IMG/VR virus record: IMGVR_UViG_3300042691_005779
From: a virus
Taxonomy: Duplodnaviria; Heunggongvirae; Uroviricota; Caudoviricetes
Length of the DNA stretch: 64,000 nucleotides
Direction: 5' to 3' (one strand)
Shown piece by piece: positions 1-64,000 of the stretch. The translations under genes were made by a program, and so were the position numbers. How positions within the stretch are numbered: position 1 is the stretch's first letter; each line of letters starts with the position of its first letter. The notes beneath the pieces were generated by a model. It saw nothing but the letters and a program-made list of their open reading frames with translations. It did no database searches and was not told where the DNA came from.

Positions 1-903
1 TGAAGAAGTTATAGGGGGTGTTGTAATGCTGAATGCTGGAGGCATGGCAAGTTGTACACTTGTCACTGTTCCTACAGACCAACTTCTGTTTGCTGATAGG
101 TCTTGTGTTAAACCATTGATGCTCAACGTTCTAGTTGTAGGCACTGGTGTATATCCTAATGCAGATACAATATCTCCTTGTGTTACAGGAGTGGCAGACG
201 TAACAAGACCTTTGCCATTCACAGCCACCTTTAAAAAGGTGTTGCTTCCATAGACATTAGGGTTGACAGTCTGTAATGTAAGAGTTGTAGGAGAACCTGT
301 TGTACCAGTTCCTGTTACATCACCAACAATGATGATGACACCAGAAGGAACAGCAATGTTTACAGGAGTAACATTAGTTACAAGTCCTTTTGCATTCACT
401 GTTATTCTTGGAACCTGTGTAGTGGAACCATAAGTTCCTGGGTTAGCATTGACACTAGCCAATGTAAGAACAGCAGACCCTGGGCCACTAGCTGTACCAT
501 CTCCTGTTAGTGCTGTGATATAAGGACCTGATGGTTGGTATGATGTATTATCTAAGCTACCATCCCCCTTAACAAAATCTGAAGAGGTACCACCTGTTGT
601 TATTAATGCTGCAGACTCAATTGAATCTGAAATCTTGAATGTATAGCCATTGCTAAGAATAACTGTGTTCTGGGTTAAGCTACCGCCTAGCTTCACTGGT
701 TGACCAGGAGCTGACTGTATAATTCCATTTTGGAATATATACCCAAGACCAGCATCTCCAAACTTAGCGTCTATTTTTTGTAGAGCAGTTTGAAGACTAT
801 CATTAGTATTGATGCCAGTGTATATTAAATTCTCACCTTCATAGAATACGCAGGTGGCATTTAGTATGACTGGACATGGTTCTGCTGAGCAAGATACATC
901 CAT
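1..903 (-). CDS. Tail fiber-like protein, N-terminal 301 aa; the gene continues beyond the window start
   Basis: Unlisted minus-strand ORF with ATG at 903-901, open through position 1. Own translation MDVSCSAEPCPVILNATCVFYEGENLIYTGINTNDSLQTALQKIDAKFGDAGLGY. Tandem internal repeats (PGTYGSTTQVPRITVNAKGLVTNVTPV; PNVYGSNTFLKVAVNGKGLVTSATPV). The N-terminal Cys-cluster plus YTG..GI.TND..ALQKID module is shared with ORFs 36309..37442 and 36035..36298. Confidence 0.6.
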   Translation of the reverse strand, partial: MDVSCSAEPCPVILNATCVFYEGENLIYTGINTNDSLQTALQKIDAKFGDAGLGYIFQNGIIQSAPGQPVKLGGSLTQNTVILSNGYTFKISDSIESAALITTGGTSSDFVKGDGSLDNTSYQPSGPYITALTGDGTASGPGSAVLTLASVNANPGTYGSTTQVPRITVNAKGLVTNVTPVNIAVPSGVIIIVGDVTGTGTTGSPTTLTLQTVNPNVYGSNTFLKVAVNGKGLVTSATPVTQGDIVSALGYTPVPTTRTLSINGLTQDLSANRSWSVGTVTSVQLAMPPAFSITTPPITSS

Positions 904-945
904 AATATATTAATAATAAAAATGTGTAAGTAATTGATACGCAAA

Positions 946-976
946 TAGGTGTACCTCTTTCTATAGAGTACACCTA
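946..976 (-). terminator. Stem-loop (TAGGTGTACCTCT / TAGAGTACACCTA) between the 1424-aa gene and the fiber gene; candidate intrinsic terminator
   Basis: About 12-bp imperfect inverted repeat, followed on the minus strand by TTTGCG; weak U-tract. Confidence 0.4.
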
Positions 977-1050
977 TATACGCAAAAATAGTTTAAATTA
1001 GTTTATTTTCAATGAGTTAGATAAAACTATGCTACATAATATAGCATTAT

Positions 1051-4000
1051 TTATCTACTTTCTTGTTGTATAGTAACGTCATACTCTTTAGCAAATTCAG
1101 AATCAAATATAGCTAGGTATGTTACAAGTGATTTTGTGAAAGGAAACATCTTCATAGCGTTCTTTATAGGCTGTGCTTTCTTCCTTACATCCTCTGTTGT
1201 TGTATCTAGTTTCATATCAAGCCCTGTTGTTTCCATCCATAAATGGTCCATAAATCTACCAAAGTCTTTGATAAGACCTGCTGCTGGGAATATGCCCTGA
1301 TCTAATAGGGATTGATAGTTCACTGGGTTATAGAAGAATGAAAGCTCACCCACAAACTTATCTATTGTCTTCAATGCAAATCTGTGGAAGTTTTTAGTAG
1401 CTTTATCTTTATCATCATCAGGTGCCATGAAGCCTAGAGATAACATCAATCCTACCAATGCTCCTAGAATAGCTAGTTCCTTAATCTGATTGTGTAGGTT
1501 GTTTCTCACCATGTCAATAAACTCCTCTTTGGTCATGTATAATTGTTGACCTGTAGTTTTCTCATACTCTTCTCTGTACTCTTCATACATATCATTAAGC
1601 TTCCTGATACCATCATCATTCATGTTGATGATGTTAAGCAGGTTAGTTTGCTTATCTTTAAATGAAGAACCAATTACAGCAGCTAGTAGACGAATACGTC
1701 CAATGTCATACTTCTCACCAACAGGTATTCCATCCTCACCAATCTCTACAGAGAAGTCATCACTCACTCTTCTAAACTCAGAGAAACGTGTATCTGTTAG
1801 CTTTGGTATCCAGTTTTTGAACAGCATCATAGACTTGGTCCAGATAGACATAGACATTCTGTTAATGTCACCATCTGACAAGTTACCTGTTGCATTCCTA
1901 GAGATACGTCTAGTCAGCGTGGTAAGTCTTTGTATCTCATCTCTATTGCTTAGATCCAAGCCAGGGATAACTAACTTACCGTCTACTAACTTCTTAGTAT
2001 TAGCAATAGATCTTTTCTTCTTCAACTCCTCAATCTCTGCATCTATCTTAGCTTTGCTTTCCTGAAACTTAGCAGCACTATCATATCTGTCTTTGTACTT
2101 GCTGTTTACAAACTCTCTGATACTCACAATCTTACCATTCTCTACCATCATGTTTTCAAGTAGTGTCAAGAATGTAGCTTTCTCTAATAGTTGTTCTGGC
2201 TTTCTCATGAAGACCATCAAGAAGTCACCTAAGTTACCTCTTGTTAATGTAGTCATACCAGCTCTGTTAAACTCTTCATAAGAAGGGTCATCCTTTAATG
2301 GCATGAATGTGTTTATGAGTTCTGTAAAGATTTCTCTATCTTTCCTGTTATCAAATCTCTGACCAATAAGTTTAATCTCATTCTTTGCAAATTCTCTACT
2401 CTTGAAGTAGTTTCCTGCTTGGGTGGCAATTTGAATATTACCACCAAACATGTTTGCAGCACCAGAGATGAATTCAAATCCAAGGGCCTTTAATTGGAAT
2501 GCTCTGTTAGCAGCATCCATTGTTTTAATTAATGATGTAGGTGTAGGGTTTTCTTCAGGTGAAAAGATTTCCTTACCAGCAAGTCTATTAATACCATTCT
2601 TAACAAAGTTTGTCACCTTGCCCATGTTTAATGGTAAGTCTGCATTATCTACAGTGTATTTCTGATCATACAACAAAGCTCTTAAGAACTCATCATATAT
2701 CTTTGTATTCTCTTCATTACCAGGAAGTTCTTGTGGAGTACCATCTTTTCTAACTATATCACTATATCTAGTGGTGTTAAGATGTCCTTTGAACGACTCA
2801 ATGGTTCTTACTAAGTTTAACTGACCTTCTACATCAGATAGATACTTATACTTCTCTACCTGTTGAATGTATAGAATTAGGTTTTTAAATAAGTCTTCAC
2901 TCACATCAGAGTAGTCATTAACTCCTGTATCAGTTTGTGTGAAGTCATATGTATAGTATTTAGGAATACCATTCTGTAGTTCCCCTGTGATTTCGTTGAT
3001 GCTACCATAACCAGTGTCATCTGTTCTAGCTTGTAAGCTATTATAAAAGTTGCTCATGATAGACAACTTATTATCCCACACAAGCTGCTCAGCCATGCTC
3101 TTTCTAATGAATGGTAGAAAGTTTTTAGACACCATGTTGTTGATGTAACCAATATCCTTTGCCTTCTCATTATACTTAGTAATGAAATTGTATAGCTCAA
3201 GTAGGTCAGGATCTTTCTGAATCTCTAAGTATTCTTCAGAGAACCAGTCATCTTTAGGATGTCTCTTAATAACATAGTTGTTGAAGCCATTGAAGTCTGC
3301 TCTATCTATATCCCATAAGCGTTGTGCCTCAAGTATATATCTTTCTCTCTGTTCATTTTGTTCTTCTTCAGAACCAGAGTAAGAGTTTTTACTGATTCTA
3401 GCAATCTGGTTTTCTAACAAAGGTGCAGCTTCTTTTCTATAAGCTTCTACATCAATGTTATTTAATAACCATTCTTTATCTCCACCTTCCTTAGCTTTCT
3501 CATCTATTTGCTCAAAGAAGTCTTTCTTATACTTATAGATTAGTTTATTTACCAATCCACCTTCTGTAGTCTTTTGGTAAAGCTTTTGTACAAGTTTTCT
3601 TGTATCACCACCTCTAGCAACAAGCTTATCTCTAAGACTCATTAGGACTTCCACTTCTTTAAATGCATCAGCTGCAGCGTTGTTCTTTGCTGTAGATGTA
3701 AGTTTATATAAAACTTGTAATGCACGTGAAGGTAGTTCAGATACACCTCTAAATCTAGCAGCCAATCCTTTGATTACTGCCTCAGCTTTGGTTAATCCTG
3801 TTACAAGGTTTCTTTGTCCTATGTGTTTATCAGCAAACTCTTCAGATGCCTTAGTAATTTGTTTAATAGAAAGTCTAATGAATTTAGACTCTGAATCTAG
3901 TTCTTGTAAGATTTCTTTTCTAATAGCTACGTTCTCTTTTTCTTCTTCACTAGCAGCTGACTCTTCCATGTCTGCTGTATAGATTAAATAACCTATATCA

Positions 4001-5325
4001 TCACCAATGCTTGAGAAGACTTCAGAGAATCTAATGTAGTTATTCATATCATCAGCAAAGTCAGATAGTTCTGCGTTTGTAGAGTCAGTGTCTCTAGCAG
4101 CTCTGTCTTTGTAGATAGTGTTGTAGTCATTTAAGATTCTATCACCATCTCTTCTCATCACCTGGATTACGTCTATGAGAGGTTGTAGGTTACCAGTTCC
4201 TTGCACTAAACGAATGGCTTTTCTGAGAGTATTCATACGTTCAATCTTGAACATACGCTCTCCCTCATCAGTCACCTTCTCTTTAGCATATTCACGCATT
4301 AGTGCATTCAACTTACGTAATACACCATCAAGTGCTTCACTACCAGTGGTTTCTGATTCTTCAGATAATGGAATAAGTTTAAGATCCATAATAGGATCTA
4401 TTTGAGACTTATCTACAGAACCAACTGCCATACCTGTAAGTTCATATCCCTCTTTTGGATTTTGTTTGTCTTTCAATCCAAACTCCATAGAGATGGGAAT
4501 AGCACGTAACATACCAAACTCCTTCACTCCATAGTTATCACGTAACATCTGTTTGTATGTACCAATCTGGATATTGAATGCTCCTTGTTTAAACCAGGCA
4601 ACATCATTACCAGCAATGTACATAAACTTCCAGTCTAGGATGTGAGTCTTACCATTAGGATCTACAGCAAGAAAGTCAATTGTACCAGCCTCTTTATTTT
4701 TACTATCATAAACTATCACCTCAGAGAATACTAATGTATCCTTAGGGAATGTTTTGATTAAGTCAGAATAATAAGTCTCAAGCATGTTATACATTGCTTG
4801 GGTCTCTACATTGAATTTATTAGGTCTGTCTAATGGTTCAGGTCTTCTGGTTCCATCTTTATTGAAGTATCTTTCATGTATTTCTTCTAGATCTTTGTGA
4901 CCAGCAACCCCATAGTTTCTTTTAAGTTCATTGAACTTCTTCTCTGCTTCAGTGAACTGCTTGTTACCAAACCTTTCTTTATACCAAGCTTTAACCCTAT
5001 CAGTTACCCTCTTTGTTATCTTAGTCCAAGTACCATCACTATTCATGATTTCATAGCCATTGTTAGCTTCTTCAGAATCTAATAACAGAGGATCTGTGTT
5101 TGCAGAATCATACTGAACCTTCTTAATATACTTAGGATCTTGTGTTCTAGCTAACTGCTCCTGTATTGCTTTCTGAGGAGCAGTAACAATTTGCTCTACA
5201 TTATCAAGAATATCTTGTGGAACCTCACCATTGTATTCATCCCATAGGTAATGAGCCATTGCCTCACCTCTGAGTTCTACAAGCTGCTTCCAACTGTCTG
5301 AGTTTTTATTTGGGCATGTTGCCAT
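1051..5325 (-). CDS. Giant virion/cargo protein (1424 aa) with an N-terminal RecB-family PD-(D/E)xK nuclease-like domain and a C-terminal transmembrane segment
   Basis: Motifs VFSEVIVYD ... GTIDFLAVD ... HILDWKF ... NIQIGTY (QxxxY) at nt about 4510-4760. A hydrophobic LAILGALVGLMLSLGF segment lies near the C-terminus. The start is 1 nt after the stop of the 4055-aa gene. Confidence 0.6.
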   Translation of the reverse strand: MATCPNKNSDSWKQLVELRGEAMAHYLWDEYNGEVPQDILDNVEQIVTAPQKAIQEQLARTQDPKYIKKVQYDSANTDPLLLDSEEANNGYEIMNSDGTWTKITKRVTDRVKAWYKERFGNKQFTEAEKKFNELKRNYGVAGHKDLEEIHERYFNKDGTRRPEPLDRPNKFNVETQAMYNMLETYYSDLIKTFPKDTLVFSEVIVYDSKNKEAGTIDFLAVDPNGKTHILDWKFMYIAGNDVAWFKQGAFNIQIGTYKQMLRDNYGVKEFGMLRAIPISMEFGLKDKQNPKEGYELTGMAVGSVDKSQIDPIMDLKLIPLSEESETTGSEALDGVLRKLNALMREYAKEKVTDEGERMFKIERMNTLRKAIRLVQGTGNLQPLIDVIQVMRRDGDRILNDYNTIYKDRAARDTDSTNAELSDFADDMNNYIRFSEVFSSIGDDIGYLIYTADMEESAASEEEKENVAIRKEILQELDSESKFIRLSIKQITKASEEFADKHIGQRNLVTGLTKAEAVIKGLAARFRGVSELPSRALQVLYKLTSTAKNNAAADAFKEVEVLMSLRDKLVARGGDTRKLVQKLYQKTTEGGLVNKLIYKYKKDFFEQIDEKAKEGGDKEWLLNNIDVEAYRKEAAPLLENQIARISKNSYSGSEEEQNEQRERYILEAQRLWDIDRADFNGFNNYVIKRHPKDDWFSEEYLEIQKDPDLLELYNFITKYNEKAKDIGYINNMVSKNFLPFIRKSMAEQLVWDNKLSIMSNFYNSLQARTDDTGYGSINEITGELQNGIPKYYTYDFTQTDTGVNDYSDVSEDLFKNLILYIQQVEKYKYLSDVEGQLNLVRTIESFKGHLNTTRYSDIVRKDGTPQELPGNEENTKIYDEFLRALLYDQKYTVDNADLPLNMGKVTNFVKNGINRLAGKEIFSPEENPTPTSLIKTMDAANRAFQLKALGFEFISGAANMFGGNIQIATQAGNYFKSREFAKNEIKLIGQRFDNRKDREIFTELINTFMPLKDDPSYEEFNRAGMTTLTRGNLGDFLMVFMRKPEQLLEKATFLTLLENMMVENGKIVSIREFVNSKYKDRYDSAAKFQESKAKIDAEIEELKKKRSIANTKKLVDGKLVIPGLDLSNRDEIQRLTTLTRRISRNATGNLSDGDINRMSMSIWTKSMMLFKNWIPKLTDTRFSEFRRVSDDFSVEIGEDGIPVGEKYDIGRIRLLAAVIGSSFKDKQTNLLNIINMNDDGIRKLNDMYEEYREEYEKTTGQQLYMTKEEFIDMVRNNLHNQIKELAILGALVGLMLSLGFMAPDDDKDKATKNFHRFALKTIDKFVGELSFFYNPVNYQSLLDQGIFPAAGLIKDFGRFMDHLWMETTGLDMKLDTTTEDVRKKAQPIKNAMKMFPFTKSLVTYLAIFDSEFAKEYDVTIQQESR

Positions 5326-5326
5326 A

Positions 5327-8300
5327 TTAACAGATTTCTTTTAGTATGTTACCAATTTCTTCAGGAGTATATCCTAGCTTCTTTAAAAGCTTACCATCTA
5401 TTTCTAGTTTTGTATAAGCTCTACCATCCTGTAAAGTTAATGTTTCTTGTGGATCTCCAACAAACAAATTACTAACGTCTTGTATTTTCTTTAAAACCTC
5501 AGTGTTAGTAATGTTATTTACATTTTGTTGGAACATAGCAATTGCTTTATCAATAGTGCTAGAACCTATATGAGTTATATATAAACCTCCTGCTTCAACT
5601 CTCCAATCATCTTTGTATATGAAACCTTCTTGATCAATAGCCTCATTTGAAACATACACATTAGCATTAGGATATTCAGGAATTATAAGTTTATATCCTT
5701 CTTTCTCAACCTCTTTATTATCACGTATTATTGTAAACTTTGTTTTCTTTGTAGCTCTTCTTGGAAGTGATATCTTACCTTCAATTACATTTGTACTTTC
5801 ATTAATAGTCTGTGGAGGAGTTACAGTTTCTTTATCTGTACCTGTAGCCTCATCATATGTAAAGAACTCTAATATATCAGCATCTTCTACTTCCCTTGAT
5901 TCTTCAAAACCATTAGGAATTACAGATGTTTTAACTACATTATAAAACTCATTAGCTTTAATACCATCTCCCCACGCATTGATTTGCTTGTAGGTATAAA
6001 CATCTGTGCCATAGAAGTTTTTGGTAGTTAATGGAGATGTTCCATTGTACACCTTCTTGAACAGTGCCTTCTTGATGTAAGAGTAGTCTCCTCTCTTTCT
6101 CATTTCAGCCTTCTCTTCTTTACTTCCAATCTCCCAAGAGTATACAATATAGTCTTTGTTTGCATCACGTGCTAGAGAAGAAAGCTTCATTAGCTGTGGT
6201 ATTCTTCCTAGATTTGTAGCATCTTCAATGGTTTGGTCTTTCATATTCAATGCATTAGCATAGAACCAATCACCATTTTTGTTTTGCTTAAACTTAGCTT
6301 TTCTATATGGAACAATGTCATCATTATTCCAGTTGTTTCTTTGGAACACACCTAAGTTATAGAAGTCATCTAAGTTAGGCATCTTGTTTAATGTAGACAA
6401 TGTCTTATTGTAAACCTCTTCAAAGTCTTCATATGGAAGCAAGCTTGTGTAAGATATAGGACTCTTAGATAATCCTGATTGTAATACAGCAAGTCTTACA
6501 ATCTTACCATACAGAGGATCATCACCAAGGTATTCTTTCAGCTCTCTAAAACCATTAATGATTTCGTTTTGATCAAACACCTTGTTACTCTTATTCTTTA
6601 TCTTAACATTGTTCACTCCACCTTTTGTTGGAGAAGGTAACTGTTCTAGTAACTTAATTGCTTGATTATCAATTAGTTTGTGTCTTTTGTTATTTTTAAC
6701 TTTAACTACAAAGTTGTTGATGTCACGAGCAGCGTTGTTATCTGATAATAGTATTTCTGAAATCTGAGTGTTTAACTTTCTATCTATTTGTACAGCCCAG
6801 TCAAATAAGTCAGCTACAGCTTTCTGTGCCACCTTAATGAAGTCTCCATCTGGTAAGTCTGTATAAGGAAGTAGAACCTTTTCTATTACGCTTCTAACGT
6901 TCTTATTGTCAGATGTAAGTATCTCAGCATAGGCATTTCTTACATCCTGTAATCTGTTAGCCATTACTCCTAAGAAAGAGTTTTCTAATATAGAATCTAC
7001 ACCAGGGATAATGTTACCATTTTTATCTACAGAAGCAATGATTGTCTTTTGAGCTTTGATAAGCTGTTGTTGTTTTTTGAATACTAGGTATGGGTCGTTG
7101 AATGTAGCTGTATCAAAGTTAGACCCTTGAGTTACAGTGAACAACTGACTAGCCATCTTAGCATATTTCAAGAACTCATCTAACATGAATTGTTGCTGAG
7201 CTCTATCATCTTGGTTAGGAAGTTTCTTAGCACCTAATGTTTCTAATAGCTTAGTGTTATTAGGTATAGTGGTAAACTTACTAAAGTTGTAATTCTCACC
7301 TACAGCATACTTTGGATCAGCTTTGATTTCTTTTACAAAGTCATCAATGAATAACCAAGAGTATCCTGAGTTTTCAATCTTACGTAAGTAATCACGTATG
7401 ATTGGTTGGTTCATGAAGTATGCAATAGACTTGATAGGTACACCAACTTTTGCTAGGAACATCCATGTAGATGCTACGTTAGGTGTCATACCTAATTCAA
7501 TAATCCAAGGACCTTTTGCAATGTCCACAAATCCATCAATGAACTGAGATAGGATGTCTGATATTCTTTGTTTGCCTTGGTTATAAACCTGAGAAAGACT
7601 TGGGTATGTTTTACCATTAACTTCTACAGTGTTATAACTTTCAAACTTAATCTTACCATCACCCATCCATTCTCTATCTACATCACTTAGTTTATCTTGC
7701 ATACCATCAAAGTCAACAAAGATGTTGCTTCTTTGGTTAAGAGAATGGTTTGTTTGGTTTACAGCAGCAATACCAATAGCATACTTACCAGATATGAATG
7801 CTTGTCTAAGTCTAGACATAAACCTTCTATCTAACATGTTGCCTGGGTCAGTATAGTCAATCTTAGCCAATCCAAGTTTACCAACTATCTCACCAGATAG
7901 TTTCTTTAATTGGTCTGCTGAGTTAGGAGTAGTTAGAGGCTCAAAGTTCTCTTCACTAGATATAAGGTTTTCAAGAGACTTAAAGTATGCATTCTCTAAT
8001 GATCTTTTGTATAGCTCATAGGTATTCATATCAAGACCCATAGCCTTTATCTTAGCAATAGCCTTTTCTCCTACACCAAAGTAAGGAATAACTCTAAGGT
8101 CACCATTCTTATCTTGGTATATGTTCTTTAGGTATACAGATAACTTATCAATGTCAAAGTCAGAACCTGCTTTCTTAACTAATGCAGATGGGATGATTAC
8201 GCTATCTCCAAACTCTTTAGGTAAGAACTTAGCCACCTTGATGACATCAATAGAGTTTTGCTTCTGTGTAGGGATACGAAACCCTATACCTTTTAATATC

Positions 8301-11300
8301 TCTTGACCTTCATCTGTATTGTTAAGGTAGTCTAACAATTCTTGATCTGACATGTCTATATCAAACCATCTTGATAACATCACCTCAGCAACACGCTGTC
8401 CTTCTTTGTTAGTGTAGAACTTAAGTACATCAGATGTGTATCCTTTCTCACCTGCTTTCTTAACTCTGTTCTCTTCCATAAAGGTAGATGGAAGCTGTAC
8501 TTTCATACCACCATTTACCTTCTGAGAAATAACTTCTCTGTCAGCAATAGAATATAAGATGTTTCTAATCTGTTGGTATGCAGGTGTAGCTTCTAATGTC
8601 ACCTTACCTTCTAAGAAACCAGCTAATGAATCAGCAATGTTGTCATTCACTTCTCTCTTAAGTATCTCTCTACGTAATGTATTAGCTGCTTTAGAGAAGT
8701 CTGTCACTTCAAACTTTTCTCCTACCTTCTTGATTCCCATAGAGTTAAGTAGGTTATTGAAACCTAAACTAATCATTCCCTCAAGAATGTATTGGTTATT
8801 CTTAATCTCATTGTATAATGGAGAAGCTTCTTTTTTCTTATCTTCACTTAGTCTATTCCAAACTTCTACTCCTCCTTTGTAGTCCACAGGCACACCAGTT
8901 TCCATTAAGTCAAGAGTGACTAATTTGGTGATTTGACTACCTCTTGTAACCTCTCCATCTTCTTTAGAAGGTACATCAGATTGAGTAGACATGATAGAGA
9001 AAGGAACGTTTACAAGTTGCTTTTCAGTAAAAGGTGCCTCGTTAAAATTATCATTTTCATCATATGGATCAAATGTTTCTTGAGCTCCCACCTTTCTACC
9101 AGACTTGAATACAACATAGTCAATGTCCTCTCTTTGCATCTTGTTGTACAACTTGATAGCATTTACATCAGGGTTAAACTCATGTAACACTCTGAAGCTC
9201 AATGGATAAAGGGCAAACTTATCTAGTACAATATCATTGTATAATTGACCATTACCTTTATTACCAGATACAATAGGTTTGATTGGAGTGTATGTGCTTT
9301 GAACACCAGGATTACTTTTTAGTAATTCTTTTATTTGTTCTGGGGTAGCACCTGCCTTTACAGCTTTCTCATATCTAATATCAAATCTGTATTGTAGCTC
9401 CTCATCACTATTCCAATCACCACTGCGTATTCTAAAGTTACGATGGGCAGGTAGAGATATAATACCAGAACCATCTGTTTCTTCAAATGGTTCTTCCTCA
9501 GAAGCTAATTCAAATTCTATAGCATAAGGATATTGTCCTACTAATCTATCTGTTACAGATTTTTCCCAACCTTCTTTCTGCCATGTGGCATCTTGATATT
9601 CTTTAGTAAAAGGAACAACATTTGTAATTCTAGTATAAGCAACTCGACCACTTTTATCTGTCATGCGAATTGTTTTACCAACCAAGTCTTCAATGTTAGT
9701 AAGACCATAATCTTGCATCATCCTTTGGATATCAGTATTAGCACGAGTAGTTCTAGTTCTGTCTCCTGAAAGAATTAAATCCATAGTAGACTTACCTGCA
9801 AACTTAGCCTGCATTTTACGTCCACCTTGACCATCTGTAAAGTTTTGTTCAATAGGAGTAAGACTATCAGCTTCTTCTTTATTAATTCCACCTTTACCAT
9901 ATCCAGGCAAATCACCAACTGCTAATACATCAGTCATTGTAACTGTTCTGAAATAGTCTCTTGTGAAGTCTATATATCCTACTTCCCCTTCTTTGAACTC
10001 TTTGTTATATACATTGTTCATAGCAGCATTTAACTCTGAAGAGTTAGCTGCTAATGATTGACGTGGAGATAGGAAGTTCTTAATACGCTTTAACTCATCC
10101 TTGTATTGATATGGATCTGAGTATAATAACTTATGTAGCTCAATGTTATTGATCATGAAGTTGATCTGTAGCATCTCAAGATGCTGCATCAAATCTTCAT
10201 CATCCATAACCTTACCCATAGATAGATTAGTCAAAGTCCAAACGTCTGGCTCTTCCTCATCTATTTTAATAATATCATAGTCGTATAGAGTATTCTTAAA
10301 CTGCCTTGTTTTATCAGCAATGTATTTAGCTAACGCAGCATTTATTCTATCTTCATTTGCAGCATAAACTTCTTCAGAAGTTCCTTCTGCTTCTATAATA
10401 TCATTATGTAATGTCTCACCTAAGATGGCTTTGAAGAAACGTAACTCTTTGCTGTTTCTAACATCACGTCCTTCCTTGGCAAGGTTTAACTCAGATATAA
10501 GGTAGCCTTTGAATATCTCATTGATTCCACCATTTTCATATCCTTCTATTACATTCTCTTTGCTAACAGCATTTTTCATATAAACCATGTGCTCTAGAGA
10601 TGAGTCTCCAGGAACAAGGTTATAGTAGAAACCTGCCAAGTTCATATTGATCTCTTGGATCAAACGTTCTTGGTAAGTAAGCTTACTAGATTGTTTCTTC
10701 TTAGCATTGGTAGAGTTGATTGTACCATCAGCCCAAGCAGGTTCCATTAAGTTTTCTGAATCCTTGATACGATCTCCATTACCAGCAATATCAAACATCT
10801 TGTTTAATATTACAGAGTTTTGAGCAAATGTATCTGTTAATAGATATGCATATGGAGTGTTAGCTAATTCACTAATGTTACTTAGTTTAGACAATGCACT
10901 ATGTAAATTGCTTAGGGCATTCACACCAATAAAGGTTTGTGTAGCATCTCCATTTACATTATAGAATACACTATCAAACTCAGGGTTTTTAATCTTAGCT
11001 TGGATAGTGGCTAGTTCTAATAATCTACCATTGATAGATAGGGTTCTACCTGTTAGTGTAGATACCACCTCAAGATCTGTAAAGCTCTTCTTTATACCTA
11101 ATGTTGCATTAGTAAATCTAGTTTTGTCATCCACATCTAATTGATCTACATCAGCTATGTTAAATGGAATTCCAAGCTTATTTAAGAACTTAACTTGTTC
11201 TTCTAATGTAGCTGTAGGGAAATCTCCAATAACAGCTTTACCTTGATTATTTATCTTAGGAGCATACCCCTTTCTTAAACCACTGTATTCAAAGTATTTA

Positions 11301-14300
11301 GTATCATTCTTTACAGAAGAAACTATACCATTCTTAAACTCATCAGCTAATTGTCTAGCTGCTGTGGTGAAGTTAGAATCTCCCACCTGAACATCACCAT
11401 TGTCTAGGATGTACAAGTTTTTAACTGTAGGGTTTTGTTTATTAAACAATCTCCATAAGGCATTAACTAATCTAAGTTGATGGTCTTCACCTAGGTTTTC
11501 ATAGCTAGGGTCTCCATCATCATATGGTTTTCTTGTAATACGCTCATATAATGTACGATAGTTTTCATCATCTATTGCTAGTTGACGTAAAGCTTCTAAC
11601 ATTTCATCAGGGTTAGTGGCTGCATATGTTCTATTAATGATAGTCATATAAACCTCACTTGTAGGAATTAACTTAGCTCCATTAATAGATGTATATACCA
11701 AGTCACCATTTCTAACTATAGGAATAGTAGAAAGCAATAACTTGATAGCAGAGTTGGCCTTTCTGAAGTTATCTATCTTCTCAGCACTACTGTATGTTTC
11801 ATCTTTACCTTTGTCTTCAAGAACAACTGCTTCATTGTTCTCATCAAACTCAATGTTATAAGATAGTAAGTATTCTTTATGCTTCTCAGTTAGTGCATCC
11901 CAGTTGTTTGTAATCCTACTCCATAGTGAATTAGACTTATCAATGATAGACGCATATCTTTCTTCAGCAGCTTTACCTTCTTGCTCACTTACCTTTCTAG
12001 CTTTCTCAATTAACTTTTCAGCAGCCTTTCTAGACTTAAGTGCTGTCTTTTGTAAAGCATCCTTAAGTTCTTCATTACTTACAGTATTGTTAGTAATGTT
12101 AAATATATTACCTCCTGGTCTAACAACTCTTCTTAAAACCTCATAGGTCATTTGTTGCATGATGTCATTCACCTCTTGACCTGCAAATCCTTTAATACGT
12201 GTTTCACTTTCTCTATCTGCAAATGCATCACTGATATTAATAATACCTGCTTTTGCATAAGATAGTTGTTGACGTGCAGGAAATTGCTTGCTATAGAAAC
12301 CAGTGGTCATTCTCTTGAATAACTCCTCTGTGTTCCTAGCAGCTTGTGGTCCTACAAAGAATGACTTGATGAAGTTAACTAAGTCATTGAACAACTTAAC
12401 AATAAATGGTTGTCCTTTAGCTGGTTTCATTGGAACCTTGCCATATTGTACAAAGTCTCTGAACTCCTCAGCTAATTGTTCTTTAAGTTGGAAGTCAGTA
12501 GCCTCAGAGTATTTGATTGTTTCACCAGTCACTCTGTCTACAAAACTACCAGCTCTATTTCTAAATTCATTAGTAATGTTAATCTTTTCTTCAGGGCTAG
12601 AGAATAGTTTCCATACTGCTTCAAATACCTCATGGTATGCTGTACCCACCTCTGCATTCTCGTATACATAGATGCCACCATTTCTCAACATACCCCAAGC
12701 CTCAATACCACCCAAGCCTCTGATAATGTTCTTAACTCTATATAGAGGAATCATAGGGAAGTTATTCTTCATGAACTCCTCAATCTTTGGCCAATCTTCT
12801 TTCTCAAACTTATCTGTATCTTGCTGAACCTTAACACGAAATGGTGCATCATCTCCCATCTCATTCATCTGTTGTCTAATCAAATCCTCATCAGATGGAG
12901 TAATCTCAGCCTCATCACTTTCTGTAGCAACTTCTTCAACAGGAGCTACAGTAGCTACAGGAGCAGGAGTTGGTTGAGCTACAGGAGCAGCAGCAGGGGT
13001 TGTCAACTTATTATATATAGAGTTAGCTAATAAACTAGTAGCTTTATCAATAGGAAGGCTTTTCTCTGCAGCTAATTTTTCAATTGCTGGTTGAGATACT
13101 AACTTACCACTTGCATCTTGTACTAACGCAACACCAGACTTACCACCACTTGTTGTTAACTCTTCACCATTTACAGTGAATACAATATCTCCATACTGAG
13201 CATTCTTGATTGTGTTAGGTGTTTTACCATCCATTACAAATCCTGCTGTTGGAGAAGGAGCTACAGGAATAACAATGTTCTTCTTAGCCACTGTAGCTTT
13301 ATTAATTACACCAGCATACTTTTCTTTTGTATCTGTGTTTACAAAGTAGATACCTTCTCTATTAGTAGTGGTAGGTGTAGCTTCTTTGTAAGGTACAGTT
13401 AGTGGAGTTTCTTGTCCTGTTCTACCTGACGTAGATAATAAGTAGCTTTGATAGTTCTTCCACTTTTTGGTGGTTATCTTGCCATCAGCACCAACGCTTA
13501 GTATTTGTTCATAAGAGTTATTCCAATTAGATAGTTCAGAGCTAACGTAAGCAGATCTTACGTTATTGTACATAGTTTGTAACTTCTCTACAATAGCATC
13601 TTTATTTGCTTCTATGCTAAGTGGAGTGAATGGATAACTTGTACCATCATTTGATATGTTAAGTTTTAATTCTAGTGGACCATCTGCATTAAACCACACA
13701 CTGTTTGGACTAGCAGCATTTTTAGGACTTCCCCAATAGGTTACAGTACGTAACCAATCAAATAGACGATCAGCCCCTAGACGTTTAGCCTCAGCTGAAT
13801 TAAAGTCTCCTACTTCAAATCTAATAGTAGCTAATCTACTAATTGCTTGATAAATTACCTCAGCTTCTTTTTCACTATGTAACTTGTTCTGTAATGGAAC
13901 ATAACCATTACCTGCTATCAAGAATATTTTACCTAAAGCATTAGCATAACTTGTTGATCCTCTTTGAGCTACATTGTTCAAAGTAGGAATATATATTACA
14001 GGCTTTGTAGCTAGGTCTGATTCTTGAATCAATCCAGCAGCTACAGCACCAGTTCTTACGTTCTTAACAGGATTACCCTGTGCATCTAATACAGTTTGAG
14101 GAACACCAAATGATGCCTCAATCTGGAAAGTGTTTAAGTCTGTAGAGTCTAATGTTTCATTTGCAAACTCAGTGTACTCTTTTATAATTGCATTCTTCTC
14201 AGCTTCTGTTGTATCCTGAGGGAACATACTCTTACCACCAAACTTCTCGCTCCACTGGAACTTAGGATCTGGCATCACTTGAAATACAGCAGTATCAAAT

Positions 14301-17300
14301 GTAGGGTTGTCTAATGTTTTACCATCTACACCCACCACTTTAATCTTGCTACCAACTTGCTCAACCATTACCACAGCAATAGTTTTGCTAGGATCCACAT
14401 CACTAGTTCCTTTGATGTGATTCATCAATCCTTTTAGTCCTAGTTGTTCTTCATTTTTAGCTGTTACATATACACCACGTATTTGTTTTCTATTAGAAAA
14501 CTTATACATGTCAGCTCCAAACTTTATAGAGTTTTGATACCCAGGAAGTTGAGGAGTAGATATAGTGGCTCTAGGAATAATTAACTTGGTCTTTTTATTA
14601 ACCTGCTCATACTCAGCAGCTTTGGCACCAGTTTGTTCGCCTGGTACTTCTGTATTCTGACTATTTAGAATTTCTTCATTTCCCTTCTTAATCTTTTCAT
14701 CCTTAGCCTTATTCTTAAAATAGTTGGTAGCTGCCTTATTATATTCTGCAAAGATAGCATTAATTAACTCAGGGTTGTCTAATGAGTTAACAAACTCTAA
14801 AGCACTTTGATCTTCAGGCTTTTGAACATCTTTGAACTCAGCCTTCTTTAACACAGTGGCAATAGCCTTATCCATGATGTAATTAACATCCTCATTTGAA
14901 ACTAACTGGTCACTTATTTTAAACTGTCTGAACTGTTCAGGAGTAAGGAAAGTTACACTACCATCAGGAAGTTGAACTTCTAGTTCTCCTCCTAAGGTTT
15001 GTGATAGTACGCTTATCTTTGGCTGAACTATTAGTTTACCATTCTGTACCAATACTGGTTCTTCAAGAGTATACTCTTTACCAATCTCTAACTTCTTCTC
15101 AACAATTTTCTCTTTCCCTTTCTTCTTTGTTGGGGCAACTCTCTGTTCAACAGTAACTGGAACTTCTTCCTCTGCACCAAACTCTTCTTCCATTTCCTCA
15201 TATCCTTTAGGATCTTGCTTGATAGCATCATACTCTTGGATATATTTTCTTCTGTTTAATGAAAGGTCAATAACATCAGCTAGTGCAGTTTTAAGATCTT
15301 CTTTAACATCAGATATAACATCCATGCTATTGATTTGATCTAGTACAGTTTGTGTAGCTTGTTTGTTAGGCTCATTACCTGAAATAATACTTTGTAAGAT
15401 TTCAGCAGTATTGATACCAGCTACATTTAAAATAGAATTCACTTGTGGAATACGCACATCATAGTTACCCACCTTGGCTGTGGCATATACAAGTTTGTCT
15501 ATCACCTTATCACTATATAACTTGTTACCTTCTCTATCAGCAATGTTAGAATATCTTTCTCTAACCATAGAATAGGTATCTTCTACCTGCTTGGCTAGAG
15601 CTGATAAGTTGTCAAGTCTTTGAACAAATTGTTCTTTAGTTTCATTAGCATTAACTATACCATCAGCTACTAATTCCTCAAAGCCTACGTTATCCATAGC
15701 TTGAGATTTGTAGTAGGATAGTTCTTGGTTAACAGCATCTATCTTACCATACTTTACTCTAGGCATTAAATAAGATAGAGTGAAGTCATGCTCCATGTCT
15801 TTCTCAGTGAGTTTATCATTAGCTATGATAGCTGCTTGTCTTGCTTTCTGAGAACCAATACCAATACCAACATAGTTAGCTAGGTCTTTTAGAACAGCTG
15901 CAGAGTTTGTTTTATTCAATGCCTGTATTGCTACATCTGTATTTCTACCTCTTTCACCACCATATCCTAAAAATCCTCTTTCTCCTAATTCACCAGATTT
16001 ACCAAACCCTACTCTTGTTCTTCCTTGCTCATCTTGGTATGTGCCTACATATCCAGCTTGTTGTAATCCACCAGACAACGCACCTATGAGGATGTTTTGC
16101 ATACCCTCTTTGGTATTCAATGTTTCATCTATACCATATTCAACTATGTTTCCCATTACACTGTTTGTGTTATTTAGGAAACTAGAAACATCTTTTTTAT
16201 TTCTATATGCTCTATTGAAATAATCATTAACACCAGTTTGAATAGCAAACTGTGCACCTTCTTCAAAACCTTCTGAAGGAGATACAATAAGTCCACCAAT
16301 GTTTCTGATGCCACTACCTATTTTACCAAGTCTTGTCTTTGGTAAGTATTTAGACCATTCTCCACCAACTACTGATTGCTCAATGTCATTGATCAATGCA
16401 GCATCTGCTTTCTTAGAAGAACCCAAAATCTTTGGAAGTTGAATGTAGTTTGTTGCTGTGAGTAGCAATGAGTTCATTCCCCATGTAAAGTTACCTATCT
16501 TATCTGCATAAGCGTTGATAGCATCTAGATCTTTACCTGTAGGAGTTTCACCATACTTATCTCTATATTCTTCGATAGCATTGTTTCTAAAGGTGTTCAT
16601 GTTCTGAAGACCTTCTAATCCTGCTTCACCAAATGTACCTGTGGCAGATGTAATAATTCTGTCTGAGTTTCTCAATACAGAAGCTGCTGGTGACTTTAAA
16701 TACTTCTGTGCTACAGAGTTAAGTGCACCATCAAACGCAGCAAACTTTTGTAACCTAGGAGCTGCAGCCATAGATTCTTCTACAGCTGTTAGTGCTTCCA
16801 GACCTTGACCTGCTTTGACTAACTTACTAGTTACACCCAATGCCTTTAGGGCTTTGCTCCACGCAAAACCACCTCCTATTGTACCTAATGAATACCCTAA
16901 GTTTTTAAGGATACCATCAGAAAAGAAGTTAGCTGTCAATAAATAATCAGGGGAATACCAGTTAGCATCAGTTTGCTTCTGGGTCATATAGTTAGGAAGT
17001 ATATCTTCTAATGCCTTGTATGAATCATCTAACTTCCTATTAATCTCATTATCAAACAATGAAGAGAATCTACCATCACGTACCATAGCACCTAAGCCAT
17101 AGACAGTACCAGCTGTACCAGAGATAAAACTATTGGTAGCTGTGCCTACAAACTTTAAGGCACCATTTCTCCACTGCTCTAGTGCACTCTGTTGTTGTGC
17201 ATACTTTTCTTCTAGATCAGTTTCATATGGTCTACTGCTTTTATATCTATTGCCAATATATATTGAAGAAACAGGAAGTTGAGGAACTTTAGTTTTTCCT

Positions 17301-17494
17301 GGATCAGTATTGTTCCATATATCTTGAGGAGACATATCACCTCCAACAACACCCACCTTGCTATCAGTTCTAGAGAAATCAAGACTGATATCTGGAAAAT
17401 TTGACTGACCACCCAAGTTAACAACTTTTGGTTCAGTGGTAGGCTGCGTAGCATTAACACCTTCTCCTAAATTAATTATTTTTTCTTCTGGCAT
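5327..17494 (-). CDS. Giant virion-packaged RNA polymerase-like protein (4055 aa), crAss-like vRNAP type multidomain protein
   Basis: A 12.2-kb uninterrupted ORF. DxDxD-type motif KKAGSDFDIDKLSVY at nt about 8150-8164, as in the double-psi-beta-barrel virion RNAP of crAss-like phages. A low-complexity PTPAAAPVAQPTPAPVATVAPVEEV linker separates an N-terminal block of about 1450 aa. Confidence 0.65.
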   Translation of the reverse strand: MPEEKIINLGEGVNATQPTTEPKVVNLGGQSNFPDISLDFSRTDSKVGVVGGDMSPQDIWNNTDPGKTKVPQLPVSSIYIGNRYKSSRPYETDLEEKYAQQQSALEQWRNGALKFVGTATNSFISGTAGTVYGLGAMVRDGRFSSLFDNEINRKLDDSYKALEDILPNYMTQKQTDANWYSPDYLLTANFFSDGILKNLGYSLGTIGGGFAWSKALKALGVTSKLVKAGQGLEALTAVEESMAAAPRLQKFAAFDGALNSVAQKYLKSPAASVLRNSDRIITSATGTFGEAGLEGLQNMNTFRNNAIEEYRDKYGETPTGKDLDAINAYADKIGNFTWGMNSLLLTATNYIQLPKILGSSKKADAALINDIEQSVVGGEWSKYLPKTRLGKIGSGIRNIGGLIVSPSEGFEEGAQFAIQTGVNDYFNRAYRNKKDVSSFLNNTNSVMGNIVEYGIDETLNTKEGMQNILIGALSGGLQQAGYVGTYQDEQGRTRVGFGKSGELGERGFLGYGGERGRNTDVAIQALNKTNSAAVLKDLANYVGIGIGSQKARQAAIIANDKLTEKDMEHDFTLSYLMPRVKYGKIDAVNQELSYYKSQAMDNVGFEELVADGIVNANETKEQFVQRLDNLSALAKQVEDTYSMVRERYSNIADREGNKLYSDKVIDKLVYATAKVGNYDVRIPQVNSILNVAGINTAEILQSIISGNEPNKQATQTVLDQINSMDVISDVKEDLKTALADVIDLSLNRRKYIQEYDAIKQDPKGYEEMEEEFGAEEEVPVTVEQRVAPTKKKGKEKIVEKKLEIGKEYTLEEPVLVQNGKLIVQPKISVLSQTLGGELEVQLPDGSVTFLTPEQFRQFKISDQLVSNEDVNYIMDKAIATVLKKAEFKDVQKPEDQSALEFVNSLDNPELINAIFAEYNKAATNYFKNKAKDEKIKKGNEEILNSQNTEVPGEQTGAKAAEYEQVNKKTKLIIPRATISTPQLPGYQNSIKFGADMYKFSNRKQIRGVYVTAKNEEQLGLKGLMNHIKGTSDVDPSKTIAVVMVEQVGSKIKVVGVDGKTLDNPTFDTAVFQVMPDPKFQWSEKFGGKSMFPQDTTEAEKNAIIKEYTEFANETLDSTDLNTFQIEASFGVPQTVLDAQGNPVKNVRTGAVAAGLIQESDLATKPVIYIPTLNNVAQRGSTSYANALGKIFLIAGNGYVPLQNKLHSEKEAEVIYQAISRLATIRFEVGDFNSAEAKRLGADRLFDWLRTVTYWGSPKNAASPNSVWFNADGPLELKLNISNDGTSYPFTPLSIEANKDAIVEKLQTMYNNVRSAYVSSELSNWNNSYEQILSVGADGKITTKKWKNYQSYLLSTSGRTGQETPLTVPYKEATPTTTNREGIYFVNTDTKEKYAGVINKATVAKKNIVIPVAPSPTAGFVMDGKTPNTIKNAQYGDIVFTVNGEELTTSGGKSGVALVQDASGKLVSQPAIEKLAAEKSLPIDKATSLLANSIYNKLTTPAAAPVAQPTPAPVATVAPVEEVATESDEAEITPSDEDLIRQQMNEMGDDAPFRVKVQQDTDKFEKEDWPKIEEFMKNNFPMIPLYRVKNIIRGLGGIEAWGMLRNGGIYVYENAEVGTAYHEVFEAVWKLFSSPEEKINITNEFRNRAGSFVDRVTGETIKYSEATDFQLKEQLAEEFRDFVQYGKVPMKPAKGQPFIVKLFNDLVNFIKSFFVGPQAARNTEELFKRMTTGFYSKQFPARQQLSYAKAGIINISDAFADRESETRIKGFAGQEVNDIMQQMTYEVLRRVVRPGGNIFNITNNTVSNEELKDALQKTALKSRKAAEKLIEKARKVSEQEGKAAEERYASIIDKSNSLWSRITNNWDALTEKHKEYLLSYNIEFDENNEAVVLEDKGKDETYSSAEKIDNFRKANSAIKLLLSTIPIVRNGDLVYTSINGAKLIPTSEVYMTIINRTYAATNPDEMLEALRQLAIDDENYRTLYERITRKPYDDGDPSYENLGEDHQLRLVNALWRLFNKQNPTVKNLYILDNGDVQVGDSNFTTAARQLADEFKNGIVSSVKNDTKYFEYSGLRKGYAPKINNQGKAVIGDFPTATLEEQVKFLNKLGIPFNIADVDQLDVDDKTRFTNATLGIKKSFTDLEVVSTLTGRTLSINGRLLELATIQAKIKNPEFDSVFYNVNGDATQTFIGVNALSNLHSALSKLSNISELANTPYAYLLTDTFAQNSVILNKMFDIAGNGDRIKDSENLMEPAWADGTINSTNAKKKQSSKLTYQERLIQEINMNLAGFYYNLVPGDSSLEHMVYMKNAVSKENVIEGYENGGINEIFKGYLISELNLAKEGRDVRNSKELRFFKAILGETLHNDIIEAEGTSEEVYAANEDRINAALAKYIADKTRQFKNTLYDYDIIKIDEEEPDVWTLTNLSMGKVMDDEDLMQHLEMLQINFMINNIELHKLLYSDPYQYKDELKRIKNFLSPRQSLAANSSELNAAMNNVYNKEFKEGEVGYIDFTRDYFRTVTMTDVLAVGDLPGYGKGGINKEEADSLTPIEQNFTDGQGGRKMQAKFAGKSTMDLILSGDRTRTTRANTDIQRMMQDYGLTNIEDLVGKTIRMTDKSGRVAYTRITNVVPFTKEYQDATWQKEGWEKSVTDRLVGQYPYAIEFELASEEEPFEETDGSGIISLPAHRNFRIRSGDWNSDEELQYRFDIRYEKAVKAGATPEQIKELLKSNPGVQSTYTPIKPIVSGNKGNGQLYNDIVLDKFALYPLSFRVLHEFNPDVNAIKLYNKMQREDIDYVVFKSGRKVGAQETFDPYDENDNFNEAPFTEKQLVNVPFSIMSTQSDVPSKEDGEVTRGSQITKLVTLDLMETGVPVDYKGGVEVWNRLSEDKKKEASPLYNEIKNNQYILEGMISLGFNNLLNSMGIKKVGEKFEVTDFSKAANTLRREILKREVNDNIADSLAGFLEGKVTLEATPAYQQIRNILYSIADREVISQKVNGGMKVQLPSTFMEENRVKKAGEKGYTSDVLKFYTNKEGQRVAEVMLSRWFDIDMSDQELLDYLNNTDEGQEILKGIGFRIPTQKQNSIDVIKVAKFLPKEFGDSVIIPSALVKKAGSDFDIDKLSVYLKNIYQDKNGDLRVIPYFGVGEKAIAKIKAMGLDMNTYELYKRSLENAYFKSLENLISSEENFEPLTTPNSADQLKKLSGEIVGKLGLAKIDYTDPGNMLDRRFMSRLRQAFISGKYAIGIAAVNQTNHSLNQRSNIFVDFDGMQDKLSDVDREWMGDGKIKFESYNTVEVNGKTYPSLSQVYNQGKQRISDILSQFIDGFVDIAKGPWIIELGMTPNVASTWMFLAKVGVPIKSIAYFMNQPIIRDYLRKIENSGYSWLFIDDFVKEIKADPKYAVGENYNFSKFTTIPNNTKLLETLGAKKLPNQDDRAQQQFMLDEFLKYAKMASQLFTVTQGSNFDTATFNDPYLVFKKQQQLIKAQKTIIASVDKNGNIIPGVDSILENSFLGVMANRLQDVRNAYAEILTSDNKNVRSVIEKVLLPYTDLPDGDFIKVAQKAVADLFDWAVQIDRKLNTQISEILLSDNNAARDINNFVVKVKNNKRHKLIDNQAIKLLEQLPSPTKGGVNNVKIKNKSNKVFDQNEIINGFRELKEYLGDDPLYGKIVRLAVLQSGLSKSPISYTSLLPYEDFEEVYNKTLSTLNKMPNLDDFYNLGVFQRNNWNNDDIVPYRKAKFKQNKNGDWFYANALNMKDQTIEDATNLGRIPQLMKLSSLARDANKDYIVYSWEIGSKEEKAEMRKRGDYSYIKKALFKKVYNGTSPLTTKNFYGTDVYTYKQINAWGDGIKANEFYNVVKTSVIPNGFEESREVEDADILEFFTYDEATGTDKETVTPPQTINESTNVIEGKISLPRRATKKTKFTIIRDNKEVEKEGYKLIIPEYPNANVYVSNEAIDQEGFIYKDDWRVEAGGLYITHIGSSTIDKAIAMFQQNVNNITNTEVLKKIQDVSNLFVGDPQETLTLQDGRAYTKLEIDGKLLKKLGYTPEEIGNILKEIC

Positions 17495-17500
17495 TCTTTA

Positions 17501-20344
17501 TTATTTTAATGCAGCTTGTGCAAATTCTGGACCTAGTGATTTCAATTTATTTACAACAACTTCCAAGTTTGGATCACCTGGTAATGCTTGTACATTCCTC
17601 TTACCACCATTTGCTGTAGAGGTATAAATATATGCATAGTACATATCATTAGCTTTCACTATATTAGCTTGCATATCATAGTTAGGATTACCTACCATTC
17701 TTGGGAATTCAAACTTTTCAAAGTATGAACCATTTTGTTTTAGATATGTAGAAACATCTCCTGCATCTAACATAGTTGTAGAGCCTAATGGATTTCTTCT
17801 TATAGCACGTCTTACGTTTGTAATTTCATCTGACTCATACAATCCACTTACATCAATACCAAGACCTTTAGCTTCATCATCTGCAATTACAATAGATCCA
17901 GACTTGTTAGTCTTTAAATCAGTTCCTAATATTTGTATAACCTTCTTTCCACCAGGACCTGTCATTGTTTTTGCTTCTAATGAAATATCTGCTAGATCTC
18001 CTTTAATAGCTTCTAACATTCCATCTAATTCACCTGAGACTGCTAAGTTCTTTCCAGATCTTCCATAATCAAGTGTCCATCTTCTAATATCATTAAGGGT
18101 TTGTCTGTCTGTTTCAGCATCACCTGTAAGGATAGGCATCTTAACATCAGGCTTGAAGAAGCTCTTACTTTGAAGAAGTTCAGCTTTTCTAGTTAATGCT
18201 TTTGCTGAAGCTTCAGTATTTATTATGTTATATACCTTTTTTAAATTGTTTTCAAAGTCACCTTTAGTATCCACGTTTACTTGATACCCTTTAGGGTTTC
18301 TTAAATAAACTTGATCTGTAAATGGTAATAGTTCTACACCTTGTCTTATTGTAGTTTTCCAATCTCTTAAAATACCTGAAGGACTAAGAGTACTGGTAGC
18401 AAACTTATCTAATACAGTGGGAATTAAAAAAGCTTTACCTCTGCTATTTAATCTAGCTTCAGCAGCTTTGGCATTTTCTTTATGCACCTTGTCATCAAAA
18501 TAGCCACCTACAGTGACATTACCTTTAGCATATATAGCTAGGTCATAGAAGTCTTCTTTAGTAACTATAACATCTTTACCTTGGAACTTCATTGGTGTAT
18601 CTTTGATATCTACAGTATTGATCACCTTTAATAAATCAGTTCCTAATTCTTTAGCCACTGCTGCATCAACATCTGCTGCCTCCTGTGATATAGATTGGAA
18701 AGTCTTTTGTTTCTTTTTAAACAAATTATAAGCATCACCCAAAGCAGGAGGTACCCCACCTGGCTTTGTCTTTAATTCATTTACCACTTTATCAGACCAT
18801 CTGTTTATAAAATCTACATATGGTTCTTTGTTAGCATTAGCAGTATTCTTTAAGATGGTTTCTATACCTTGCTCTCTTGTTTTACCTAATGCTATTTGTT
18901 TGCTTAGTGCCTGAATGTTTTTTGGATTGTTAGCAAAGAAGCCTGACCATACAAGTTCATTACCTGTAGTTAACATGTCATTAGCAGCGTTTGTTTTTAC
19001 TTGCTCACTGTTTACAATTACATCCATGCTAGATTCATTCTCAGCAAACTCAAGACCTCGTTCATCATCAGGACCAGACCCAGGTTTTTTCTTACCAGTT
19101 GTAGCTTTCAATGCTGCTATTCTAAGATCATTTTCTCTTGCTAATCTAGCTAATTCACTAGCTTGGGCAAGAGCATCATATTTGTACTTAAGGTCAGCAG
19201 CTGATTCTCTCATACGATTAGCCTCTTGCCATTCTTTAAAGTTAGCATTCCAAAGAGGACTTTCCATATTTTCCTTGCTCACCTTTACTGAACCAAACAT
19301 GCCTCGTAAGTTATCTAGAGAGTTTTCTTTATAAACAAATCCTCTTACGTAGTCTGGGTTCTTGTAAGCTTCTTGTGCTAGTTTATCATATGAAGAATTA
19401 ACTCCATCTAATTTACTTTGAAGCTGATCTATTTCTCCTTGTATGAGTTTCTTACCCTCATCAGTTTTTTCTAGTGTCTTACGTAATGTAAGTTCAGCTA
19501 TCTTATCATTGTATCCTGTTGTCTTCTCATCCCTTTGAGCATACACCATGTCTGCAAGACCTTTCTCATCAATGTTTCCATAGTTGTACTCTCCTGTAAT
19601 CTGAAGTTGCTTAGTCACTCTAGGATCAGAAAAGATCTGATTAAGTGTAGCTTTAACCTCTGCAGGTAGTCTACCCTCTTGTTCCATTCTTACCATGTAA
19701 GGAGAAACAACAGGAGTTTGTTTTATGATGTTACCTTTCTTATCTTTTACAATATCAAACTTATAGTTACCTTGAGCATCTGTTTCATACAATTGATCAA
19801 ATGACCACTTGCCTGGTTTAACAGCATCAAACTGCTCCTTAGCAAACTTCATGATGTCAAAGTGAGGATTGTATGTACCATTAAACACTTGTCCTGGTTT
19901 TGTAGAACTTAACCAAGGTTGAGCTTGTTTTTGAAAGTTTTTTATATTAGCTGGGTTTGATTTACCCTCATCTATATCTTTTTGGATTTTACTTAATCCA
20001 CTTCTATATCTAGCTGTAGACCCTATGGCATTTGTAATCAATTGATCCTTAGATATTTGTGCTGTCATGCCAGTAACAGAGTTAACTAACTGTTGGTTAG
20101 AGAAATCACCAGCTGCCACTGTCTTTAACTTATTACCTAATTCACCTAGCTTTGACTGAAGATATTCTTTATCTACATCTAAATACACGTCTACACCAGC
20201 CACCCTATCAATGTAGTTCTGGATTTTTTGCACACCTTGGTTGTACTGGGCCTGTTTGGCCATACCAACCTGGTACATCTCCTGAACTGGCAGTTCCTGG
20301 ATGTAGGGGTTAAATTGAAATGATTTATCAGTAAACGATGCCAT
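17501..20344 (-). CDS. Large virion (cargo/ejection) protein, 947 aa, function unknown
   Basis: Long ORF tightly packed upstream of the vRNAP-like gene; no recognisable catalytic motif. Confidence 0.55.
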   Translation of the reverse strand: MASFTDKSFQFNPYIQELPVQEMYQVGMAKQAQYNQGVQKIQNYIDRVAGVDVYLDVDKEYLQSKLGELGNKLKTVAAGDFSNQQLVNSVTGMTAQISKDQLITNAIGSTARYRSGLSKIQKDIDEGKSNPANIKNFQKQAQPWLSSTKPGQVFNGTYNPHFDIMKFAKEQFDAVKPGKWSFDQLYETDAQGNYKFDIVKDKKGNIIKQTPVVSPYMVRMEQEGRLPAEVKATLNQIFSDPRVTKQLQITGEYNYGNIDEKGLADMVYAQRDEKTTGYNDKIAELTLRKTLEKTDEGKKLIQGEIDQLQSKLDGVNSSYDKLAQEAYKNPDYVRGFVYKENSLDNLRGMFGSVKVSKENMESPLWNANFKEWQEANRMRESAADLKYKYDALAQASELARLARENDLRIAALKATTGKKKPGSGPDDERGLEFAENESSMDVIVNSEQVKTNAANDMLTTGNELVWSGFFANNPKNIQALSKQIALGKTREQGIETILKNTANANKEPYVDFINRWSDKVVNELKTKPGGVPPALGDAYNLFKKKQKTFQSISQEAADVDAAVAKELGTDLLKVINTVDIKDTPMKFQGKDVIVTKEDFYDLAIYAKGNVTVGGYFDDKVHKENAKAAEARLNSRGKAFLIPTVLDKFATSTLSPSGILRDWKTTIRQGVELLPFTDQVYLRNPKGYQVNVDTKGDFENNLKKVYNIINTEASAKALTRKAELLQSKSFFKPDVKMPILTGDAETDRQTLNDIRRWTLDYGRSGKNLAVSGELDGMLEAIKGDLADISLEAKTMTGPGGKKVIQILGTDLKTNKSGSIVIADDEAKGLGIDVSGLYESDEITNVRRAIRRNPLGSTTMLDAGDVSTYLKQNGSYFEKFEFPRMVGNPNYDMQANIVKANDMYYAYIYTSTANGGKRNVQALPGDPNLEVVVNKLKSLGPEFAQAALK

Positions 20345-20420
20345 AATACAAAATTAATTTAAAATATTAGAATTACCAAGAGCTATAACAAATTTTAGTA
20401 ATTCACTATAACTGAATTAG

Positions 20421-23132
20421 TTAGAGGTTTTTTAGAGCTTTTACAATTGAGCTATTTCTAGCTTTTGTTTTACCACCATTCTTTTGCGTTCCCATAAAAC
20501 TATCTAGTTCATCAAGAGAAGGTTTTTGAGAGCTACTTGCCTTTCTAGTTGCAACTCTACGTCCTGCTGCATTGAAAAGATCTTCATAACCTTCTTCTAG
20601 TTGCCCAGAACTCTGTCCTCTACCAAATGGATTACCTGACGTGTTAAAGAACTGTAGGGCATTAGCATTGATTGCTCTACCCTTAGGATCAAATCTGAAG
20701 TTGTACATATTCTCTAGAACAGCCATCTTTCTATTAACAGCTCTTTGTTGTGCAGTCTTAGCAGCAATAGAACTCAATGCACTAAAGTTTCTCTCAGCAG
20801 TATTAGATGCAGCTTCAGTTTGTCTTTCGTACTGTTTATCAAGGATTTGCAAGTTTCTAAGTTTAGCATCATTTAACAACGCTCTGTTCTTATCATAAAC
20901 CTGCATTCTGTTTGCAGTATTCATTCTATCTCGTTCTCCTAGTAGTTGATTTTTAGCTTGTAATGTCTGAGCCATAATCATTGCCTGTGCAGCAGGATTA
21001 GCACCAGCAGCTCTAATAGCAGCTCTTGATTGAGCATCAACTGCAGCAAGTTGATCATTAAAAGAAATATCAACAGGGCTGTCTAACATTGGTTGGAATG
21101 TCTGAGCCTGTACAGGTTGTAATTGATTGGTAGCCAATGCATAAAGTTCAGGATACAATTGATCTGGAGGTAACTGCTCATCTGCATTAGTAGGTCTTAA
21201 GAAAGGTTCTAGATTAGACAAAGCAGCAGGAGCATAATCTCCAAGAAACTTACCTGTTTTCTTTAATGCATTTAATACTTTACTACCTTTCTTAGGTGAG
21301 AAGAAATCACCTGGCATGTCTTCGATGCTAGGAGGATGAAATTTAGGGGTATTTGAAATTACAAAATCTGGCAAAGTCATTTGTGATTCTTCTTCAGGTA
21401 CCCATACATCTCCTTCCCAGTTTCCTCCTCCTTGAGCTTTTTGTACTCTAGTACCATACTTGGCAACCATGCTTGGGTCTGTTTCTTTTTCAAATTTACC
21501 TTCAGCTAATTTGTCATTCTTAACACCTAAATGCTTAGCTGTCTGATGAATAGCATCTTGTACAATACCTGCTTCTTTAATCTTATCAGCATTAATCTTT
21601 TGCCAAGCGTTAGCTCCTTGGAGCATAGCCTTTCCTGTATTTAAAGACAAATGATCAAATGCATTGTTCTCATCAGAGTTTTCAATTAAATTAACAGCTT
21701 TACTAATTTTCTTTAATTGTTTAGCATCATTCTTAGCAATGTCAGCTATATATGTTTTAAACTTCATTCCTTTTGCTTTTGGATCTCCCATAAGATCTGC
21801 TATGTTTTTATTGATTTTCATGTTGCCAAATACAACAAGGTTATCACTAGATCCACCATCTTTTAATTTAACAGCTGGTTCACCACCTTCTACTTCCACT
21901 TCATTCTCACCATACTTAGTTTGAATACCACCATTGTCATGAGACGCACCTCTGAACATTCCTATCTCACCACCAGGTAAGTTAGGATTGTATGACATTG
22001 TTTCAAGGTATCCACCATCTCCTACTTCTAACTCACCACCCATTGCCATCTGTACTCCATTTTGAGCCATAGGCATATCAGGTCTACCAGTAAACATAGC
22101 TGCAGCACTAGGAGGTGTATACTCTTTTAAGTGTCCACCTGCACGTAACATGTCTGCATCATTAGGAGGTTGTAATAAGTCTTTTAACTTATGCTCACCA
22201 AATGTAGCAATTACTTGTGGCTGCCAATCATTACTTACCCATCCACCATCTTCCATATATGCGTTGAGAGGACCTTGTGATCTGTTTTGTTGGAACCCAA
22301 GTTGACTTTGAGTCAAAGCCATTTTATCTTTCTGTGCTTGTAATGCTCTAGCATCCTTAGCACCACCTAATGCATTTCCTAATAGTTTACCAGCAAACTT
22401 ACCTACAGCAGCTCCTGCAGGACCAAAGGCAGAACCAATAGATTCTCCTACAGCACTACCAATTTGTGCTTGACCTGAGTCTTGGAAGTATTCTCCAAAC
22501 TCTGCTTTGTGCATATGGCCACCATGTTTAAATTGTTTGTATGTTTCTTGCAATGGTTCAAATCCAAGATCATTGTAGATATCATTAGGAGCATATGTAT
22601 TCTGAATCTCAGTGGGGTTGCCACCAATCATTGTACCATTCTCAGCTAAGTAGTTTGTGCCTGATCCATAAGGATTACCTAATTGTCCAGGTTGTATTGG
22701 ATTGTCCTCTTCTCTAACATAATTACGTTTAGGTTGCTCCATAGTTTGATTAGCTTGCAAAGCAAGTCCTGATAACTGAGCAGCTTGGTCAGCCTTTTTA
22801 ATGTTTCTCTTTTGCTCAGCAATAGCACTAATTCCACCAGCAATTTTATCTAAATTATTAAGAGCACTCATACCAGCTGTTTGTGCACCAGCACCAAAAC
22901 TCTCTGGTTTAGTAAATTTAAACTCAGGTGGTGTGGTTACTCCAGTTTGAGCAATAGGAGGGTTACCAAAGTCACTTAGTTGATGTAACTGTTTGTATAC
23001 CATAGACTTACCCATAGCAGCTTTCTTAAACTCTTTCTTATGAGCTTTCATAAATGCTTCTTCTGTTGGGTACTTCTTGTAGAATTCCTTTTCAGACTTA
23101 ACTCCTGCAATCTTTAAGATTTGATCTTTCAT
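20421..23132 (-). CDS. Large virion protein, 903 aa, Gly-rich with a C-terminal coiled-coil, function unknown
   Basis: Long ORF in the cargo block; Gly/Ala-rich low-complexity segments. Confidence 0.5.
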   Translation of the reverse strand: MKDQILKIAGVKSEKEFYKKYPTEEAFMKAHKKEFKKAAMGKSMVYKQLHQLSDFGNPPIAQTGVTTPPEFKFTKPESFGAGAQTAGMSALNNLDKIAGGISAIAEQKRNIKKADQAAQLSGLALQANQTMEQPKRNYVREEDNPIQPGQLGNPYGSGTNYLAENGTMIGGNPTEIQNTYAPNDIYNDLGFEPLQETYKQFKHGGHMHKAEFGEYFQDSGQAQIGSAVGESIGSAFGPAGAAVGKFAGKLLGNALGGAKDARALQAQKDKMALTQSQLGFQQNRSQGPLNAYMEDGGWVSNDWQPQVIATFGEHKLKDLLQPPNDADMLRAGGHLKEYTPPSAAAMFTGRPDMPMAQNGVQMAMGGELEVGDGGYLETMSYNPNLPGGEIGMFRGASHDNGGIQTKYGENEVEVEGGEPAVKLKDGGSSDNLVVFGNMKINKNIADLMGDPKAKGMKFKTYIADIAKNDAKQLKKISKAVNLIENSDENNAFDHLSLNTGKAMLQGANAWQKINADKIKEAGIVQDAIHQTAKHLGVKNDKLAEGKFEKETDPSMVAKYGTRVQKAQGGGNWEGDVWVPEEESQMTLPDFVISNTPKFHPPSIEDMPGDFFSPKKGSKVLNALKKTGKFLGDYAPAALSNLEPFLRPTNADEQLPPDQLYPELYALATNQLQPVQAQTFQPMLDSPVDISFNDQLAAVDAQSRAAIRAAGANPAAQAMIMAQTLQAKNQLLGERDRMNTANRMQVYDKNRALLNDAKLRNLQILDKQYERQTEAASNTAERNFSALSSIAAKTAQQRAVNRKMAVLENMYNFRFDPKGRAINANALQFFNTSGNPFGRGQSSGQLEEGYEDLFNAAGRRVATRKASSSQKPSLDELDSFMGTQKNGGKTKARNSSIVKALKNL

Positions 23133-23152
23133 ATCAAACGTTTATATGTGGT

Positions 23153-25783
23153 TTATTTATATTTATTTAGCCAGCCACCTTTTGGATATTCAGTGACATA
23201 ATCTCCATCAAATTTATAATTCTTTCCTGGTTTCATCAACTTTTTGTCACCAGTATTACTTACACCTAGTACATCATAGTTAACACCTTTCATGGTGATA
23301 TCATTGCCTGGGATGATAGTTGTTTTTCCTGGGTGTGCCCATTGTCCCATTGGGTCTACAATCTGTCCACCATTCTTCCAGTTCTTAATTGTCTTATATT
23401 TGTTCACCATTACATCTATATCAAAAAGATTACCAGCTTCCATAACTTGTCTTTTGAAATCAGGTGATTTAAACTCTTCAAATGATATTGGATTTCCTTT
23501 ATACTTTATATAAGGCATTGGTAACTCTGATCCTGTATACTCATTGATTGTTTTATAAGTTCTCTCAAGTTTTGGAAATTGATCAATTATCTCAGTATAC
23601 CAAGCATCTGGAGAAAAGCTAGAACGAGTAATTTGGTTTAATGAAGACATTCGTGTTAATGGTTCAATTTGTATTCTACCTGGTTGACCACTACTTAACT
23701 TAGCAACACGTGTGTTTAATAATGGCTGAGAGTGGATACTTGTACTTATTGGTTCTATACGTGCTTTTTCAGGTAGGTGACTAAATACAATGTTCATTTG
23801 TTTAGAGCTACTCTTAGGGTCTCTATTAAAGAAACTTACATCTCTTACATCTACATATGGGTCTCCTGGATATTGTCTAGTTTTGATTTGTATATGTTGC
23901 GAAGGAGATTTTGCATCAGCTATATCATAAGTTCTTAATATTCGACCAGATTCATAAGCTTCTATGCTTTCACGTATATTGTGACCTTCAGGATGTTTAG
24001 TTACAAATTCACCTGATTGATCACCTTGACCAATACGAAACTTATCAGCTTCCCATTGTTTCTCAACAGGTAATGCTGCAGCAGGAGGAGCTGGAGCTGG
24101 AGCAACTAAATCATCTTCACTTATAAAGTCCAAATCAATTACTGATGGTTCTGTGTCTATATCTCTAAGAGCTCTTTGCAAACTCTCACTCATTGGTTGA
24201 GGAGCAGGAGCAGGAGTTATACTTGTTGAACTTCCACCTCTAATTCTTTGCAAAAGATCATCTGCAGCTATTTGTAAATTAGATTGAAGTTCTCTATCAA
24301 CAGGAAATTGACTGCGTACAGCAGCTAACTCTTCTTCAGTAGGAATTCTTTGTGTAACAGGTCTAGGGTTTCTTTGATAATATTCTTCAATAGGATCAAG
24401 TTCAAGAGTGCTAGGTGCTGGAGGAGTTACTTCAGAAGGTCTTCTATAATATCTATTAGCTTCTGCTGTATTCCAAGCAAGAAGTTCTTCATCTGTAGGA
24501 AACTGATAAGGAACTCTTGAGCTTTGGCTTCCTTGTGTCACTGCATTATTAAGTCTTTGTTGACGTATTGCATTTAACTCTAGGTTAGTTGGTTGAACTG
24601 TAGGTCTTGGACCTTTACCAATAAACCCTGCAGTTTGTACATTGTAACCAAGGTTATCGATTGCTCCTCTAGAAAAACGTTGAGCTTTCATAGCACTTCC
24701 TAATGGATCAAGACCCATTGCTCCTAGTCCTGCAGTCATTGCCAATGTTGCAGCAACACCTTCAGGACTTCTTGCAGCAACTGATTCTCCAAGTGCATCT
24801 GCTAATCCTCCCACTGTATATGCAGGGTTTATGTATTCATCAAACATTTCTCCCAATCCACCAACACTTTCAGGAAATAATCTAGCTTTTTCTGCTATAT
24901 TAAAACTACCAGGAACATTTACATCTCCTTTTGTTGTTCTCCTAGCTGCTCTCTCATCTAATATTTGCTTATTGCGTTCTTCAGTTCTTTTTTGAGTTTC
25001 TTTATTTATCCTAGCATTCTCTTCTTGCTCTTTCTTAGTAAGAACTTTTACAGGAGCAGCCACTCGTGTAGCATCTGATGGAGCTTTCTCTTCTTTAAAC
25101 CTGTCCATGATTAAACCATTCTGACTAATAGTCTTAGGAGTGAAGTCTAGCCCTTCTTGGTAAAACTTCATCTCTTGTCCATTCTGTGCAGAAGCTTTTG
25201 TCTTTTTAGCATATTTACCATTGCTAGGAGCAGGATCAATTGTACGTGCGTACGTGAATCCTACAGCACCTGGGATACCACCACCCATAGCCATATCTCC
25301 CCATCTCTTAAGTGGTGTAGGAATAGGTTTTCCTTTTTCTACATATGGATGTCTAATCTCTTGTTCCCACTTCTCAGCTTCTTGCCATGTTTTAAATGGA
25401 CCACCAAGATGTTCTCCTGTCTTCTTATATTCAGCAATAGGATCTTTTAGTTTCTTACCACCTTTAAATGAAGGAATTAAATAAGCTGGTTCTCCATCTT
25501 CTCCTCCTATAGACATAGCTAATTCAGTGCTAGGAGTGTTATATGGTATTACATATCCTTTTGGTAATTTAGGACTAGTAGGTTGTAAGAAACCACCATT
25601 CTGAAATTGTCCACCCCATGCAGGAGAATAGTTTCTACCTTTAATATTATAACCTAGTCCTACAAAGTCAGGACCTACAGACGCTTGTACGTTGTTAGGA
25701 TTAGCTTTCTTACCATAGTTATCCTTGGTCTTCTTCTTTAAGACCATTCCTCCTTGTTCGTATTTATCTAACCAATTTGCCAT
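23153..25783 (-). CDS. Large virion protein, 876 aa, function unknown
   Basis: Long ORF; Pro/Ala linkers (PAPAPPAAALP); 1-nt overlap with the upstream gene. Confidence 0.5.
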   Translation of the reverse strand: MANWLDKYEQGGMVLKKKTKDNYGKKANPNNVQASVGPDFVGLGYNIKGRNYSPAWGGQFQNGGFLQPTSPKLPKGYVIPYNTPSTELAMSIGGEDGEPAYLIPSFKGGKKLKDPIAEYKKTGEHLGGPFKTWQEAEKWEQEIRHPYVEKGKPIPTPLKRWGDMAMGGGIPGAVGFTYARTIDPAPSNGKYAKKTKASAQNGQEMKFYQEGLDFTPKTISQNGLIMDRFKEEKAPSDATRVAAPVKVLTKKEQEENARINKETQKRTEERNKQILDERAARRTTKGDVNVPGSFNIAEKARLFPESVGGLGEMFDEYINPAYTVGGLADALGESVAARSPEGVAATLAMTAGLGAMGLDPLGSAMKAQRFSRGAIDNLGYNVQTAGFIGKGPRPTVQPTNLELNAIRQQRLNNAVTQGSQSSRVPYQFPTDEELLAWNTAEANRYYRRPSEVTPPAPSTLELDPIEEYYQRNPRPVTQRIPTEEELAAVRSQFPVDRELQSNLQIAADDLLQRIRGGSSTSITPAPAPQPMSESLQRALRDIDTEPSVIDLDFISEDDLVAPAPAPPAAALPVEKQWEADKFRIGQGDQSGEFVTKHPEGHNIRESIEAYESGRILRTYDIADAKSPSQHIQIKTRQYPGDPYVDVRDVSFFNRDPKSSSKQMNIVFSHLPEKARIEPISTSIHSQPLLNTRVAKLSSGQPGRIQIEPLTRMSSLNQITRSSFSPDAWYTEIIDQFPKLERTYKTINEYTGSELPMPYIKYKGNPISFEEFKSPDFKRQVMEAGNLFDIDVMVNKYKTIKNWKNGGQIVDPMGQWAHPGKTTIIPGNDITMKGVNYDVLGVSNTGDKKLMKPGKNYKFDGDYVTEYPKGGWLNKYK

Positions 25784-26652
25784 TATTTGTAAGAGATTTG
25801 AGCAGGTGTAATAATGAATTGAGAAACTATATGAGCTTCAGAACTGTTATCAAGTATGTGTCTCACCTTGAGGTCTTTAGCTCTCAATGGTTCTTTCTTA
25901 AATGATCTCTTTCCATAATCCATATTTGGTTGATTTACAATCTTATCTATAGATAAAGACTCACAACTTGTCATGAATAAAGGTATAGATTTGTTCTTAA
26001 CAAGACTCCAGAATGTATTGTATTGATAGAAGTTATCACTCTTTGTATACATAATGGTTTTACTATTAGTATTGTACATAGGGTAGGTTAAGTATGCACT
26101 TAGGTTGTTGATAGGCTTTGGTACCAATTCTAATACACCTGTAGACTGTTGTCCATTGTATAGAACAGCTTTGTTAAACCATTGATTATCAACTTCTATC
26201 CTAGCATTGTCATTGAACACACCATCTGGAATAGGTAGATAGTTGTACACTTTACTGTAGTCTTTCACGTTTTGTAATATCTCATCATAGCTTTGGTAGC
26301 TAAAAGGATATTCAATTATATATGGTTCTATATTACCATAGAACTTATTATAGTTTTGTACATCTGTCAGATGTCTCCAAATAGATCCTGTGTTACATGT
26401 TGTATATGTCAAAGCTGCAAGCTCCTCTTTAGTAGCTGTGCCAATTGAAACCTCTATAAAGATTCCATTGCACTTGCCTGCAGATGTTATAATAACACTC
26501 TCAATAGAGTCATCAACACTAACAGTATAACCATCAATTAAGTTTTGCTTGGTTATATTGGTGCCTAGAACATTGCCTTCATTATCAGAGATATTGAAAG
26601 GTCCAGTTCTACCACCAGAGCATGTTAATCTTATTATTACTGTCTTTGCCAT
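25783..26652 (-). CDS. Fiber-associated protein with an N-terminal TGPFNI domain (289 aa)
   Basis: The N-terminus MAKTVIIRLTCSGGRTGPFNISDNEGN...GYTVSVDDSIESVIITSAGKCNG is paralogous to the N-terminus of ORF 35472..36011. It lies immediately downstream of the 1748-aa fiber gene. Confidence 0.5.
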   Translation of the reverse strand: MAKTVIIRLTCSGGRTGPFNISDNEGNVLGTNITKQNLIDGYTVSVDDSIESVIITSAGKCNGIFIEVSIGTATKEELAALTYTTCNTGSIWRHLTDVQNYNKFYGNIEPYIIEYPFSYQSYDEILQNVKDYSKVYNYLPIPDGVFNDNARIEVDNQWFNKAVLYNGQQSTGVLELVPKPINNLSAYLTYPMYNTNSKTIMYTKSDNFYQYNTFWSLVKNKSIPLFMTSCESLSIDKIVNQPNMDYGKRSFKKEPLRAKDLKVRHILDNSSEAHIVSQFIITPAQISYK

Positions 26653-26663
26653 TTATCTTATGT

Positions 26664-29600
26664 TTAAATACAATCTGTACAATTTGCTGTTCCAGATAAC
26701 TCACATCCTGGTGGTGGTGGAGTAGTAGTTGTTGTTGTGGTTGTACTAGTAGATGTACTAGTAGTAGTTGTTGTAGTTGTTGGTACAGGACAGTTAACAA
26801 AGTTTCCTCCACTAGCATTAAGATTAAAATATACTATTGTATATGCACTTATTGATGGAATTATGAAAGGATTTGATTTGCCACAAAGAGATGTAAAATC
26901 TCCACTAGATGCACCTGTTCCATATTGAATATCATTACCAGATGTATCAGTTATAGCAAGATACACTGTAACTCCTCCATTAAATATTGTACCAGCAAAA
27001 TTATCATAAAGTGGATAATCACTAATTGGGAATGTACTTGTTATCCATAGTGTCCAAGTTGCACCAAAGTCTGTACTATACCATAACTGTATTAATTGTC
27101 CAGTATTAGAAAATTCTGATATTCTCCAATCAACATTGTAGAAAACACTTGATGTTGTAGTGGTAGTTGTGGTTGGTGTAGCAGTGGTTGTGGTAGTTGT
27201 AGTGCTTGTACTACTAGATGTTGTAGTTGTAGTAGTGATTCCACAATCTATACACTCTGCTGTACCAGACAAGTTACAATATAAAATTGTTGTGGTAGTA
27301 GTTGTAGTGGTTGGAGAAGGAATCTCTGTAACTGCCACTGCTGTGATATCACAACCTTCATTTAATCCAGAATAGAAGAAGTTATTTTCTCCTATATAGA
27401 AGTTAGGAATGTATGTATGGAAACTTACCCAACTCTTAGTGTTTAGGTTAAATGAAGCAGTCCATGATTTGTTACAGAAGTATTCTAAGTCTGTTACATT
27501 TATAAACCTCTTCACTGATGTATTACCAGCAGTTGGTTGGTTTACATAAAACTCTTTAGCCACTTCATCATAGAATATTTCTTTTCCTGGTTGAGGAATA
27601 TAGTCTAGTTTAGTGATGATGATTCTTTCAAACTTGCTGTCAAATACACCATGTAATCCAATACCCTTGAAGTGATTATCTGTATCAATATTAGGAAAAT
27701 ACCTTAATATTTCAAATGATAAATGGTCTGTAAAGAATCTATTTAACCCAGAACCAAAGCCTGATATATCTGTTGCTTGGGTGCCTTGGATTAAGAATAT
27801 CTGTCCTCTCTTGGCATCTACAGTAACTTGACCTTGTGGTATTCTAAGTAACATCTTGTTCTGACATCCTACATATCCAAGGTCTGTTTCTGCAAAGTCA
27901 ATTGGAGGTGTATTGCCAAATAAATCACCACCTCCTAAATATGCAGCCTGAGGATTGCTTGTGTCAATAGTTAATAAGTTATTGTATAACAATGTCTTAT
28001 TCTCAAATCTAGCTAAGGTTGCTCTGTTCTGTATACCATCTAGAGATACTAAGTTACCATAGTTTTGAGGGAAGTCAAAGAAGTTCACTGGACGATATAT
28101 CAACCAGCTATTTATTCTGTTATCAGAATAGCTTTCTTGTCTATCAGAGTATATTGCTCTGAATGGAAAATGGGTGTAGCATAATTGCTGTACCCAATCT
28201 GCAGGCAAATGAGAGAAGAAGTTCTCTACGTTTTGCTTAGTGAATGTTGTATTGTAATAGTAAGTGTTATCAAATGCAATAGGCACTCTACTTTCTTGGA
28301 ACCATTGGTCAGGAATACCTGAGCTCACATGTGGGTAGAAGTCACCCTCCAAGTTGTTGAATGCTTGACGTAAGTCTACATTGATAGAACTCTCTACATA
28401 GTAATAAGGAATACCATATGCAAACAAATACATTTTGCCACCATATGTGTAGTTCAAAGAACCAGCCACCACTGTTCCTGGAGGAGGTGTTGTAGATGTA
28501 GTTGTTGTACTAGTTGATGTTTGTACAATATTATCATTAGGACAATCAAAATAATGTGCTTTGGTAGATATGATGTTCTTCATCAATGTACCACCCACAT
28601 AGTAGTCTGATAGGATAGATCTAGCTGAGTGCCAGTATTGTGGGTAAGCCACATTACCAATCTCATCATAGTAAATGTCACTGTCATCAGGAGCATTCAC
28701 TCTATTATCAATAAAGAATGGAAGTTTAGTTTTGAATCCAAACTTACCAATGAATGTATCACCACCAAAGATAACCTCAGGATCATTTGCAGGGAGAGCA
28801 TTAAATATTCTTTGGAATCCTGTATCAATTGTTTGATATGAATATATCTGTCCCCACTGTCCATTATTGATTGTCTTGATTGAACCATAATATGAAACAA
28901 CCTTTATATCTTCTTGAGCCTCAGGACTAGCACAGTTATCTACTTGTGAAATTGTAAATCTTGAAGTATCACTAATTTGACTTACACCTGCTACAACAAG
29001 ATTTGGTGTTTTGTTAGGATATGGTAAAGCTGGTACAGCTCCCACTCCAGTTCTTGTTTCAATACTCTTGGTATATACTGATGATTCTCTGTTCCAGTTG
29101 TTGATGTCATAGTTATCTCCCACAGATTGAACACCTGGGAAAATGTACTGTGACTTATCAAGTTGTCTTTGCTTAACTCCTTGATCATTAGGAATATCTA
29201 CACTATAGTCATAGCTAGATCTAGAATTAAAAGAATATGCAAAGTTTTGTCTACTGATACCATTTATATAGATCTGTAGATATGTTTGATATGCTGTGAA
29301 GAATGCTGAAGCATTAAATCCTCCTAGGTCAGCTATTGCTTTACTAGAGTTCAAAGCACTGATTTGTGTTTGCTCAGTGAGAAGTTTGTACATAGCATGC
29401 TTCTCCACTTTAACAAAGTGGGCCCTACCAGCACCAAACAATACACTCTCTAGCTTAAGAACATTACCTAATGTAGGTTGTCCAAAAGATGTTTCAGGTG
29501 AGTTAAACACCTGTCTGTATGGTGATTCATTATTATTAAACCCATCTAGCTTTTGAGGATAGCAGGCAAGGTTTTCATTAGTGTTAGCAGCAACAATAGT

Positions 29601-31910
29601 AAATCTAGGACTTCCACTTATACGTACAGGAACAATTGTTGAGTTTATTGTTACTGGATTACCATAGTAAACTGTAATGTTTTGAGTGGCTTGTGTAACT
29701 GGATCTATGTATCTAAAAGTAGCGTATGCTAAAATAGCACTGGTCATTGTGATTGTAAATGCTGTATTTGTAACATTTACAAATGTAGCAGACCCACTAT
29801 TTAAAACAGGAAGTGTAATAGAACATATCTCAGTTGTAGCAGTAGTGAAACTTTGTGTAGTCACCTCTCCTGTAAAACAATCTGTATATTGTAAAGTACC
29901 AGCAGCTGATACTGTCATCTTATACGTATCACATTGAGAGTTGTAAGCGTTGTTTCTCTCAAGTAAGAATGGATCTTCATTAAGATCATTATATGGATAG
30001 TTAGGATAGTAGTAGTATGTAGCATTAGGGTCACTAGGATCTTCTCTAGTGTATTTACCTACGTTTCTAAGAATACCCTTAGCAATGATGGATTTGTTTG
30101 TACTTCTATTACCTCTTACTATTTTGAATCCAACAATAGAGGCTTTCTCTTCAGCTGTTAAATTAGATGCTTGGATGAGAAATGCTATTTGTTGTACGTC
30201 TACCTTTACACCAATTGGATACACAGCACTAGCATTTTGCATCACTGGTTGTATCTGTCCACCAGAATATATAATAGGTGCACTTTCAAAGTGAGGACTT
30301 ACAAGAACATCAGGAAACTTGTGATGTCTAATAGGTTGACCAGCAAGGTCTCCCCATATATCTACATTGCATGGATAGGTATCAGTTGATTCCCAATAAG
30401 CAAAGTCTCCAGATTGATATGGATAAGCCTCTCCTATTTTACCAGCATTTGTGGTAGGGACAGGATAAGTAGCAGTTACGCTAGCTGTATTGTATATTCT
30501 CCAATAAGGTTCAGGAGCACCATCTCCTACATAGTCTGGGTTAGATGTTGTCACATCTGCATATGCTAATTCATTTGCATTCTTAGCTCTACCAGGAATA
30601 TGGAAACCATCTGTTTGTTTACCATTGTCTAGTAAAAAGACTATCTCAAATGGATACACTTCATCTCTTAAATAACCTCTAAGATTAGTAGTGTAAAACC
30701 CATCAGCATATGTATTGTTAGCTGGTAACTTATATGTCTCCCACTGAAGTTGAATCTTATTAGCTATTTGCTGATAGTTGATTCTGTCAATAGAAGTTAA
30801 GTTATCCCACACAATAACATCCTGTACGTTTGTAACGTCTTGAGCAATATCATAGTAAGCGAACTTCTCAAGTACATCGTTAAGACTCAAAGGGATTTGA
30901 GTTATGTTCTGACCTGTATAAGTAATAGATGTAGACTTCTCTTGAATGTTATACGTTCCCACTAATTCTACAGTGGTTCCACTGTTAATGGTTTTGATAA
31001 CAGCCAAGTTAAAGTATTGGAAGTATCCTGTAACATCTAAGTTACTGACATTCAACACAATAGACTTACCTACATTGTAATCAAAGTTAGGTGTTGTTAT
31101 CTCTGTGTTTGCAATAGATGTAGGATTGGTAATTGAGTAGTATGATGTATATGCATCTCCTGATGCATTAGCATATTGAATAGCAAACTGATAAGTACCA
31201 GCTTTTAAATCTCCTCCTACAACAATGTCAACAACATCTAGACTAGGGATTTGAAAGTTAGGTTGTACTTTTAATTTATTACAATCTAAGGTTGCTTCGA
31301 TGATTGGATCACAAGTTTCATTACCTACATAAGTTGTGATGTAAGGAACTTGTTCAATGTTAATGTATCTTCTTGGATTTAATCCATCTGTCCAATAAAC
31401 CTCTGTTGTACAGTTAGTAATTTTATGTACAACCTTTTTAATTGGATAGTTTATATCAAAGTTTAAACAAGGAGAGTTAGCACAAACTGTTAGTTCTGTA
31501 TTAGGAATAGGAGTACAAAGCGTGTTGTATACACAGTCATTGTTATCCATATATCCTATCTCACTTCCTCCTGTTTCAGGATTAGTTAAGAAGAATATGT
31601 GTTTGTTTTTCTCTTGGATGAAGTGTGTACCAATAAGTTGATAACCTTCAGGAAAATTTAAACAGAACACGTTAGCTGGTTCATTCTGATAGTTTACAGA
31701 ATTAGAGTCAAAGTTTTCTAATGCTGCATTCAGGGCATAGGAAAGTTTCCCCTTCTGTACTTGATTTACAGAAGAGTCCATGTCTAGCCCAACTCTACCA
31801 AGATTGAATTCTTGTCTTATGTTAGATGTTCCTTGATTATCTGTTCCAGCCTCTGCCATATCTTGAGCTTCTATTTGGTAATTCATATTGTCCAAAGCGT
31901 TGTAAGTCAT
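26664..31910 (-). CDS. Giant tail fiber / receptor-binding protein (1748 aa) with poly-Thr linkers and a duplicated C-terminal Cys motif
   Basis: Poly-Thr/Ser linkers. The motif C(N/E)LSGTA(E/N)C(I/T)DC occurs twice (nt about 27250 and at the C-terminus about 26670). The 5-prime end overlaps ORF 31837..32823 by 74 nt, so the true start may be the Met at about 31781. Confidence 0.5.
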   Translation of the reverse strand: MTYNALDNMNYQIEAQDMAEAGTDNQGTSNIRQEFNLGRVGLDMDSSVNQVQKGKLSYALNAALENFDSNSVNYQNEPANVFCLNFPEGYQLIGTHFIQEKNKHIFFLTNPETGGSEIGYMDNNDCVYNTLCTPIPNTELTVCANSPCLNFDINYPIKKVVHKITNCTTEVYWTDGLNPRRYINIEQVPYITTYVGNETCDPIIEATLDCNKLKVQPNFQIPSLDVVDIVVGGDLKAGTYQFAIQYANASGDAYTSYYSITNPTSIANTEITTPNFDYNVGKSIVLNVSNLDVTGYFQYFNLAVIKTINSGTTVELVGTYNIQEKSTSITYTGQNITQIPLSLNDVLEKFAYYDIAQDVTNVQDVIVWDNLTSIDRINYQQIANKIQLQWETYKLPANNTYADGFYTTNLRGYLRDEVYPFEIVFLLDNGKQTDGFHIPGRAKNANELAYADVTTSNPDYVGDGAPEPYWRIYNTASVTATYPVPTTNAGKIGEAYPYQSGDFAYWESTDTYPCNVDIWGDLAGQPIRHHKFPDVLVSPHFESAPIIYSGGQIQPVMQNASAVYPIGVKVDVQQIAFLIQASNLTAEEKASIVGFKIVRGNRSTNKSIIAKGILRNVGKYTREDPSDPNATYYYYPNYPYNDLNEDPFLLERNNAYNSQCDTYKMTVSAAGTLQYTDCFTGEVTTQSFTTATTEICSITLPVLNSGSATFVNVTNTAFTITMTSAILAYATFRYIDPVTQATQNITVYYGNPVTINSTIVPVRISGSPRFTIVAANTNENLACYPQKLDGFNNNESPYRQVFNSPETSFGQPTLGNVLKLESVLFGAGRAHFVKVEKHAMYKLLTEQTQISALNSSKAIADLGGFNASAFFTAYQTYLQIYINGISRQNFAYSFNSRSSYDYSVDIPNDQGVKQRQLDKSQYIFPGVQSVGDNYDINNWNRESSVYTKSIETRTGVGAVPALPYPNKTPNLVVAGVSQISDTSRFTISQVDNCASPEAQEDIKVVSYYGSIKTINNGQWGQIYSYQTIDTGFQRIFNALPANDPEVIFGGDTFIGKFGFKTKLPFFIDNRVNAPDDSDIYYDEIGNVAYPQYWHSARSILSDYYVGGTLMKNIISTKAHYFDCPNDNIVQTSTSTTTTSTTPPPGTVVAGSLNYTYGGKMYLFAYGIPYYYVESSINVDLRQAFNNLEGDFYPHVSSGIPDQWFQESRVPIAFDNTYYYNTTFTKQNVENFFSHLPADWVQQLCYTHFPFRAIYSDRQESYSDNRINSWLIYRPVNFFDFPQNYGNLVSLDGIQNRATLARFENKTLLYNNLLTIDTSNPQAAYLGGGDLFGNTPPIDFAETDLGYVGCQNKMLLRIPQGQVTVDAKRGQIFLIQGTQATDISGFGSGLNRFFTDHLSFEILRYFPNIDTDNHFKGIGLHGVFDSKFERIIITKLDYIPQPGKEIFYDEVAKEFYVNQPTAGNTSVKRFINVTDLEYFCNKSWTASFNLNTKSWVSFHTYIPNFYIGENNFFYSGLNEGCDITAVAVTEIPSPTTTTTTTTILYCNLSGTAECIDCGITTTTTTSSSTSTTTTTTTATPTTTTTTTSSVFYNVDWRISEFSNTGQLIQLWYSTDFGATWTLWITSTFPISDYPLYDNFAGTIFNGGVTVYLAITDTSGNDIQYGTGASSGDFTSLCGKSNPFIIPSISAYTIVYFNLNASGGNFVNCPVPTTTTTTTSTSTSTTTTTTTTPPPPGCELSGTANCTDCI
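26700..26795. repeat. Poly-Thr/Ser-coding (ACN)n low-complexity tract; similar tracts at 27150-27320, 28480-28520, 35697-35800 and 38480-38530
   Basis: Runs of GGT/AGT/TGT triplets on plus (ACN on the coding strand) that encode the T-rich linkers of fiber proteins. Confidence 0.7.
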
Positions 31911-32823
31911 TTCTTACTCTTCTTTGTTTAGTCCATGCATCTTGTTTCTTAATCTCAATCATTGCCATTATAAAAGCCTCATCATGTAATGCTTTATAAT
32001 AGATTAGCTTTTGTTGTATCTGTTGGAATGTTTCATCAGTTAACTGATTAGACAATGTTTCAAATACTTTATATTTAATATACGCTTCAACAAACTCTCT
32101 GATACGATAGTTGTCTGGAATCAATTGATTACCAACACAATCATACTCTGTAGCATAGAATATCAAATGCACCACCCCATTTCTAAAGTTGGTGACAAAC
32201 TTATTGTCTCTAATATCAAAGCTATCATAACTAGCAGATCCTGGAGTGAACTCTCTAATAGGAGGAGCAGTTTGATAAAACTCCCAAGCATCTGTATAAG
32301 TTACATCACAGTTTTGTCTTGCAGAAATATTACCTGGTTTAAGTAAGTATTCATGCCTGAACGCTCTAGTTCCTTGTTGATTAGTTTTGTATACAGCTGG
32401 TATAATTTGAGGTAGACAACTTCCATCACATTGAGGATTGGTACAAGCGTTGTCATGTTGACAATCTACACAAGGAGTACCACCCACTGTTACAGGAGTT
32501 ACCTGTATAGTGGTTTCAGATAATGCTTGAGAGTAGAATGAATTGGCTGTTTGATAAGGGTATCCTTCTGCTGCTGTACACATCCAAGCTTCTCTCACAG
32601 CATAAAAGTTATCTGGGAGTCTAGCTTCAAAGTCTTCTACATATAACACCTCTTCACTAATAACATACGTTGCCCTACCTAGTTTCATAAGACACTTATC
32701 TAAGTAGGTTGGGAACATTAGATCATCTACTGCTCCTGTATCAAAATAAGACTTTAACTCTTCCTTGACAGTTGAATAAACTGGATCAGGAGAAACAAAG
32801 TTATACTTGTAATAATATGACAT
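31837..32823 (-). CDS. Structural (tail/baseplate?) protein, 328 aa, Cys-rich
   Basis: ORF in the structural block; CVDCQHDNACTNPQCDGSC cysteine cluster. Confidence 0.45.
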   Translation of the reverse strand: MSYYYKYNFVSPDPVYSTVKEELKSYFDTGAVDDLMFPTYLDKCLMKLGRATYVISEEVLYVEDFEARLPDNFYAVREAWMCTAAEGYPYQTANSFYSQALSETTIQVTPVTVGGTPCVDCQHDNACTNPQCDGSCLPQIIPAVYKTNQQGTRAFRHEYLLKPGNISARQNCDVTYTDAWEFYQTAPPIREFTPGSASYDSFDIRDNKFVTNFRNGVVHLIFYATEYDCVGNQLIPDNYRIREFVEAYIKYKVFETLSNQLTDETFQQIQQKLIYYKALHDEAFIMAMIEIKKQDAWTKQRRVRNDLQRFGQYELPNRSSRYGRGWNR

Positions 32824-32829
32824 GTTATT

Positions 32830-33306
32830 TTATTTTTTCCATTCACAGTAGATATTCTGATACTTACTGTCAATGTTTATGTAATGGGATAGTAATCTAG
32901 ACGTTGCACGAGAGGGCTTGAAATACCACAGGTCTATGTTTCTGATTCTTGTAGATTCTTTGAACCACATCCAGCCAAAGAAAAATCCTTCTGTATGATA
33001 GTTGAAATTGTATATGCGTTTACCTTTCTCCTTGGTCTTTTTCCAATCTATGGGTAAGTTAACCACCTCTTTACCATCTACAGTTTTTAGCTTTCTTCTC
33101 TTCTTTTTATTAATGGAGAACTCTCCAAAGCCAAAAGGAAGTCTTGCTTTCTCTCCTGTTTCTAGAATGTAGTTTTTAAAATAGTCATTATATAGATATA
33201 TAATGTTTTTCCACTGGTCAAATGTAACCTTTACAGTGGGGTTTTTATTGCAAAAATTATTATAGTTTTCTTTACTAGAACTTCTCCAATCTATTTTTGT
33301 ACGCAT
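32830..33306 (-). CDS. Basic hypothetical protein, 158 aa
   Basis: ORF; Lys/Arg-rich (KKKRRKLK). Confidence 0.4.
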   Translation of the reverse strand: MRTKIDWRSSSKENYNNFCNKNPTVKVTFDQWKNIIYLYNDYFKNYILETGEKARLPFGFGEFSINKKKRRKLKTVDGKEVVNLPIDWKKTKEKGKRIYNFNYHTEGFFFGWMWFKESTRIRNIDLWYFKPSRATSRLLSHYINIDSKYQNIYCEWKK

Positions 33307-34037
33307 TAGTTAGTGTTGGTTGTATTTGGTGCTTGACCATCAACCCCATCTGATGTTTGATCTGTCTTCAATCTGAAATAAGTTGATAACAGTTTTTGAG
33401 ATGTTAGTTCTAGCACCTGCTTTTCTAAATATCCAGGGCAGCCATATTCCTTATCTAAAGGATTCTTGCAGAGCTCATCTGTAGAATAGTCTACATTGCC
33501 ACAGCCACACTCAGGAAACATTATTTCATTAGGTACATCTTCTTCAAAGAAAGCAGAAATTCTTGCTGCCTTTAGCAATGGATTACTGATGTATAAGTAA
33601 CCACCATTGGCTATCCAATAGTATTGTTCATTCTTAATGATAGGAAGTTTCAATAAATTTAAGTATCTGTTGATAGTAATCTCTTTGAATCTTTTTCCTT
33701 GTCCACCCATAGCGTTGATAGAATATACACCCTGGATAACATATTGATAGTTTCCTTCTGTAATGCGAGGAAGTTTGTATCTGCTTCTTGCTACGTTACA
33801 TGGGTCTACATATTCACAACATTCAGAAATAGGAACTTCTATCATCTCAAGGCATGGGATGGTAGTAAACAAAGTATCAGTAGCCCAAAGCTTTCTGAGA
33901 TTTGTCTCACGTTTAACTAATAACTGTGTGTTGTTCTTAATCTCAGAAGCAACAACCCTATCAGTGATAAGGTTATCTGTGGACAGCAATTTGTGCATTC
34001 CACGAACGTCTGAAACTAATTTCCTTAATGTTGCCAT
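33306..34037 (-). CDS. Hypothetical Cys-rich protein, 243 aa
   Basis: ORF; start overlaps the stop of the upstream gene; CC..C and CGCG motifs. Confidence 0.45.
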   Translation of the reverse strand: MATLRKLVSDVRGMHKLLSTDNLITDRVVASEIKNNTQLLVKRETNLRKLWATDTLFTTIPCLEMIEVPISECCEYVDPCNVARSRYKLPRITEGNYQYVIQGVYSINAMGGQGKRFKEITINRYLNLLKLPIIKNEQYYWIANGGYLYISNPLLKAARISAFFEEDVPNEIMFPECGCGNVDYSTDELCKNPLDKEYGCPGYLEKQVLELTSQKLLSTYFRLKTDQTSDGVDGQAPNTTNTN

Positions 34038-35287
34038 TATAAATATTGTTTGAATATATTTGTCATTCCTGAGCCTTGTTCTATTAAGAAGGCAGTCACT
34101 TCAGCCTTAGACATCACGTGACCATTCTTATCATCCCAAAGACTCTTAGCACTAGAGAATGCTGGAATTTGGTAAAATTTAATACCATTGAAATCTTGAC
34201 TAACTTCATGGTGTTTATCTCCTGTGAATATGTAGAAGTTGTCATGGAAAGACCACGCTTCTCTAAATTCTATTGGAAATAATGCTGCAAGCTTAGCTGG
34301 CTTTAAAGCATCTCCATGATTAAACATCAATGCTGAACCACCATAGCTTACATACTTTCTATACTTAGGACTCACATCAAATGTAAGTCTGTTTGTATTT
34401 CTAAAATAGGTTTGTAACCAAGTAACTAAATGCCATCCTACATACTCATCATGATTACCTGCTACATAGATTACATTTACATTATCAGCGTATTGTAATA
34501 ACATTGTAATCATTAACACCTCATGGTCACATATAAAGCTAAATGAATCTTGATATGTATGAGTGTTTGTTTGAGGAGTGCCTTTAGTTGTAGTTCCTGT
34601 AAACTCACTGTTGAATTCATCAGAACCAATAATATATGTAATTTGATCTAAGTTATTTGAAAGCTGTGCTTGATTAGCAATAAGCTCCACCTTGTACATG
34701 ATAGAAGCTAGTCTATCAGCAATGTTGTTATTGCCATCAATATCATATTTGTTCAAATGAGAGTCTTGCTTATTGATAACCAACATAGCAGGAAACTTAT
34801 GTTCAGAGAACTTAGGACTCATAACTTCCTGACTAACAGGTTGATATGATGCTAAAAAGTCTACAAAACTATCTTGAAAAACTTGTTCTGTAGACTTCTT
34901 ACCTAACCATGCTTTGACTTGCCAATGAGGACTGTTTCCATTCCCCCAGAAGTTCTGTACATATTTAGTTATTTCCCATTTATCTGTGTCTATGTGACAC
35001 TTCTCAATTAGTTCATCTAAGCTCTTAACCTCTTCGCTAAAATTAGCTACCACCTCTCCTGTACCCTTTATAAGATCTTCTGTAAACTTAACCACTCTAT
35101 CTTCTAAGTCTGCTATGTAGTTTCCTATCTCTGCTTCTTCTTGTGCGTTTTCTTCTTTTCTGATGTCTGCTAACAGACCATCTATCTCTGCCTCTGTAAT
35201 TCCTAGCTTATCAGCATAGTATTTTTTTGATTTCTTCCAATGCAGCATCTGTTGAAGTTGCTCCAAAAGACTTTGGTTTTCAGGCAT
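34037..35287 (-). CDS. Calcineurin-like metallophosphoesterase domain protein (416 aa)
   Basis: Ordered phosphoesterase motifs: QDSH (DxH), IIGSDEF (GD-like), VAGNHDEY (GNHD/E, nt 34442-34477), FNHGD, GDKHHE (GHxH-like). About 130-aa N-terminal extension. Confidence 0.6.
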   Translation of the reverse strand: MPENQSLLEQLQQMLHWKKSKKYYADKLGITEAEIDGLLADIRKEENAQEEAEIGNYIADLEDRVVKFTEDLIKGTGEVVANFSEEVKSLDELIEKCHIDTDKWEITKYVQNFWGNGNSPHWQVKAWLGKKSTEQVFQDSFVDFLASYQPVSQEVMSPKFSEHKFPAMLVINKQDSHLNKYDIDGNNNIADRLASIMYKVELIANQAQLSNNLDQITYIIGSDEFNSEFTGTTTKGTPQTNTHTYQDSFSFICDHEVLMITMLLQYADNVNVIYVAGNHDEYVGWHLVTWLQTYFRNTNRLTFDVSPKYRKYVSYGGSALMFNHGDALKPAKLAALFPIEFREAWSFHDNFYIFTGDKHHEVSQDFNGIKFYQIPAFSSAKSLWDDKNGHVMSKAEVTAFLIEQGSGMTNIFKQYL

Positions 35288-35394
35288 ATGTAGGTAAGTT
35301 TAGTTAAAATTAGCGTAAAGATAGGAACTATTTTTGATATACCCAAAAATTTACTAACTAATTTAATTATATAGAATAACTTTTTTTGTTAGAG

Positions 35395-35431
35395 TTAAAA
35401 CAAAAACCCCCAGCCTAGAAAGGCCAGGGGA
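35395..35431 (-). terminator. Rho-independent terminator on the minus strand (CCCCCTGGCC-loop-GGCTGGGGG followed by UUUUUGUUUU)
   Basis: GC-rich stem 35407-35431 with an adjacent A-run 35395-35406 on plus (U-run on the minus transcript). It lies about 40 nt downstream of the stop of ORF 35472..36011. Confidence 0.7.
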
Positions 35432-35471
35432 TACTCTGTAAACCAACAAACAGAGTTTTTGATATTTTATA

Positions 35472-36011
35472 TTAAGGACATGCTGTTGTAGCAATAACAA
35501 ATCCACCATTGTCTACTTGATAACTATCTGCACCAGGGCCTTGAGAATACCATTGATTACCACCAGTTACAGGAGTTACACCACACTCACCTTCTAACCA
35601 TAATCTTGTAGGAGTTAAAGAGTTGTCAGTATCAAATAATACTAAACTTCCTAAATGAGCACATGCTGTAGCATTTGCAGGATATAAGAATATCTGTTGA
35701 CATCCTGGAGTTGGAGTAGTTGTAGTTGTTGTAGTTGGAGGAACTGTAGTTGTAGTTGTTGTTGTACTACTTGTAGTTGTTGTTGTAGTGGTATTAGCAA
35801 TAAGCATATCGATAGAGTTGGTACAGGTTCCTGTAGAAGTCACTCTAATGATTGTAGCATCATTGGGAACACCTGCTAAGCTGTACCCTGCTAATAATGC
35901 TGATTTAGATACCCCTGTAGCTAATGGAGTAGTGTACCCATCTGAATCTGAATAGATGTTGAAAGGACCTGTATCTGCCCCAGCTAGGGTTAATGTTATT
36001 AAGACTGTCAT
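35472..36011 (-). CDS. Fiber-associated protein with an N-terminal TGPFNI domain and a poly-Thr linker (179 aa)
   Basis: MTVLITLTLAGADTGPFNIYSDSDG...GYSLAGVPNDATIIRVTSTGTC is paralogous to the N-terminus of ORF 25783..26652. A poly-Thr stretch of about 25 residues follows. Confidence 0.5.
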   Translation of the reverse strand: MTVLITLTLAGADTGPFNIYSDSDGYTTPLATGVSKSALLAGYSLAGVPNDATIIRVTSTGTCTNSIDMLIANTTTTTTTSSTTTTTTTVPPTTTTTTTPTPGCQQIFLYPANATACAHLGSLVLFDTDNSLTPTRLWLEGECGVTPVTGGNQWYSQGPGADSYQVDNGGFVIATTACP

Positions 36012-36034
36012 ATTTAAATTGATTTTTTAGTTGG

Positions 36035-36298
36035 TTATGGACACTCACTCAATAGAGCACAGAGAGCAGTTTTTAACTGTACACTGTTTCCAATGGCAGT
36101 TAAAATTGCTTGGGCCAAGAGTGTTGGGTCTAGTTCAGAGTCTATCTTTTGGAGAGCCACTGTTACGTTATCATTTGTTTCTATACCTGTGTTAGGAAGA
36201 TTAGCTCCTGTATACTTTACATTGTTTGTACCAATGCAATATCCAGGACCTGCAGTTTGTCCTTCTGGGGTATAGCATGGATTATAAATATTTACCAT
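36035..36298 (-). CDS. Small protein (87 aa) consisting only of the fiber N-terminal YTG..GI.TND..ALQKID module; possible adaptor or a truncated paralog
   Basis: YCIGTNNVKYTGANLPNTGIETNDNVTVALQKIDSELDP aligns with the N-termini of ORFs 1..903 and 36309..37442. Confidence 0.4.
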   Translation of the reverse strand: MVNIYNPCYTPEGQTAGPGYCIGTNNVKYTGANLPNTGIETNDNVTVALQKIDSELDPTLLAQAILTAIGNSVQLKTALCALLSECP

Positions 36299-36308
36299 TT
36301 TGTTTCTA

Positions 36309-37442
36309 TTAAGGGATGTACATTATATAATATGCAGCAATTACAGGTTGAATGTTTGAGTGAGCTACGTTGTCACCTGTAGGTTCAACTGTTATAGATA
36401 CGTTGTTAGCAGCATTTGAAGTCACTGTAATTCCAGTGGTAGCTGTTGTTGTTGGAACATTAGTAGGAGTTCTATCTACAATACCAATGGTACCTGAACT
36501 GCTCCAACCTTCTGGTGTGTTACCTACATAGTGACTATGACCAGGATCATTTAATGTAACAATTGCTGTACCCAAAGCATTATGTGAGTGAGCTGGTAAT
36601 TGTGAAGGAACAAGCACTATTGAGTTTGCTCCTGCTGTACCAGACAGTGCGTAGTTTGGATTACCAGCAAATGCAGGATCTACAGCAGGGTCAAGACCAA
36701 TTCCTACAGGAGGTACGCTAGCAATAGCTCCTACAGCAACACGTCCTCTTTTATCAGGAGTACCATTTAAGCCATTGCATAGATACACCTTGTTGAATCC
36801 ATTTGCTGGAATACCAGCACCTGTTCCATCAAAGTTAGACAATGAACCATAATATTCATATGCTACAAAAGGAATCATCTTTGCAGACTGTTGAGTTGTA
36901 CCACCTGCTTGACTAGCTAGATAAGCTGCAATCAAAGCATCTAAGTCTGCAAGCTTAACATAGTTTGTATTAAGATCTAATGTAAGAGCAGCTAAATCAG
37001 CTTCTACTATACAAAGCTTTGTTATAACAGCTTGTAATACAGCATGTGTATCACTAGAGTCTGTTACACCACTTAGGCAGTCTACATCATAATCAGCATT
37101 TAGTATTGCTAGTGTTCCATCAATTGCATCTACTTGTGTCTGTAACTCACAAGCAGCTCTTACCAAAGCAGATAACACCTCTACTAAGTTAGGTGTTCCT
37201 TCTGGTAAGTATTGCTCTACTAGTTCACAATAATATGATGGGTTAATAGTTATGTCAATGCCAGTGCCATCTAAGAAAGAAACAACCTTATCAATAAGAA
37301 TGTTCTCTATAGTGAACAAGGAATCATTGGTTTGTATTCCCAAAGCAGGTACGTCATCACCTGTGTATCTAACACATTGGTCAGACACAATCTCTACGCA
37401 TCCATTGTAACAAGCTTCAGGAGGGCAATTTGAACAAGACAT
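36309..37442 (-). CDS. Tail fiber protein (377 aa)
   Basis: N-terminal Cys-cluster plus CVRYTGDDVPALGIQTNDSLFTIENILIDK module. The C-terminal region carries two HSH motifs (PAHSHNALGT, DPGHSHYVGNT), as seen in metal-binding phage fiber tips. Confidence 0.55.
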   Translation of the reverse strand: MSCSNCPPEACYNGCVEIVSDQCVRYTGDDVPALGIQTNDSLFTIENILIDKVVSFLDGTGIDITINPSYYCELVEQYLPEGTPNLVEVLSALVRAACELQTQVDAIDGTLAILNADYDVDCLSGVTDSSDTHAVLQAVITKLCIVEADLAALTLDLNTNYVKLADLDALIAAYLASQAGGTTQQSAKMIPFVAYEYYGSLSNFDGTGAGIPANGFNKVYLCNGLNGTPDKRGRVAVGAIASVPPVGIGLDPAVDPAFAGNPNYALSGTAGANSIVLVPSQLPAHSHNALGTAIVTLNDPGHSHYVGNTPEGWSSSGTIGIVDRTPTNVPTTTATTGITVTSNAANNVSITVEPTGDNVAHSNIQPVIAAYYIMYIP

Positions 37443-37450
37443 TTTATAAT

Positions 37451-37717
37451 TTATTTATGAATTAAAACTTTAACTCTACTAGCTATTCTCTGTACAGAGT
37501 AGGCTTTGGCATAGTTTGGATTACAATACTTGTATGTTAGTATTCTTCTGTAATTCAACAGTTCACCAATTGGGCTACATGAAAGGTTATAGTTCATAGA
37601 GAATATGATATTGTTATATTGAATCTTAGCTAACTCAGTTAGCTTACAATCAATATCTTGAAGCAACACAGGGATGCTTGCACATTCTATACAGTTAGTT
37701 AATCTTGGCTGCAACAT
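37451..37717 (-). CDS. Small Cys-rich protein, 88 aa
   Basis: ORF; CIEC ... C ... C. Confidence 0.35.
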   Translation of the reverse strand: MLQPRLTNCIECASIPVLLQDIDCKLTELAKIQYNNIIFSMNYNLSCSPIGELLNYRRILTYKYCNPNYAKAYSVQRIASRVKVLIHK

Positions 37718-37829
37718 ATTTAATCAGATTTGTAGCTTGCTTTACAGCATTGTTACATGCTGAACATAAGCCATTAATTAATTGACACCCACAGCCAACC
37801 TTAGCTCCACAGTTTCTACAGTTTGCCAT
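37695..37829 (-). CDS. Unlisted small Cys-rich ORF, 44 aa (MANCRNCGAKVGCGCQLINGLCSACNNAVKQATNLIKYVAAKIN)
   Basis: Own translation. The ATG lies 1 nt after the stop of ORF 37831..38445. Eight Cys in 44 aa. It overlaps the start of 37451..37717 by 23 nt in another frame. Confidence 0.3.
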   Translation of the reverse strand: MANCRNCGAKVGCGCQLINGLCSACNNAVKQATNLIKYVAAKIN

Positions 37830-37830
37830 A

Positions 37831-38445
37831 TTAATAAAAGTTAACGATGTAATTATTTCCAGAACAACCACAGTTGCTCTTTATAAAATTGTTTAACATA
37901 TTGTTTGCTTGTACATAAAGCTTGTTAGCAGTATCTACAGCACAGTTGTTTGCAGCAGCTATTGAACCTGATATCATGTAGTAGATGCTAGTCAATGTCA
38001 CTTTTGATTGTGTTTTGATAGCAAGATCACACTCCATTAAATCAAGCTTCATAAATGCATTATCAAACTTTTCCTGTATAAGCTCAGTACGCATGATGTT
38101 CTTTTCTACATTATAAGTAAGAGCAGGTGCCACTGTATACTTTAGATAGTATATGCCATCTGGTAGAGGAATCAATGGTTCACCTACAGCACTAAGTCCT
38201 AAAGATGCAGAATTGAATATATTAAAGTCATTTGGAACAAATGGTAAAGATACCACTCCAAAGTTAGGTACTGTTATTTCTATTGTAGGGGAGCTTACAA
38301 CAGGAGGATCTGTGTCATATGTTGAAGCGTCAGCAACACCCAATGTTAGGGTGTTATAGGTTGGTATTACCAGTATATCTAAGACCATGTTATTTAAAAT
38401 AAAAATGCCAGAGGATTTGAGAAATATCCTCTCACCCTCTGGCAT
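37831..38445 (-). CDS. Structural hypothetical protein, 204 aa
   Basis: ORF in the structural block. Confidence 0.45.
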   Translation of the reverse strand: MPEGERIFLKSSGIFILNNMVLDILVIPTYNTLTLGVADASTYDTDPPVVSSPTIEITVPNFGVVSLPFVPNDFNIFNSASLGLSAVGEPLIPLPDGIYYLKYTVAPALTYNVEKNIMRTELIQEKFDNAFMKLDLMECDLAIKTQSKVTLTSIYYMISGSIAAANNCAVDTANKLYVQANNMLNNFIKSNCGCSGNNYIVNFY

Positions 38446-38473
38446 AGGTTAATATGATAACTACCTTATTCTA

Positions 38474-39637
38474 TTAAGGAATCAAAGTAGTTGTTGTTGA
38501 AGTACTAGGCCAAACAGTTGTTGTGGTAGAAGTTGTTGTAATACAACCATTATCACTAGCAACAGTTCCTAAAGCACCTTCTAATACAGCTTCAATTGCA
38601 GAACTTAAGTTCTGAGGAGAAGCTATGATTACAGTGCTATCTTCCATGATATAATCACCCCACTGGTAAGTAGATTTGTCATAAGCGTTAAACTTAACAT
38701 AGTAGGTATCATAGGTAGTACCATCTGTTACCCAGCTTTCAAAGTTTTCGTTATAACCAACCATTCTGTACAAGTGCTTAAGGTAACCAGCTTGGTAGCT
38801 ATAGAAATTCTTTTCTAATTGTTGAATTTCTGCAGAAGTACCTAGAGGGTAGCTAGAGCGTTGAACGATAACAGGTTCAGCAACAAAGTTACATCTGTCA
38901 GCAACAATGAAGTCAGCAGTAGTTGCAGGACCAGAATACACGAATGTGCGGAAGTAAAATCTGTCATACTCCCAAGGGAATGCAGCAACGTCACATGGCT
39001 GACCATATACAGTTAGAGGCTTACCAGAGATAACTAATACAGCATTCTGATCATTTCCACGTCTTTGGAATTGGTAGAAAGTGTTGAAAGAAATGTTGTC
39101 TGGGTTATCACCAGGAGCTTGTTGTGTCAACTTGATGATAAACTCATCAATTAAAGCAGGCACATCAACATCAGTACAAGGATCACCACCACAGTCACAA
39201 CAAGGAGCTTGTACAGTTACTGAGCGAGTGAAACCATTGAAGTATAGGGTATCAACGTAAGAAGAATGACCACGTAAAGTTAATGTTACGATGTCACCAC
39301 ATTTAACAGTCCAACCACCAACTTCAGTTACTTGGTTAGACACTGTAGAACATCCTGTAACTTTGTACCATTCTGTTACATTTGATTTACCATTACCTCC
39401 AGAGCTTAAAGGTCCAGCAATTTTGTCTGAACGCTTAGAACCCTGTAAATAAGTATTTACTCTACCTTGAGCAACGTAGAAGTATGGAGAGTTACCAATG
39501 TTACCAGCGTTAGCCACTGTGTAATCACTAGCGAAAAATCCAACTTGACCAGCTGTTAAATCTTGTGTAGAACCAGAGCTAGGTAGAGTGTTTCCTACTG
39601 GCACCACAAAGAGCGTGGTTAATGAAAAATCAGCCAT
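38474..39637 (-). CDS. Structural protein, 387 aa, with a Thr-rich C-terminal tail (possible head fiber or auxiliary capsid protein)
   Basis: ORF; C-terminus TTTSTTTTVWPSTSTTTTLIP; CCDCGGDPC cluster. Confidence 0.45.
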   Translation of the reverse strand: MADFSLTTLFVVPVGNTLPSSGSTQDLTAGQVGFFASDYTVANAGNIGNSPYFYVAQGRVNTYLQGSKRSDKIAGPLSSGGNGKSNVTEWYKVTGCSTVSNQVTEVGGWTVKCGDIVTLTLRGHSSYVDTLYFNGFTRSVTVQAPCCDCGGDPCTDVDVPALIDEFIIKLTQQAPGDNPDNISFNTFYQFQRRGNDQNAVLVISGKPLTVYGQPCDVAAFPWEYDRFYFRTFVYSGPATTADFIVADRCNFVAEPVIVQRSSYPLGTSAEIQQLEKNFYSYQAGYLKHLYRMVGYNENFESWVTDGTTYDTYYVKFNAYDKSTYQWGDYIMEDSTVIIASPQNLSSAIEAVLEGALGTVASDNGCITTTSTTTTVWPSTSTTTTLIP

Positions 39638-39667
39638 TTTGTTTTATTTTAAATTGTAAAGAAAAAA

Positions 39668-40399
39668 TTACTCGTTTGTTTGTATTCTGTATATGGAGCT
39701 TTGAACAGCAGATTGGTTCTCTGTATACATTGCTAGGTTTTGTACTGTAAGGTCTAGTAACTCATCCTCAAGATAGGTTTCTAGTTCACAGTCAGAATTT
39801 ATAGAGTTTGTACCATCAAATCTCACGTATCCAACTTTATCTATATATTGTGGGTAACGCATGTATGAGATGTATATTTGCTTAGGTGTAAAAGTACCAT
39901 CTGTAAATATAGAAATCTCATCAGAGGATAAGGAATTGAACGTTTCTTGATATTCAAATGATGGTTTGTAATGAGTGTTGGTTAAGCAAAATTGTAAATC
40001 ACCATGCTTAGACAAGTCTCTATTAATCCATATCTTTCTATCTGTACATACACCTTTGTCTGCTAATACATAACTATCAATATAGAACATGTATTTAGGA
40101 GTGAGCAGATGAATGTCTGCAGACCATTGATTTAATTCAGCGTTCTTAATTGTTAAGTTAAGAGGTTGATGGTTATATACCATCACCAGACTTTGTAGGT
40201 CTTCATAGCGTTTTTTAAACGAGTCTAGACCTTGTCCTGATACAGTACTAAAACCATCAACCTTTTGCTTTATTAGCTTTATCTGAGCTTCATTTAACGC
40301 TAGAATTTTATCTTCTAGGTTAATTTGCTGATGTTCATTTGTTGATAGTTTATTTAGTTTCTGATCAATTTTGTATAATAAACTATCTACAGGGATCAT
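39668..40399 (-). CDS. Structural hypothetical protein, 243 aa
   Basis: ORF; 4-nt overlap with the upstream gene. Confidence 0.45.
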   Translation of the reverse strand: MIPVDSLLYKIDQKLNKLSTNEHQQINLEDKILALNEAQIKLIKQKVDGFSTVSGQGLDSFKKRYEDLQSLVMVYNHQPLNLTIKNAELNQWSADIHLLTPKYMFYIDSYVLADKGVCTDRKIWINRDLSKHGDLQFCLTNTHYKPSFEYQETFNSLSSDEISIFTDGTFTPKQIYISYMRYPQYIDKVGYVRFDGTNSINSDCELETYLEDELLDLTVQNLAMYTENQSAVQSSIYRIQTNE

Positions 40400-41361
40400 A
40401 ATGAAGCTATTTTTTTACCTTTTAATTTACCTTCTAAAGTCAATAATTGATCTTGGTTGTCATCATCTGCTAAGAACTTAACTAATTCATCTTCATCCTT
40501 AGCTATTTCAAACTCACCTTCGTAAACTTTACCATTAGGTCTCACTCTATAAATAGAATGTGCAATGGCTTGTTTAACTAAATCTTTAATATGGAGTAAG
40601 TTTTCCTTCATGTCTGCAAATCTGTTAAATACCTCAATTGGACTTAACCCTTGATATTTGCCATTCTTGAATTCTGTTTGTTTTAATAGGTTATCCACCT
40701 GATTGTATACAGCTTCTTCTTTAGAATCATCTGATACTGGGAGACCAAGTAGACGAGCTACTTTCTTCTTCTTTTCAGGAGTCATATCATCAAACTTGAT
40801 GATTGCTTTATTAATAAGTTGTTTCTTCTTGAAAATCACCTTATTCTCAATCTCATCATCAGCAACATAATATTGGATGTCTGCTGGATATTCACCACGC
40901 TCCCAAGCTTGATATGAGCTTGCAATTGTTGGATGAACTCTTAACCATGCGAACGCTAGTTCTTGTAATGGTACACTTAAGTCAAAGAAATTATCACCAT
41001 CTGATAACTTAACAGGTTGCACGTGCAGAGAGTCATCAACAGAAGTTGATAAGCCATAATTCCAGAACTGAGCACGAGGACTCAAGTCAACATTCAAAGC
41101 ATCTTCAAGCTTTTGTTTTAACTCAGTTACTCTTTCAACCTCCATCTCTCTTTCAAGAGGATCAGAGATTCTTCTGATGTAAGCAGCTTTAGGATCTAAT
41201 CCTGTTCTGTACTGACCATCTAACTCTTTGTAAGGATACTTAAATACACCTGTACCAGGGATTCTTGTATAACCTTTCATAGCAAGTCCACCTTGCATCG
41301 TTTGCAATTGTGAGTTGTTGTACTCTTTTTTAATAGTAGAGATTTTTCCTATCTTACCCAT
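40396..41361 (-). CDS. Structural hypothetical protein, 321 aa
   Basis: ORF downstream of the capsid gene. Confidence 0.45.
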   Translation of the reverse strand: MGKIGKISTIKKEYNNSQLQTMQGGLAMKGYTRIPGTGVFKYPYKELDGQYRTGLDPKAAYIRRISDPLEREMEVERVTELKQKLEDALNVDLSPRAQFWNYGLSTSVDDSLHVQPVKLSDGDNFFDLSVPLQELAFAWLRVHPTIASSYQAWERGEYPADIQYYVADDEIENKVIFKKKQLINKAIIKFDDMTPEKKKKVARLLGLPVSDDSKEEAVYNQVDNLLKQTEFKNGKYQGLSPIEVFNRFADMKENLLHIKDLVKQAIAHSIYRVRPNGKVYEGEFEIAKDEDELVKFLADDDNQDQLLTLEGKLKGKKIASL

Positions 41362-41458
41362 ATGTAGTTGTTTTTTTGTTTGGTTTATTTGCAGATGGTT
41401 CCCATCGAAGGGAATGCAGTTAACACTTAGTTAACCCATCCATCTGTGTGAGAAGACT

Positions 41459-41480
41459 CCCCCACTGGGAGGAGTGGGGG
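41459..41480 (-). terminator. Perfect 8-bp GC hairpin (CCCCCACT-gggagg-AGTGGGGG) 40 nt downstream of the capsid gene; candidate partial terminator or RNA-stability element
   Basis: The perfect inverted repeat is seen directly. The U-tract on the minus transcript is weak (AGUCUUCUC). Confidence 0.4.
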
Positions 41481-41516
41481 GGAATTCTTCTCTGTATAGT
41501 AATTCTAACCCTAAGA

Positions 41517-43070
41517 TTAGAATTGTGGTATTTCTTCGATTAACACAGTACGTGATAAATCTTCAATGAATACATCACAACGATCTTTCATCCAGATCTC
41601 ATAACCAGGGAATTTGTTCGCAGAACTCATACCTTGAGACTTAGCAAAGCCTAAGTGGTGACGAGTACCATCGATATAACCCCAAGTCATAGAAGGTGCA
41701 CCTTTCATACGTACTTCACGAATGTTGTTCACCATAGAACCATCGCTCATAGGAGATACGTCAAATACCATGAATACAGGTGTAGACTTCTTGTTCTGTC
41801 CAAATTCTAGGTTTGTTTGAGGAAGGTCTAATTCTTTTAAGTGAATTAGTTCAACACGACCAGTTTCACGTGTAACCATTGCATCGAATGCAAAGTTGTA
41901 AGTGATGTGTTGACCTTCTCCTTGTAAATATCTGTTACCAGAATCAGCCATGAAAGTAAGACCAGAATTTAAAGCATCTGTTTTTAAAGCTTGTTGGAAT
42001 ACGTCAAAGCCAGCTTCATTAGTGTACATTTTAACACGTCTGTCTTTAACATCCACACGTCTGTAGAATAAGTCACCAAATACAGCACGAATCAAGTTAG
42101 CTGTGAACTCACCACGATTGTATTGTACTAAGTTACCATTGTTACGCATTCTGTGATATACACCAGCAGAAGTACGCTTTAATTCTTGCTTAGAACCATT
42201 AGTCTTCACAGTACCAGGACGAGCCCAGATCATACGCTTAACTTTTAATTCTAACATAGACTTACGCATCCAGAACTCAATAAATGGTTCCCATTTAACA
42301 TCATTACGAGTTAAAGGTAATTGGTTACGTCTTTGAGGAGCATATACTAAGATATCCAATGGATTACCTTTGCTATCTCTCATCATTTTGTCATCAGCCC
42401 ACTCTGTAATTTTGTGCTCATAACCATATGCAGAACCTAAAGATTCAAACATAGTAATTTGCTCACCTAAACGAGGAAGACCTAATAAGTCTTGGTCAAA
42501 TTCACCAATAGCAGCGTCAACTAGTTCTAGTTCAATACCAACTTGTAAGAAAGTTGAACTTACAAAATCTACAGTTGGGTTATCACTTACTAAAGTGAAA
42601 GTGTATAAGAAACCAACGTTCCAAGGAACTGGATCTTTTACAACGTAGAAACGTGGACCATATTGACGAGTACCTACAGAAATGATTGCGTTCTTAGAGA
42701 ACTCATTAGTGTCAATCACTAATTGGAATTCTTGACCATCAATACCAGGCTTAGATAATTCCTGAGTTGAAGTTGGAACGTCAATGATTTTAGGGAACTT
42801 GTAAGGAACTTGTACTTGCCACTTCCAAGCATCACTGTTGTTGTCAATGTAGTAAGGAGTAGACTTGTTGATCATGTCTAGGAAATCATTACTGTACAAA
42901 GAACTCTGAGTATACAAACTGATGATTTTTTTATCATAATCAGCAGGCTCAGTTGAGTGAAAGCTTTCCAAGTGGTTCGCATCAGTCAATTTACCTACTG
43001 CACGCTTGTCCATAGAAGCGATCCTAGCATAGGTAAAACCAGTTAAACCTGGGATTGTTTGAATTGCCAT
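41517..43070 (-). CDS. Major capsid protein candidate (517 aa)
   Basis: Size and position: immediately downstream of the acidic scaffold-like gene, in a portal-scaffold-capsid order. Followed by a GC hairpin. No motif-level proof. Confidence 0.5.
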   Translation of the reverse strand: MAIQTIPGLTGFTYARIASMDKRAVGKLTDANHLESFHSTEPADYDKKIISLYTQSSLYSNDFLDMINKSTPYYIDNNSDAWKWQVQVPYKFPKIIDVPTSTQELSKPGIDGQEFQLVIDTNEFSKNAIISVGTRQYGPRFYVVKDPVPWNVGFLYTFTLVSDNPTVDFVSSTFLQVGIELELVDAAIGEFDQDLLGLPRLGEQITMFESLGSAYGYEHKITEWADDKMMRDSKGNPLDILVYAPQRRNQLPLTRNDVKWEPFIEFWMRKSMLELKVKRMIWARPGTVKTNGSKQELKRTSAGVYHRMRNNGNLVQYNRGEFTANLIRAVFGDLFYRRVDVKDRRVKMYTNEAGFDVFQQALKTDALNSGLTFMADSGNRYLQGEGQHITYNFAFDAMVTRETGRVELIHLKELDLPQTNLEFGQNKKSTPVFMVFDVSPMSDGSMVNNIREVRMKGAPSMTWGYIDGTRHHLGFAKSQGMSSANKFPGYEIWMKDRCDVFIEDLSRTVLIEEIPQF

Positions 43071-43105
43071 TTGTTATTCTTTTTAATTTTTGTTATATAA
43101 AATTG

Positions 43106-44380
43106 TTATTGAAACCAAGAAGTTTGTTTAGTTGCTGGTTTAGATTTCACTGAACTCTTCTGGGCTTGTCTGGCAACCTCACCAAATAATTCATTTGACT
43201 TTTTGGTAATACCTGTCTTTTGAATAGTAGATAATGTAGGATCTTTCTCCATTATCTTCATGATCAACGCAAGCTTTACTTTTGTTGCATGATTCTCAGG
43301 ACGTTTAAGCTCCAGAATAGTCTTATCAAAGTCTGTGAGAGTCTCACCAGAACTTGTTTTGTACTTGTCTGTTACTAGGAAATCTTGTAGTTCACCAGCT
43401 AGTTTTGGATTAATTGGTATGCCATCAAATTCTTTAGCTTTGAGCTTCTCCTGTAAAACTTGGTTTACATTCTGATAGTACTGCTGTTTGATAGCCTGTT
43501 GCTGTTGTAATTGAGATTCTCTTTGTTGCTCCATTTGTTGGAGCTTAGCAGCTTCTTTCTTTACTAATACTTTATGGTGCTTGGTAGCAACGTTCTCAAG
43601 GTCACCATAGTTTTTAAGTCTTTCAACTTCTGTGTCTACATCTTCTTTCTCAAAGCCTTGATCTGTAAGTGCTTGTCTAATAACAGCAATTTGATTATTC
43701 TCTTGGCTAAGGTCCATCTCTGTGAAAGATTGGATCTGATTGTAGGCACCAAAGTATTCTTTAGGATCTACACCTTTTACAAATATGGCATCGAATGCTT
43801 GTTGATAATCTTCTCCAAACTGACCAATGAAGTTGTTTACAATTTCAATAGCTCCTTTCTTCTTCTCTGCTTGGAACTTTTCCAAGAAAGCTTCTGGGGT
43901 TTCTATTGGTGCATCTTCTTCCTCATCATCATCTTTAGAGAAAACACCTAGTTTGAAAAGGTCTCTTGATAAAGCAGTGAATTGGTTTGCACCTTCTTCT
44001 TCACCTTCTTCATCACTATCTTCTTGATTATCAGCATCTTGTGCAACAGTCTTTTTAGCTGGTGCTGGTGCTGGTTCATCATCTTCCTCACCCTCTTCTT
44101 CATCTTCTCCATATAAGAAACTTTGAATATCCTTTACAGGATTCTCATCTTTCTTATCTTCTTCTGGAGCAGGCTCTGAAGCAGCTGGTTGTTTAGAAGT
44201 AGTTTTCTTAACTGGAGTGGGAGCAGGATCATCTTTAATGTCCTGAATATCATCAGGATTAGATGTTGCACTGTCAGGGCTCAATAAGTCATTTAATAAC
44301 TCTTGACTTCCCATTCCCATGTCCATAGTATCTTGAATACTAAAGTTACCCATTTGGGGCATATCTAGATTTTCAGCCAT
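43106..44380 (-). CDS. Scaffolding-like protein (424 aa): acidic D/E-rich N-terminal half, coiled-coil C-terminal half
   Basis: Composition (EDEEEGEEDDE, DSDEEGEEEG) and location directly upstream of the capsid gene. Confidence 0.45.
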   Translation of the reverse strand: MAENLDMPQMGNFSIQDTMDMGMGSQELLNDLLSPDSATSNPDDIQDIKDDPAPTPVKKTTSKQPAASEPAPEEDKKDENPVKDIQSFLYGEDEEEGEEDDEPAPAPAKKTVAQDADNQEDSDEEGEEEGANQFTALSRDLFKLGVFSKDDDEEEDAPIETPEAFLEKFQAEKKKGAIEIVNNFIGQFGEDYQQAFDAIFVKGVDPKEYFGAYNQIQSFTEMDLSQENNQIAVIRQALTDQGFEKEDVDTEVERLKNYGDLENVATKHHKVLVKKEAAKLQQMEQQRESQLQQQQAIKQQYYQNVNQVLQEKLKAKEFDGIPINPKLAGELQDFLVTDKYKTSSGETLTDFDKTILELKRPENHATKVKLALIMKIMEKDPTLSTIQKTGITKKSNELFGEVARQAQKSSVKSKPATKQTSWFQ

Positions 44381-44500
44381 ATGTAGTTGTATTTATTTGG
44401 TTTTCAAGGTGTAAAAGTATATTAAGTTAATGTAATAGCAAAGACACAAGGCTCTATATGGACTATTATTCAGTATAATATAGCATTAACTTTTTTTACT

Positions 44501-45031
44501 CTAATCTAATTTGTTAGTGAAATTGTCATTTATCAGCCTAAAGCTCCTTATTGGGGCAAGATCTGTAAGTGTAACTTGTTGAACCTCAACACCCCACTTC
44601 CTTGCTTCCACCCTAACTTTCTTACTAAGAGTGTTGTCAAGCTCTGTATCTGTACACTCTTCTAGGGTCATAGACATGATGACGTTTTTAATTATGCTTT
44701 GAGACATGTCTGACAGAGCATCTTGGGCATCATACACTTCTAGCAGAAATGTCTTGACATCTGCTATCTTATATTTAATAAGCCCCTTCACCACAATATT
44801 CTGTTTGTCTTTTGTATACAAAGATTGTGCATCTAAGCTAAGGGTTGTCACAACGACATGTTGATCTATCACCTCGTCAAAGAAGGGAAGTTTTAAATGT
44901 ATCCCTGGTTTGAGCACTGAATGAAATCTACCAAACCTAAGCAACACAGCCTCTTCATAATCTCTGATTATAATAAAAGGTATTATCTGGTACCACCAGT
45001 GTGATAAGATTTCAATCAGTTTATCAAACAT
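44501..45031 (-). CDS. SPFH / band-7 (stomatin-QmcA-like) domain protein with an N-terminal membrane anchor (176 aa)
   Basis: AVLLRFGRFHSVLKPGIHLKLPFFDEV ... VVKGLIKYKIADV ... ARKWGVEVQQVTLTDLAP matches the SPFH core pattern (RFG.F...L.PG....PF.D.V ... WGV.V....I.DL.P). Hydrophobic N-terminus IIPFIII. Confidence 0.6.
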   Translation of the reverse strand: MFDKLIEILSHWWYQIIPFIIIRDYEEAVLLRFGRFHSVLKPGIHLKLPFFDEVIDQHVVVTTLSLDAQSLYTKDKQNIVVKGLIKYKIADVKTFLLEVYDAQDALSDMSQSIIKNVIMSMTLEECTDTELDNTLSKKVRVEARKWGVEVQQVTLTDLAPIRSFRLINDNFTNKLD

Positions 45032-45033
45032 AA

Positions 45034-47616
45034 TTATTTAGTTTTCTTAGCTCTTCCTTTAGCATTCTCTTTGGCAATAGCTAGATCATTTGCTTGGTTC
45101 TCTCTGCTCACTTTAATCTTCTCTTTCTCTACGTTAAGCTTCTCCATTGCCAGCGTGTGTTTGTTTTGAATATCAGACAGCTTGGTTTGATAATCTCTCT
45201 GAGCTCTAGTTTGTTCTAAAGCTAACTTGCTGATTTCCAACACATCAGGAGTTCCTGATGCATCAATGTCTGACAATGGACCACCCTTAGACTCTGCTGC
45301 AATAAGTGCAATCTCTTTCTTATTGATTCTATCCATCTCAGCGTTGTAGTTGTCATTAGCAATCTTCTCTGCTTGTTGTTGCATTTGCAACTGTAATTGA
45401 GCTTGACCAAGTTGTTGCTGTTGTTCAAGTTCTTGTTGCTTCTGTTGTAATTGCTGATTTTGGATTTCCTCTTGTCTCTCTTTAAGTGTCTTAAATACCT
45501 TCTTCATTTGTCTGATTGAATTGGTGCTGTAAAGCTCAATTACATCATGTAATGATCCACCATTCTGAATAACAGCTTGAGACAATCCTCTAATCTCGTT
45601 GAATGCTTCTCTATCTTCAGGTCTGTTAGTTAAGTAAACTTTTAAATCTCTGAATCTAAGGTCTGTACCATTTACAGATACAAATGCAGATTCTCCCTCA
45701 TTAGTAATATAAGAGATGGTTGATTGTGGTTTCTTAGCTTCTACATACAAAGCTGCATCAATGATGGCTTGGTAAAGCTGACCCATAATATATTCATGTG
45801 CTACAAACAAAGGTTCTGTCTGAGCATAAGATTGTGTAATAGCTGCGTTGGTACCTGTAGCTGATTCACTAGCAGTTACAGATCCAAGTCTTTGTCTTGA
45901 CATACCTATAAGTTCCCAACATTCATTCTTTATCTGTTGTGCTAGAGTATATCTTGCTTGGATCTCCTGTGTACGTGTGAGGTCTAAACTGGTATATTGG
46001 TTGAAGCTAGAAGGACTCTTCAAGTTCTCTGGGCTGTCATCCACAAATACCACACCTCTGTTACGTGCTTCCATTTCCCATACATCAAGAGCATCTTGTG
46101 CATCTCCATCCTTAGGAATAGGAATGTGTCTGATAGACATTAACTGAACCTTACCCACCTCTTTCTCAAGGAGTTTATACAACTGGTTCATACAAACGTT
46201 GTATATAACTTGGAAAGGTTTCATCATGTCTACCAAGCTCTTAGCTTCTGTATTCTTCACTTCAAAGGTTTGGCCAATGATAGGACAGTAAGGTAATAAC
46301 TTGTATGGTTTGATATGATAGATGTCTGGTCCAATCTTGATACCTTGATACCATTGGTTAATCCAACCCCACTCTAGAGAAATCTCTGTAGGAATTGTCT
46401 TACTCTTATAGTTTTCATCAACAAGCATAGATTGCTCATTGCCCATTTCATCTGTGTAGATTAACTTACCAATCTTCTTCTTAGAGATCCAATAAGCTCT
46501 AACAACAACATACTTATAACCAAATGAGCTTACATTAGATGTAAGTCCCAAGAAGTCTTGAAGTCCATCATTGTTCTCTTTCATTTCAGACTCAATGATC
46601 ATTCTAGTTTGTAGAACAAGAGGGTCGTATGTATCATATTGAACAGAGTCAATACCTGGAATAGCGTTAGGATTACCAAGGTTTGATTCACGTACGTTGA
46701 TAAGACCATAGTCTTGTAAAGAACTACGTAAGTGATCTATTTCTTCTTTAGTCAGGTCAGGAATAGCTTCAATGATTTCAGATAGTTCCATAACTTGTAC
46801 AATACCAGCAGCATATGCTCCTTGTGCACGACCTGTAGGATCTGAAATCCACTTTCTATCTGGTGTAGTTAAGAACCAAGTGTTCTTAGGGTTAGCCACC
46901 TCAATGTTAAATCCAAGCTTTGAGTTGTCTTCATATATATGGAAGAACTCTCTAGCAGAGATTAGTAAGTCTCTGAATGAATCTTCTCCTTTCTCTTTTA
47001 AATTAAACTCAACCTTCTGAGATGTAAGAATGTGGTTTGCCCACTTCTCTGCTGTAGATGTGTAAGAATCTAATTCATCCTTCACCTCATCAAGAGTCAT
47101 CTGAGTTAGTTCCTCATCTTCAATCTCTTGACCTTCAGCCATAGCCTTTTGCTGTATCTTCATTTTAGCTTGACTGACAATGTAGTTATTTAACATTTCA
47201 GTTTTAAACTCTAGCTCTTCAGCTTTACTATCATCATCAAATGCTTTGACACGAAATGCGTCAGGTCTTTTGGAAATCTCTCCTACTAGTTCATTGATAG
47301 GAGTGGTCATTATAGAATAGTGTTTCACATAGGCAGGAAGTTCAAGATCTGCTGTGAGCACATCTGTAAAGCTTCTAACTTCTGGTTCAACATAAAAGTC
47401 TTCTCTTCTTAAAATACCTTTAACAAGGTCATAGTTCTTTACAAATGTATCTCTGCTCTTAACATACTCAGCATAAGCTTTGTTTGCAAAGTAGTCCATT
47501 GTGTTCTTCACCCAACTCTCATCCTGCTTCTCCTTATCAGTTTTAAACTGATCTGGAAATATGTTCAAATAGGCATACCTTATGGTAGCGTCTTTCGTAT
47601 ATCTTATAATTGCCAT
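45034..47616 (-). CDS. Portal protein candidate (860 aa)
   Basis: Large ORF immediately downstream of the terminase large subunit (TerL); C-terminal coiled-coil and Gln-rich tail; synteny only. Confidence 0.55.
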   Translation of the reverse strand: MAIIRYTKDATIRYAYLNIFPDQFKTDKEKQDESWVKNTMDYFANKAYAEYVKSRDTFVKNYDLVKGILRREDFYVEPEVRSFTDVLTADLELPAYVKHYSIMTTPINELVGEISKRPDAFRVKAFDDDSKAEELEFKTEMLNNYIVSQAKMKIQQKAMAEGQEIEDEELTQMTLDEVKDELDSYTSTAEKWANHILTSQKVEFNLKEKGEDSFRDLLISAREFFHIYEDNSKLGFNIEVANPKNTWFLTTPDRKWISDPTGRAQGAYAAGIVQVMELSEIIEAIPDLTKEEIDHLRSSLQDYGLINVRESNLGNPNAIPGIDSVQYDTYDPLVLQTRMIIESEMKENNDGLQDFLGLTSNVSSFGYKYVVVRAYWISKKKIGKLIYTDEMGNEQSMLVDENYKSKTIPTEISLEWGWINQWYQGIKIGPDIYHIKPYKLLPYCPIIGQTFEVKNTEAKSLVDMMKPFQVIYNVCMNQLYKLLEKEVGKVQLMSIRHIPIPKDGDAQDALDVWEMEARNRGVVFVDDSPENLKSPSSFNQYTSLDLTRTQEIQARYTLAQQIKNECWELIGMSRQRLGSVTASESATGTNAAITQSYAQTEPLFVAHEYIMGQLYQAIIDAALYVEAKKPQSTISYITNEGESAFVSVNGTDLRFRDLKVYLTNRPEDREAFNEIRGLSQAVIQNGGSLHDVIELYSTNSIRQMKKVFKTLKERQEEIQNQQLQQKQQELEQQQQLGQAQLQLQMQQQAEKIANDNYNAEMDRINKKEIALIAAESKGGPLSDIDASGTPDVLEISKLALEQTRAQRDYQTKLSDIQNKHTLAMEKLNVEKEKIKVSRENQANDLAIAKENAKGRAKKTK

Positions 47617-49655
47617 TATGAAAACAATTTATTGCGTTTATATTTATTTTTTGATCTTCCAAACATATCACCTCTAGCATCAGTGAAAAGCACATTGCCT
47701 CTTTTCTTCTTAAACATAGATGTCACTCTTTCATCTGATGTACCTCCTATCTTTCCCATAATTGGATCCATCTTTAGAGCCTGTGCTATGGCAAGTTCAG
47801 CAGCTACAATTCTATCGAAGTTACCTTGGTCATTATACTGAATAACTTCTTCTAGTAACACAGGATCAAATATCTTGCTCACACCTAACACTTCTCTAAC
47901 CACTTCACCAGCTTCATTTGTCTCTTTGAATATGGCATTTTCCATATACTTCTTAAGACACGTGTGAAGATAGTCAATAATCTTCTCTGATGAACGATGG
48001 ATACCATAATCTCTTTTTACAGTGGTGTTTGGTACAATCTCTTTCAGCCATTCAGGTTGTTTCTCTAAATAATGAGCATCCCCTTTAGCTTTCATATATT
48101 CAATGAAGGATATATCATCATTCTCACACAAGGTTCTAGCGTTGTAATACTTGATAAGTAGGCGAGCTTGTTCTTCCCAAGTTTCTTTCTTATCAGGTCT
48201 TGCACAATACGAAGCTACGAACATATCCTGATATTTCTCACCAGTAATTTCATGCATCCTCTTATATATGTATACAGACCCTAGTGAACTTGAATAAGCA
48301 GATTTACCTTGTCTGTATGGATCGACCCCAGCTACGTACAATCCATAAGGAGGATTGTCTATTGGGAATTCATATATTACGACAGGTGCATCTTTCTGAT
48401 CTGAGTTTTTCAGAGGGAAGTTTGTAATAGGAAGCTTGTCTGTAAACTCATGTTTTATAACTCCTTCATCATTAAACAACACAACAGGAGTACCTGTTCT
48501 TTCTTGTTGTAACAATCTATTCTTCTGTCTCTTAGCTATCTCAATATCAAAGATGTTTGTATCCTCATTTAAAAAGATGTCATCCACCTCCATTGGGTAG
48601 TACATCTTTTCTTTTAAATAGGCTATTCTATCTCCAGCTTTCTTAAGCCTGGTCAAGTTATCATTGGTTATTTGAAGAGCTTTTTCTTCATTGCTGACAA
48701 GCATCTTCACCTGATGTAGGTCTGAACTTAATGGTTGATCTAGATATTCTCCTAGTGTGGAGTCTTCCTTAGCTTCCATTCTATACTTTGCTGGGATGAA
48801 CAAGCCATGAACACGTTTGTCATCCTTATCATTATTGTATGTAAGGAAGTTAAAGTTGTCTACGTCAAACATCAAGCTCTTGGCATCCATGAATTTCTTC
48901 ATGTCACCACCTGTACCTGTAAGGATGGGGCTACATCCCCAACCAAATGGTGTGGTAAAACCTGGAATTGCAGCTTGTAATCCACGTAAGAAGTTACCTT
49001 TACCTATCTCATCAATGATGAGCTTTCTAGGTTTTGTACCTGCGATGGCTTCCTCATTGTTACCTTCATCAAGGTTACGTATTAGAATGGAAGAGAATGG
49101 GATACGTTCTCCACTCTTGGTTTTTATACCTAGTGTAACCTGGTTTTTCCAGTTATCCTCAATTCTCTGCCATCTCCAATACTCAGGGATGAAATTCAAC
49201 CCTTTGTCAATCTTATCAGTAATCAGTTTAATATCTGGGGCATTTAAGCCTGCAATGATATTCTGACTGTTTTCATCAAAGGTTGCACCCCATGCAATAT
49301 AGGATGCTTCTAAAACTGACTTGGCAAAACGTCTAATACCTAGAATGACTAAGCCTCTTTTATCTTTTTGAGCTCTGTCAATTTCGTTTGTCACAAGCCA
49401 TTCATTATCTCTCAATAGGGGATTGGCATATTTCTGTGCAATCCTTCCATAACTATCAATTACATCCACCTCTGTGTGCCAGATGTTTAGGTGCCAATAA
49501 AGAAAGGGGTTAATATAAACCCCACCCATCATTGCACCATTTAAACAAAGATCCTTATGAAAATCATGAAAGGGTTTGCACTCTTCACTATTTCTATCAG
49601 GGATCCTTTTCTGGTTAATGAACCAATCCTTATAGTCTATAGTTTGTATGTTCAT
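47616..49655 (-). CDS. terL: Terminase large subunit (679 aa)
   Basis: Walker-B-like KPRKLIIDEIGKG. C-terminal RNaseH-like nuclease signature YVAGVDPYRQGKSAYSS. Position upstream of the portal gene. Confidence 0.7.
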   Translation of the reverse strand: MNIQTIDYKDWFINQKRIPDRNSEECKPFHDFHKDLCLNGAMMGGVYINPFLYWHLNIWHTEVDVIDSYGRIAQKYANPLLRDNEWLVTNEIDRAQKDKRGLVILGIRRFAKSVLEASYIAWGATFDENSQNIIAGLNAPDIKLITDKIDKGLNFIPEYWRWQRIEDNWKNQVTLGIKTKSGERIPFSSILIRNLDEGNNEEAIAGTKPRKLIIDEIGKGNFLRGLQAAIPGFTTPFGWGCSPILTGTGGDMKKFMDAKSLMFDVDNFNFLTYNNDKDDKRVHGLFIPAKYRMEAKEDSTLGEYLDQPLSSDLHQVKMLVSNEEKALQITNDNLTRLKKAGDRIAYLKEKMYYPMEVDDIFLNEDTNIFDIEIAKRQKNRLLQQERTGTPVVLFNDEGVIKHEFTDKLPITNFPLKNSDQKDAPVVIYEFPIDNPPYGLYVAGVDPYRQGKSAYSSSLGSVYIYKRMHEITGEKYQDMFVASYCARPDKKETWEEQARLLIKYYNARTLCENDDISFIEYMKAKGDAHYLEKQPEWLKEIVPNTTVKRDYGIHRSSEKIIDYLHTCLKKYMENAIFKETNEAGEVVREVLGVSKIFDPVLLEEVIQYNDQGNFDRIVAAELAIAQALKMDPIMGKIGGTSDERVTSMFKKKRGNVLFTDARGDMFGRSKNKYKRNKLFS

Positions 49656-49984
49656 CGTCTATTTTTAAGGAACTCTTCAGCTGCTCCAGATAACTCACCC
49701 TTACCTCTAATCTCCACCTTAGCTTCTTCAGCACTCCTTAACTTATCTACCACCTCTACTAAGGCTAAGTAGTTTTTCATTGTTTCTTGTACAAATTTAC
49801 CTTGTGCTTCAATAGAGGCTATGACCATAGGTAACATTCCTCCTTTAGCTGTAGGTTTCCACTCAATTCTGTCTTTCAGTTCATGTAGTGGGTTTGCATC
49901 AACATAAGCTTTCCATGAAACAAGCTGTGATTCAGCCCATTCAAGCTCTGTATTTATATATGTAGTTTTTTTAATAGCTGCCAT
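49652..49984 (-). CDS. Hypothetical protein, 110 aa (possible terminase small subunit)
   Basis: ORF with ATGA overlap onto terL; no motif evidence. Confidence 0.35.
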   Translation of the reverse strand: MAAIKKTTYINTELEWAESQLVSWKAYVDANPLHELKDRIEWKPTAKGGMLPMVIASIEAQGKFVQETMKNYLALVEVVDKLRSAEEAKVEIRGKGELSGAAEEFLKNRR

Positions 49985-50258
49985 CTTCTTCCTCCTCTTC
50001 TTTTAGAATGTTATCAAGATCCATACCTTCTTTGATAATTCTGTCTAGTTCAGACTCATCTGTATGGGGGACATCCATCTCTATTTCAGACTTATATTTG
50101 CTAAGAGCAAATGCAAGTTCTTTATCTGTTATGCCCCAAATGTCACCATATCCATCAAGAGCTGTGGCTAAATGTCTTCCAATGTTGTATGTAGGAAAAC
50201 TTTTATGTAGTTCTTGTAGAATAGTAATGACTTCTATATATGGAGTCTTTTTACTCAT
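49971..50258 (-). CDS. Hypothetical protein, 95 aa, acidic C-terminus
   Basis: ORF. Confidence 0.35.
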   Translation of the reverse strand: MSKKTPYIEVITILQELHKSFPTYNIGRHLATALDGYGDIWGITDKELAFALSKYKSEIEMDVPHTDESELDRIIKEGMDLDNILKEEEEEDGSY

Positions 50259-50515
50259 ATCAATTGGTTTAAATCCTCGTCTGTTAGTTTTGGTTCTTTT
50301 ATCTGTAAGTCTAATGTCTCCTCAAATTTCTCAATAGTCTTTGCTCCTTCTTCTGTCATGTAGTCTTTTGTAAAGACAATGGCCATCTTGTCAAAGTCTT
50401 TACCAGGCACACCTGATATATCAATATAGTCTACCCCCTGGTTGTACAGGTCAACAAGCGTATCAATCAACTTGTCTAAAGGTATCTTCTCGATTCTCAC
50501 TTCTCTATTTTCCAT
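50255..50515 (-). CDS. Hypothetical acidic protein, 86 aa
   Basis: ORF; 4-nt overlaps on both sides. Confidence 0.35.
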   Translation of the reverse strand: MENREVRIEKIPLDKLIDTLVDLYNQGVDYIDISGVPGKDFDKMAIVFTKDYMTEEGAKTIEKFEETLDLQIKEPKLTDEDLNQLI

Positions 50516-50804
50516 AGACTTCTTTTTTAAGTGCCTCCTCTTCTTCCCTGTCAGACATTACAGCCTTCCATTTTTCAAGAGGACACTGGCAAGATAAGCA
50601 TTTTGTTTTAGCAGCTAACGTACAGCCACAGTCTGTGCAATGTACGTCAGGTCTGATGGTTTTATGTTTTGTAGATATCAAAGCACAGTCTTCACATATG
50701 GCCATTCTTTCCTCACTAACTTCCTTGATGTACTTTCTCATCTCCTTAGCAGGGAAAAGATTGTTCTTCCATCCCTCATATATTTGGGAAAAGCTAATCT
50801 TCAT
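50505..50804 (-). CDS. Zn-finger protein, 99 aa (CxxC x3)
   Basis: CEDCALIS ... CTDCGC ... CLSCQC. Confidence 0.45.
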   Translation of the reverse strand: MKISFSQIYEGWKNNLFPAKEMRKYIKEVSEERMAICEDCALISTKHKTIRPDVHCTDCGCTLAAKTKCLSCQCPLEKWKAVMSDREEEEALKKEVYGK

Positions 50805-51147
50805 GTGTAACTTTACTATTAAGCAGTTTAATTAATGCTTCTGTCTTTTCTAGTGTCACCTTAGATGCGTGCTTCTTTTGCTCTGTTGTATTTGGGTCAG
50901 CCAGGTAGCGTTCCATTGCTAGCTTTTTGCCAAGCAACGCTGCTATCTTCTTTTTGGCCTTCTTCTCATTGAAATAAAACTTCCCAAACCCAGAAATCTC
51001 AAGACTATTATGTAGGTCCATTGCCTCATTGGCAGATTGAAACTGATGATTTACAATGGTTTCAATCACCTTCTCAGAGACCATTATCTTCACTGCTAGG
51101 GTTCTGATAAGATAGTCTTTGACAGACATACTCACTGGCTTATCCAT
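50794..51147 (-). CDS. HU/IHF-family DNA-binding protein-like (117 aa)
   Basis: EKVIETIVNHQFQSANEAMDLHNSLEISGFGKFYFNEKKAKKK resembles the HU beta-arm region (GFG.F....R.AR). Confidence 0.5.
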   Translation of the reverse strand: MDKPVSMSVKDYLIRTLAVKIMVSEKVIETIVNHQFQSANEAMDLHNSLEISGFGKFYFNEKKAKKKIAALLGKKLAMERYLADPNTTEQKKHASKVTLEKTEALIKLLNSKVTHED

Positions 51148-51514
51148 GCAGCATACTTATTTGTAATATAATATCCTTGTCAAAGTTTAATAGTATGACA
51201 GGGTTCACCTTCACCTTTGTCCCATCCTTTACAAAAACCCCCATTTTCTTTAGCTTGGAAATGATGTTATTAATAGCTGGAGGTGTGCTGTCGTATTTGT
51301 CACAAAACTCCTTCCTTATATTAGCATAACTTATATTCCCCTTTATAGCTGTAAAAGCTATTAGCTGCACTTCCCTGTTTGTAAGCCTCAGATTGTTTAC
51401 AGCTGACAATAGCCTGTAATACTTCTCAGCTAGAGCATAGTTGTCTAACCCTGAAGTTTTCAGTCGCTGTACAATTGGTTGTGTTGGGTTGGTTTCCATA
51501 ATTAGTTGACACAC
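51140..51514 (-). CDS. HTH-like small protein, 124 aa (regulator or small-terminase candidate)
   Basis: ORF; LTNREVQLIAFTAIKGNISYANIRKEF helix-turn-helix-like segment. Confidence 0.35.
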   Translation of the reverse strand: MCQLIMETNPTQPIVQRLKTSGLDNYALAEKYYRLLSAVNNLRLTNREVQLIAFTAIKGNISYANIRKEFCDKYDSTPPAINNIISKLKKMGVFVKDGTKVKVNPVILLNFDKDIILQISMLHG

Positions 51515-51579
51515 AAAGGTATGTATATCTTTACGATCTACAAATAACTATTTTAGTTATAAGGAAAGTTAATGCTATA

Positions 51580-51828
51580 TTATGCATCAAATCTTCTGAA
51601 TACAGCTATAAAGCAAAACAAAAGGAGCCCTATTCTGAGCTCCTGTTCAAGACCACCTTCTGTAAGGGTGTAGTTTCTATTAGACACACCTAGCTCAAAG
51701 TTATTAAAGTCTGTAGGCATAAGTTCTACACCTATCTCCCATTCATCGAAATAGTAGAATCCCCATCCTATTACACCTATTATCATCAGCACCAGTGTAC
51801 CAACCAGTATTTGTACGACTATCATCAT
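51580..51828 (-). CDS. Small two-TM membrane protein (holin-like?), 82 aa from the first ATG; the track start at 51867 is a GTG
   Basis: The track ORF 51580..51867 starts on GTG. The ATG at 51828 gives MMIVVQILVGTLVLMIIGVIGWGFYYF ... LLLFCFIAVF. Its stop codon lies inside a copy of the recurring 15-nt motif. Confidence 0.3.
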   Translation of the reverse strand: MMIVVQILVGTLVLMIIGVIGWGFYYFDEWEIGVELMPTDFNNFELGVSNRNYTLTEGGLEQELRIGLLLFCFIAVFRRFDA

Positions 51829-51867
51829 ATCCAAGCTTCTTTGTCGAGGGAGGAGTTTATTCCCCAC

Positions 51868-52347
51868 CCTCCACCCTCAAAGGTAATGGTAATTAATATT
51901 ACCCACCAAATTTATTTTTATATGCCTACAAATATAATGTCCCTTATAAGGACCATATTATATGTATATGGGTATAATATGACACATTATGTAAAGCAAT
52001 AGCTTTACAATATGTAAAATAAGTAAAGCTATAGCTTGACACTTTTGGCAGAATATAGCTGTGTTATATCTTGCCAAATGTCTAGTTTATTTACTAAAAA
52101 ACTGGACAAATCAGGAAGTGAAACACAGCCAAATTAGGAAGTCTGCATGAATTTTTCCAAAATTTCATGCAATGTTCCATAATGGAACTATCCCCTGCTT
52201 TGGGCAACAAAATTTTCTAGCCCCCCTACCCCTTTTGTATGTATAGGAGGAGAGGGTACTTCCCATTGAAACCCCTCCTTGTTTTGATGAGGTTGGGATA
52301 CCCCTCCTCATTGCAATTAATCATTTCACAATTTAAAACGAAAAACA
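51868..52347. promoter_or_regulatory. Divergent control region between the minus-strand virion block and the plus-strand early block; dense in palindromes and iteron-like repeats (candidate promoters, operators or origin)
   Basis: GTAAAGCWATAGCTT direct repeats (51991-52008, 52023-52040); perfect palindromes AAGCTATAGCTT (52026-52037) and GTTCCATAATGGAAC (52174-52188); TGCATGAA-N12-TTCATGCA (52144-52171); ACCCCTCCT repeats (52271, 52300). Confidence 0.55.
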
Positions 52348-52782
52348 ATGGCATTTAAATTAGAAGCCTACGTAAGACAAAACTCAACAGTAGTAGATGA
52401 AAACCAAACTCCACTTGATGTGGCAGGTCCTAATGGCAGTCTCTCATTGAGCAAAAAGAACATCCTTGACATCAACAAGCAAGTTGCTTTGGAAATTGCT
52501 GATGGCACAACTGATGCTAATGGCAATCCTCACAAAAAATGGCTTGCTTGCTCTGTACCATTGAGTAAAGAGATTAGAAGAAAGTTTAAAGCAGGTGCTT
52601 CAATGCAACAAATCATTGACAGCATTGCTGCATTGAAGATTGTCTTCAAAACAGAGACACAACGTCATTGCTTATCATTGCCAGGCGAGAAGCAAATGTT
52701 CACAAGCCAAACAAAAGACATCAATGCTGTGGCTTTTGAAAGAAGCGAAGAGTTCTCACCAGAAGACCTTGTTCACCTGTAA
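52348..52782 (+). CDS. Early protein, 144 aa, function unknown; first gene of the plus block
   Basis: ORF with ATG start, followed by a strong terminator. Confidence 0.5.
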   Translation: MAFKLEAYVRQNSTVVDENQTPLDVAGPNGSLSLSKKNILDINKQVALEIADGTTDANGNPHKKWLACSVPLSKEIRRKFKAGASMQQIIDSIAALKIVFKTETQRHCLSLPGEKQMFTSQTKDINAVAFERSEEFSPEDLVHL

Positions 52783-52792
52783 GGGTGAATGT

Positions 52793-52832
52793 AACAAGAG
52801 AATAGGCTTAATTGCCTGTTCTCTTGTTTTCA
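52793..52832 (+). terminator. Rho-independent terminator (AACAAGAGAATAGGC-loop-GCCTGTTCTCTTGTT then TTTT)
   Basis: 15-bp stem with 1 mismatch; U-tract; 10 nt after the stop codon. Confidence 0.7.
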
Positions 52833-53303
52833 TATACATAGGGTGGGGCAAAATGATAATTGTTAGGGTTGGGCTCTGTTAAAAACATAACATAACACAT
52901 TGATTCTCAATATTTTATCTGTGAAAATGTGAGAAGGTGTGTGTTCAATTGACCCTTTCTTATACATTTTAACAACATTCAAAAACCAGCTATACATTAA
53001 CAATATATATAGCATTAAATAACAATATTATACATTATTAGATAACGATGCCTTAAAGTTTGACTATAAGCTATTATATGAGTTTTAGCCTTAGAAAGGT
53101 ATAGTCTTGGAACATTTGTTCTTGCATTGTTATCTATGTATGTATGTATATTATTAATATAATGTACCATTTCTATTTCCCAAGGATAGACAGATGTAAT
53201 GTACGTATTAAAACTAACGTCCTTTTGACCAGGTTGAAACAACCGTAGAATACATTACATCTGAGTACAGAGGGATTTTACACACATATTAAATAAAAAA
53301 CAC

Positions 53304-53726
53304 ATGAGAAACGCTAAACAAGAACTATTAAACGCAATGGGTTCAAGCATTACAGACCTTCGTTGTGCTACTATCACTTACAATCCATTCTATGATGAAA
53401 GACCAAAGAAGATGGTATTGAAAGAAGGTTATACACAGGCTGATTTAGATGAGTTTATATCTAAACTAGACTTTGAGTATGATGCTGGTTATGGCTCACA
53501 AGAGTTATTTGGTATGGTTTGGTTTAATGATGGTGCATGGATGGATAGATATGAGTATGATGGATCAGAATGTTGGGATTGGCATAAATATCCTTCTATT
53601 CCTGATGAGCTCAAGGAAGGAGCATTACCAGAACCAGATACAGACTATCCTGATGATTATGATGATATGATTAATCAGATGATAAATCAGGAGTATGATG
53701 AGAACAATCAGCCTGAACACGATTAA
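53304..53726 (+). CDS. Highly acidic small protein, 140 aa (DNA-mimic / anti-restriction candidate)
   Basis: C-terminal DELKEGALPEPDTDYPDDYDDMINQMINQEYDENNQPEHD; overall D/E-rich. Confidence 0.5.
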   Translation: MRNAKQELLNAMGSSITDLRCATITYNPFYDERPKKMVLKEGYTQADLDEFISKLDFEYDAGYGSQELFGMVWFNDGAWMDRYEYDGSECWDWHKYPSIPDELKEGALPEPDTDYPDDYDDMINQMINQEYDENNQPEHD

Positions 53727-53732
53727 ATAATA

Positions 53733-53788
53733 CATATCCTTTTGGATTAGCCTTCTACGCATACAAAAGGTAAAGGATATGTTTTTTT
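53733..53788 (+). terminator. Rho-independent terminator (CATATCCTTT ... AAAGGATATG + TTTTTTT)
   Basis: 10-bp perfect stem with a long loop containing an inner CTTTTG/CAAAAG pairing; T7 run. Confidence 0.6.
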
Positions 53789-53813
53789 ATAACACACATT
53801 AACACACAAACAC

Positions 53814-54077
53814 ATGAACAACGAAATTCAAACAGAATTAATGACATCTATGGCTGCTGCTGTACCACTTAAACACCTATTTAGGCAAGTGGAAATGGCT
53901 ATTAATGAGTATAAGAAAGATCCAACAGAGATGGCAGAGGATTATATAATCTTCACAATGCACATTGCTCTTATGGGACGTATTATACAAAAAGGTCATA
54001 GAACAAGCGAAGAGCTTAAACAAGACTTAATCAGTCAAGATCCAATTAACAATTTATTTAACATAAACAACAATTAA
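53814..54077 (+). CDS. Hypothetical early protein, 87 aa
   Basis: ORF with AACACAAACAC leader. Confidence 0.4.
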   Translation: MNNEIQTELMTSMAAAVPLKHLFRQVEMAINEYKKDPTEMAEDYIIFTMHIALMGRIIQKGHRTSEELKQDLISQDPINNLFNINNN

Positions 54078-54082
54078 CACAC

Positions 54083-54226
54083 ATGAAAAAGATTTTATTT
54101 ATTGCAATGGTAGCATTAGTTTTGTTATCATCATGCTCAGCTATTAGACAGACATTGTGTCCTTCAAACGATCCACAATACTTTTACAGAGCACAAGGAA
54201 CAAAACCATTTTATTACAAACGTTAA
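54083..54226 (+). CDS. Unlisted small lipoprotein, 47 aa (MKKILFIAMVALVLLSSCSAIRQTLCPSNDPQYFYRAQGTKPFYYKR)
   Basis: Own translation. Classical SPase-II signal with lipobox LLSSC. AACACAC leader immediately upstream. Confidence 0.5.
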   Translation: MKKILFIAMVALVLLSSCSAIRQTLCPSNDPQYFYRAQGTKPFYYKR

Positions 54227-54235
54227 TAACATATA

Positions 54236-54571
54236 ATGAAAAAGCTAAATATTATATTATCAGTGGTGCTATTTACATGCACCACTGTTTTACTCACTGT
54301 ATTACCAGTAGCAGTGAGTCTTGACCTTGGTCAATGGGCTGTCTTAGCATGTCTTATACTAATGGGTTATACAGGTGCTTATTTGTACTTTGATAACTAT
54401 GTTGATTTTATTATAAGAGAGCAAAGACATGATGTTCGTCAATCATATCAACAAGGTTATGGTTATGGATATGATATGGGACATTATGATGGATATAGAG
54501 AAGGTAGAAGTGATAAAGTAGAAGAACAATTAAAGAAACAAACAAATGAAAGTAACAAAGAGATTTTATAA
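54236..54571 (+). CDS. Two-TM membrane protein with a GYGYGYD repeat, 111 aa
   Basis: Two hydrophobic helices, then QQGYGYGYDMGHYDGY. Confidence 0.45.
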   Translation: MKKLNIILSVVLFTCTTVLLTVLPVAVSLDLGQWAVLACLILMGYTGAYLYFDNYVDFIIREQRHDVRQSYQQGYGYGYDMGHYDGYREGRSDKVEEQLKKQTNESNKEIL

Positions 54572-54953
54572 AGAGAATGGAATGTGGTATATAGACCTAC
54601 CAGAGTTTTTAGAGGCAGGATTAGGCACAAAAAACAACCTATTAATGGTTGCAGGTGCTGATACACTATTAAATATACTCACTGATGATGGTACAGAAGC
54701 AGTGATAGAATTTGGTGATGAGAGATTTGATGGCTGTAATGTACAATTAGATATGAATGAAATGGGTAAAGACCAAGCCTTATTAGATGCTGTTGGACAT
54801 GCACCTGTTGATTATGGTGCATATTACAGTGCATATAATACACAATGGCTTGGATATGAATTCAAGTTATCTAGTGTATGGTTGTGTCCTGTCACTGAGT
54901 ATGTATTTGGTGGTAAGTATCCTGAACGTATATACCTCAGGGTTGTGAAATAA
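54546..54953 (+). CDS. Hypothetical protein, 135 aa (alternative start at 54582)
   Basis: ORF; the 5-prime end overlaps the previous gene by 26 nt. Confidence 0.4.
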   Translation: MKVTKRFYKENGMWYIDLPEFLEAGLGTKNNLLMVAGADTLLNILTDDGTEAVIEFGDERFDGCNVQLDMNEMGKDQALLDAVGHAPVDYGAYYSAYNTQWLGYEFKLSSVWLCPVTEYVFGGKYPERIYLRVVK

Positions 54954-54989
54954 AATTAGTGTTTGTTTAATATGTGTGTTTGAAATGAG

Positions 54990-55015
54990 GACTCTGCTTC
55001 CCCCAGCAGGGTCCA
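54990..55015 (+). other. GC-rich hairpin GGAC-CTGCT-tccccc-AGCAG-GTCC after gene 54546..54953
   Basis: Inverted repeat seen directly; no U-tract. Confidence 0.3.
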
Positions 55016-55046
55016 TCATTACTCATTACATTAAAATGATACAAAT

Positions 55047-55586
55047 ATGTTTATATTAGCCAAATTAGTATTCAAATCATATCTGCCTGAGGAATTAAAA
55101 CCAGGCATGTGGTTTGTATCAAAGCACAGAGATGTGGTGTATGGTACAATACATGAGTATCTGCGTGTACACCAATTACAGACAGTTCCTCAGGATATGG
55201 ACAGCTACATTGCAAATAATGGAGCACCTGTTGAACTATATATTGTCCAACCAATGGTCAATGCTGATGATGTAGAAGAGATCTTGGCATTCCCTAATCA
55301 AATAGGATGGTGGGATGATGAAGACTCAGATCACATAGAAGACTTGTCTGTAGCTATAATAAACAAAAACATATATGGTGAGAATGGTGAGAATGGACTA
55401 ATAGCATTATATGTTGATGATTATGTTAGACAGCCAATATTAGTAGAAGGTCAAGTTGTTATTAGAGATTCATATGCTGTAGATGAAGTGAAGGAAGAGA
55501 AAGATGATGAGATGTGGGACGATATGGATGATAATGATAACGATGACTATAATAAAGAGTATTATGAAGACCATAACACAGAATAG
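55047..55586 (+). CDS. Protein with an extremely acidic C-terminal tail, 179 aa
   Basis: KEEKDDEMWDDMDDNDNDDYNKEYYEDHNTE. Confidence 0.45.
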   Translation: MFILAKLVFKSYLPEELKPGMWFVSKHRDVVYGTIHEYLRVHQLQTVPQDMDSYIANNGAPVELYIVQPMVNADDVEEILAFPNQIGWWDDEDSDHIEDLSVAIINKNIYGENGENGLIALYVDDYVRQPILVEGQVVIRDSYAVDEVKEEKDDEMWDDMDDNDNDDYNKEYYEDHNTE

Positions 55587-55749
55587 TGTTGTTAAAAAAG
55601 TGTTAAACTTGTTATACAAGGATAAAGCACTCAATGAGCAACCATTAAAGCTTGAGATAAAGCTTAGGTCTACTGCCACACCAGATGAGCAGCTGGACAT
55701 AAATCAATGGCATCAGTTAATTCATGATATGAATAACAAAAAAAGTTAG
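55564..55749 (+). CDS. Small hypothetical protein, 61 aa (track ORF 55504..55749 trimmed to the in-frame ATG)
   Basis: Followed 30 nt later by a strong terminator. Confidence 0.3.
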   Translation: MKTITQNSVVKKVLNLLYKDKALNEQPLKLEIKLRSTATPDEQLDINQWHQLIHDMNNKKS

Positions 55750-55778
55750 ACGTGGAATAGTGGTTAGTTAGTAAAGAC

Positions 55779-55825
55779 AAGGCCCTGCAGAAATGTGGGG
55801 CCTTTATTATTTATTTATTTATTTA
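55779..55825 (+). terminator. Rho-independent terminator (AAGGCCC-loop-GGGCCTT + TTATTATTTATTTATTTATTT)
   Basis: 7-bp GC stem; long T-rich tract; the track start codon 55793 lies inside this structure. Confidence 0.65.
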
Positions 55826-55837
55826 AAACACAAACAT

Positions 55838-56119
55838 ATGAAAAAGAACATGAAAATGTACTCAAAAGAAGAGTTAAGCACAATGCAAGAAATGGCTAAA
55901 CAGCCTGTTTCAACAACCAAATTAGCTAGAAAGCTAGCTAAACAGTTCAACAGAACATACGCAGGAGTCTATTCAAAGCTATTGTTTATGCGTAGAGGCA
56001 TAACAGTAGAAGCAAAGATTGCTGCTACAAAGACACCAGTCCAAACCAAAAGTCACACAATTAGTAGTAGGCCTACCAAGATAGAGATATCTGATGCAGG
56101 TATGACATTTTATTTCTAA
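55838..56119 (+). CDS. Small basic protein, 93 aa, possible HTH (MKKNMKMYSKEEL...)
   Basis: ATG after the terminator with an AACACAAACAT leader. The track start at 55793 is rejected as lying in the terminator. Confidence 0.45.
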   Translation: MKKNMKMYSKEELSTMQEMAKQPVSTTKLARKLAKQFNRTYAGVYSKLLFMRRGITVEAKIAATKTPVQTKSHTISSRPTKIEISDAGMTFYF

Positions 56120-56140
56120 CAACAATAAATACTAACAACC

Positions 56141-56383
56141 ATGTCTTACAGTCTAGTCTTTAGTGCTAAACCACATAGCACACGTACCATTACAGTGTAC
56201 GAACCAACAACAGAAACAGCGTCTCCTTATGTTAAAACAATTAGAGCATGCTCTAAGCTAATAGATGCCATCTTTGCAGCTAAAACACAGCAAAGACCAA
56301 CTAAGCGTATACATATGAAAGGACGCAAATATATGTACATCAGCTCTGATGAGTATAAACTAGTCAGAGTAAAAAACTTCTAA
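56141..56383 (+). CDS. Hypothetical protein, 80 aa
   Basis: ORF. Confidence 0.4.
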   Translation: MSYSLVFSAKPHSTRTITVYEPTTETASPYVKTIRACSKLIDAIFAAKTQQRPTKRIHMKGRKYMYISSDEYKLVRVKNF

Positions 56384-56421
56384 GATGATATATTTTATTA
56401 TCTTTGTGTTAGTCATCTTTA

Positions 56422-56461
56422 ATATATGGCTGTCCTATGAGTTTCATAGGGCACCATATAT
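56422..56461 (+). other. 40-nt nested perfect hairpin ATATATGG-ctgt-CCTATGA-gtt-TCATAGG-gca-CCATATAT
   Basis: 8 + 7 bp perfect stems with a symmetric internal loop; intergenic; no U-tract. Confidence 0.45.
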
Positions 56462-56493
56462 GGATGATGATGGTCACATAATAAACAAGAAAA

Positions 56494-56700
56494 ATGATAT
56501 TACAGTTAAATCCAATGATACCAATAGTGAGAGTCTGTGATAAGATGGAAGGCTATGCTTTTCTAGTTATTGATTATAGCCAAGAGCATAACCTTTTATT
56601 TACCTGTGCAATGGATGATGGAGAGATATGGACACTGACAAACAAGGAGATTAGATTCTGTAAGAACATATCATTAGAGAGATACAACATTAATTTATAA
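56494..56700 (+). CDS. Hypothetical protein, 68 aa
   Basis: ORF. Confidence 0.4.
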   Translation: MILQLNPMIPIVRVCDKMEGYAFLVIDYSQEHNLLFTCAMDDGEIWTLTNKEIRFCKNISLERYNINL

Positions 56701-56711
56701 AACAATTAAAG

Positions 56712-57014
56712 ATGGCAAAGAGTAAAAAAAACCTCATAGATGGATACTTCTTCATGAGTGTAATTGATGGTGATATAAACATAGACTGTTCAGGTCATGA
56801 TGCTACGTTAGCTGCAGCATTTGCAACAATTATTGTTAGCAATGATAAGAAAGGAGCTGGTGTAAAGAGCATATTAGCCACAGCTATTGCTATTGCTGCT
56901 GCTGAATTAGAACCAAAAGCTGCTCCTAAGAAGAAAGCTAATCCTAAGCAAATGAATGGTGCAAAGAGCACAGAACCATTTGTTAAGACTAGAAAGAAAA
57001 AAGCAGCAAAATAG
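56712..57014 (+). CDS. Protein with a Lys/Ala/Pro-rich histone-H1-like C-terminal tail, 100 aa (DNA-binding candidate)
   Basis: AAPKKKANPKQMNGAKSTEPFVKTRKKKAAK. Confidence 0.45.
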   Translation: MAKSKKNLIDGYFFMSVIDGDINIDCSGHDATLAAAFATIIVSNDKKGAGVKSILATAIAIAAAELEPKAAPKKKANPKQMNGAKSTEPFVKTRKKKAAK

Positions 57015-57124
57015 GCAATATATTACACATATATTTCCAATTGTTTAATCTTTTATGCTTAATATGGCTTAAACGTTAAACAGATAGAAATATATTTCCA
57101 ATCACATGCAATAAATTGCACTTT

Positions 57125-57514
57125 ATGAAACAATTATTCACACTCATGGCACTAGCATTCACTATGAATGTATGTGCTCAAACAACAGCTGTCCAAGTAC
57201 AGCATGGTAAATACATCAATAAGCAGTGGAAATACAACGCACCAAAGGTGACTAATATTCCTGTTACACTTGATTATCCTAACGTCACTGTTGGAGATAG
57301 CACATACAAGCTCACTGCTAACGTAGGAGATACAACAACTTCTACATATAATCTTTACGTTTCACATTGCGTAAACAATAAGAACGCTGTAGGTACATTA
57401 GCTATTTGTATATACAATGATGGTTCTTATTATTTGTCTGTATCCTATGGTAATCTAATTAGAAGATATACACTTAAATACAATGACTATGAAATGGGAA
57501 ATAATAGACAATGA
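57125..57514 (+). CDS. Secreted beta-rich protein with an N-terminal signal peptide, 129 aa (track start 57116 is TTG; ATG at 57125)
   Basis: MKQLFTLMALAFTMNVCA/QTT signal. Preceded by direct repeats ATATATTTCCAAT x2 and palindrome TGCAATAAATTGCA. Confidence 0.45.
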   Translation: MKQLFTLMALAFTMNVCAQTTAVQVQHGKYINKQWKYNAPKVTNIPVTLDYPNVTVGDSTYKLTANVGDTTTSTYNLYVSHCVNNKNAVGTLAICIYNDGSYYLSVSYGNLIRRYTLKYNDYEMGNNRQ

Positions 57515-57701
57515 ACCAAAGCTTGGTGATGTTAGATTTAAAACCAAGTTTGCATGGCTACCAACACGTGTTCTAAGCAAGATAACTGATACAGATCATA
57601 TGATATGGTTTGAGTTATACATTGAAGAACAGGTGTACAAACGTACATTAGATGGTTGGTACACAGATTGGCACACAGTAGCTAAAACAATACATATATG
57701 A
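57483..57701 (+). CDS. Hypothetical protein, 72 aa
   Basis: ORF; ATGA coupling to the next gene. Confidence 0.4.
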   Translation: MTMKWEIIDNEPKLGDVRFKTKFAWLPTRVLSKITDTDHMIWFELYIEEQVYKRTLDGWYTDWHTVAKTIHI

Positions 57702-57907
57702 AAACAGCAATGCAAGAATTGATTAGTGAATTAAAAAGCATTGAATCATATGACTCTATTGTACATGGTATAATAAAAAGAGCAGAATCTAAACTTGATA
57801 AAGAAAAACAGCAGATAATAGATGCTTGTTGGTATGGACATGATATAAAACATGAATATTTTAATCCAATACATTACATTGATAAAACATACCCTCAAAA
57901 CAAATAA
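57698..57907 (+). CDS. Hypothetical protein, 69 aa
   Basis: ORF ending 3 nt before the polymerase start. Confidence 0.4.
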   Translation: MKTAMQELISELKSIESYDSIVHGIIKRAESKLDKEKQQIIDACWYGHDIKHEYFNPIHYIDKTYPQNK

Positions 57908-57910
57908 CCT

Positions 57911-60037
57911 ATGAATGTATTGATTTATGACATTGAAACACTCAAGGAGTTGTTTCTTGTGGTGGTGTACAAACCAGACACAGATGTTACATATGAATTC
58001 CAGGTGAGTAGATGGACTAATCAATTAGATGCATTCATTAGATTCACAGAGGAACATGATGAACATTATTGGGTGGGCTATAATAATCTACGCTTTGACA
58101 GCCAAGTGGTTGAGCATGTGTTGAGGAACTATGAGCATTGGCATGAGATGAGTGGATTAGAGATATGTGCCATCATAGCACAGAAAGCTGCAGATACTAT
58201 TCATGATGCAAACTTTGATGTATTCCCTGAGTATAAAGAAGAATGGTTGAGTCTCAAGCAATTGGATCTATTCAAGATTAATCACTATGATAACAAGAAT
58301 AGACGTGTGAGCCTGAAGAGATTGGAGTTTGAGATGGACTTTGAGAACATTGAAGAGATGCCAATACATCATCTTAAAGAAGACATGACCAAGGAAGAAG
58401 TTATTGAGACTATCTACTATTGTCATAATGATGTGCAGGCTACATATGAGTTCTATAAGATAACTACAGGTGATACAGAACATCCATTGTACAAGGGTAA
58501 TAACCAAATAGAACTGAGAGAAGATATATATGAAGAGTTTGGTATTCCTTGCTTGAACTATTCTGATTCCAAGATTGGTGATGAAATGATTAAGAAGTTT
58601 TATTGTGAACAGAAGGGTATACAGTATTCTGATCTTCCAAAGAAAGGACTATTCAGAAAGGATGTGAGAGTTAAAGATTGTATTGCTGATTATGTAGCAT
58701 TCCAGACACCAGAGCTACAAGAGTTCTTAAAAAGGATTAGCAAAGAACGTCTTACAATGAAGGACGAGTTTAAAGAATCATTAGAATTTTATGGTAATAC
58801 GTACACTTTTGCAAAGGGTGGTCTTCACACAGAGAACAAGCCTAAAGTATTTGAAGCTGATGATGATACACTTATTGTAGATTGGGATGTATCTAGCTAT
58901 TATCCTGCCATCATCATTAACAATGGTAAATATCCTGGTCATCTAGGTTCTGAATTCCTTAGAGGTTACAAGACAATGTTTGATAAAAGACTTGAGCTTA
59001 AACCACTAGCTAAGAAGGATAAGAAGATTAAAGGTATTGTTGGTGCTCTAAAGCTTGCTGTTAACTCTGTGTATGGTAAGAGTTCTGATATGCAGTCGTG
59101 GATCTATGATAGACAGCTCACTATGTTCACCACTATTACAGGTGAACTCAGTCTCCTCATGCTCATCGAAGCATATGAACTAGCTGGTATACATGTTATA
59201 TCTGCTAATACAGATGGTGTAACTATTATGGTTAGTAAGTCCTTAGTAGAAAAGATGCATGAGCTTAACAAATGGTGGATGGATGTAACACAATATGAGC
59301 TGGAACGCACTGATTATCAGAAGATTATATTCTCAACAGTTAATGACTATTTAGCAATTAAAACAGATGGAGAAATTAAAAAGAAAGGTGATTTCCTCAC
59401 TGACTTTGAGTTACACAAGAATAAGTCAGCTAGGATTGTACCTATTGCTCTCGAGCGTTATTATGTTAATGATATCCCTGTGGCTGATACCATTCGTAAT
59501 CATACAAACATATATGACTTTTGTCTCAGACAAAAAGCAAGTAAAGACTTTCATTATGAAGGAGTCAAAACAGGTAGATCTTTAAGCATATCAACAGAAA
59601 AAGAACTTCTTGATAATGGTTGGGTACAATATGAAGGTGATTCATGGATTAAAAAAGAATGGATTGACCAACAAAAACCATATGATAGAATGGCTACTTC
59701 TTTTGATAACGCTATAAGTTCTGTTAATGCAGATTTAAGATGCAAAGAACATAAAACAATCTACAACAAACTGATTAGATATTATGTATCTAACACTGGT
59801 GAGAAGCTATTGAAGGTGAAGAATGAAAACTCAGATAGTGGTGCAGCTGATGTAATACAAGTGGAGGCAGGTGAATGGGTGATGCATGTATGCAATTATC
59901 TATTACCAGACCATCCATTAGACAACATCAATCATGCATATTATATTGAGCGTGCTGAGACAATCATCAATAAAATACAGTTTGCAGGTAGAAAGAGAAA
60001 GATTATTGTTAACCCACAACAAATGACATTGTTCTAA
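57911..60037 (+). CDS. polB: Family B DNA polymerase with an N-terminal 3-5 exonuclease (708 aa)
   Basis: Exo I YDIET, Exo II YNNLRFD, Exo III YCHNDVQATYEFY. Pol motif A DWDVSSYYPAIII (58881-58920), motif B KLAVNSVYGKS (KxxxNSxYG), motif C ISANTDGV (variant of DTDS). Confidence 0.8.
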   Translation: MNVLIYDIETLKELFLVVVYKPDTDVTYEFQVSRWTNQLDAFIRFTEEHDEHYWVGYNNLRFDSQVVEHVLRNYEHWHEMSGLEICAIIAQKAADTIHDANFDVFPEYKEEWLSLKQLDLFKINHYDNKNRRVSLKRLEFEMDFENIEEMPIHHLKEDMTKEEVIETIYYCHNDVQATYEFYKITTGDTEHPLYKGNNQIELREDIYEEFGIPCLNYSDSKIGDEMIKKFYCEQKGIQYSDLPKKGLFRKDVRVKDCIADYVAFQTPELQEFLKRISKERLTMKDEFKESLEFYGNTYTFAKGGLHTENKPKVFEADDDTLIVDWDVSSYYPAIIINNGKYPGHLGSEFLRGYKTMFDKRLELKPLAKKDKKIKGIVGALKLAVNSVYGKSSDMQSWIYDRQLTMFTTITGELSLLMLIEAYELAGIHVISANTDGVTIMVSKSLVEKMHELNKWWMDVTQYELERTDYQKIIFSTVNDYLAIKTDGEIKKKGDFLTDFELHKNKSARIVPIALERYYVNDIPVADTIRNHTNIYDFCLRQKASKDFHYEGVKTGRSLSISTEKELLDNGWVQYEGDSWIKKEWIDQQKPYDRMATSFDNAISSVNADLRCKEHKTIYNKLIRYYVSNTGEKLLKVKNENSDSGAADVIQVEAGEWVMHVCNYLLPDHPLDNINHAYYIERAETIINKIQFAGRKRKIIVNPQQMTLF

Positions 60038-60291
60038 TGAGTAAGATAAATCGTGAGAACATAGCTGACCACTTGGTAGACTACCAGTTAGGAATGATTG
60101 GTAAGTCTACACAAGAGGCACATATGACAAAAGAATGGTACGACAAATGGACCATGACACAAGAGCAACACGATCAGTTCAAAGCTTATGCATTACCACT
60201 AATCAAAAAAGTGTTTAAATGTAATAAGTCAAGAGCTGAGAGTACATTTAATTGGTTTGATCTTCAATTTGGATTACGTATTAAAAATTAA
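60037..60291 (+). CDS. Hypothetical protein, 84 aa
   Basis: TAATG overlap with the polB stop. Confidence 0.4.
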   Translation: MSKINRENIADHLVDYQLGMIGKSTQEAHMTKEWYDKWTMTQEQHDQFKAYALPLIKKVFKCNKSRAESTFNWFDLQFGLRIKN

Positions 60292-60295
60292 AATT

Positions 60296-60847
60296 ATGGG
60301 AGCAAGTTGGTTTCAACAAGTAGGATATGGTAAAACATTAGATGATGCATACAAACGTTCTTGCGAAGAAGCAGAAGATGAGTATGGACATCAAGAAGGA
60401 TACAATGGTACAATTAGCACTACAACATATGCTAAAGATATTACACAAGAATATCATAGAAGTAAACTAGATTTAGAACAATTTGTACGTTCTAAGATGG
60501 AAATGTTAAACAAAAGAGACTGTTGTGCAATTTGCTTACAGGAGCCTGTTGGAAATAAGAACAAGACAAAGTCTCAGGTGGAGCATCTTGTTACACCTGG
60601 TACAAAGAGATGGGTACTTAAATATGTAGTGTATAATGATGCGTTACAAATGATTACATCTTGTGATACAAAAGGTGAAGCTGTTAAAAAAGGCAGAGAA
60701 TATACAGAAAAACATCAAAGTTCTACATATATATGTATGGAAAAGACTCTTGATAAAGGAAATAAAAAGGTAGCTATAATAAAATACAAGAAGTCTACAA
60801 CAGAAAGACCAGGTAGATGGATGTTCTTTGGTTGGGCTGCAGAATAA
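60296..60847 (+). CDS. Hypothetical protein (183 aa from the ATG at 60296; the track start 60257 overlaps the upstream gene)
   Basis: ORF; CCAIC ... C motifs. Confidence 0.4.
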   Translation: MGASWFQQVGYGKTLDDAYKRSCEEAEDEYGHQEGYNGTISTTTYAKDITQEYHRSKLDLEQFVRSKMEMLNKRDCCAICLQEPVGNKNKTKSQVEHLVTPGTKRWVLKYVVYNDALQMITSCDTKGEAVKKGREYTEKHQSSTYICMEKTLDKGNKKVAIIKYKKSTTERPGRWMFFGWAAE

Positions 60848-60857
60848 AACAATACAT

Positions 60858-61199
60858 ATGGAAAAAGAATTTCTACCCTATCAAGAATCATTAGAGCTTA
60901 AAGAATTAGGCTTTAAAGAAAAGTGTGCTGCACATTATATAGATGAAGATGATTTAGAATTAAAATGGAAGATTTATAGAAATCTATCTATTAATATGAC
61001 CTATTTAGTACAAGCACCTTTATATCAACAAGCGTTTAGATTTTTTAGAGATAAGTTTGATTTTCGCTATTCAATAGGTAATACAAACATATCTGTTGTA
61101 CATTATGGTACAACGCAGTTGTTGCAAAACAATGCAACATATGAAGATGCAGAACTTGCCACTATTAGATTTTTTATTGAAAAAGCTAAACAAAGATAA
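60858..61199 (+). CDS. Hypothetical protein (113 aa from the ATG at 60858)
   Basis: ORF; start chosen just after the upstream stop at 60847. Confidence 0.35.
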   Translation: MEKEFLPYQESLELKELGFKEKCAAHYIDEDDLELKWKIYRNLSINMTYLVQAPLYQQAFRFFRDKFDFRYSIGNTNISVVHYGTTQLLQNNATYEDAELATIRFFIEKAKQR

Positions 61200-61200
61200 T

Positions 61201-61458
61201 ATGTCAGATATATCAGCATGCAATGGTGGTAGTTGTCCATTAAGACTACACTGCCACAGATACACTTGCCCTAAAGAAGAATTAGGGCAATCTTATTTTA
61301 AGGACCCTCCATATGAAATGAGCATGATAACAAGTGAGATATTTAACTCAGTTGGTGTAATGACATTCACATGCCCATTCTTTTGGAACAATCAAGAACT
61401 CAAAGATGAAAGACCAAAGTTTGAAAATAATAGAGGATTGGGAGAGGGAATCTCTTAA
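61201..61458 (+). CDS. Small Cys-rich protein, 85 aa (MSDISACNGGSCPLRLHCHRYTCPKEE...)
   Basis: Track ORF 61096..61458 trimmed to the ATG right after the upstream stop; C-x4-C-x5-C-x4-C cluster. Confidence 0.4.
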   Translation: MSDISACNGGSCPLRLHCHRYTCPKEELGQSYFKDPPYEMSMITSEIFNSVGVMTFTCPFFWNNQELKDERPKFENNRGLGEGIS

Positions 61459-61597
61459 AGATTTAGTATATTTGCAAGAAGAAATAACTTTAATGCAACA
61501 ACAGGTTGATAAACAACCTGCTATAATACAAGTTATTGATAAGGACAAAATACTAAACAGAAGACATGAACATCAAGATGACGTTCTCCCATTTTGA
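61406..61597 (+). CDS. Possible overlapping small ORF, 63 aa, coiled-coil-like
   Basis: Overlaps neighbours on both sides; weak. Confidence 0.2.
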   Translation: MKDQSLKIIEDWERESLKDLVYLQEEITLMQQQVDKQPAIIQVIDKDKILNRRHEHQDDVLPF

Positions 61598-62186
61598 GGA
61601 GCTACTTAAGTCTGGGTATAGCCTAGACATGCTATTTTTCATTATGTTAGTTGAAGATGGATCAGACGTAGATAGTCTGTGTGAAGCACCAAAGTTAAAG
61701 ATGCTACACCAAACTGTACGCAGAAAAGGTCTATTGTCAGAAGCTAATAAAGTTACTATTCTTGGTAAGGAACTACTTGCTTTTCTAAATGAAGAGAAGG
61801 AAGTTAAAGTGCCTAAGAAGAAGAAAACAGATACTGACTTTGATAAGTGGTGGGGTTTGTATCCAGGTACAGACACCTTCACTTATAGAAGTCAATCATT
61901 TACAGGTACACGCAGCATGCGTACAAAGAAAGAAGAATGCAAGGTGAAATACAACAACATCCTTGCAGAAGGTGACTACACAGCCAAAGAGCTATTGGCA
62001 GCTTTGGAATATGAAATCTTACAGAAGAAAGAGAATTCAATCAAGACAAAAGTCAATAGACTTACATTTATGCAGAACAGTCTCACCTATCTCAATCAGA
62101 GGTCATTTGAACCATTCATTGAACTAGTAAGAGAAGGTAAGACTATTAAAGAGTCTGCTGAACCAATTAAAGGTATGGATATATGA
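61566..62186 (+). CDS. Replication-module protein, 206 aa, function unknown (possible initiator or primase partner)
   Basis: ORF in the tightly coupled operon upstream of the Zn-ribbon protein and helicase. Confidence 0.4.
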   Translation: MNIKMTFSHFEELLKSGYSLDMLFFIMLVEDGSDVDSLCEAPKLKMLHQTVRRKGLLSEANKVTILGKELLAFLNEEKEVKVPKKKKTDTDFDKWWGLYPGTDTFTYRSQSFTGTRSMRTKKEECKVKYNNILAEGDYTAKELLAALEYEILQKKENSIKTKVNRLTFMQNSLTYLNQRSFEPFIELVREGKTIKESAEPIKGMDI

Positions 62187-62374
62187 AAAATGAAACTTTG
62201 GTATGTAAAAGATGTGGATCAGCAGATTCTATTCAGATAAGAGTTTGGCAGTATGTAAACAATAGTGAATACGCAGGGGAATGTAGTGATGATAGTGGAG
62301 ATAGATGGTGTGAAGATTGCGAAGAGCATGTTGATTTCATAACGAAAGAGGAATGGGAAACTGAAAAAAAGTAA
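62183..62374 (+). CDS. Zn-ribbon protein, 63 aa (CKRCGS ... CEDCEEH)
   Basis: Two CxxC pairs; ATGA overlap upstream; 3 nt before the helicase gene. Confidence 0.45.
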   Translation: MKNETLVCKRCGSADSIQIRVWQYVNNSEYAGECSDDSGDRWCEDCEEHVDFITKEEWETEKK

Positions 62375-62377
62375 TTT

Positions 62378-63439
62378 ATGAGTTTTGAAGATTTAAAACG
62401 AGAAGTTCAAGCTGGCCTAGATGGTAGGAACAATGGCATACCTATGGGCTTTGAGAGATTGAACAAATACATTGGTATCAGAAAAGGTATGTACACCTTA
62501 GTAGGTGGCCTCACTGGGTCAGGTAAAACTAGCTTTGTAGATGATGCTTACGTTTTAAATCCATTTGATTGGTTTATCAGTCAGAAAGACCCAGGAGTGA
62601 AGTTAAAGATCATATATAGATCTATGGAGCGTAGCAGAACATATAAGTTTGCCAAGTGGGTCTCAAGAAAGATATTTCTAGACCATGGTATAATCATACC
62701 TGTATCCAAGCTATTAGGTTGGACAGATAAGATGAGCCATGATGAGCACGATCTGTTCCTGATGTATGAAGATTATATGGATAGTATGAAAGATGTAATC
62801 ACAATCATTGATGGACCAGAGAACCCAATTGGTATAGCAAAACATCTTAAAGACCATGCATTAGCTAATGGTGTAATGGAAGATGTAGATCAATACAACA
62901 AGAAGTATATCCCTAATAATGATAATGAAATCACTATTGTTGTTGTTGATCATATAGGCTTGTTAAAGCCAACAAAAGACCATCCCACAAAGAAGCAATC
63001 CATAGATAAGATGTCAGATGAGCTTAGATATGCTCGTGACATGTATGGATATACTCCTGTGATTGTCAGTCAGTTCAATAGAGACATATCCAATCCTATT
63101 AGGATTAAGAATGGTGACGTAGAACCACAGCTAGAAGACTTTGCTGAGAGTTCTCAGACACAGAATGATGCTGATGTTGTCCTAGCACTGTTTGACCCCA
63201 TGAGGTATAAGGTACCAGACCCTAGTGGATATGACGTAAACAAATTAAGAGATGAGTTTGGTGCAAAGTATTTCAGATCATTGAGACTAATTAAGAATAG
63301 TTATGGTGAAGATGATGTGAGAATAGGACTGGGCTTTCTTGGCCACGTTGGTATGTTCAAAGAGCTACCAAAGGTCAAGTATATGAATGAGAACGTGTAT
63401 GATGAAATTATTAATAAAACTTTCTTTTTAAACAAGTGA
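62378..63439 (+). CDS. DnaB-family replicative helicase, C-terminal RecA-like domain only (353 aa)
   Basis: Walker A GGLTGSGKTSF (62504-62536) in the DnaB context GIPMGFERLNKYIG. Walker B IVVVDHIGLL. H3 motif VIVSQFNRD (SQxNR). Confidence 0.7.
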   Translation: MSFEDLKREVQAGLDGRNNGIPMGFERLNKYIGIRKGMYTLVGGLTGSGKTSFVDDAYVLNPFDWFISQKDPGVKLKIIYRSMERSRTYKFAKWVSRKIFLDHGIIIPVSKLLGWTDKMSHDEHDLFLMYEDYMDSMKDVITIIDGPENPIGIAKHLKDHALANGVMEDVDQYNKKYIPNNDNEITIVVVDHIGLLKPTKDHPTKKQSIDKMSDELRYARDMYGYTPVIVSQFNRDISNPIRIKNGDVEPQLEDFAESSQTQNDADVVLALFDPMRYKVPDPSGYDVNKLRDEFGAKYFRSLRLIKNSYGEDDVRIGLGFLGHVGMFKELPKVKYMNENVYDEIINKTFFLNK

Positions 63440-63609
63440 TATGAAATTAAATATTAAAACCTACAATACATTACCTACAAAGAAAAGTCATTGGTGGCAA
63501 ATAGTATTATTCCCCACTGTAAGCTTAATGAATAACATACAGAAGCATGATCCATATGTAGCTGTAAACATAGAATACTTATTTTGGTCAATTACAACAA
63601 TATTAAGTT

Positions 63610-64000
63610 ATGGCAAAAAAGGAACTCTCTCTACGAGATAAGAGACAAGCAGAGTTTGCTCAGGTGTTTCTAGACAATGGAGAGTTTGGCATCCTAAATC
63701 TATGTCCTAGGTTTGGTAAGATCTTTACAACCATCAACATCCTAGAAAAGATGGATAAGGATATTAACATCCTCATAGCATATCCTGACATAAAGATTAA
63801 GAATGCATGGGAAGAGCATTTTGTACTTAGAAAGTATAAGAATAGCAACATGACATACACCACACACATGTCGCTTAAGAAGCACACAGGTGGTGTATTT
63901 GACTTAGTTATACTGGATGAGATACATTTGCTCTCTGAGGCACAAATAGAGGCTGTAAAGGAGCTAAAATGCGTAAGCGTACTTGGTCTTACAGGCACCC
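63610..64000 (+). CDS. SF2 (SNF2/ResIII-like) helicase, N-terminal 130 aa; the gene continues beyond the window end
   Basis: Unlisted partial ORF. Own translation MAKKELSLRDKRQAEFAQVFLDNGEFGILNLCPRFGKIFT ... LVILDEIHLL ... VLGLTGT (Walker A-like, DEIH box, LTGT motif III). Confidence 0.55.
   Translation, partial: MAKKELSLRDKRQAEFAQVFLDNGEFGILNLCPRFGKIFTTINILEKMDKDINILIAYPDIKIKNAWEEHFVLRKYKNSNMTYTTHMSLKKHTGGVFDLVILDEIHLLSEAQIEAVKELKCVSVLGLTGT

Follow-up and report, generated by a model that had tools for sequence, protein, structure and literature searches.

A predicted RecB-type nuclease head on a probable virion cargo protein encoded beside the RNA polymerase gene of a distant crAss-like phage

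A 1424-aa protein encoded next to the virion RNA polymerase of a distant crAss-like phage carries, near its N-terminus, the ordered motifs of the PD-(D/E)xK nucleases. As a whole, it is probably best explained as a delivered cargo protein of the phi14:2 gp65/crAss001 gp49 type, consisting of a short leader, a nuclease head of the RecB/AddA/MGME1/Cas4 type and a helical chassis of about 1000 residues. The gene was found in a 64,000-nt viral DNA stretch (IMG/VR record IMGVR_UViG_3300042691_005779), which is referred to as the window, and its features are listed in Table 1. Crassvirales are among the most abundant human gut phages and have many environmental relatives.

Table 1. Positions of the nuclease-protein gene, its parts and the adjoining polymerase gene in the window
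Feature	Position	Strand	Size or residues	Basis or detail
Nuclease-protein gene	1051..5325	minus	1424 aa	ORF list and translation
N-terminal leader (MATCPNKNSDSWKQLV...LWDEYNGEVP)	5185..5325	minus	aa 1-47	kept across homologues (BLAST)
Predicted PD-(D/E)xK (RecB/Cas4/MGME1-like) nuclease domain	4411..5148	minus	~aa 60-305	
Catalytic motif block	4555..4731	minus	aa 199-257	E202, GTID217, D231-W-K233, Q253-x3-Y257
Three-helix linker after nuclease domain	4126..4410	minus	~aa 306-400	
Large, mostly alpha-helical body (chassis)	1054..4125	minus	aa 401-1424	common to phi14:2 gp65 and crAss001 gp49
Single strongly hydrophobic helix, then acidic DDDKD cluster	1420..1476	minus	aa 1284-1302	Kyte-Doolittle scan
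Gene junction: polymerase TAA, one base, nuclease-protein ATG	5323..5329	minus		sequence read
Virion RNA polymerase polyprotein	5327..17494	minus	4055 aa	tblastn, BLASTP
DFDID catalytic motif of virion RNA polymerase (AGSDFDIDKL)	8147..8161	minus	aa 3112-3116	motif search

Motifs, fold and conservation of the nuclease domain

The four motifs that a first-pass annotation had placed between positions 4510 and 4760 were recovered in that interval and in the same order, namely VFSEVIVYD (aa 199-207), GTIDFLAVD (aa 214-222), HILDWKF (aa 228-234) and NIQIGTY (aa 251-257). In 5000 shuffles of the protein, a strict regular expression for the motif order had no match and a loose one matched 1%; among all six-frame ORFs of the window that reach 100 aa, the strict version matched the 1424-aa protein alone. 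An AlphaFold model of aa 48-400, resting on an alignment of just 25 rather similar sequences, is confident, and its top fold matches are of the RecB type (MGME1, AddA, Cas4, RecE and RecB). The modeled domain contains a restriction-endonuclease-like alpha-beta-beta-beta-alpha-beta core at about aa 176-301, in which E202 is placed on strand 1, D217 on strand 2 and D231/K233 on strand 3, and the family-specific QxxxY pair, Q253 and Y257, lies within helix 244-265 after the third strand. Fold searches in two libraries both retrieved nucleases of the PD-(D/E)xK family, the BFVD matches being crAss-like giant proteins and phage PD-(D/E)xK exonucleases; the fold match on which the earlier proposal had been made to depend was thus obtained.

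Profile comparison gave a weaker signal of the same kind. The phrog_298 'exonuclease' profile matched the window protein at E 3.6e-4 and 23 of 25 relatives (best E 3.3e-9), and PF12705 (PDDEXK_1) matched three of the 25, weakly and below the cut-off (best E 1.2e-3). Pfam searches with the whole window protein and with aa 1-342 returned no relevant match, and the domain found nothing significant among PDB sequences by phmmer and profile searches. Because the domain is invisible to single-sequence Pfam and PDB sequence searches, its predicted assignment depends on the 25-sequence model and the weak profile matches. These blank searches would also be expected if the motif order were a chance resemblance in a region that is not PD-(D/E)xK. 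Such a coincidence is hardly credible, given the shuffling result, the return of PD-(D/E)xK nucleases from two fold libraries and the consistency with which family members match phrog_298. The proposed RecB/Cas4/MGME1-type assignment is borne out by fold search, family profiles and conserved catalytic residues.

The core fold and the order of the motifs (acidic residue, hhhD, (D/E)xK, QxxxY) are shared with the RecB-family nucleases, i.e., RecB, AddA, AdnA, MGME1, Cas4, RecE, Exo5 and Dna2, although sequence identity to them is merely 9-17%. Unlike these enzymes, the window protein has neither a helicase partner domain nor an iron-sulfur cluster, and its nuclease domain is embedded in a putative virion cargo protein. 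Membership of the Cas4 or AddB type was rejected, since the whole protein holds one cysteine (C4) and a four-cysteine iron-sulfur cluster is impossible. From the intact active site, the head is predicted to cleave DNA in a Mg2+-dependent manner.

The catalytic residues are strongly conserved. All six (E202, D217, D231, K233, Q253 and Y257) are invariant among 122 closer homologues. Among about 147 diverged representatives (clusters at 50% identity, counted over the rows with a residue at the given position), the respective residues are retained in 139/147, 147/147, 141/148, 146/148, 139/147 and 141/147. Without selection on catalysis, retention in 94-100% of the representatives would be difficult to account for. 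A fold that is catalytically dead or only binds DNA, for instance holding the genome end or tethering the polymerase, could be suspected, as large proteins often contain inactivated PD-(D/E)xK domains, substitutions at D231, Q253 or Y257 occur in a few representatives, and the first acidic residue is replaced by N in a possible copy of the domain in crAss001 gp47. However, all six positions are present in the window protein and are kept among representatives sharing <50% identity, and we regard a dead fold as very unlikely.

The homologue search found 585 homologues of the 1424-aa protein. The domain is carried by 682 representative clusters (50% identity), nearly always in proteins of 1400-5500 aa, and an intact, putatively end-processing nuclease so placed beside the polymerase is an obvious candidate for template preparation or for attack on host DNA. 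A further large-scale homologue search that used only the domain as query returned just 9 fragments and contributed little. By profile comparison, the domain is akin neither to crAss001 gp70, the PD-(D/E)xK exonuclease of the replication block, nor to the window's own exonuclease-like ORF (34037-35287); the putative virion nuclease therefore represents a separate lineage. A search for further nuclease domains was negative for both the 4055-aa polymerase protein and phi14:2 gp65-gp68.

The first-pass annotation had taken nuclease domains on giant virion proteins to be undescribed for this phage group. This does not stand: Yutin et al. (2021) reported that large proteins of the transcription block contain a PDDEXK domain in some crAss-like phages, and a 2023 review repeated this. 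BFVD/UniProt records name such proteins 'PD-(D/E)XK endonuclease-like domain-containing protein' or 'Exonuclease'. The domain itself, already published and annotated, is thus no discovery, and the window protein is a divergent newcomer to a published group with a predicted cargo nuclease function. The nearest published relative is the 1714-aa protein of the uncultured phage cr108_1 (QOR58988.1), a giant protein adjoining the virion polymerase with the same kind of domain at about aa 390-730 (Pfam PDDEXK_1, E 8.6e-4). It is the second-best BFVD structural match, yet the two domains are only about 25% identical. A candidate PDDEXK domain also occurs in another cargo protein, crAss001 gp47, a tentative example of Yutin et al. 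(2021); the match is weak (9.4 bits) and backed mainly by the motifs AGEVDIL, IYDVKT and QLSAY.

Polymerase synteny, phage placement and cargo status

The upstream 4055-aa protein combines a crAss001 gp47-like N-terminal half with a polymerase resembling crAss001 gp50 and phi14:2 gp66, as BLASTP segments match all three proteins. A tblastn search with polymerase aa 2800-3500 found phi14:2 g066, 'Catalytic RNA polymerase subunit' (E 5e-10), among 137 phage records, mostly of crAss-like and related Bacteroidota phages. The window motif GSDFDIDKL corresponds to GSDFDVDKL in crAss001 gp50 and to 1361-DFDID-1365 in phi14:2 gp66, where alanine substitutions abolish activity. In a survey of 72 IMG/VR loci, GSDFDIDKL was present upstream on the same strand in 67, with near-zero spacers; nearly all loci with a qualifying giant upstream ORF (one ending <=60 nt from the ATG) had spacings of -1 to +12 nt. 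In one sequence (P0186), the two genes are fused in frame. The motif, tblastn and the loci survey confirm that the gene directly follows a crAss-type virion RNA polymerase gene, as first noticed, and the 1-nt spacer was also read correctly; we infer that the two genes are translationally coupled. The same position, directly downstream of a DFDxD polymerase gene on the same strand, is occupied in crAss001, phi14:2 and cr108_1.

The source phage is a distant crAss-like phage. Its lineage is environmental, and its terminase is closest to those of Leptolyngbya phage Lbo-JY46 and the Epsilon-group Cellulophaga phages. When 50,697 phage records were searched, megablast gave no DNA match, and the protein matches from tblastn were weak and confined to cr108_1 and a single faecal contig that lacks annotation. 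The cr108_1 domain, used as query in the opposite direction, retrieved only cr108_1 itself. Outside crAss-like records, the phage collection yielded no homologue of the window protein. N4-like phages (Schitoviridae) also package a giant polymerase that is ejected along with accessory proteins, but their polymerase is of another class; an N4-like identity was rejected on the two-barrel DFDID motif and the match to phi14:2 gp66.

By position and sequence, the 1424-aa protein appears to be an RNA-polymerase-associated virion cargo protein, the counterpart of gp65 from Cellulophaga phage phi14:2 (1421 aa) and gp49 from Bacteroides phage crAss001 (1349 aa), whose genes likewise directly follow the polymerase gene with 1-2-nt spacers. 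The family profile matched the body of crAss001 gp49 at aa 456-1194 (E 1.7e-25), that of phi14:2 gp65 at aa 445-1404 (E 1.2e-18) and the entire length of the 1714-aa cr108_1 protein (E 5e-118), E-values that come from small local databases and are optimistic. The homology covers the helical body including the hydrophobic helix and acidic cluster, whereas the N-terminal ~450 residues differ and the nuclease head is missing in both proteins. In its place, phi14:2 gp65 has an HExxH Zincin-like protease (a weak SprT-like match), and the crAss001 gp49 N-terminus has no recognizable domain. Both gp65 and gp49 were detected in virions by mass spectrometry (Bayfield 2023; Drobysheva preprint; record annotation). 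The suggestion that the window protein is packaged and ejected is plausible, since its body is homologous to these virion-detected proteins, and so is its delivery into the host, because the chassis orthologues follow the polymerase gene and were found in virions.

Could the protein instead stay out of the virion, or its nuclease act late in the cell, in recombination, replication restart or concatemer processing? Crass-like phages have several PD-(D/E)xK nucleases with presumed reproductive roles (Yutin et al. 2021), and no solved structural relative of the helical body (aa 401-1424) was found that might prove an ejection role; the body gave nothing significant against PDB sequences by phmmer and profile searches. 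We nevertheless consider a late or non-virion role decidedly unlikely, as chassis homologues of two cultured crAss-like phages were detected in virions, the gene is part of the late cargo block, with occasional fusion to the virion polymerase gene, and profile comparison showed no kinship of the domain to the replication-block exonuclease.

The hydrophobic segment with which the protein was said to end does exist, but it sits about 120 residues before the C-terminus. It is the only such stretch in the protein (LAILGALVGLMLSLGFMAP, mean Kyte-Doolittle 2.1), and its counterpart in phi14:2 gp65 (residues ~1283-1320 in the alignment) is hydrophobic too and followed by an acidic cluster. Insertion of this helix into a membrane is only a possibility.

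Possible roles of the nuclease and exchange of N-terminal heads

Judging from the orthologues, the protein would be a late product that shares the capsid with the polymerase and is ejected into the host before the DNA or along with it. Once delivered, the nuclease might trim or resect the entering end of the linear phage genome, a role that we propose tentatively, as less likely than not. The entering end is a candidate substrate because the clade acts on free DNA ends and this would be the sole free end at that time. Resection would expose single-stranded DNA for a virion polymerase preferring such a template and/or for annealing of terminal repeats. In vitro, ssDNA and denatured DNA are good templates for phi14:2 gp66 and dsDNA is a poor one, and no common upstream motif is detectable for its early transcripts. 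End resection is not a general role among the chassis proteins, given the Zincin-like HExxH head of phi14:2 gp65 and the absence of a nuclease from crAss001 gp49.

The enzymatic head thus varies by lineage, and this variation bears on another interpretation, in which the nuclease is an injected effector against host DNA, plasmids, co-infecting phage DNA or the nucleic acids of defence systems. The head would then act like other modules of polyvalent proteins and not for the phage's own transcription. Polyvalent proteins, described from phages and conjugative elements by Iyer, Burroughs, Anand, de Souza and Aravind (2017), are giant, probably injected and multidomain, as are members of the window family. 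In the longer homologues, cassettes beside the nuclease include ART-PolyVal, Kinase-PolyVal, MuF_C, GNAT, histidine phosphatase and GHKL ATPase; the polyvalent signature domains ART-PolyVal, Kinase-PolyVal and MuF_C thus occur in relatives of the window protein, and according to Iyer et al. (2017) such ART-PolyVal, Kinase-PolyVal and MuF-type domains characterize conflict proteins that are injected. Of 21 long relatives searched with Pfam, one contained ART-PolyVal and one HATPase_c_3, with no other domain detected. The window protein itself was not classed as polyvalent, having one enzymatic domain, and the family as a whole qualifies; a full-text search found no literature describing crAss-like cargo proteins as polyvalent proteins.

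An effector role would agree with these adjoining modules and with the protease that replaces the head in phi14:2 gp65, a replacement showing that the nuclease is therefore not required for polymerase function as such. Yet within the lineage the nuclease is constant and the cassettes are variable, which better suits a core function than an arms-race module. Its nearest structural relatives are end-dependent exonucleases, whereas an intact circular host chromosome has no ends, and the only DNases found in polyvalent proteins are ParB-like (Iyer et al. 2017). We consider the effector interpretation somewhat unlikely, even though swappable heads and adjoining polyvalent cassettes are as compatible with an effector aimed at the host as with a cofactor of the polymerase.

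Returning to end resection, a broader proposal would join two parts: that early transcription of the crAss type has its missing cofactor in the nuclease, and that the gp65/gp49-type chassis is a general delivery platform with exchangeable heads. Resection of the end would give the virion polymerase, which seems to need no promoter, a single-stranded template for the start of transcription, and the same resection could bare terminal repeats for circularization. Nuclease, protease, ADP-ribosyltransferase, kinase and other heads would be swapped between lineages. The joint proposal is speculative and, taken together, unlikely. One cargo chassis bearing different enzymes in different phages could offer a route to catalogue injected effectors.

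The layout of the longer relatives indicates where the cassettes enter. When homologues were compared with the window protein by BLAST, its first 40-50 residues aligned to their first 40-50 residues and the remainder aligned past inserts of 200-1000 aa, so that each cassette is inserted right after the leader. The window protein, with no N-terminal cassette and with the predicted nuclease as its sole recognizable enzymatic domain, represents the minimal architecture.

Nuclease fold and predicted active site

The evidence supports the presence of a RecB-family PD-(D/E)xK nuclease domain in the 1424-aa protein, which is itself probably a cargo protein of the virion, as the first-pass annotation had proposed. 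All four motifs that it quoted were located at aa 199-257. When the ordered motifs were written as a strict regular expression, none of 5000 shuffled versions of the protein matched, nor did any other six-frame ORF of the window with a length of 100 aa or more; a loose expression matched 1% of the shuffles. Chance resemblance of the motif arrangement is given minor weight.

Single-sequence searches were nearly blind to the domain, and homologues were needed for its assignment. With the single protein sequence, Pfam returned no nuclease match, PDB sequence searches found nothing, and the only match in PHROGs was weak (phrog_298 "exonuclease", E 3.6e-4). Among 25 family members, 23 matched phrog_298 (best E 3.3e-9) and three matched Pfam PDDEXK_1 below threshold. 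An AlphaFold2 model of aa 48-400, built from a 25-sequence alignment (A1), reached pLDDT 81.8 and pTM 0.81; three consecutive strands bear E202, D217 and D231/K233, and the next helix bears Q253/Y257. When this model was searched with Foldseek against BFVD, crAss-like giant proteins ranked first; dozens of phage proteins came next, under the names PD-(D/E)XK nuclease or exonuclease.

All 122 homologues with at least 51% identity keep the same residue at each of the six catalytic positions. With E 0.001 as the cut-off, an exhaustive profile search recovered 682 representatives (50% clusters), and among the best 150 of these the residues are conserved as follows: E202 139/147, D217 147/147, D231 141/148, K233 146/148, Q253 139/147 and Y257 141/147. 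Judged from these alignments and the model, the PD-(D/E)xK fold and selection on the predicted active site are established; that the domain is catalytically dead or only binds DNA is a minor alternative. Because the protein has one cysteine, it lacks the iron-sulfur cluster of Cas4 and AddB.

Such a nuclease on a giant protein had been thought undescribed for this phage group, which the literature does not support. A PDDEXK domain was reported in large transcription-block proteins of some crAss-like phages (Yutin et al. 2021), the report is repeated in a 2023 Crassvirales review, and UniProt names in BFVD carry a nuclease annotation on gut crAss-like proteins. Full-text literature searches found no functional study of crAss-like PDDEXK cargo domains and no paper describing crAss cargo proteins as polyvalent proteins, in which ParB-like DNases are the only DNases listed (Iyer et al. 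2017). The window protein adds a divergent environmental member to a kind that is known but uncharacterised. What this analysis contributes is modest: the carrier's orthology to gp65 and gp49, a head that is swapped between lineages, cassettes that vary, and how strongly the catalytic site is conserved.

Features of the window discussed in the text
Feature	Position (nt)	Strand	Basis
Window protein gene, 1424 aa	1051-5325	-	ORF list and translation
Motif block (aa 199-207, 214-222, 228-234, 251-257)	4555-4731	-	Motif search
Putative vRNAP polyprotein, 4055 aa	5327-17494	-	Motif and sequence matches
289-aa protein, PHROG "virion structural protein"	25783-26652	-	phrog_15100
1748-aa protein, PHROG "virion structural protein"	26664-31910	-	phrog_37948, E 1.8e-100
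416-aa ORF near tail/structural genes	34037-35287	-	phrog_704 "DNA repair exonuclease", E 2.7e-44; phrog_284 "exonuclease"

The carrier protein and its polymerase neighbour

The terminase, portal and capsid proteins of the window match crAss-type PHROG families, and the terminase is nearest to Leptolyngbya phage Lbo-JY46 (38.6%) and Epsilon-group Cellulophaga phages (32.6%), then to gut crAss-like phages. The upstream gene was correctly taken for a virion RNA polymerase (vRNAP): its product has AGSDFDIDKL at aa 3112, and its polymerase part (aa 2782-3368) matches crAss001 gp50 and phi14:2 gp66. The region aa 2800-3500 matches phi14:2 g066, annotated "Catalytic RNA polymerase subunit", as well as 137 phage records, most of them from crAss-like and related Bacteroidota phages. 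In the N-terminal half, aa 111-298 and 1497-1715 match crAss001 gp47. Given both sets of matches, the protein, roughly double phi14:2 gp66 in size, looks like a fused crAss-type virion polymerase polyprotein with gp47-like and gp50/gp66-type parts; such fusions in some phages were noted in the phi14:2 study. No HExxH motif or nuclease-like domain was found in it. In the uncultured crAss-like phage cr108_1 (MT774385, 1830-13420), the polymerase homologue is split into ORFs of 2967 aa and 798 aa about 290 nt apart, and its alignment to the 4055-aa protein is interrupted at aa 3112/3113, where the DFDID motif (aa 3112-3116) begins; this break points to an element between the ORFs or to a catalytic site that is split.

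The polymerase gene stop TAA is followed by one base and the ATG of the window protein gene, i.e., the 1-nt spacer first described. A profile of the 1424-aa family, run on small local databases and thus with optimistic E-values, matched the cr108_1 1714-aa protein end to end (E 5e-118), crAss001 gp49 at aa 456-1194 (E 1.7e-25) and phi14:2 gp65 at aa 445-1404 (E 1.2e-18). In all three phages the counterpart gene sits directly after the polymerase gene. Of 72 IMG/VR loci of the family, 67 encode GSDFDIDKL upstream of the gene and on its strand, and where a giant ORF precedes, the spacer is nearly always -1 to +12 nt. One homologue (P0186, 5544 aa) holds the polymerase (AGSDFDIDKL, aa 3115) and the nuclease protein (domain aa 4229-4521) in one reading frame, a natural fusion of the counterparts of the two adjacent window genes (1051-17494). 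Mass spectrometry has detected both phi14:2 gp65 and crAss001 gp49 in virions, and the two are termed RNA-polymerase-associated cargo. Because of their virion location, the gene order and the P0186 fusion, packaging and ejection of the window protein can be inferred reasonably strongly by orthology, in support of the earlier suggestion of a cargo or ejection protein.

That suggestion had cited a hydrophobic segment at the protein's end. The segment exists, but this single helix-length stretch (aa 1284-1302, window 1420-1476) lies about 120 residues short of the C-terminus; save for this correction of position, the original observation is confirmed. The lone helix could serve to insert the ejected protein into a membrane; the AlphaFold model places it within a long helix, in a part of the protein modelled with confidence. 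An acidic DDDxD cluster follows it, and phi14:2 gp65 (aa ~1290-1320) likewise has acidic residues clustered after a hydrophobic stretch.

Variable heads and the proposed role

The N-terminal head differs between lineages. In phi14:2 gp65 it is an HExxH Zincin-like protease according to the literature, and we located the motif together with a weak SprT-like match; crAss001 gp49 has no recognisable head. The nuclease profile weakly matched crAss001 gp47 (9.4 bits; motifs AGEVDIL, IYDVKT and QLSAY; sub-threshold PDDEXK_1), which may carry the nuclease instead of gp49. Most homologues of the window protein are longer (1600-5500 aa), and most relatives (P0003-P0120, P0130-P0277) have a hypervariable 200-1700-aa cassette between leader and nuclease domain, inserted after the conserved leader of ~40 residues (insertion point after aa ~40-50, window ~5185). 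Recognisable pieces are ART-PolyVal, Kinase-PolyVal, MuF_C, histidine phosphatase, GNAT and GHKL ATPase (HATPase_c_3); most cassettes of the longer relatives have no Pfam match. The window protein is the minimal form among these relatives. A module of about 200 aa common to many of them is absent from it.

The robust part of the proposed role is that a cargo protein, expressed late and packaged alongside the polymerase, would bring a functional RecB-type nuclease into the cell; a late intracellular role of the nuclease is a minor alternative. We tentatively favour action on the end of the entering phage genome, because the closest relatives of the domain are end-dependent exonucleases, the phage's own end is the sole free DNA end at entry, and the nuclease is constant within the lineage while neighbouring cassettes vary. 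In addition, ssDNA is a good template for the crAss-type virion polymerase and dsDNA a poor one, and no promoter motif common to its early transcripts could be detected, which would fit such action. About equal weight is given to a host- or competitor-directed effector, to which head swapping and the polyvalent-type neighbouring modules point. The nuclease domain was not found in the three cargo proteins of phi14:2, and therefore it is not a universal polymerase cofactor; that it prepares the template for the virion polymerase is unlikely, and would be of high interest if true.

Other observations at the locus

Three proteins of about 900 aa (17501-25783) lie between the structural pair and the polymerase gene, and none of the three, all of which were run, matched PHROG or Pfam. 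The 416-aa ORF had no Pfam match, and profile comparison found no relationship to the virion nuclease; a possible identity is PDDEXK_a, the nuclease of the structural block known from crAss-like phages. Downstream of the window protein gene (1-1050), no convincing complete ORF was found. Three contigs (ENA ERZ27248034, ERZ27248008 and ERZ27247984; loci L004-L006) encode exactly the window protein and stop 40-300 nt past its stop codon, and several IMG/VR contigs likewise end shortly downstream of the counterpart gene, which may point to a genome end, or to a repeat that breaks assemblies, shortly behind this gene.

Follow-up and report, generated by a model that had tools for sequence, protein, structure and literature searches.

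A conserved intergenic motif spaced in helical-turn steps from host-type promoters in an uncultured crAss-like phage

The small protein p4 of phage phi29 binds a site near -82 upstream of the late A3 promoter, from which it activates the host RNA polymerase, and it also represses the early A2b and A2c promoters from nearby sites, so that early transcription gives way to late transcription. The class I sites of CAP, located at -61.5, -71.5 and -82.5, are 22-bp palindromes bound by a dimer. Other described arrangements involve the core promoter itself: the MotA boxes of T4 are centred at -30, where they replace the -35 element, and the promoters of the T7-class, N4 and P23-45 systems, found repeatedly where transcription units begin, are short, invariant and asymmetric sequences specific to the phage; they always point in the direction of the genes that they drive and need no second promoter. 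In the crAss-like Cellulophaga phage phi14:2, promoters mapped by primer extension consist of an A-tract, a TTG at -33 and a TAnnTTTGTA at -7, and they are transcribed by the host RNA polymerase. The rightward gene block of phi14:2 is early and is transcribed by the virion RNA polymerase (RNAP); the phi14:2 study reported no motif shared upstream of the early transcripts, and it calls late the genes headed by the g092 and g093 promoters. Here we analyzed a recurring 15-nt motif in a related phage genome and compared its placement with these systems. Judged from its sequence and its conservation among relatives, the motif is a real, strongly selected cis element at transcription-unit boundaries.

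The window, that is, the whole stretch of 64,000 nt analyzed here (IMG/VR record IMGVR_UViG_3300042691_005779), is part of the genome of an uncultured crAss-like phage, and its gene order is that of phi14:2. Leftward genes extend from about 51.5 kb down to 1 kb. They comprise, in this order, small genes, the terminase and portal genes, a scaffold-like gene (43106-44380, minus strand) that precedes the major capsid gene (41517-43070, minus strand) in an operon, genes for crAss tail-ring proteins, a phosphoesterase gene, the gene for a virion-RNAP-like protein of 4055 aa (5327-17494, minus strand), which is the candidate for the phage's own virion RNA polymerase, the gene for a 1424-aa protein and a fibre gene. 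The rightward genes, a DnaB-like helicase gene among them, begin at about 53.3 kb. The phage has been seen in metagenomes only, where it has many relatives (IMG/VR and metagenomes; genomes of 105-117 kb). By capsid protein its nearest isolates are a Leptolyngbya phage (26% identity) and the Flavobacterium FpV4-type phages (22%); a DNA search (megablast) in which 13 kb of the window were compared with the phage collection gave zero matches, and a tRNA scan and an Rfam scan of the whole window were both empty.

An earlier note on this DNA had listed five copies of the motif, three of them exact. We counted four copies, two of them exact, and the recurrence itself was beyond chance: the exact 15-mer TTAATGCTATATTAT occurs twice in the window against 0.00 expected, and the 10-mer AATGCTATAT, common to all four copies, occurs four times against 0.41 expected, a count reached in one of 100 shuffles. 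Copy A (ATAATGCTATATTAT; 1036-1050, minus strand) has a single mismatch to the 15-mer, at the first base; it abuts the TAA stop codon (1051-1053) of the gene for the 1424-aa protein and lies upstream of the tail-fibre gene, whose ATG is at 903. Copy B, an exact copy (44475-44489, minus strand), starts 11 nt past the TAG stop codon of an SPFH-domain gene and lies upstream of the scaffold-like and major capsid genes. Copy C, likewise exact (51569-51583, plus strand), is inverted with respect to the leftward operon that it precedes and overlaps the TAA stop codon of a minus-strand 82-aa ORF (51580-51828). Copy D (TTAATGCTATATATA; 53004-53018, minus strand) shares its first 12 nt with the other copies, and this 12-mer forms a perfect inverted repeat with positions 51569-51580 of copy C, 1426 nt apart. 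The coordinates originally given for copy D were 1-2 nt off, and the ORF that adjoins it (53015-53242) is probably no gene. The description of the copies as abutting or overlapping stop codons thus fits A, which touches one, and C, which overlaps one, applies to B with a gap of 11 nt, and probably fails for D. Intergenic DNA, as delimited here, accounts for about 3.5 kb (5.5%) of the window, and all four copies fall within it, in agreement with the intergenic location first proposed.

The weaker fifth variant reported near 35366-35380 did not prove to be a copy. In this sequence (TTATTCTATATAAT; 35366-35379, minus strand) the G of the invariant GC core is missing, and the same site in relatives is occupied by TTAATCTATATAA, by TTAATGTATATAA or by something unrelated, so the motif is not kept there. 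A mismatch search had been suggested as a means of finding extra copies; run with three mismatches, it returned 12 matches against 8.3 expected. The 15-mer was thus not enriched at this stringency, meaning that no cloud of weak copies surrounds the four good ones. Further copies were found neither in the rightward block nor in the 10 kb beyond the rightward end of the window.

Among relatives, the core TGCTATAT, which is the invariant intersection of all four contexts, was unchanged across about 140 related loci in which the flanking spacers were scrambled. Upstream of the scaffold-like gene, the context of copy B, TTAATGCTATATTA was unchanged in all 60 tabulated IMG/VR loci (60 of the 63 that encode the scaffold-like protein, with protein identities of 54-97%), including distant loci in which the surrounding non-coding sequence was unrecognisable, and it was also invariant in 78 unique sequences of this context. 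Upstream of the fibre genes, the context of copy A, the core TGCTATATTATG was kept in eight relatives (L182, L184, L185, L189, L192, L193, L199 and L207), with the motif and the promoter TTG 23 nt apart (24 nt in one). Copies C and D were kept at their positions as well, copy C being present in each of the 80 metagenome loci with a gene for the winged-helix protein downstream of it. Within the motif, conservation is highest in the asymmetric centre GCTAT and not in the dyad TTAAT-N5-ATTAw, which is weak (TTAAT-GCTAT-ATTAT) and becomes perfect, with ATTAA, in L037, L039 and L049. The exact-motif matches listed from IMG/VR included, besides true relatives, chance matches within genes of unrelated phages.

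As stated in the earlier note, the motif does not resemble the Bacteroidota promoter element TAnnTTTG; it contains neither the -33 TTG nor the -7 TAnnTTTG. We scanned the window for promoters with the pattern TTG-N17-21-TAnnTTTn, and co-oriented, intergenic matches were found on the minus strand at 983-1012, 20349-20379, 35316-35346, 44412-44441, 51514-51543 and 51878-51909. The predicted promoters beside copies A, B and C are of the type mapped in phi14:2, with an A-tract, the TTG and TAnnTTTGTA. Distances were measured from the C of the TGC in the motif to the first T of the -7 box. Copy A lies 23 nt upstream of the TTG of the putative fibre-gene promoter (TTG-N19-TATTTTTG; 983-1012, minus strand), which is of the Bacteroidota sigma-A type, and the distance from its C (1044) to the -7 box (990) is 54 nt. 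Copy B ends 32 nt from the TTTG, or 33 nt from the TTG, of the host-type promoter predicted for the scaffold/capsid operon (TTTG-N19-TACTTTTA; 44412-44442, minus strand), and its C (44483) is 64 nt from the -7 box (44419). Copy C is located, on the opposite strand, 25 nt upstream of the TTG of the promoter predicted for the leftward (middle/late) block, which is again of the host type (TTG-N19-TACCTTTG; 51514-51543, minus strand), and its C (51575) is likewise 54 nt from the -7 box (51521). The interval that separates copy C from the -33 TTG contains a palindrome, ATAACTAttttAGTTAT (51548-51564), whose end is 4 nt before the TTG. Near copy D, a search of both strands revealed no conserved host-type promoter and none at a phased distance. 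A TTGACA-N18-TACAAT look-alike is all that occurs there, in some relatives.

The spacing between motif and promoter was rigid. In the context of copy B, the spacer from the end of the motif to the TTTG measured 32 nt in 78 of 78 unique sequences, which represent 23 groups with less than 70% identical spacer, whereas the distance from the motif to the ATG in the same sequences ranged from 91 to 111 nt. Insertions and deletions are therefore tolerated in the leader but never in the spacer. Forward copies in relatives were found at 53-54 nt (copy A type, 8 unique relatives) or 64 nt (copy B type, 71 unique sequences) from the -7 box, and inverted copies (C type) at 52-55, 42-45 or 35 nt. In an independent set of 80 metagenome loci, retrieved via the first protein of the leftward operon, the inverted copies were at 54/55 nt (42 unique) or 44/45 nt (7 unique), with no other value. 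In both orientations the distance classes differ by whole helical turns; the independent spacing classes are few, about five, and the agreement of the forward with the inverted classes hinges on one fitted parameter, the placing of the centre of the site at motif position 7-8. On the assumption, taken from the promoter consensus, that transcripts begin about 6 nt past the -7 box, the centres would be near -57, -67 and -77 and would share one face of the helix, those of copies A, B and C being near -67, -77 and -67, respectively.

Rigid 10-bp phasing, an apparent indifference to orientation and an invariant sequence together point to an upstream protein-binding site and argue against a promoter for a phage RNA polymerase. 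We therefore favor, with moderate confidence, the view that the motif serves as the DNA target of a regulatory or DNA-bending protein that the phage encodes and is not itself a promoter. Copies A, B and C are placed as class I-like upstream sites are, between about -55 and -95 before a complete core promoter and in steps of whole helical turns. The likeness to CAP lies in these steps upstream of the core promoter, at which the motif occurs in both orientations; unlike the CAP palindromes, the motif has at most its weak dyad, with the invariant asymmetric centre. The geometry that we infer is also similar to that of phi29 p4, with centres at -57, -67 and -77 and one copy before an early-type block. 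The p4 sites, however, are inverted repeats with DNA bending, in a Firmicute host and at a sigma-A promoter with -35 and -10 elements, whereas the site here is largely asymmetric, the promoters are of the Bacteroidota -33/-7 type and the binder is a candidate. Among the features that speak against a regulator site, an invariant asymmetric centre GCTAT would be unusual for a dimeric winged-helix operator, and the motif holds a good look-alike of an extended -10 element, TGcTATATT.

This look-alike would be accounted for if the motif itself were a promoter, used by the host RNA polymerase with a phage or alternative sigma factor or by the virion RNAP (5327-17494), with transcripts starting just downstream. 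In copies A, B and C, TGCTATATT matches the extended -10 sequence TGnTATAAT at 8 of 9 positions. Moreover, invariant, non-palindromic 12-15-mers of this sort are seen where single-subunit and virion RNAPs start transcription, a strongly conserved AT-rich motif is used by the virion RNAP of P23-45, which is a related two-barrel enzyme, and the present phage shares with the virion-RNAP systems a giant protein of this kind. The earlier note had suggested such a promoter, for a phage RNA polymerase or a phage sigma-like factor, while observing that the orientation of the copies relative to neighbouring genes is mixed. The latter observation held, copies A and B reading with their genes and copies C and D against the blocks that they head, and it tells against the former: no one orientation points into genes at all four copies. 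Read forward, C and D would fire into antisense or non-coding DNA, and read in reverse, A and B would fire against about 50 kb of leftward genes. In D-type copies, the position equivalent to -7T varies between T, A and G (TATATA, TATATG and TATATT). In contrast to the promoters of T7, N4 and P23-45, the motif is inconsistently co-oriented and is spatially locked to host-type promoters, and a promoter function would leave without explanation its 10-bp-phased distance from a second, complete promoter. Considering also that the rightward block and the 10 kb beyond the window yielded zero further copies, we think it unlikely that the motif is a promoter.

A variant of this proposal would read the motif in reverse, as ATAATATAGCATTAA, and take it for the promoter, or promoter-proximal element, that is still missing for the crAss-like virion RNAP. 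The element would head both divergent blocks at copies D and C, and early antisense transcription started at A and B would restrain or prime the neighbouring host-type late promoters. Several properties of C and D are in line with a promoter function of the motif in general: neither has a phased host-type promoter in its own forward direction, copy C stands back-to-back with the leftward promoter across the palindrome, like a divergent promoter pair, the reverse complement of copy D occurs 0-12 nt before the first rightward gene, and the rightward block of phi14:2 is transcribed by the virion RNAP. Against a promoter in general, the early transcripts of phi14:2 showed no common upstream motif. 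We give the variant read in reverse very little chance of being correct.

The region between the two gene blocks contains both copies C and D. On its left side, the leftward block follows its promoter, copy C (as reverse complement) and the 82-aa ORF with its own promoter, all reading leftward in that order from the block outward. On its right side, about 500 nt of non-coding DNA and an ORF of about 140 aa are followed by a terminator, copy D (as reverse complement), a small ORF and the rightward block. The first rightward ORF has the reverse complement of copy D 0-12 nt upstream of its ATG, or overlapping it, in about 30 lineages; in the window this ORF is degenerate. A scan for intrinsic terminators found none at the motif but did find terminators at 51623-51644 (minus strand), and the hairpins at the motif are AT-rich and, unlike intrinsic terminators, have no conserved T runs. 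A terminator-like hairpin can be read from the sequence at 52793-52828 (plus strand).

The motif might also be a module-boundary or recombination sequence that serves the exchange of fibre genes and of the ORF between C and D, with no role in transcription. The C-D cassette is indeed mosaic: it carries ORFs of about 140 aa that are unrelated to one another, and its flanks, in the short stretches that were aligned, are nearly identical. The fibre genes downstream of copy A are swapped among relatives, with assemblies breaking there, and C and D form an inverted pair. Copy B has no variable module beside it, however, and exchange would leave the phased spacing to promoters unexplained. We regard a pure recombination function as highly improbable.

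Another possibility is that the motif acts as RNA or as a single strand, forming the 5' arm of a hairpin involved in processing, stability or antitermination, or an N4-like hairpin promoter. The flanks of fibre-gene copies can pair (wwTGCTA with TAGCAww, around the loop TATTATG), and paired changes occur in relatives (TTATTGCTA/TAGCAATAA in L182 and, with a G-U pair, GAATGCTA/TGGCATTC in L192); D-type copies carry GCTATA...TATAGC, and an ATATAG follows 19-25 nt downstream of many B-type copies. Nevertheless, 23 diverged B-type sequences folded barely better than shuffled ones (mean z -0.84), the core was paired in only 13 of these 23 with no structure common to them, and a G-G opposition breaks the stem in several fibre-gene copies. 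An Rfam match was absent. In some lineages a strong terminator ends directly before the motif, and the predicted start of the downstream promoter is about 70 nt past it, so that the motif would be in neither RNA. The hairpins also differ from those of N4 promoters, which have stems of 5-7 bp and 3-nt loops: here the loops are of 7-20 nt and a shared structure is absent, and structural or middle-type genes, not early genes as at N4, lie downstream of three of the four copies. A function as RNA or single strand thus appears quite improbable.

Returning to the protein-binding site that we favor, the phage itself encodes plausible binders. The first gene of the leftward operon (51140-51499, minus strand) encodes a 119-aa protein predicted to be a winged helix, for which an AF2 model (pLDDT 72.5) gave the topology H-H-H-H-beta-beta. 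Its best fold match was the N-terminal domain of T4 MotA (1bja_A, E=6e-3; 6k4y_M), followed by the winged helices of MarR, Zur and NtcA; these matches are weak, with 0 PDB matches at E <= 1e-3, as are its sequence matches to the MarR-like ST1710. Throughout the clade, its predicted recognition helix (INNIISKLKK) and wing (KVKVNP) hardly vary. A Pfam hint of Sigma70_r1_1 for 51140-51514 (E=0.006, below the cut-off) was set aside, the fold being that of a winged helix. The winged-helix gene, the inverted motif and the promoter occurred together in 80 of 80 metagenome loci, a co-occurrence that could be plain synteny within one clade (MCP identity of at least 90%). The next gene, whose start overlaps the end of the winged-helix gene, encodes a 117-aa HU/IHF-like DNA-binding protein (50794-51147, minus strand; Pfam PF00216, E=6.9e-8) and was found in every relative examined. 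Another IHF-like gene (32830-33306) has a homologue in phi14:2, g073, the 'IHF subunit' (31% identity, E=1e-14). The winged-helix protein is the most likely candidate for the binder; the HU/IHF-like protein 50794-51147 may be an alternative binder or bender, and a bending protein would suit particularly well an action that is independent of orientation and dependent on phase. A homologue of the winged-helix protein was not detectable in phi14:2.

The fold match to MotA is paralleled by a resemblance of the motif to the MotA box, (a/t)(a/t)(a/t)TGCTT(t/c)A, which TAATGCTATA matches at 8 of 9 positions; we keep this as a lead only. The motif lies 20-45 bp further upstream than MotA boxes do, 23-33 nt before an intact -33 TTG, with no conserved -10 element at 11-13 bp, and the winged-helix protein has no counterpart of the DNA-binding C-terminal domain of MotA. 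A Fur-box match was also considered by eye and rejected.

The binder might instead be a host protein, such as host HU/IHF or a global regulator of Bacteroidota, that the phage exploits to tune its promoters. The phasing and orientation data apply equally to such a protein, a conserved host factor would yield invariance across many phage lineages, and copy B is immediately preceded by an A-tract, and copy C accompanied by a shorter run rich in A, in a manner reminiscent of IHF sites. Comparison of copies A-D by eye, however, showed the IHF consensus WATCAANNNNTTR to be unmatched in either orientation. The phage encodes three plausible DNA binders of its own, and phi14:2, which also infects a host of the Flavobacteriia, has a different 15-mer at the corresponding place, suggesting a factor that co-evolves with the phage. 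On balance, a host protein seems improbable to us.

This second 15-mer, TAAACGCTATTAAAA, occurred exactly twice in the 100,000 bases of phi14:2 that we scanned (the last 418 of the record were left out), and both copies lie 67 nt from -7 boxes, those of P092 and P093, the promoters of g092 and g093. It was absent from the four mapped middle promoters of phi14:2. The repeat is an observation of the present analysis and is not described in the phi14:2 promoter study. The g092 promoter site is syntenic with that of copy B, and the 15-mers of the two phages share only AAyGCTAT. In phage FpV4 we noted a single case of GGCTATTACAC, 60 nt from the -7 box upstream of a g092-like gene.

From sequence, spacing and conservation we infer a mechanism in which the protein bound to the motif would act on host sigma-A RNA polymerase at ordinary Bacteroidota-type promoters. 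At copies A, B and C it would contact or wrap the polymerase, and these would be activating sites that switch on the promoters of the fibre gene and of the scaffold/capsid operon as well as the leftward operon. Copy D has no phased host-type promoter, and a second mode of action must therefore be assumed there: the same protein could serve as an operator-bound repressor or a roadblock before the rightward block, which would be early by analogy with phi14:2. Activation at A-C combined with an operator at D would constitute an early-to-late switch, and the winged-helix protein, if it is the binder, would regulate its own operon through copy C.

To our knowledge, the switch from early to middle and late transcription in crAss-like phages is largely unexplained. 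The only crAss-like promoters that we know to have been mapped are those of phi14:2, which are of the ordinary host type, and ordinary host-type promoters cannot alone account for timing; nor do we know of a promoter yet defined for the crAss-like family of virion RNA polymerases. The motif most likely adds a further example to a known type of phage regulatory site, and it offers three handles on this problem: an invariant site in helical phase with three host-type promoters and present also before the early-type block, a parallel element upstream of two late-gene promoters in the cultivable phage phi14:2, and a conserved winged-helix protein encoded beside the site. If the motif were a promoter instead, crAss-like phages would have in it their first candidate for a promoter class other than that of the host.

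At the boundary between the leftward and rightward blocks, copy C of the recurring intergenic motif (51569-51583, + strand) contains the stop codon of a conserved ORF on the minus strand (51580-51828), which encodes a predicted membrane protein of 80-83 aa (WGF..FEEWEIG..FELGVSNRNY). This ORF has its own host-type promoter at 51878-51909, and its coding end holds a terminator-like hairpin (51623-51644). The stretch that separates copy C from the −33 TTG of the leftward-block promoter contains a palindrome, ATAACTAttttAGTTAT (51548-51564). This palindrome is kept in many relatives, and one of them (L034) carries the compensatory variant ATAACTtaaatAGTTAT; the palindrome is probably a separate operator.

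The divergent blocks are separated by a non-coding centre of about 500 nt (51830-52347; flanks, 51857-51879 and 52840-52875). It has conserved palindromes, two copies of GTAAAGCnATAGCTTnAC and one of AAGCTATAGCTT at 52027, as well as a hairpin formed by TTTTGGCA and TTGCCAAA, and a C-rich box in the region is complementary to G-rich boxes about 1 kb away. A search of Rfam gave no match for the centre. In the Cellulophaga phage phi14:2, long intergenic regions yield abundant early non-coding RNAs, and the non-coding centre may represent either an origin or a non-coding RNA.

The plus-strand ORF 52348-52782, which sits in the interval from copy C to copy D, is a swappable cassette with a terminator-like hairpin of its own on its 3′ side (52793-52828). 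When the window was compared with the equivalent place in L001, L007, L015, L016, L028, L034, L042, L054 and L055, the ORF at this position proved to come from two or more unrelated families, each of about 140 aa, which differ by relative even where the surroundings of copies C and D are nearly identical. In most relatives the rightward block opens with a small gene whose ATG follows copy D, read as its reverse complement, by 0-12 nt. In the window this gene is degenerate (53019-53300), with ATA in place of ATG and an early stop.

In the 100,000 bases read of phi14:2 (NC_021806), the repeated element TAAACGCTATTAAAA occurs exactly twice, at 86799 and 89256 on the minus strand, and both copies overlap a stop codon. 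The distance from TAAACGCTATTAAAA to the −7 box is exactly 67 nt at both the g092 and g093 promoters, which serve late genes. None of the four middle promoters mapped in this phage has the element.

Ahead of 61566-62186 in the window, the intergenic DNA contains a perfect extended −10, TGCTATAAT (61519-61527, + strand), which has TGCTATA in common with the motif but not the remainder. The hexamer GCTATA/TATAGC is over-represented between genes, 10 of its 33 occurrences falling in the intergenic 5.5% of the sequence; one copy (20382-20387) precedes the −33 TTG of promoter 20349-20379 by 2 nt.

Between the portal gene and the scaffold-like gene lies a minus-strand gene (44501-45031) whose product has an SPFH/Band 7 domain (E=7e-27 in Pfam); it is found in close relatives and missing from distant ones. 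For another element, CTACATATG, 8 occurrences were counted where 1.0 would be expected, with start-codon sites of this type at 35285-35293, 41359-41367 and 44378-44386, all on the minus strand. The longer form ACAACTACATATG covers the start codon in the scaffold-like gene and in 40396-41361, and that of the phosphoesterase gene lies under CCTACATATG. The element, which is also conserved across all relatives, looks like a translation-initiation context common to strongly expressed genes.

Follow-up and report, generated by a model that had tools for sequence, protein, structure and literature searches.

Phage control regions can contain operators of host regulators, as is the case for the LexA boxes of CTXphi and coliphage 186. 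Two further arrangements lend themselves to comparison, the class I operators of KorB with their fixed promoter-proximal position, and the iteron origin of lambda (ori), which lies inside gene O. For phage phi14:2, host-type promoters were described for the middle and late genes and the virion RNA polymerase for the early genes; the experimentally mapped promoter P070 carries a -7 element of the TAnnTTTG type, and highly transcribed early intergenic RNAs were reported (10.1101/2020.03.07.982082). In the prototypic crAssphage, a replication origin was predicted at a gene-block junction equivalent to the one studied here (PMC10983915), and the sequence TGTTCCACGTGAAACA has been used as parS (PMC8299390; PMC6393308). 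The cassette encoding mobile mystery proteins A and B (MmpA and MmpB) and its operators appear to be uncharacterised, the name being mentioned in the literature in passing only.

The intergenic interval analyzed here belongs to an uncultivated crAss-like phage, probably one of environmental Bacteroidota, of which a stretch of 64 kb (the window) was available. Its large terminase (TerL) is only 26-39% identical to those of the nearest annotated phages, so that an annotated homologue of the region was unavailable for comparison, and a blastn search with the region found nothing amongst 50,697 annotated phage records. The interval separates a minus-strand block of packaging and structural genes, which includes an HU/IHF-like gene and the large terminase, from a plus-strand block, and the neighbouring genes encode a 95-aa membrane protein, a 124-aa protein, an HU-like protein and a 144-aa protein. 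The 95-aa reading frame is conserved in frame in more than 20 relatives (53-95%, tblastn) and is thus a real gene, which confirms the left boundary of the interval; for the 144-aa protein only one homologous viral contig was found, and the gene occupying this position is therefore considered variable. Palindrome density is the highest within the window: perfect inverted repeats with a stem of at least 7 bp reach 5 per 300-bp bin in the interval, which holds the top-ranked bins, as compared to a mean of 0.55 (sd 0.74) per 300-bp bin over the 64 kb. The 15-mer and the other motifs of the interval have no match without mismatches elsewhere in the 64 kb. All elements listed in the original prediction were recovered with identical coordinates (Table 1), and the repeats, for which a lack of conservation in related phages had been named as a finding that would speak against the proposal, are conserved in related contigs. 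At least 35 distinct related viral contigs retain the interval as a whole, with its modules colinear but mosaic, and the module order P-A-A-(U3/U4)-B-(Y/X)-C-D-E is maintained in relatives whose neighbouring 124-aa protein shares at least ~70% identity.

Table 1. Coordinates of the proposed control region, its flanking genes and its sequence modules, numbered from the first letter of the window.
Feature	Sequence	Position	Strand	Remarks
Minus-block first gene		51580..51867	-	95-aa small membrane-type protein; from ORF list; left boundary of the interval
Intergenic region (proposed control region)		51868-52347		480 bp between opposed gene blocks; non-coding
-7 boxes	TACCTTTG (51885->51878), TAAATTTG (51914->51907)	51878..51914	-	Bacteroidota-type TAnnTTTG, 29 nt apart; from motif scan
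Third box	TATATTTG	51936->51929	-	present in the window and in relatives L040, L043 and L049
P	GTCCCTTATAAGGAC	51939..51953	.	imperfect dyad
Inverted repeat	CATATTATA-N10-TATAATATG	51954..51981	.	in AT-rich stretch; common to the closest relatives only
A1	GTAAAGCAATAGCTTTAC	51991-52008	.	18-bp dyad; agrees with the matrix derived from operators in bacterial mob_myst_A arrays
A2	GTAAAGCTATAGCTTGAC	52023-52040	.	18-bp dyad; 32 bp from A1, start to start
Core of A2	AAGCTATAGCTT	52026-52037		12-bp perfect palindrome
U3	TTTGGCAGAATATA / TATATCTTGCCAAA	52041..52081	.	inverted repeat; in ~12 relatives
U4	GTCTAGTTT-N10-AAACTGGAC	52080..52107	.	28-bp dyad
B	CAAATCAGGAAGT and CAAATTAGGAAGT	52107..52142	+	direct repeats 23 bp apart, around GAAACACAGC
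C	TGCATGAA-N12-TTCATGCA	52144..52171	.	found in 28 related loci; also in the L098 family, which is unrelated
D	GTTCCATAATGGAAC (GTTCCAT-A-ATGGAAC)	52174..52188	.	parS-like dyad with one extra central base
Rightward promoter-like core	CAAAATTTT, C-run, TTTTGTATGTAT	52208..52244	+	just before AGGAGG anchor; without host-type -7 box
E	AGGAGGAGAGGGTACTTCC..ACCCCTCC..GGTTGGG..CCCCTCC	52245..52311	+	conserved non-coding block of ~65 nt; candidate 5' leader
C-rich repeats	ACCCCTCCT	52271-52279, 52300-52308		inside E, just downstream of the rightward core
Plus-block first gene		52348..52782	+	144 aa; plus block early/replication; intrinsic-terminator-like hairpin directly after

The two copies of GTAAAGCWATAGCTT, which are exactly 32 bp apart, are parts of 18-bp dyads (GTAAAGCWATAGCTTKAC), with GTAAAGCAATAGCTT at 51991 and GTAAAGCTATAGCTT at 52023 each representing the left 15 nt of a dyad. 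The start-to-start spacing across 34 related loci is 32 bp in 18 and 33 bp in 16. Over 54-64 distinct sites, 12 of the 18 dyad positions are nearly invariant, and the spacers vary freely. The two canonical dyads are accompanied by three or four degenerate copies at intervals of ~30-35 bp between centres. The distance of the pair to both promoters is variable, its spacer is devoid of -33/-7 promoter elements, and the CTTGAC within the dyads has no -7 box behind it at the distance that a promoter would require.

A scan of bacterial genomes with the pattern of the pair returned 38 matches, as compared to ~0.1 expected by chance, nearly all of them in Bacteroidota (Pedobacter, Chitinophagaceae, Sediminibacterium, Cytophagales). 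In 35 of the 38 genomes the array is located directly upstream (1-60 nt) of a homologue of MmpA, an XRE-type protein with an HTH_3 domain (TIGR02612, 139.6 bits at a cut-off of 122.6), and in 30 it is adjoined by MmpB, which features a Fic domain (TIGR02613, 196.9 bits at a cut-off of 124.4). These bacterial arrays contain 2-5 dyad copies spaced by 33 bp in 57 intervals and by 32 bp in 9, and their sites overlap the -33/-7 promoter elements upstream of the coding sequence. The host arrays and the phage pair share the 18-bp dyad GTMAAG-N6-CTTKAC, the tandem arrangement and the per-position conservation: the matrices built from 93 host sites and 64 phage sites agree throughout the 18 positions, and with the phage sites oriented towards the minus block they also share the asymmetry of positions 3 and 16 (C/A and T/G). 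Unlike the host arrays, the phage carries only two canonical copies together with variants of wider half-site spacing. Judged by sequence, half-site asymmetry and the 32-33-bp phasing, A1-A2 are indistinguishable from the MmpA-type operators of the host arrays. More distant MmpA homologues are preceded by different palindromes with the same ~33-bp phasing, which means that protein and site co-vary, and this co-variation, in combination with the adjacency in 35 of 38 genomes, suggests that MmpA binds the dyads. No solved structure exists for the cassette proteins; a structural search with MmpA produced a single match, weak and partial, and this to an HTH protein unrelated to it. The original prediction of operator sites for dimeric regulators can hence be made more specific, as position and phasing match those of the operator arrays of the MmpA/Fic operons.

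Homologues of MmpA or MmpB are encoded neither in the window nor in 144 viral stretches, and amongst the IMG/VR contigs only 4 small, unrelated ones encode MmpA relatives. In the phage, no mmpA-mmpB operon follows the pair, and its spacer lacks the T-rich -33/-7 elements with which the host sites overlap. Since both the genes and the promoter elements in the spacer are missing, the phage pair would represent orphan operator copies rather than a member operon.

The two sides of the interval differ in their promoter elements. The leftward -7 boxes are candidate host RNA polymerase promoter(s) for the minus block: a minus-strand box is present left of the A pair in 35 of 36 distinct relatives, mostly as the same pair 29 nt apart, whereas plus-strand TAnnTTTG boxes right of the A pair occur in only 4 of the 36 and are absent from the interval of the window. 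In other words, a -7 element of the Bacteroidota primary-sigma type directed towards its gene block is found for the leftward block only. The middle promoters of phi14:2 (AAAAAAACTTGAC-N18-TATATTTG) carry the same TAnnTTTG as the leftward side, an element that the rightward side lacks. A scan for sigma-70-type promoters found 6, not above the 5.0 expected from shuffles. For the rightward core, conservation and position point to a promoter, and right behind the terminator of the first plus-strand gene lies a related motif, TATAYATAGGGTGGG (52834), with motifs of this type at the same place in relatives as distant as L069-L081. Given that host -7 boxes are missing from the putative rightward promoter, the virion RNA polymerase may transcribe from it, and the promoter asymmetry together with the conserved TATRTAT-GGGNGG motifs would make a candidate early-promoter signal of the virion RNA polymerase of crAss-like phages. 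The proposed role of the interval as switch point between the two transcription directions fits with gene orientation, with the conserved -7 boxes on the left side only and with the promoter-like core on the right.

Block E, downstream of the rightward core, aligns almost gap-free over 88 columns in 36 distinct sequences and contains the extended C-rich repeat GAWACCCCTCCT at 52268 and 52297 (52268-52279 and 52297-52308). A hidden small gene in E was rejected, with no frame open in more than 23 of the 36 sequences and no 3-nt periodicity. RNAalifold gives for E a single invariant hairpin of 3 pairs with no covariation, and a long-range pairing of 52052-52065 with 52122-52135 was likewise discarded for lack of covariation in relatives.

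Module D lies between the phased dyads and the rightward core. It had been described as a 15-bp perfect palindrome immediately following C; its arms are indeed perfect, with a 7+1+7 geometry, but being of odd length it cannot be a strict palindrome, and it starts 2 nt after C. In the distant relatives L064 and L065 the exact 16-bp parS TGTTCCACGTGAAACA is found at the position of D, and in other relatives 10-13 of the 14 specified parS positions match. In the window, D has no match within 3 mismatches to the 16-bp parS TGTTNCACGTGNAACA, and its half-sites TGTTCCA/TGGAACT are 3 nt apart, rather than 2 as in parS. On these grounds D reads as a drifted descendant of a parS-type site, with ParB binding made doubtful by the extra central base. 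None of 19 proteins tested is ParB-like. The distance from D to the downstream GGGAGG anchor is 58-72 nt in most relatives, 85-87 in four and ~125 in two; this constrained promoter-proximal position recalls the class I operators of KorB (KorB-OB silencing).

The explanation that we favour, with moderate confidence, is that the interval functions as a divergent transcription-control hub, in which dyads phased by ~32 bp are placed between a leftward host-type promoter and a different rightward promoter and recruit host-encoded DNA-binding proteins. MmpA from the host cell, or from a mobile element in the host, would bind cooperatively to the phage pair, in the manner of a repressor on the operators of its own operon. 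Because its distance to both promoters is variable and its spacer carries no promoter elements, the pair would act as a tethering or titration site rather than as a classical promoter-overlapping operator. It may make phage expression dependent on whether the cassette is present, or buffer a Fic-based toxin/defence module; amongst the defence candidates of PADLOC, PDC-S04 (1e-16) and SoFic (8e-10) are matched by MmpB, a possible link to defence. The parS-like dyad and the other palindromes would bind further dimeric proteins and gate the rightward early promoter. Such a function of the operator copies is what we infer for the phage, while any benefit from the A copies is speculative; titrating the repressor of a defence operon could equally harm it.

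As with the LexA boxes of CTXphi and 186, the phage would carry sites for a protein that it does not encode, tying its expression to a property of the host. Unlike LexA, the regulator would belong to an accessory toxin/defence-like cassette instead of a universal stress regulon, and the sites are position-independent within the region and move, along with other palindromes, from one phage to another that is unrelated. Provided that the phage copies are functional, phages would use or defuse an accessory host module by means of DNA sites alone, protein-free. An anonymous repeat-rich intergenic region is thereby turned into a hypothesis with a named, clonable binder candidate, MmpA of cultured Pedobacter species (carriers include P. 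psychrodurus RP-3-21 and P. ginsenosidimutans KACC 14530), and the widespread mmpA/mmpB cassette, previously without known cis-elements, gains its first link to phages carrying its operators.

A sites, often as pairs spaced by 32-33 bp, are also present in unrelated viral contigs, where 23 of 31 are intergenic, and no gene common to their neighbourhoods was found. The modules A, C, U4, B-like, X and Y are common to the window and the L098/L115/L120 family, for which no protein homology to the window was detected. One could envisage a portable array of operator decoys, a cassette that collects sites for MmpA, ParB-type and other defence, toxin-antitoxin or partition regulators, soaks up or stabilises these proteins during replication so as to neutralise or exploit host systems, and is swapped by recombination between unrelated Bacteroidota phages, a scenario that we regard as unlikely.

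A role as replication origin or packaging site is less well supported than a control hub. The original prediction had raised the possibility of an origin with iterons; the phased repeats would then be initiator iterons, the AT-rich DNA at 51880-51990 the unwinding element and the gene-block junction the start site, in line with the origin predicted for the prototypic crAssphage. We consider this unlikely. The cumulative GC skew does have its minimum at ~51-52 kb, yet gene direction changes at the same place, so that the turn is not independent evidence. The 5-7 related sites in one orientation, at ~32-bp intervals beside AT-rich DNA, resemble iteron origins such as lambda ori, but their spacing corresponds to three helical turns rather than two and a cognate initiator is not nearby: an adjacent initiator gene is absent, and only a weak Rep-like match (E = 6e-4) was found ~9.5 kb away. 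The unrelated viral contigs offer a counter-point in favour of replication, as in L108 and L143 the A pair falls within the linker-coding part of a gene for a DnaB-like helicase, another likeness to lambda ori, where it encodes SQxIALL twice, and 84 nt after the DnaB gene in L130; a further pair, however, precedes a tRNA gene by 6 nt, and a single dyad is situated between terminase genes. Against an origin stand the identical arrays in 35 bacterial genomes, which are promoter-proximal sites of HTH/Fic operons in ordinary chromosomal contexts and not origins.

The layout of divergent promoters with multiple phased operators is also that of a classical phage switch, in which a dimeric regulator encoded by the phage itself, either with no detectable relation to MmpA or encoded outside the window, would time early versus late expression; the likeness to the host arrays would then go back to a common ancestor, an immunity-type module. 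Small DNA-binding candidates do adjoin the interval, namely a 117-aa HU-like protein (PF00216) and the 124-aa protein; the latter shows faint similarity to winged-helix regulators and returned nothing significant amongst solved structures, and only ~64 kb of the genome are visible. The sites, however, occur in unrelated viral contigs that have neither the 124-aa protein nor a common neighbour gene, an MmpA-like gene was not found on any of the long related contigs, and host arrays and phage sites have identical matrices, which makes such a switch quite unlikely. For the A pair, the phage DNA-binding proteins proposed as binders in the first place are accordingly improbable, the 124-aa protein being the only candidate assessed by this distribution. 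A divergent phage regulator of the same specificity could sit outside the 64-kb window or evade the searches.

We regard it as very unlikely that the palindromes represent hairpins of a structured non-coding RNA or of a long 5' leader. The strong predicted folding of 51985-52200 (z = -7.6 versus dinucleotide shuffles), the 65 gap-free nucleotides of E downstream of the presumed start and the comparable abundant early intergenic transcripts of phi14:2 would agree with such an RNA, but neither an Rfam match nor covarying helices in E were obtained. Searches with the Rfam 15 covariance models gave no match at gathering thresholds and only far-sub-threshold chance matches in E-value mode, and tRNA and tmRNA scans of the window found nothing. 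Dyad lengths are fixed, with arms conserved rather than compensated, and positions 3 and 16 of the A dyad are a non-pairing A/G in 38 of 54 sites (70%), which argues for selection on sequence and not on base pairing; moreover, the bacterial A sites overlap promoter elements upstream of coding sequence. The long intergenic regions of phi14:2, one of which is a tmRNA gene, have no motif in common with the interval.

A pac/cos-like recognition region or genome terminus upstream of the packaging genes is highly improbable: the array does head the block with the HU/IHF-like gene and the large terminase, the modules shared with the L098 family lie there between a TerS-like gene and TerL, and of 80 related contigs, 29 have their end no further than 3 kb away on the plus side as compared to 3 on the other side, but these ends fall at many different sequences with no fixed site. 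Often they lie in conserved modules with variable DNA on either side, a pattern that assembly breaks at a mosaic hot-spot would produce, and many contigs as well as the window read straight through.

Several further modules accompany the dyads of the proposed control hub. The P dyad, the AT-rich inverted repeat, U3, U4 and the B repeat had been overlooked previously. The P module (GTCCCTTATAAG) is kept in 26 relatives and forms 33-bp pairs in L005, L019, L020, L021 and L038; one metagenome scan for P-palindrome arrays in hosts gave only two satellite-repeat contigs. The half-sites of U4 resemble those of A, set 10 bp further apart, and its length of 28 nt is fixed in 10 related loci; U4 also occurs in L120, an unrelated contig, where 28 nt are 93% identical to 52097-52124 of the window. 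The B repeat, CAAATYAGGAAGT, is present twice (52107 and 52130) and is highly conserved in relatives. In module C, the 12-nt centre in the window is inverted with respect to all relatives carrying the module.

The window belongs to an uncultivated phage of crAss-like architecture, and the interval 51868-52347 separates its two facing gene blocks. Annotated phages gave no nucleotide match to the region, and the terminase is just 26-39% identical to theirs, Crassvirales members, Cellulophaga phages and a Leptolyngbya phage among them. The 95-aa ORF left of the interval is a real gene, its reading frame being kept in relatives.

Gene blocks, dyads and repeats of the interval, and parts of the conserved stretch downstream of module D
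Feature	Position	Strand	Description
Minus-strand block	1051-51867	-	includes 4055-aa ORF, large terminase, HU-like protein, small proteins
Large terminase	47616-49655	-	PHROG 6681
Plus-strand block	from 52348	+	codes DNA polymerase and DnaB-like helicase
P	51939-51953		dyad, newly found
Further dyad	51954-51981		newly found
A1	51991-52008		18-bp dyad
A2	52023-52040		18-bp dyad; start 32 bp from A1 start
U3	52041-52081		dyad, newly found
U4	52080-52107		dyad, newly found
B	52107-52142		second direct repeat, newly found
Aligned stretch, part 1			A/T tract (CAAAATTTT)
Aligned stretch, part 2			C-run
Aligned stretch, part 3			TTnTATnnAT
Aligned stretch, part 4			65-nt block: GGGAGGRGAG, CTACTCC, ACCCC, GTTGGGG, CCCC

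Every palindrome and repeat named in the original prediction was found at its given position in the interval, together with those it had missed, and the observation is real and non-random. The two 15-mers taken for a direct repeat are the left portions of the 18-bp dyads A1 and A2, and A2 has the 12-bp palindrome as its core; what was called a 15-bp palindrome consists of two perfect 7-nt arms and one central base between them. Perfect inverted repeats are denser here than anywhere else in the 64 kb, with 5 per 300 bp where the mean is 0.55, predicted folding is much stronger than in shuffled sequences (z = -7.6), and the motifs of the interval occur nowhere else within the window. The dyad centres calculated from the coordinates (51967.5, 51999.5, 52031.5, 52061, 52093.5, 52124.5 for the midpoint of B, and 52157.5) are separated by steps of 32, 32, 29.5, 32.5, 31 and 33 bp, or about three helical turns, which is an observation rather than a tested statistic. 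The second-highest inverted-repeat density of the window is found at 56150-56500, a stretch of the plus block devoid of ORFs of at least 90 aa.

The repeats proved to be conserved in related phages. Using the neighbouring 124-aa protein, 80 related viral loci were retrieved, and wherever the protein identity is about 70% or higher, the intergenic modules are the same and follow the order P, A, A, U3/U4, B, Y/X, C, D, E, single modules being present or absent in differing combinations. Some modules are 80-95% identical in nucleotide sequence where identity of the flanking protein is no more than about 72%. In the window, module C (TGCATGAA/TTCATGCA dyad) has its 12-nt centre (52152-52163) in the opposite orientation to that of every relative carrying the module, even the closest, L002 and L003, whose flanking proteins are 99% and 96% identical; this small inversion, a recent one, lies between inverted repeats of 8 bp.

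Within the lineage, repeat A follows the consensus GTAAAGctATagcTTgAC (54 distinct sites), and its two copies are always spaced by 32 or 33 bp. In 38 of the 54 sites position 3 is A and position 16 is G, which cannot pair, so that conservation is of the sequence rather than of a hairpin. Scanning IMG/VR with the exact pattern located the site in 62 stretches, about half of them from the same lineage; in the remaining, unrelated contigs it is intergenic in 23 of 31 and often paired at 32-33 bp. One such pair lies 6 nt upstream of a tRNA-Thr gene, and a single dyad is placed between a TerS-like gene and TerL. In two further contigs (L108, L143) the pair falls within the linker of a DnaB-like helicase gene, with the dyads on the antisense strand encoding SQAIALL and SQLIALL 11 residues apart; here a replication gene contains a DNA-level site. 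A sequence with one mismatch to the repeat 15-mer (GTAAAGCAATAGCTG, 29330-29344, minus strand) inside the 1748-aa ORF of the window lacks the right half-site and a partner copy and was judged a chance or partial match.

When one genome per bacterial species was scanned with a two-site pattern, 38 matches were obtained against an expectation of about 0.1 (assuming 45 bits, four gap lengths, two strands and 6e11 bases). All but a few come from Bacteroidota (a dozen Pedobacter species, Chitinophagaceae, Sediminibacterium, Cytophagales and Lentimicrobium), the others including a few from Acidobacteriota. In 35 of them the site is repeated 2-5 times (mode 3), spaced by 33 bp in 57 intervals and by 32 bp in 9, in arrays that stop 1-60 nt upstream of the start codon of a 147-152-aa protein, followed in 30 cases by a Fic-domain protein. 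The former is mobile mystery protein A (MmpA; TIGR02612, 139.6 bits, cut-off 122.6; domain HTH_3) and the latter mobile mystery protein B (MmpB; TIGR02613, 196.9 bits, cut-off 124.4; domain Fic). MmpB matches the PADLOC defence candidates PDC-S04 and SoFic, and the cassette itself appears to be uncharacterised. Each host site is flanked by TTTG and TACTTTTG, the latter comprising the site end and spacer, and so has the -33 element of a Bacteroidota promoter on one side and the -7 element on the other, as an autoregulated operator does. More distant homologues of MmpA are preceded by other 16-18-bp palindromes with the same phasing, among them GGGAGTTTTAACTCCC and GTGTATCANNGNNCAC at about 33 bp in small viral contigs (L184-L187); protein and site therefore co-vary. 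One Sediminibacterium MAG with an MmpA operator array (L177) and one related viral contig (L015) come from the same IMG metagenome, 3300042673, which is a co-occurrence and no proof of host.

The site matrix of the hosts agrees with that of the phages at every position, asymmetry included, with the phage sites reading towards the minus block. MmpA and MmpB genes are absent from the window and from all 144 viral stretches, and the only MmpA relatives in IMG/VR are in four small, unrelated viral contigs. The A pair is therefore best described as putative orphan operator copies of a repressor coded by the host or by a mobile element in it, and its binder would most probably be MmpA from the infected cell; from the identity of the sites we infer that MmpA binds them, and from this, in turn, that they benefit the phage. 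This supports the operator part of the original prediction and sharpens it, linking the phage array to an uncharacterised host HTH/Fic cassette and revealing the array as modular and exchangeable. As the phasing of the pair is kept, its distance to either promoter is not, and its spacer contains no promoter elements, we infer a role in tethering or titration rather than direct promoter occlusion.

Module D has constant arms (GTTCC/GGAAC) around a drifting centre (CACGTG, CATGTG, CTTGTG, CATATG, CACAAG) and, in the majority of relatives, precedes a conserved GGGAGG anchor by 58-72 nt, the exceptions being four at 85-87 nt and two (L004, L019) at about 125 nt. In L064 and L065 it reads TGTTCCACGTGAAACA, the parS sequence used in ParB studies (PMC8299390, PMC6393308); the window copy has one extra central base and does not match the parS 16-mer. 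Downstream of D, 88 columns align almost gap-free among 36 distinct sequences. The 65-nt block within them, which holds both ACCCCTCCT copies of the window, is not coding and has no covarying helices. Left of the array, leftward host-type -7 boxes (TAnnTTTG) occur in 35 of 36 relatives, mostly paired 29 nt apart; to its right, only 4 of 36 have such a box. TAnnTTTG is the -7 element of the mapped P070 promoter of phage phi14:2, in which the middle and late genes are transcribed by host RNA polymerase and the early genes, for which no motif is known, by the virion polymerase (10.1101/2020.03.07.982082). We propose that the interval may act as a divergent control hub. Leftward, host RNA polymerase would start at the conserved host-type promoters just before the 95-aa gene; rightward, a different promoter type, possibly read by the virion RNA polymerase and probably gated by the parS-like dyad at its constrained distance, would start near 52245 and yield a conserved leader. 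Between the promoters, the phased dyad array would recruit dimeric proteins.

Three viral contigs without protein homology to the window (L098, L115, L120) carry A, C, U4, a B-like repeat and the palindromes X and Y in one long non-coding gap before the terminase gene; the palindromes therefore travel together between unrelated phages, which motivates reading the array as a portable operator-decoy cassette, a rather unlikely extension. A replication origin at the array, also part of the original prediction, is doubtful: the GC skew turns here, but is confounded, the regular repeats adjoin AT-rich DNA, the A pair occurs in or next to helicase genes elsewhere and an origin is predicted for prototypic crAssphage (PMC10983915), yet the bacterial contexts of the A arrays and the absence of an initiator gene speak against it. 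That a regulator of the phage's own binds the dyads is unlikely, even with part of the genome lying outside the window. Less well supported, and both very unlikely, are a structured RNA and a packaging site or genome terminus. Of the 80 related contigs (L002-L081), 29 stop less than 3 kb from the 124-aa gene on its plus-block side and 3 on its other side, but these ends differ in sequence, several falling inside conserved non-coding modules and that of L042 being Nextera adapter sequence (CTGTCTCTTATACACATCT), so that assembly breaks at a mosaic hot-spot fit better than a fixed terminus.

Further signals lie within the plus block. A motif related to those downstream of D, TATAYATAGGGTGGG..TAGGGTTGGGC, comes immediately after the intrinsic terminator that closes the first plus-strand gene (52834 in the window), also in very distant relatives, and this succession looks like a new transcription start. 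At 52795-52875 the terminator-like hairpin is followed at once by TATACATAGGGTGGGG ... TAGGGTTGGGC, an arrangement kept as far out as L069, L074, L076 and L081 and a candidate second early promoter or G-rich structural element. A long inverted repeat (GACAGATGTAATGTA ... TACATTACATCTG) at 53176-53275, framed by TTCCCAAGG and CAGAGGGA upstream of a 140-aa gene, is kept in L021, L056 and L059, with an RNA fold z-score of only -2.3. In phi14:2 (NC_021806), ARAGORN calls a tmRNA gene with the tag GSSVQKLAMVA* at 4031-4500, where a long stretch without coding sequence separates g004 from g006; the g004-g005 and g005-g006 intergenic regions are reported to give very highly transcribed early RNAs of unknown function (10.1101/2020.03.07.982082).
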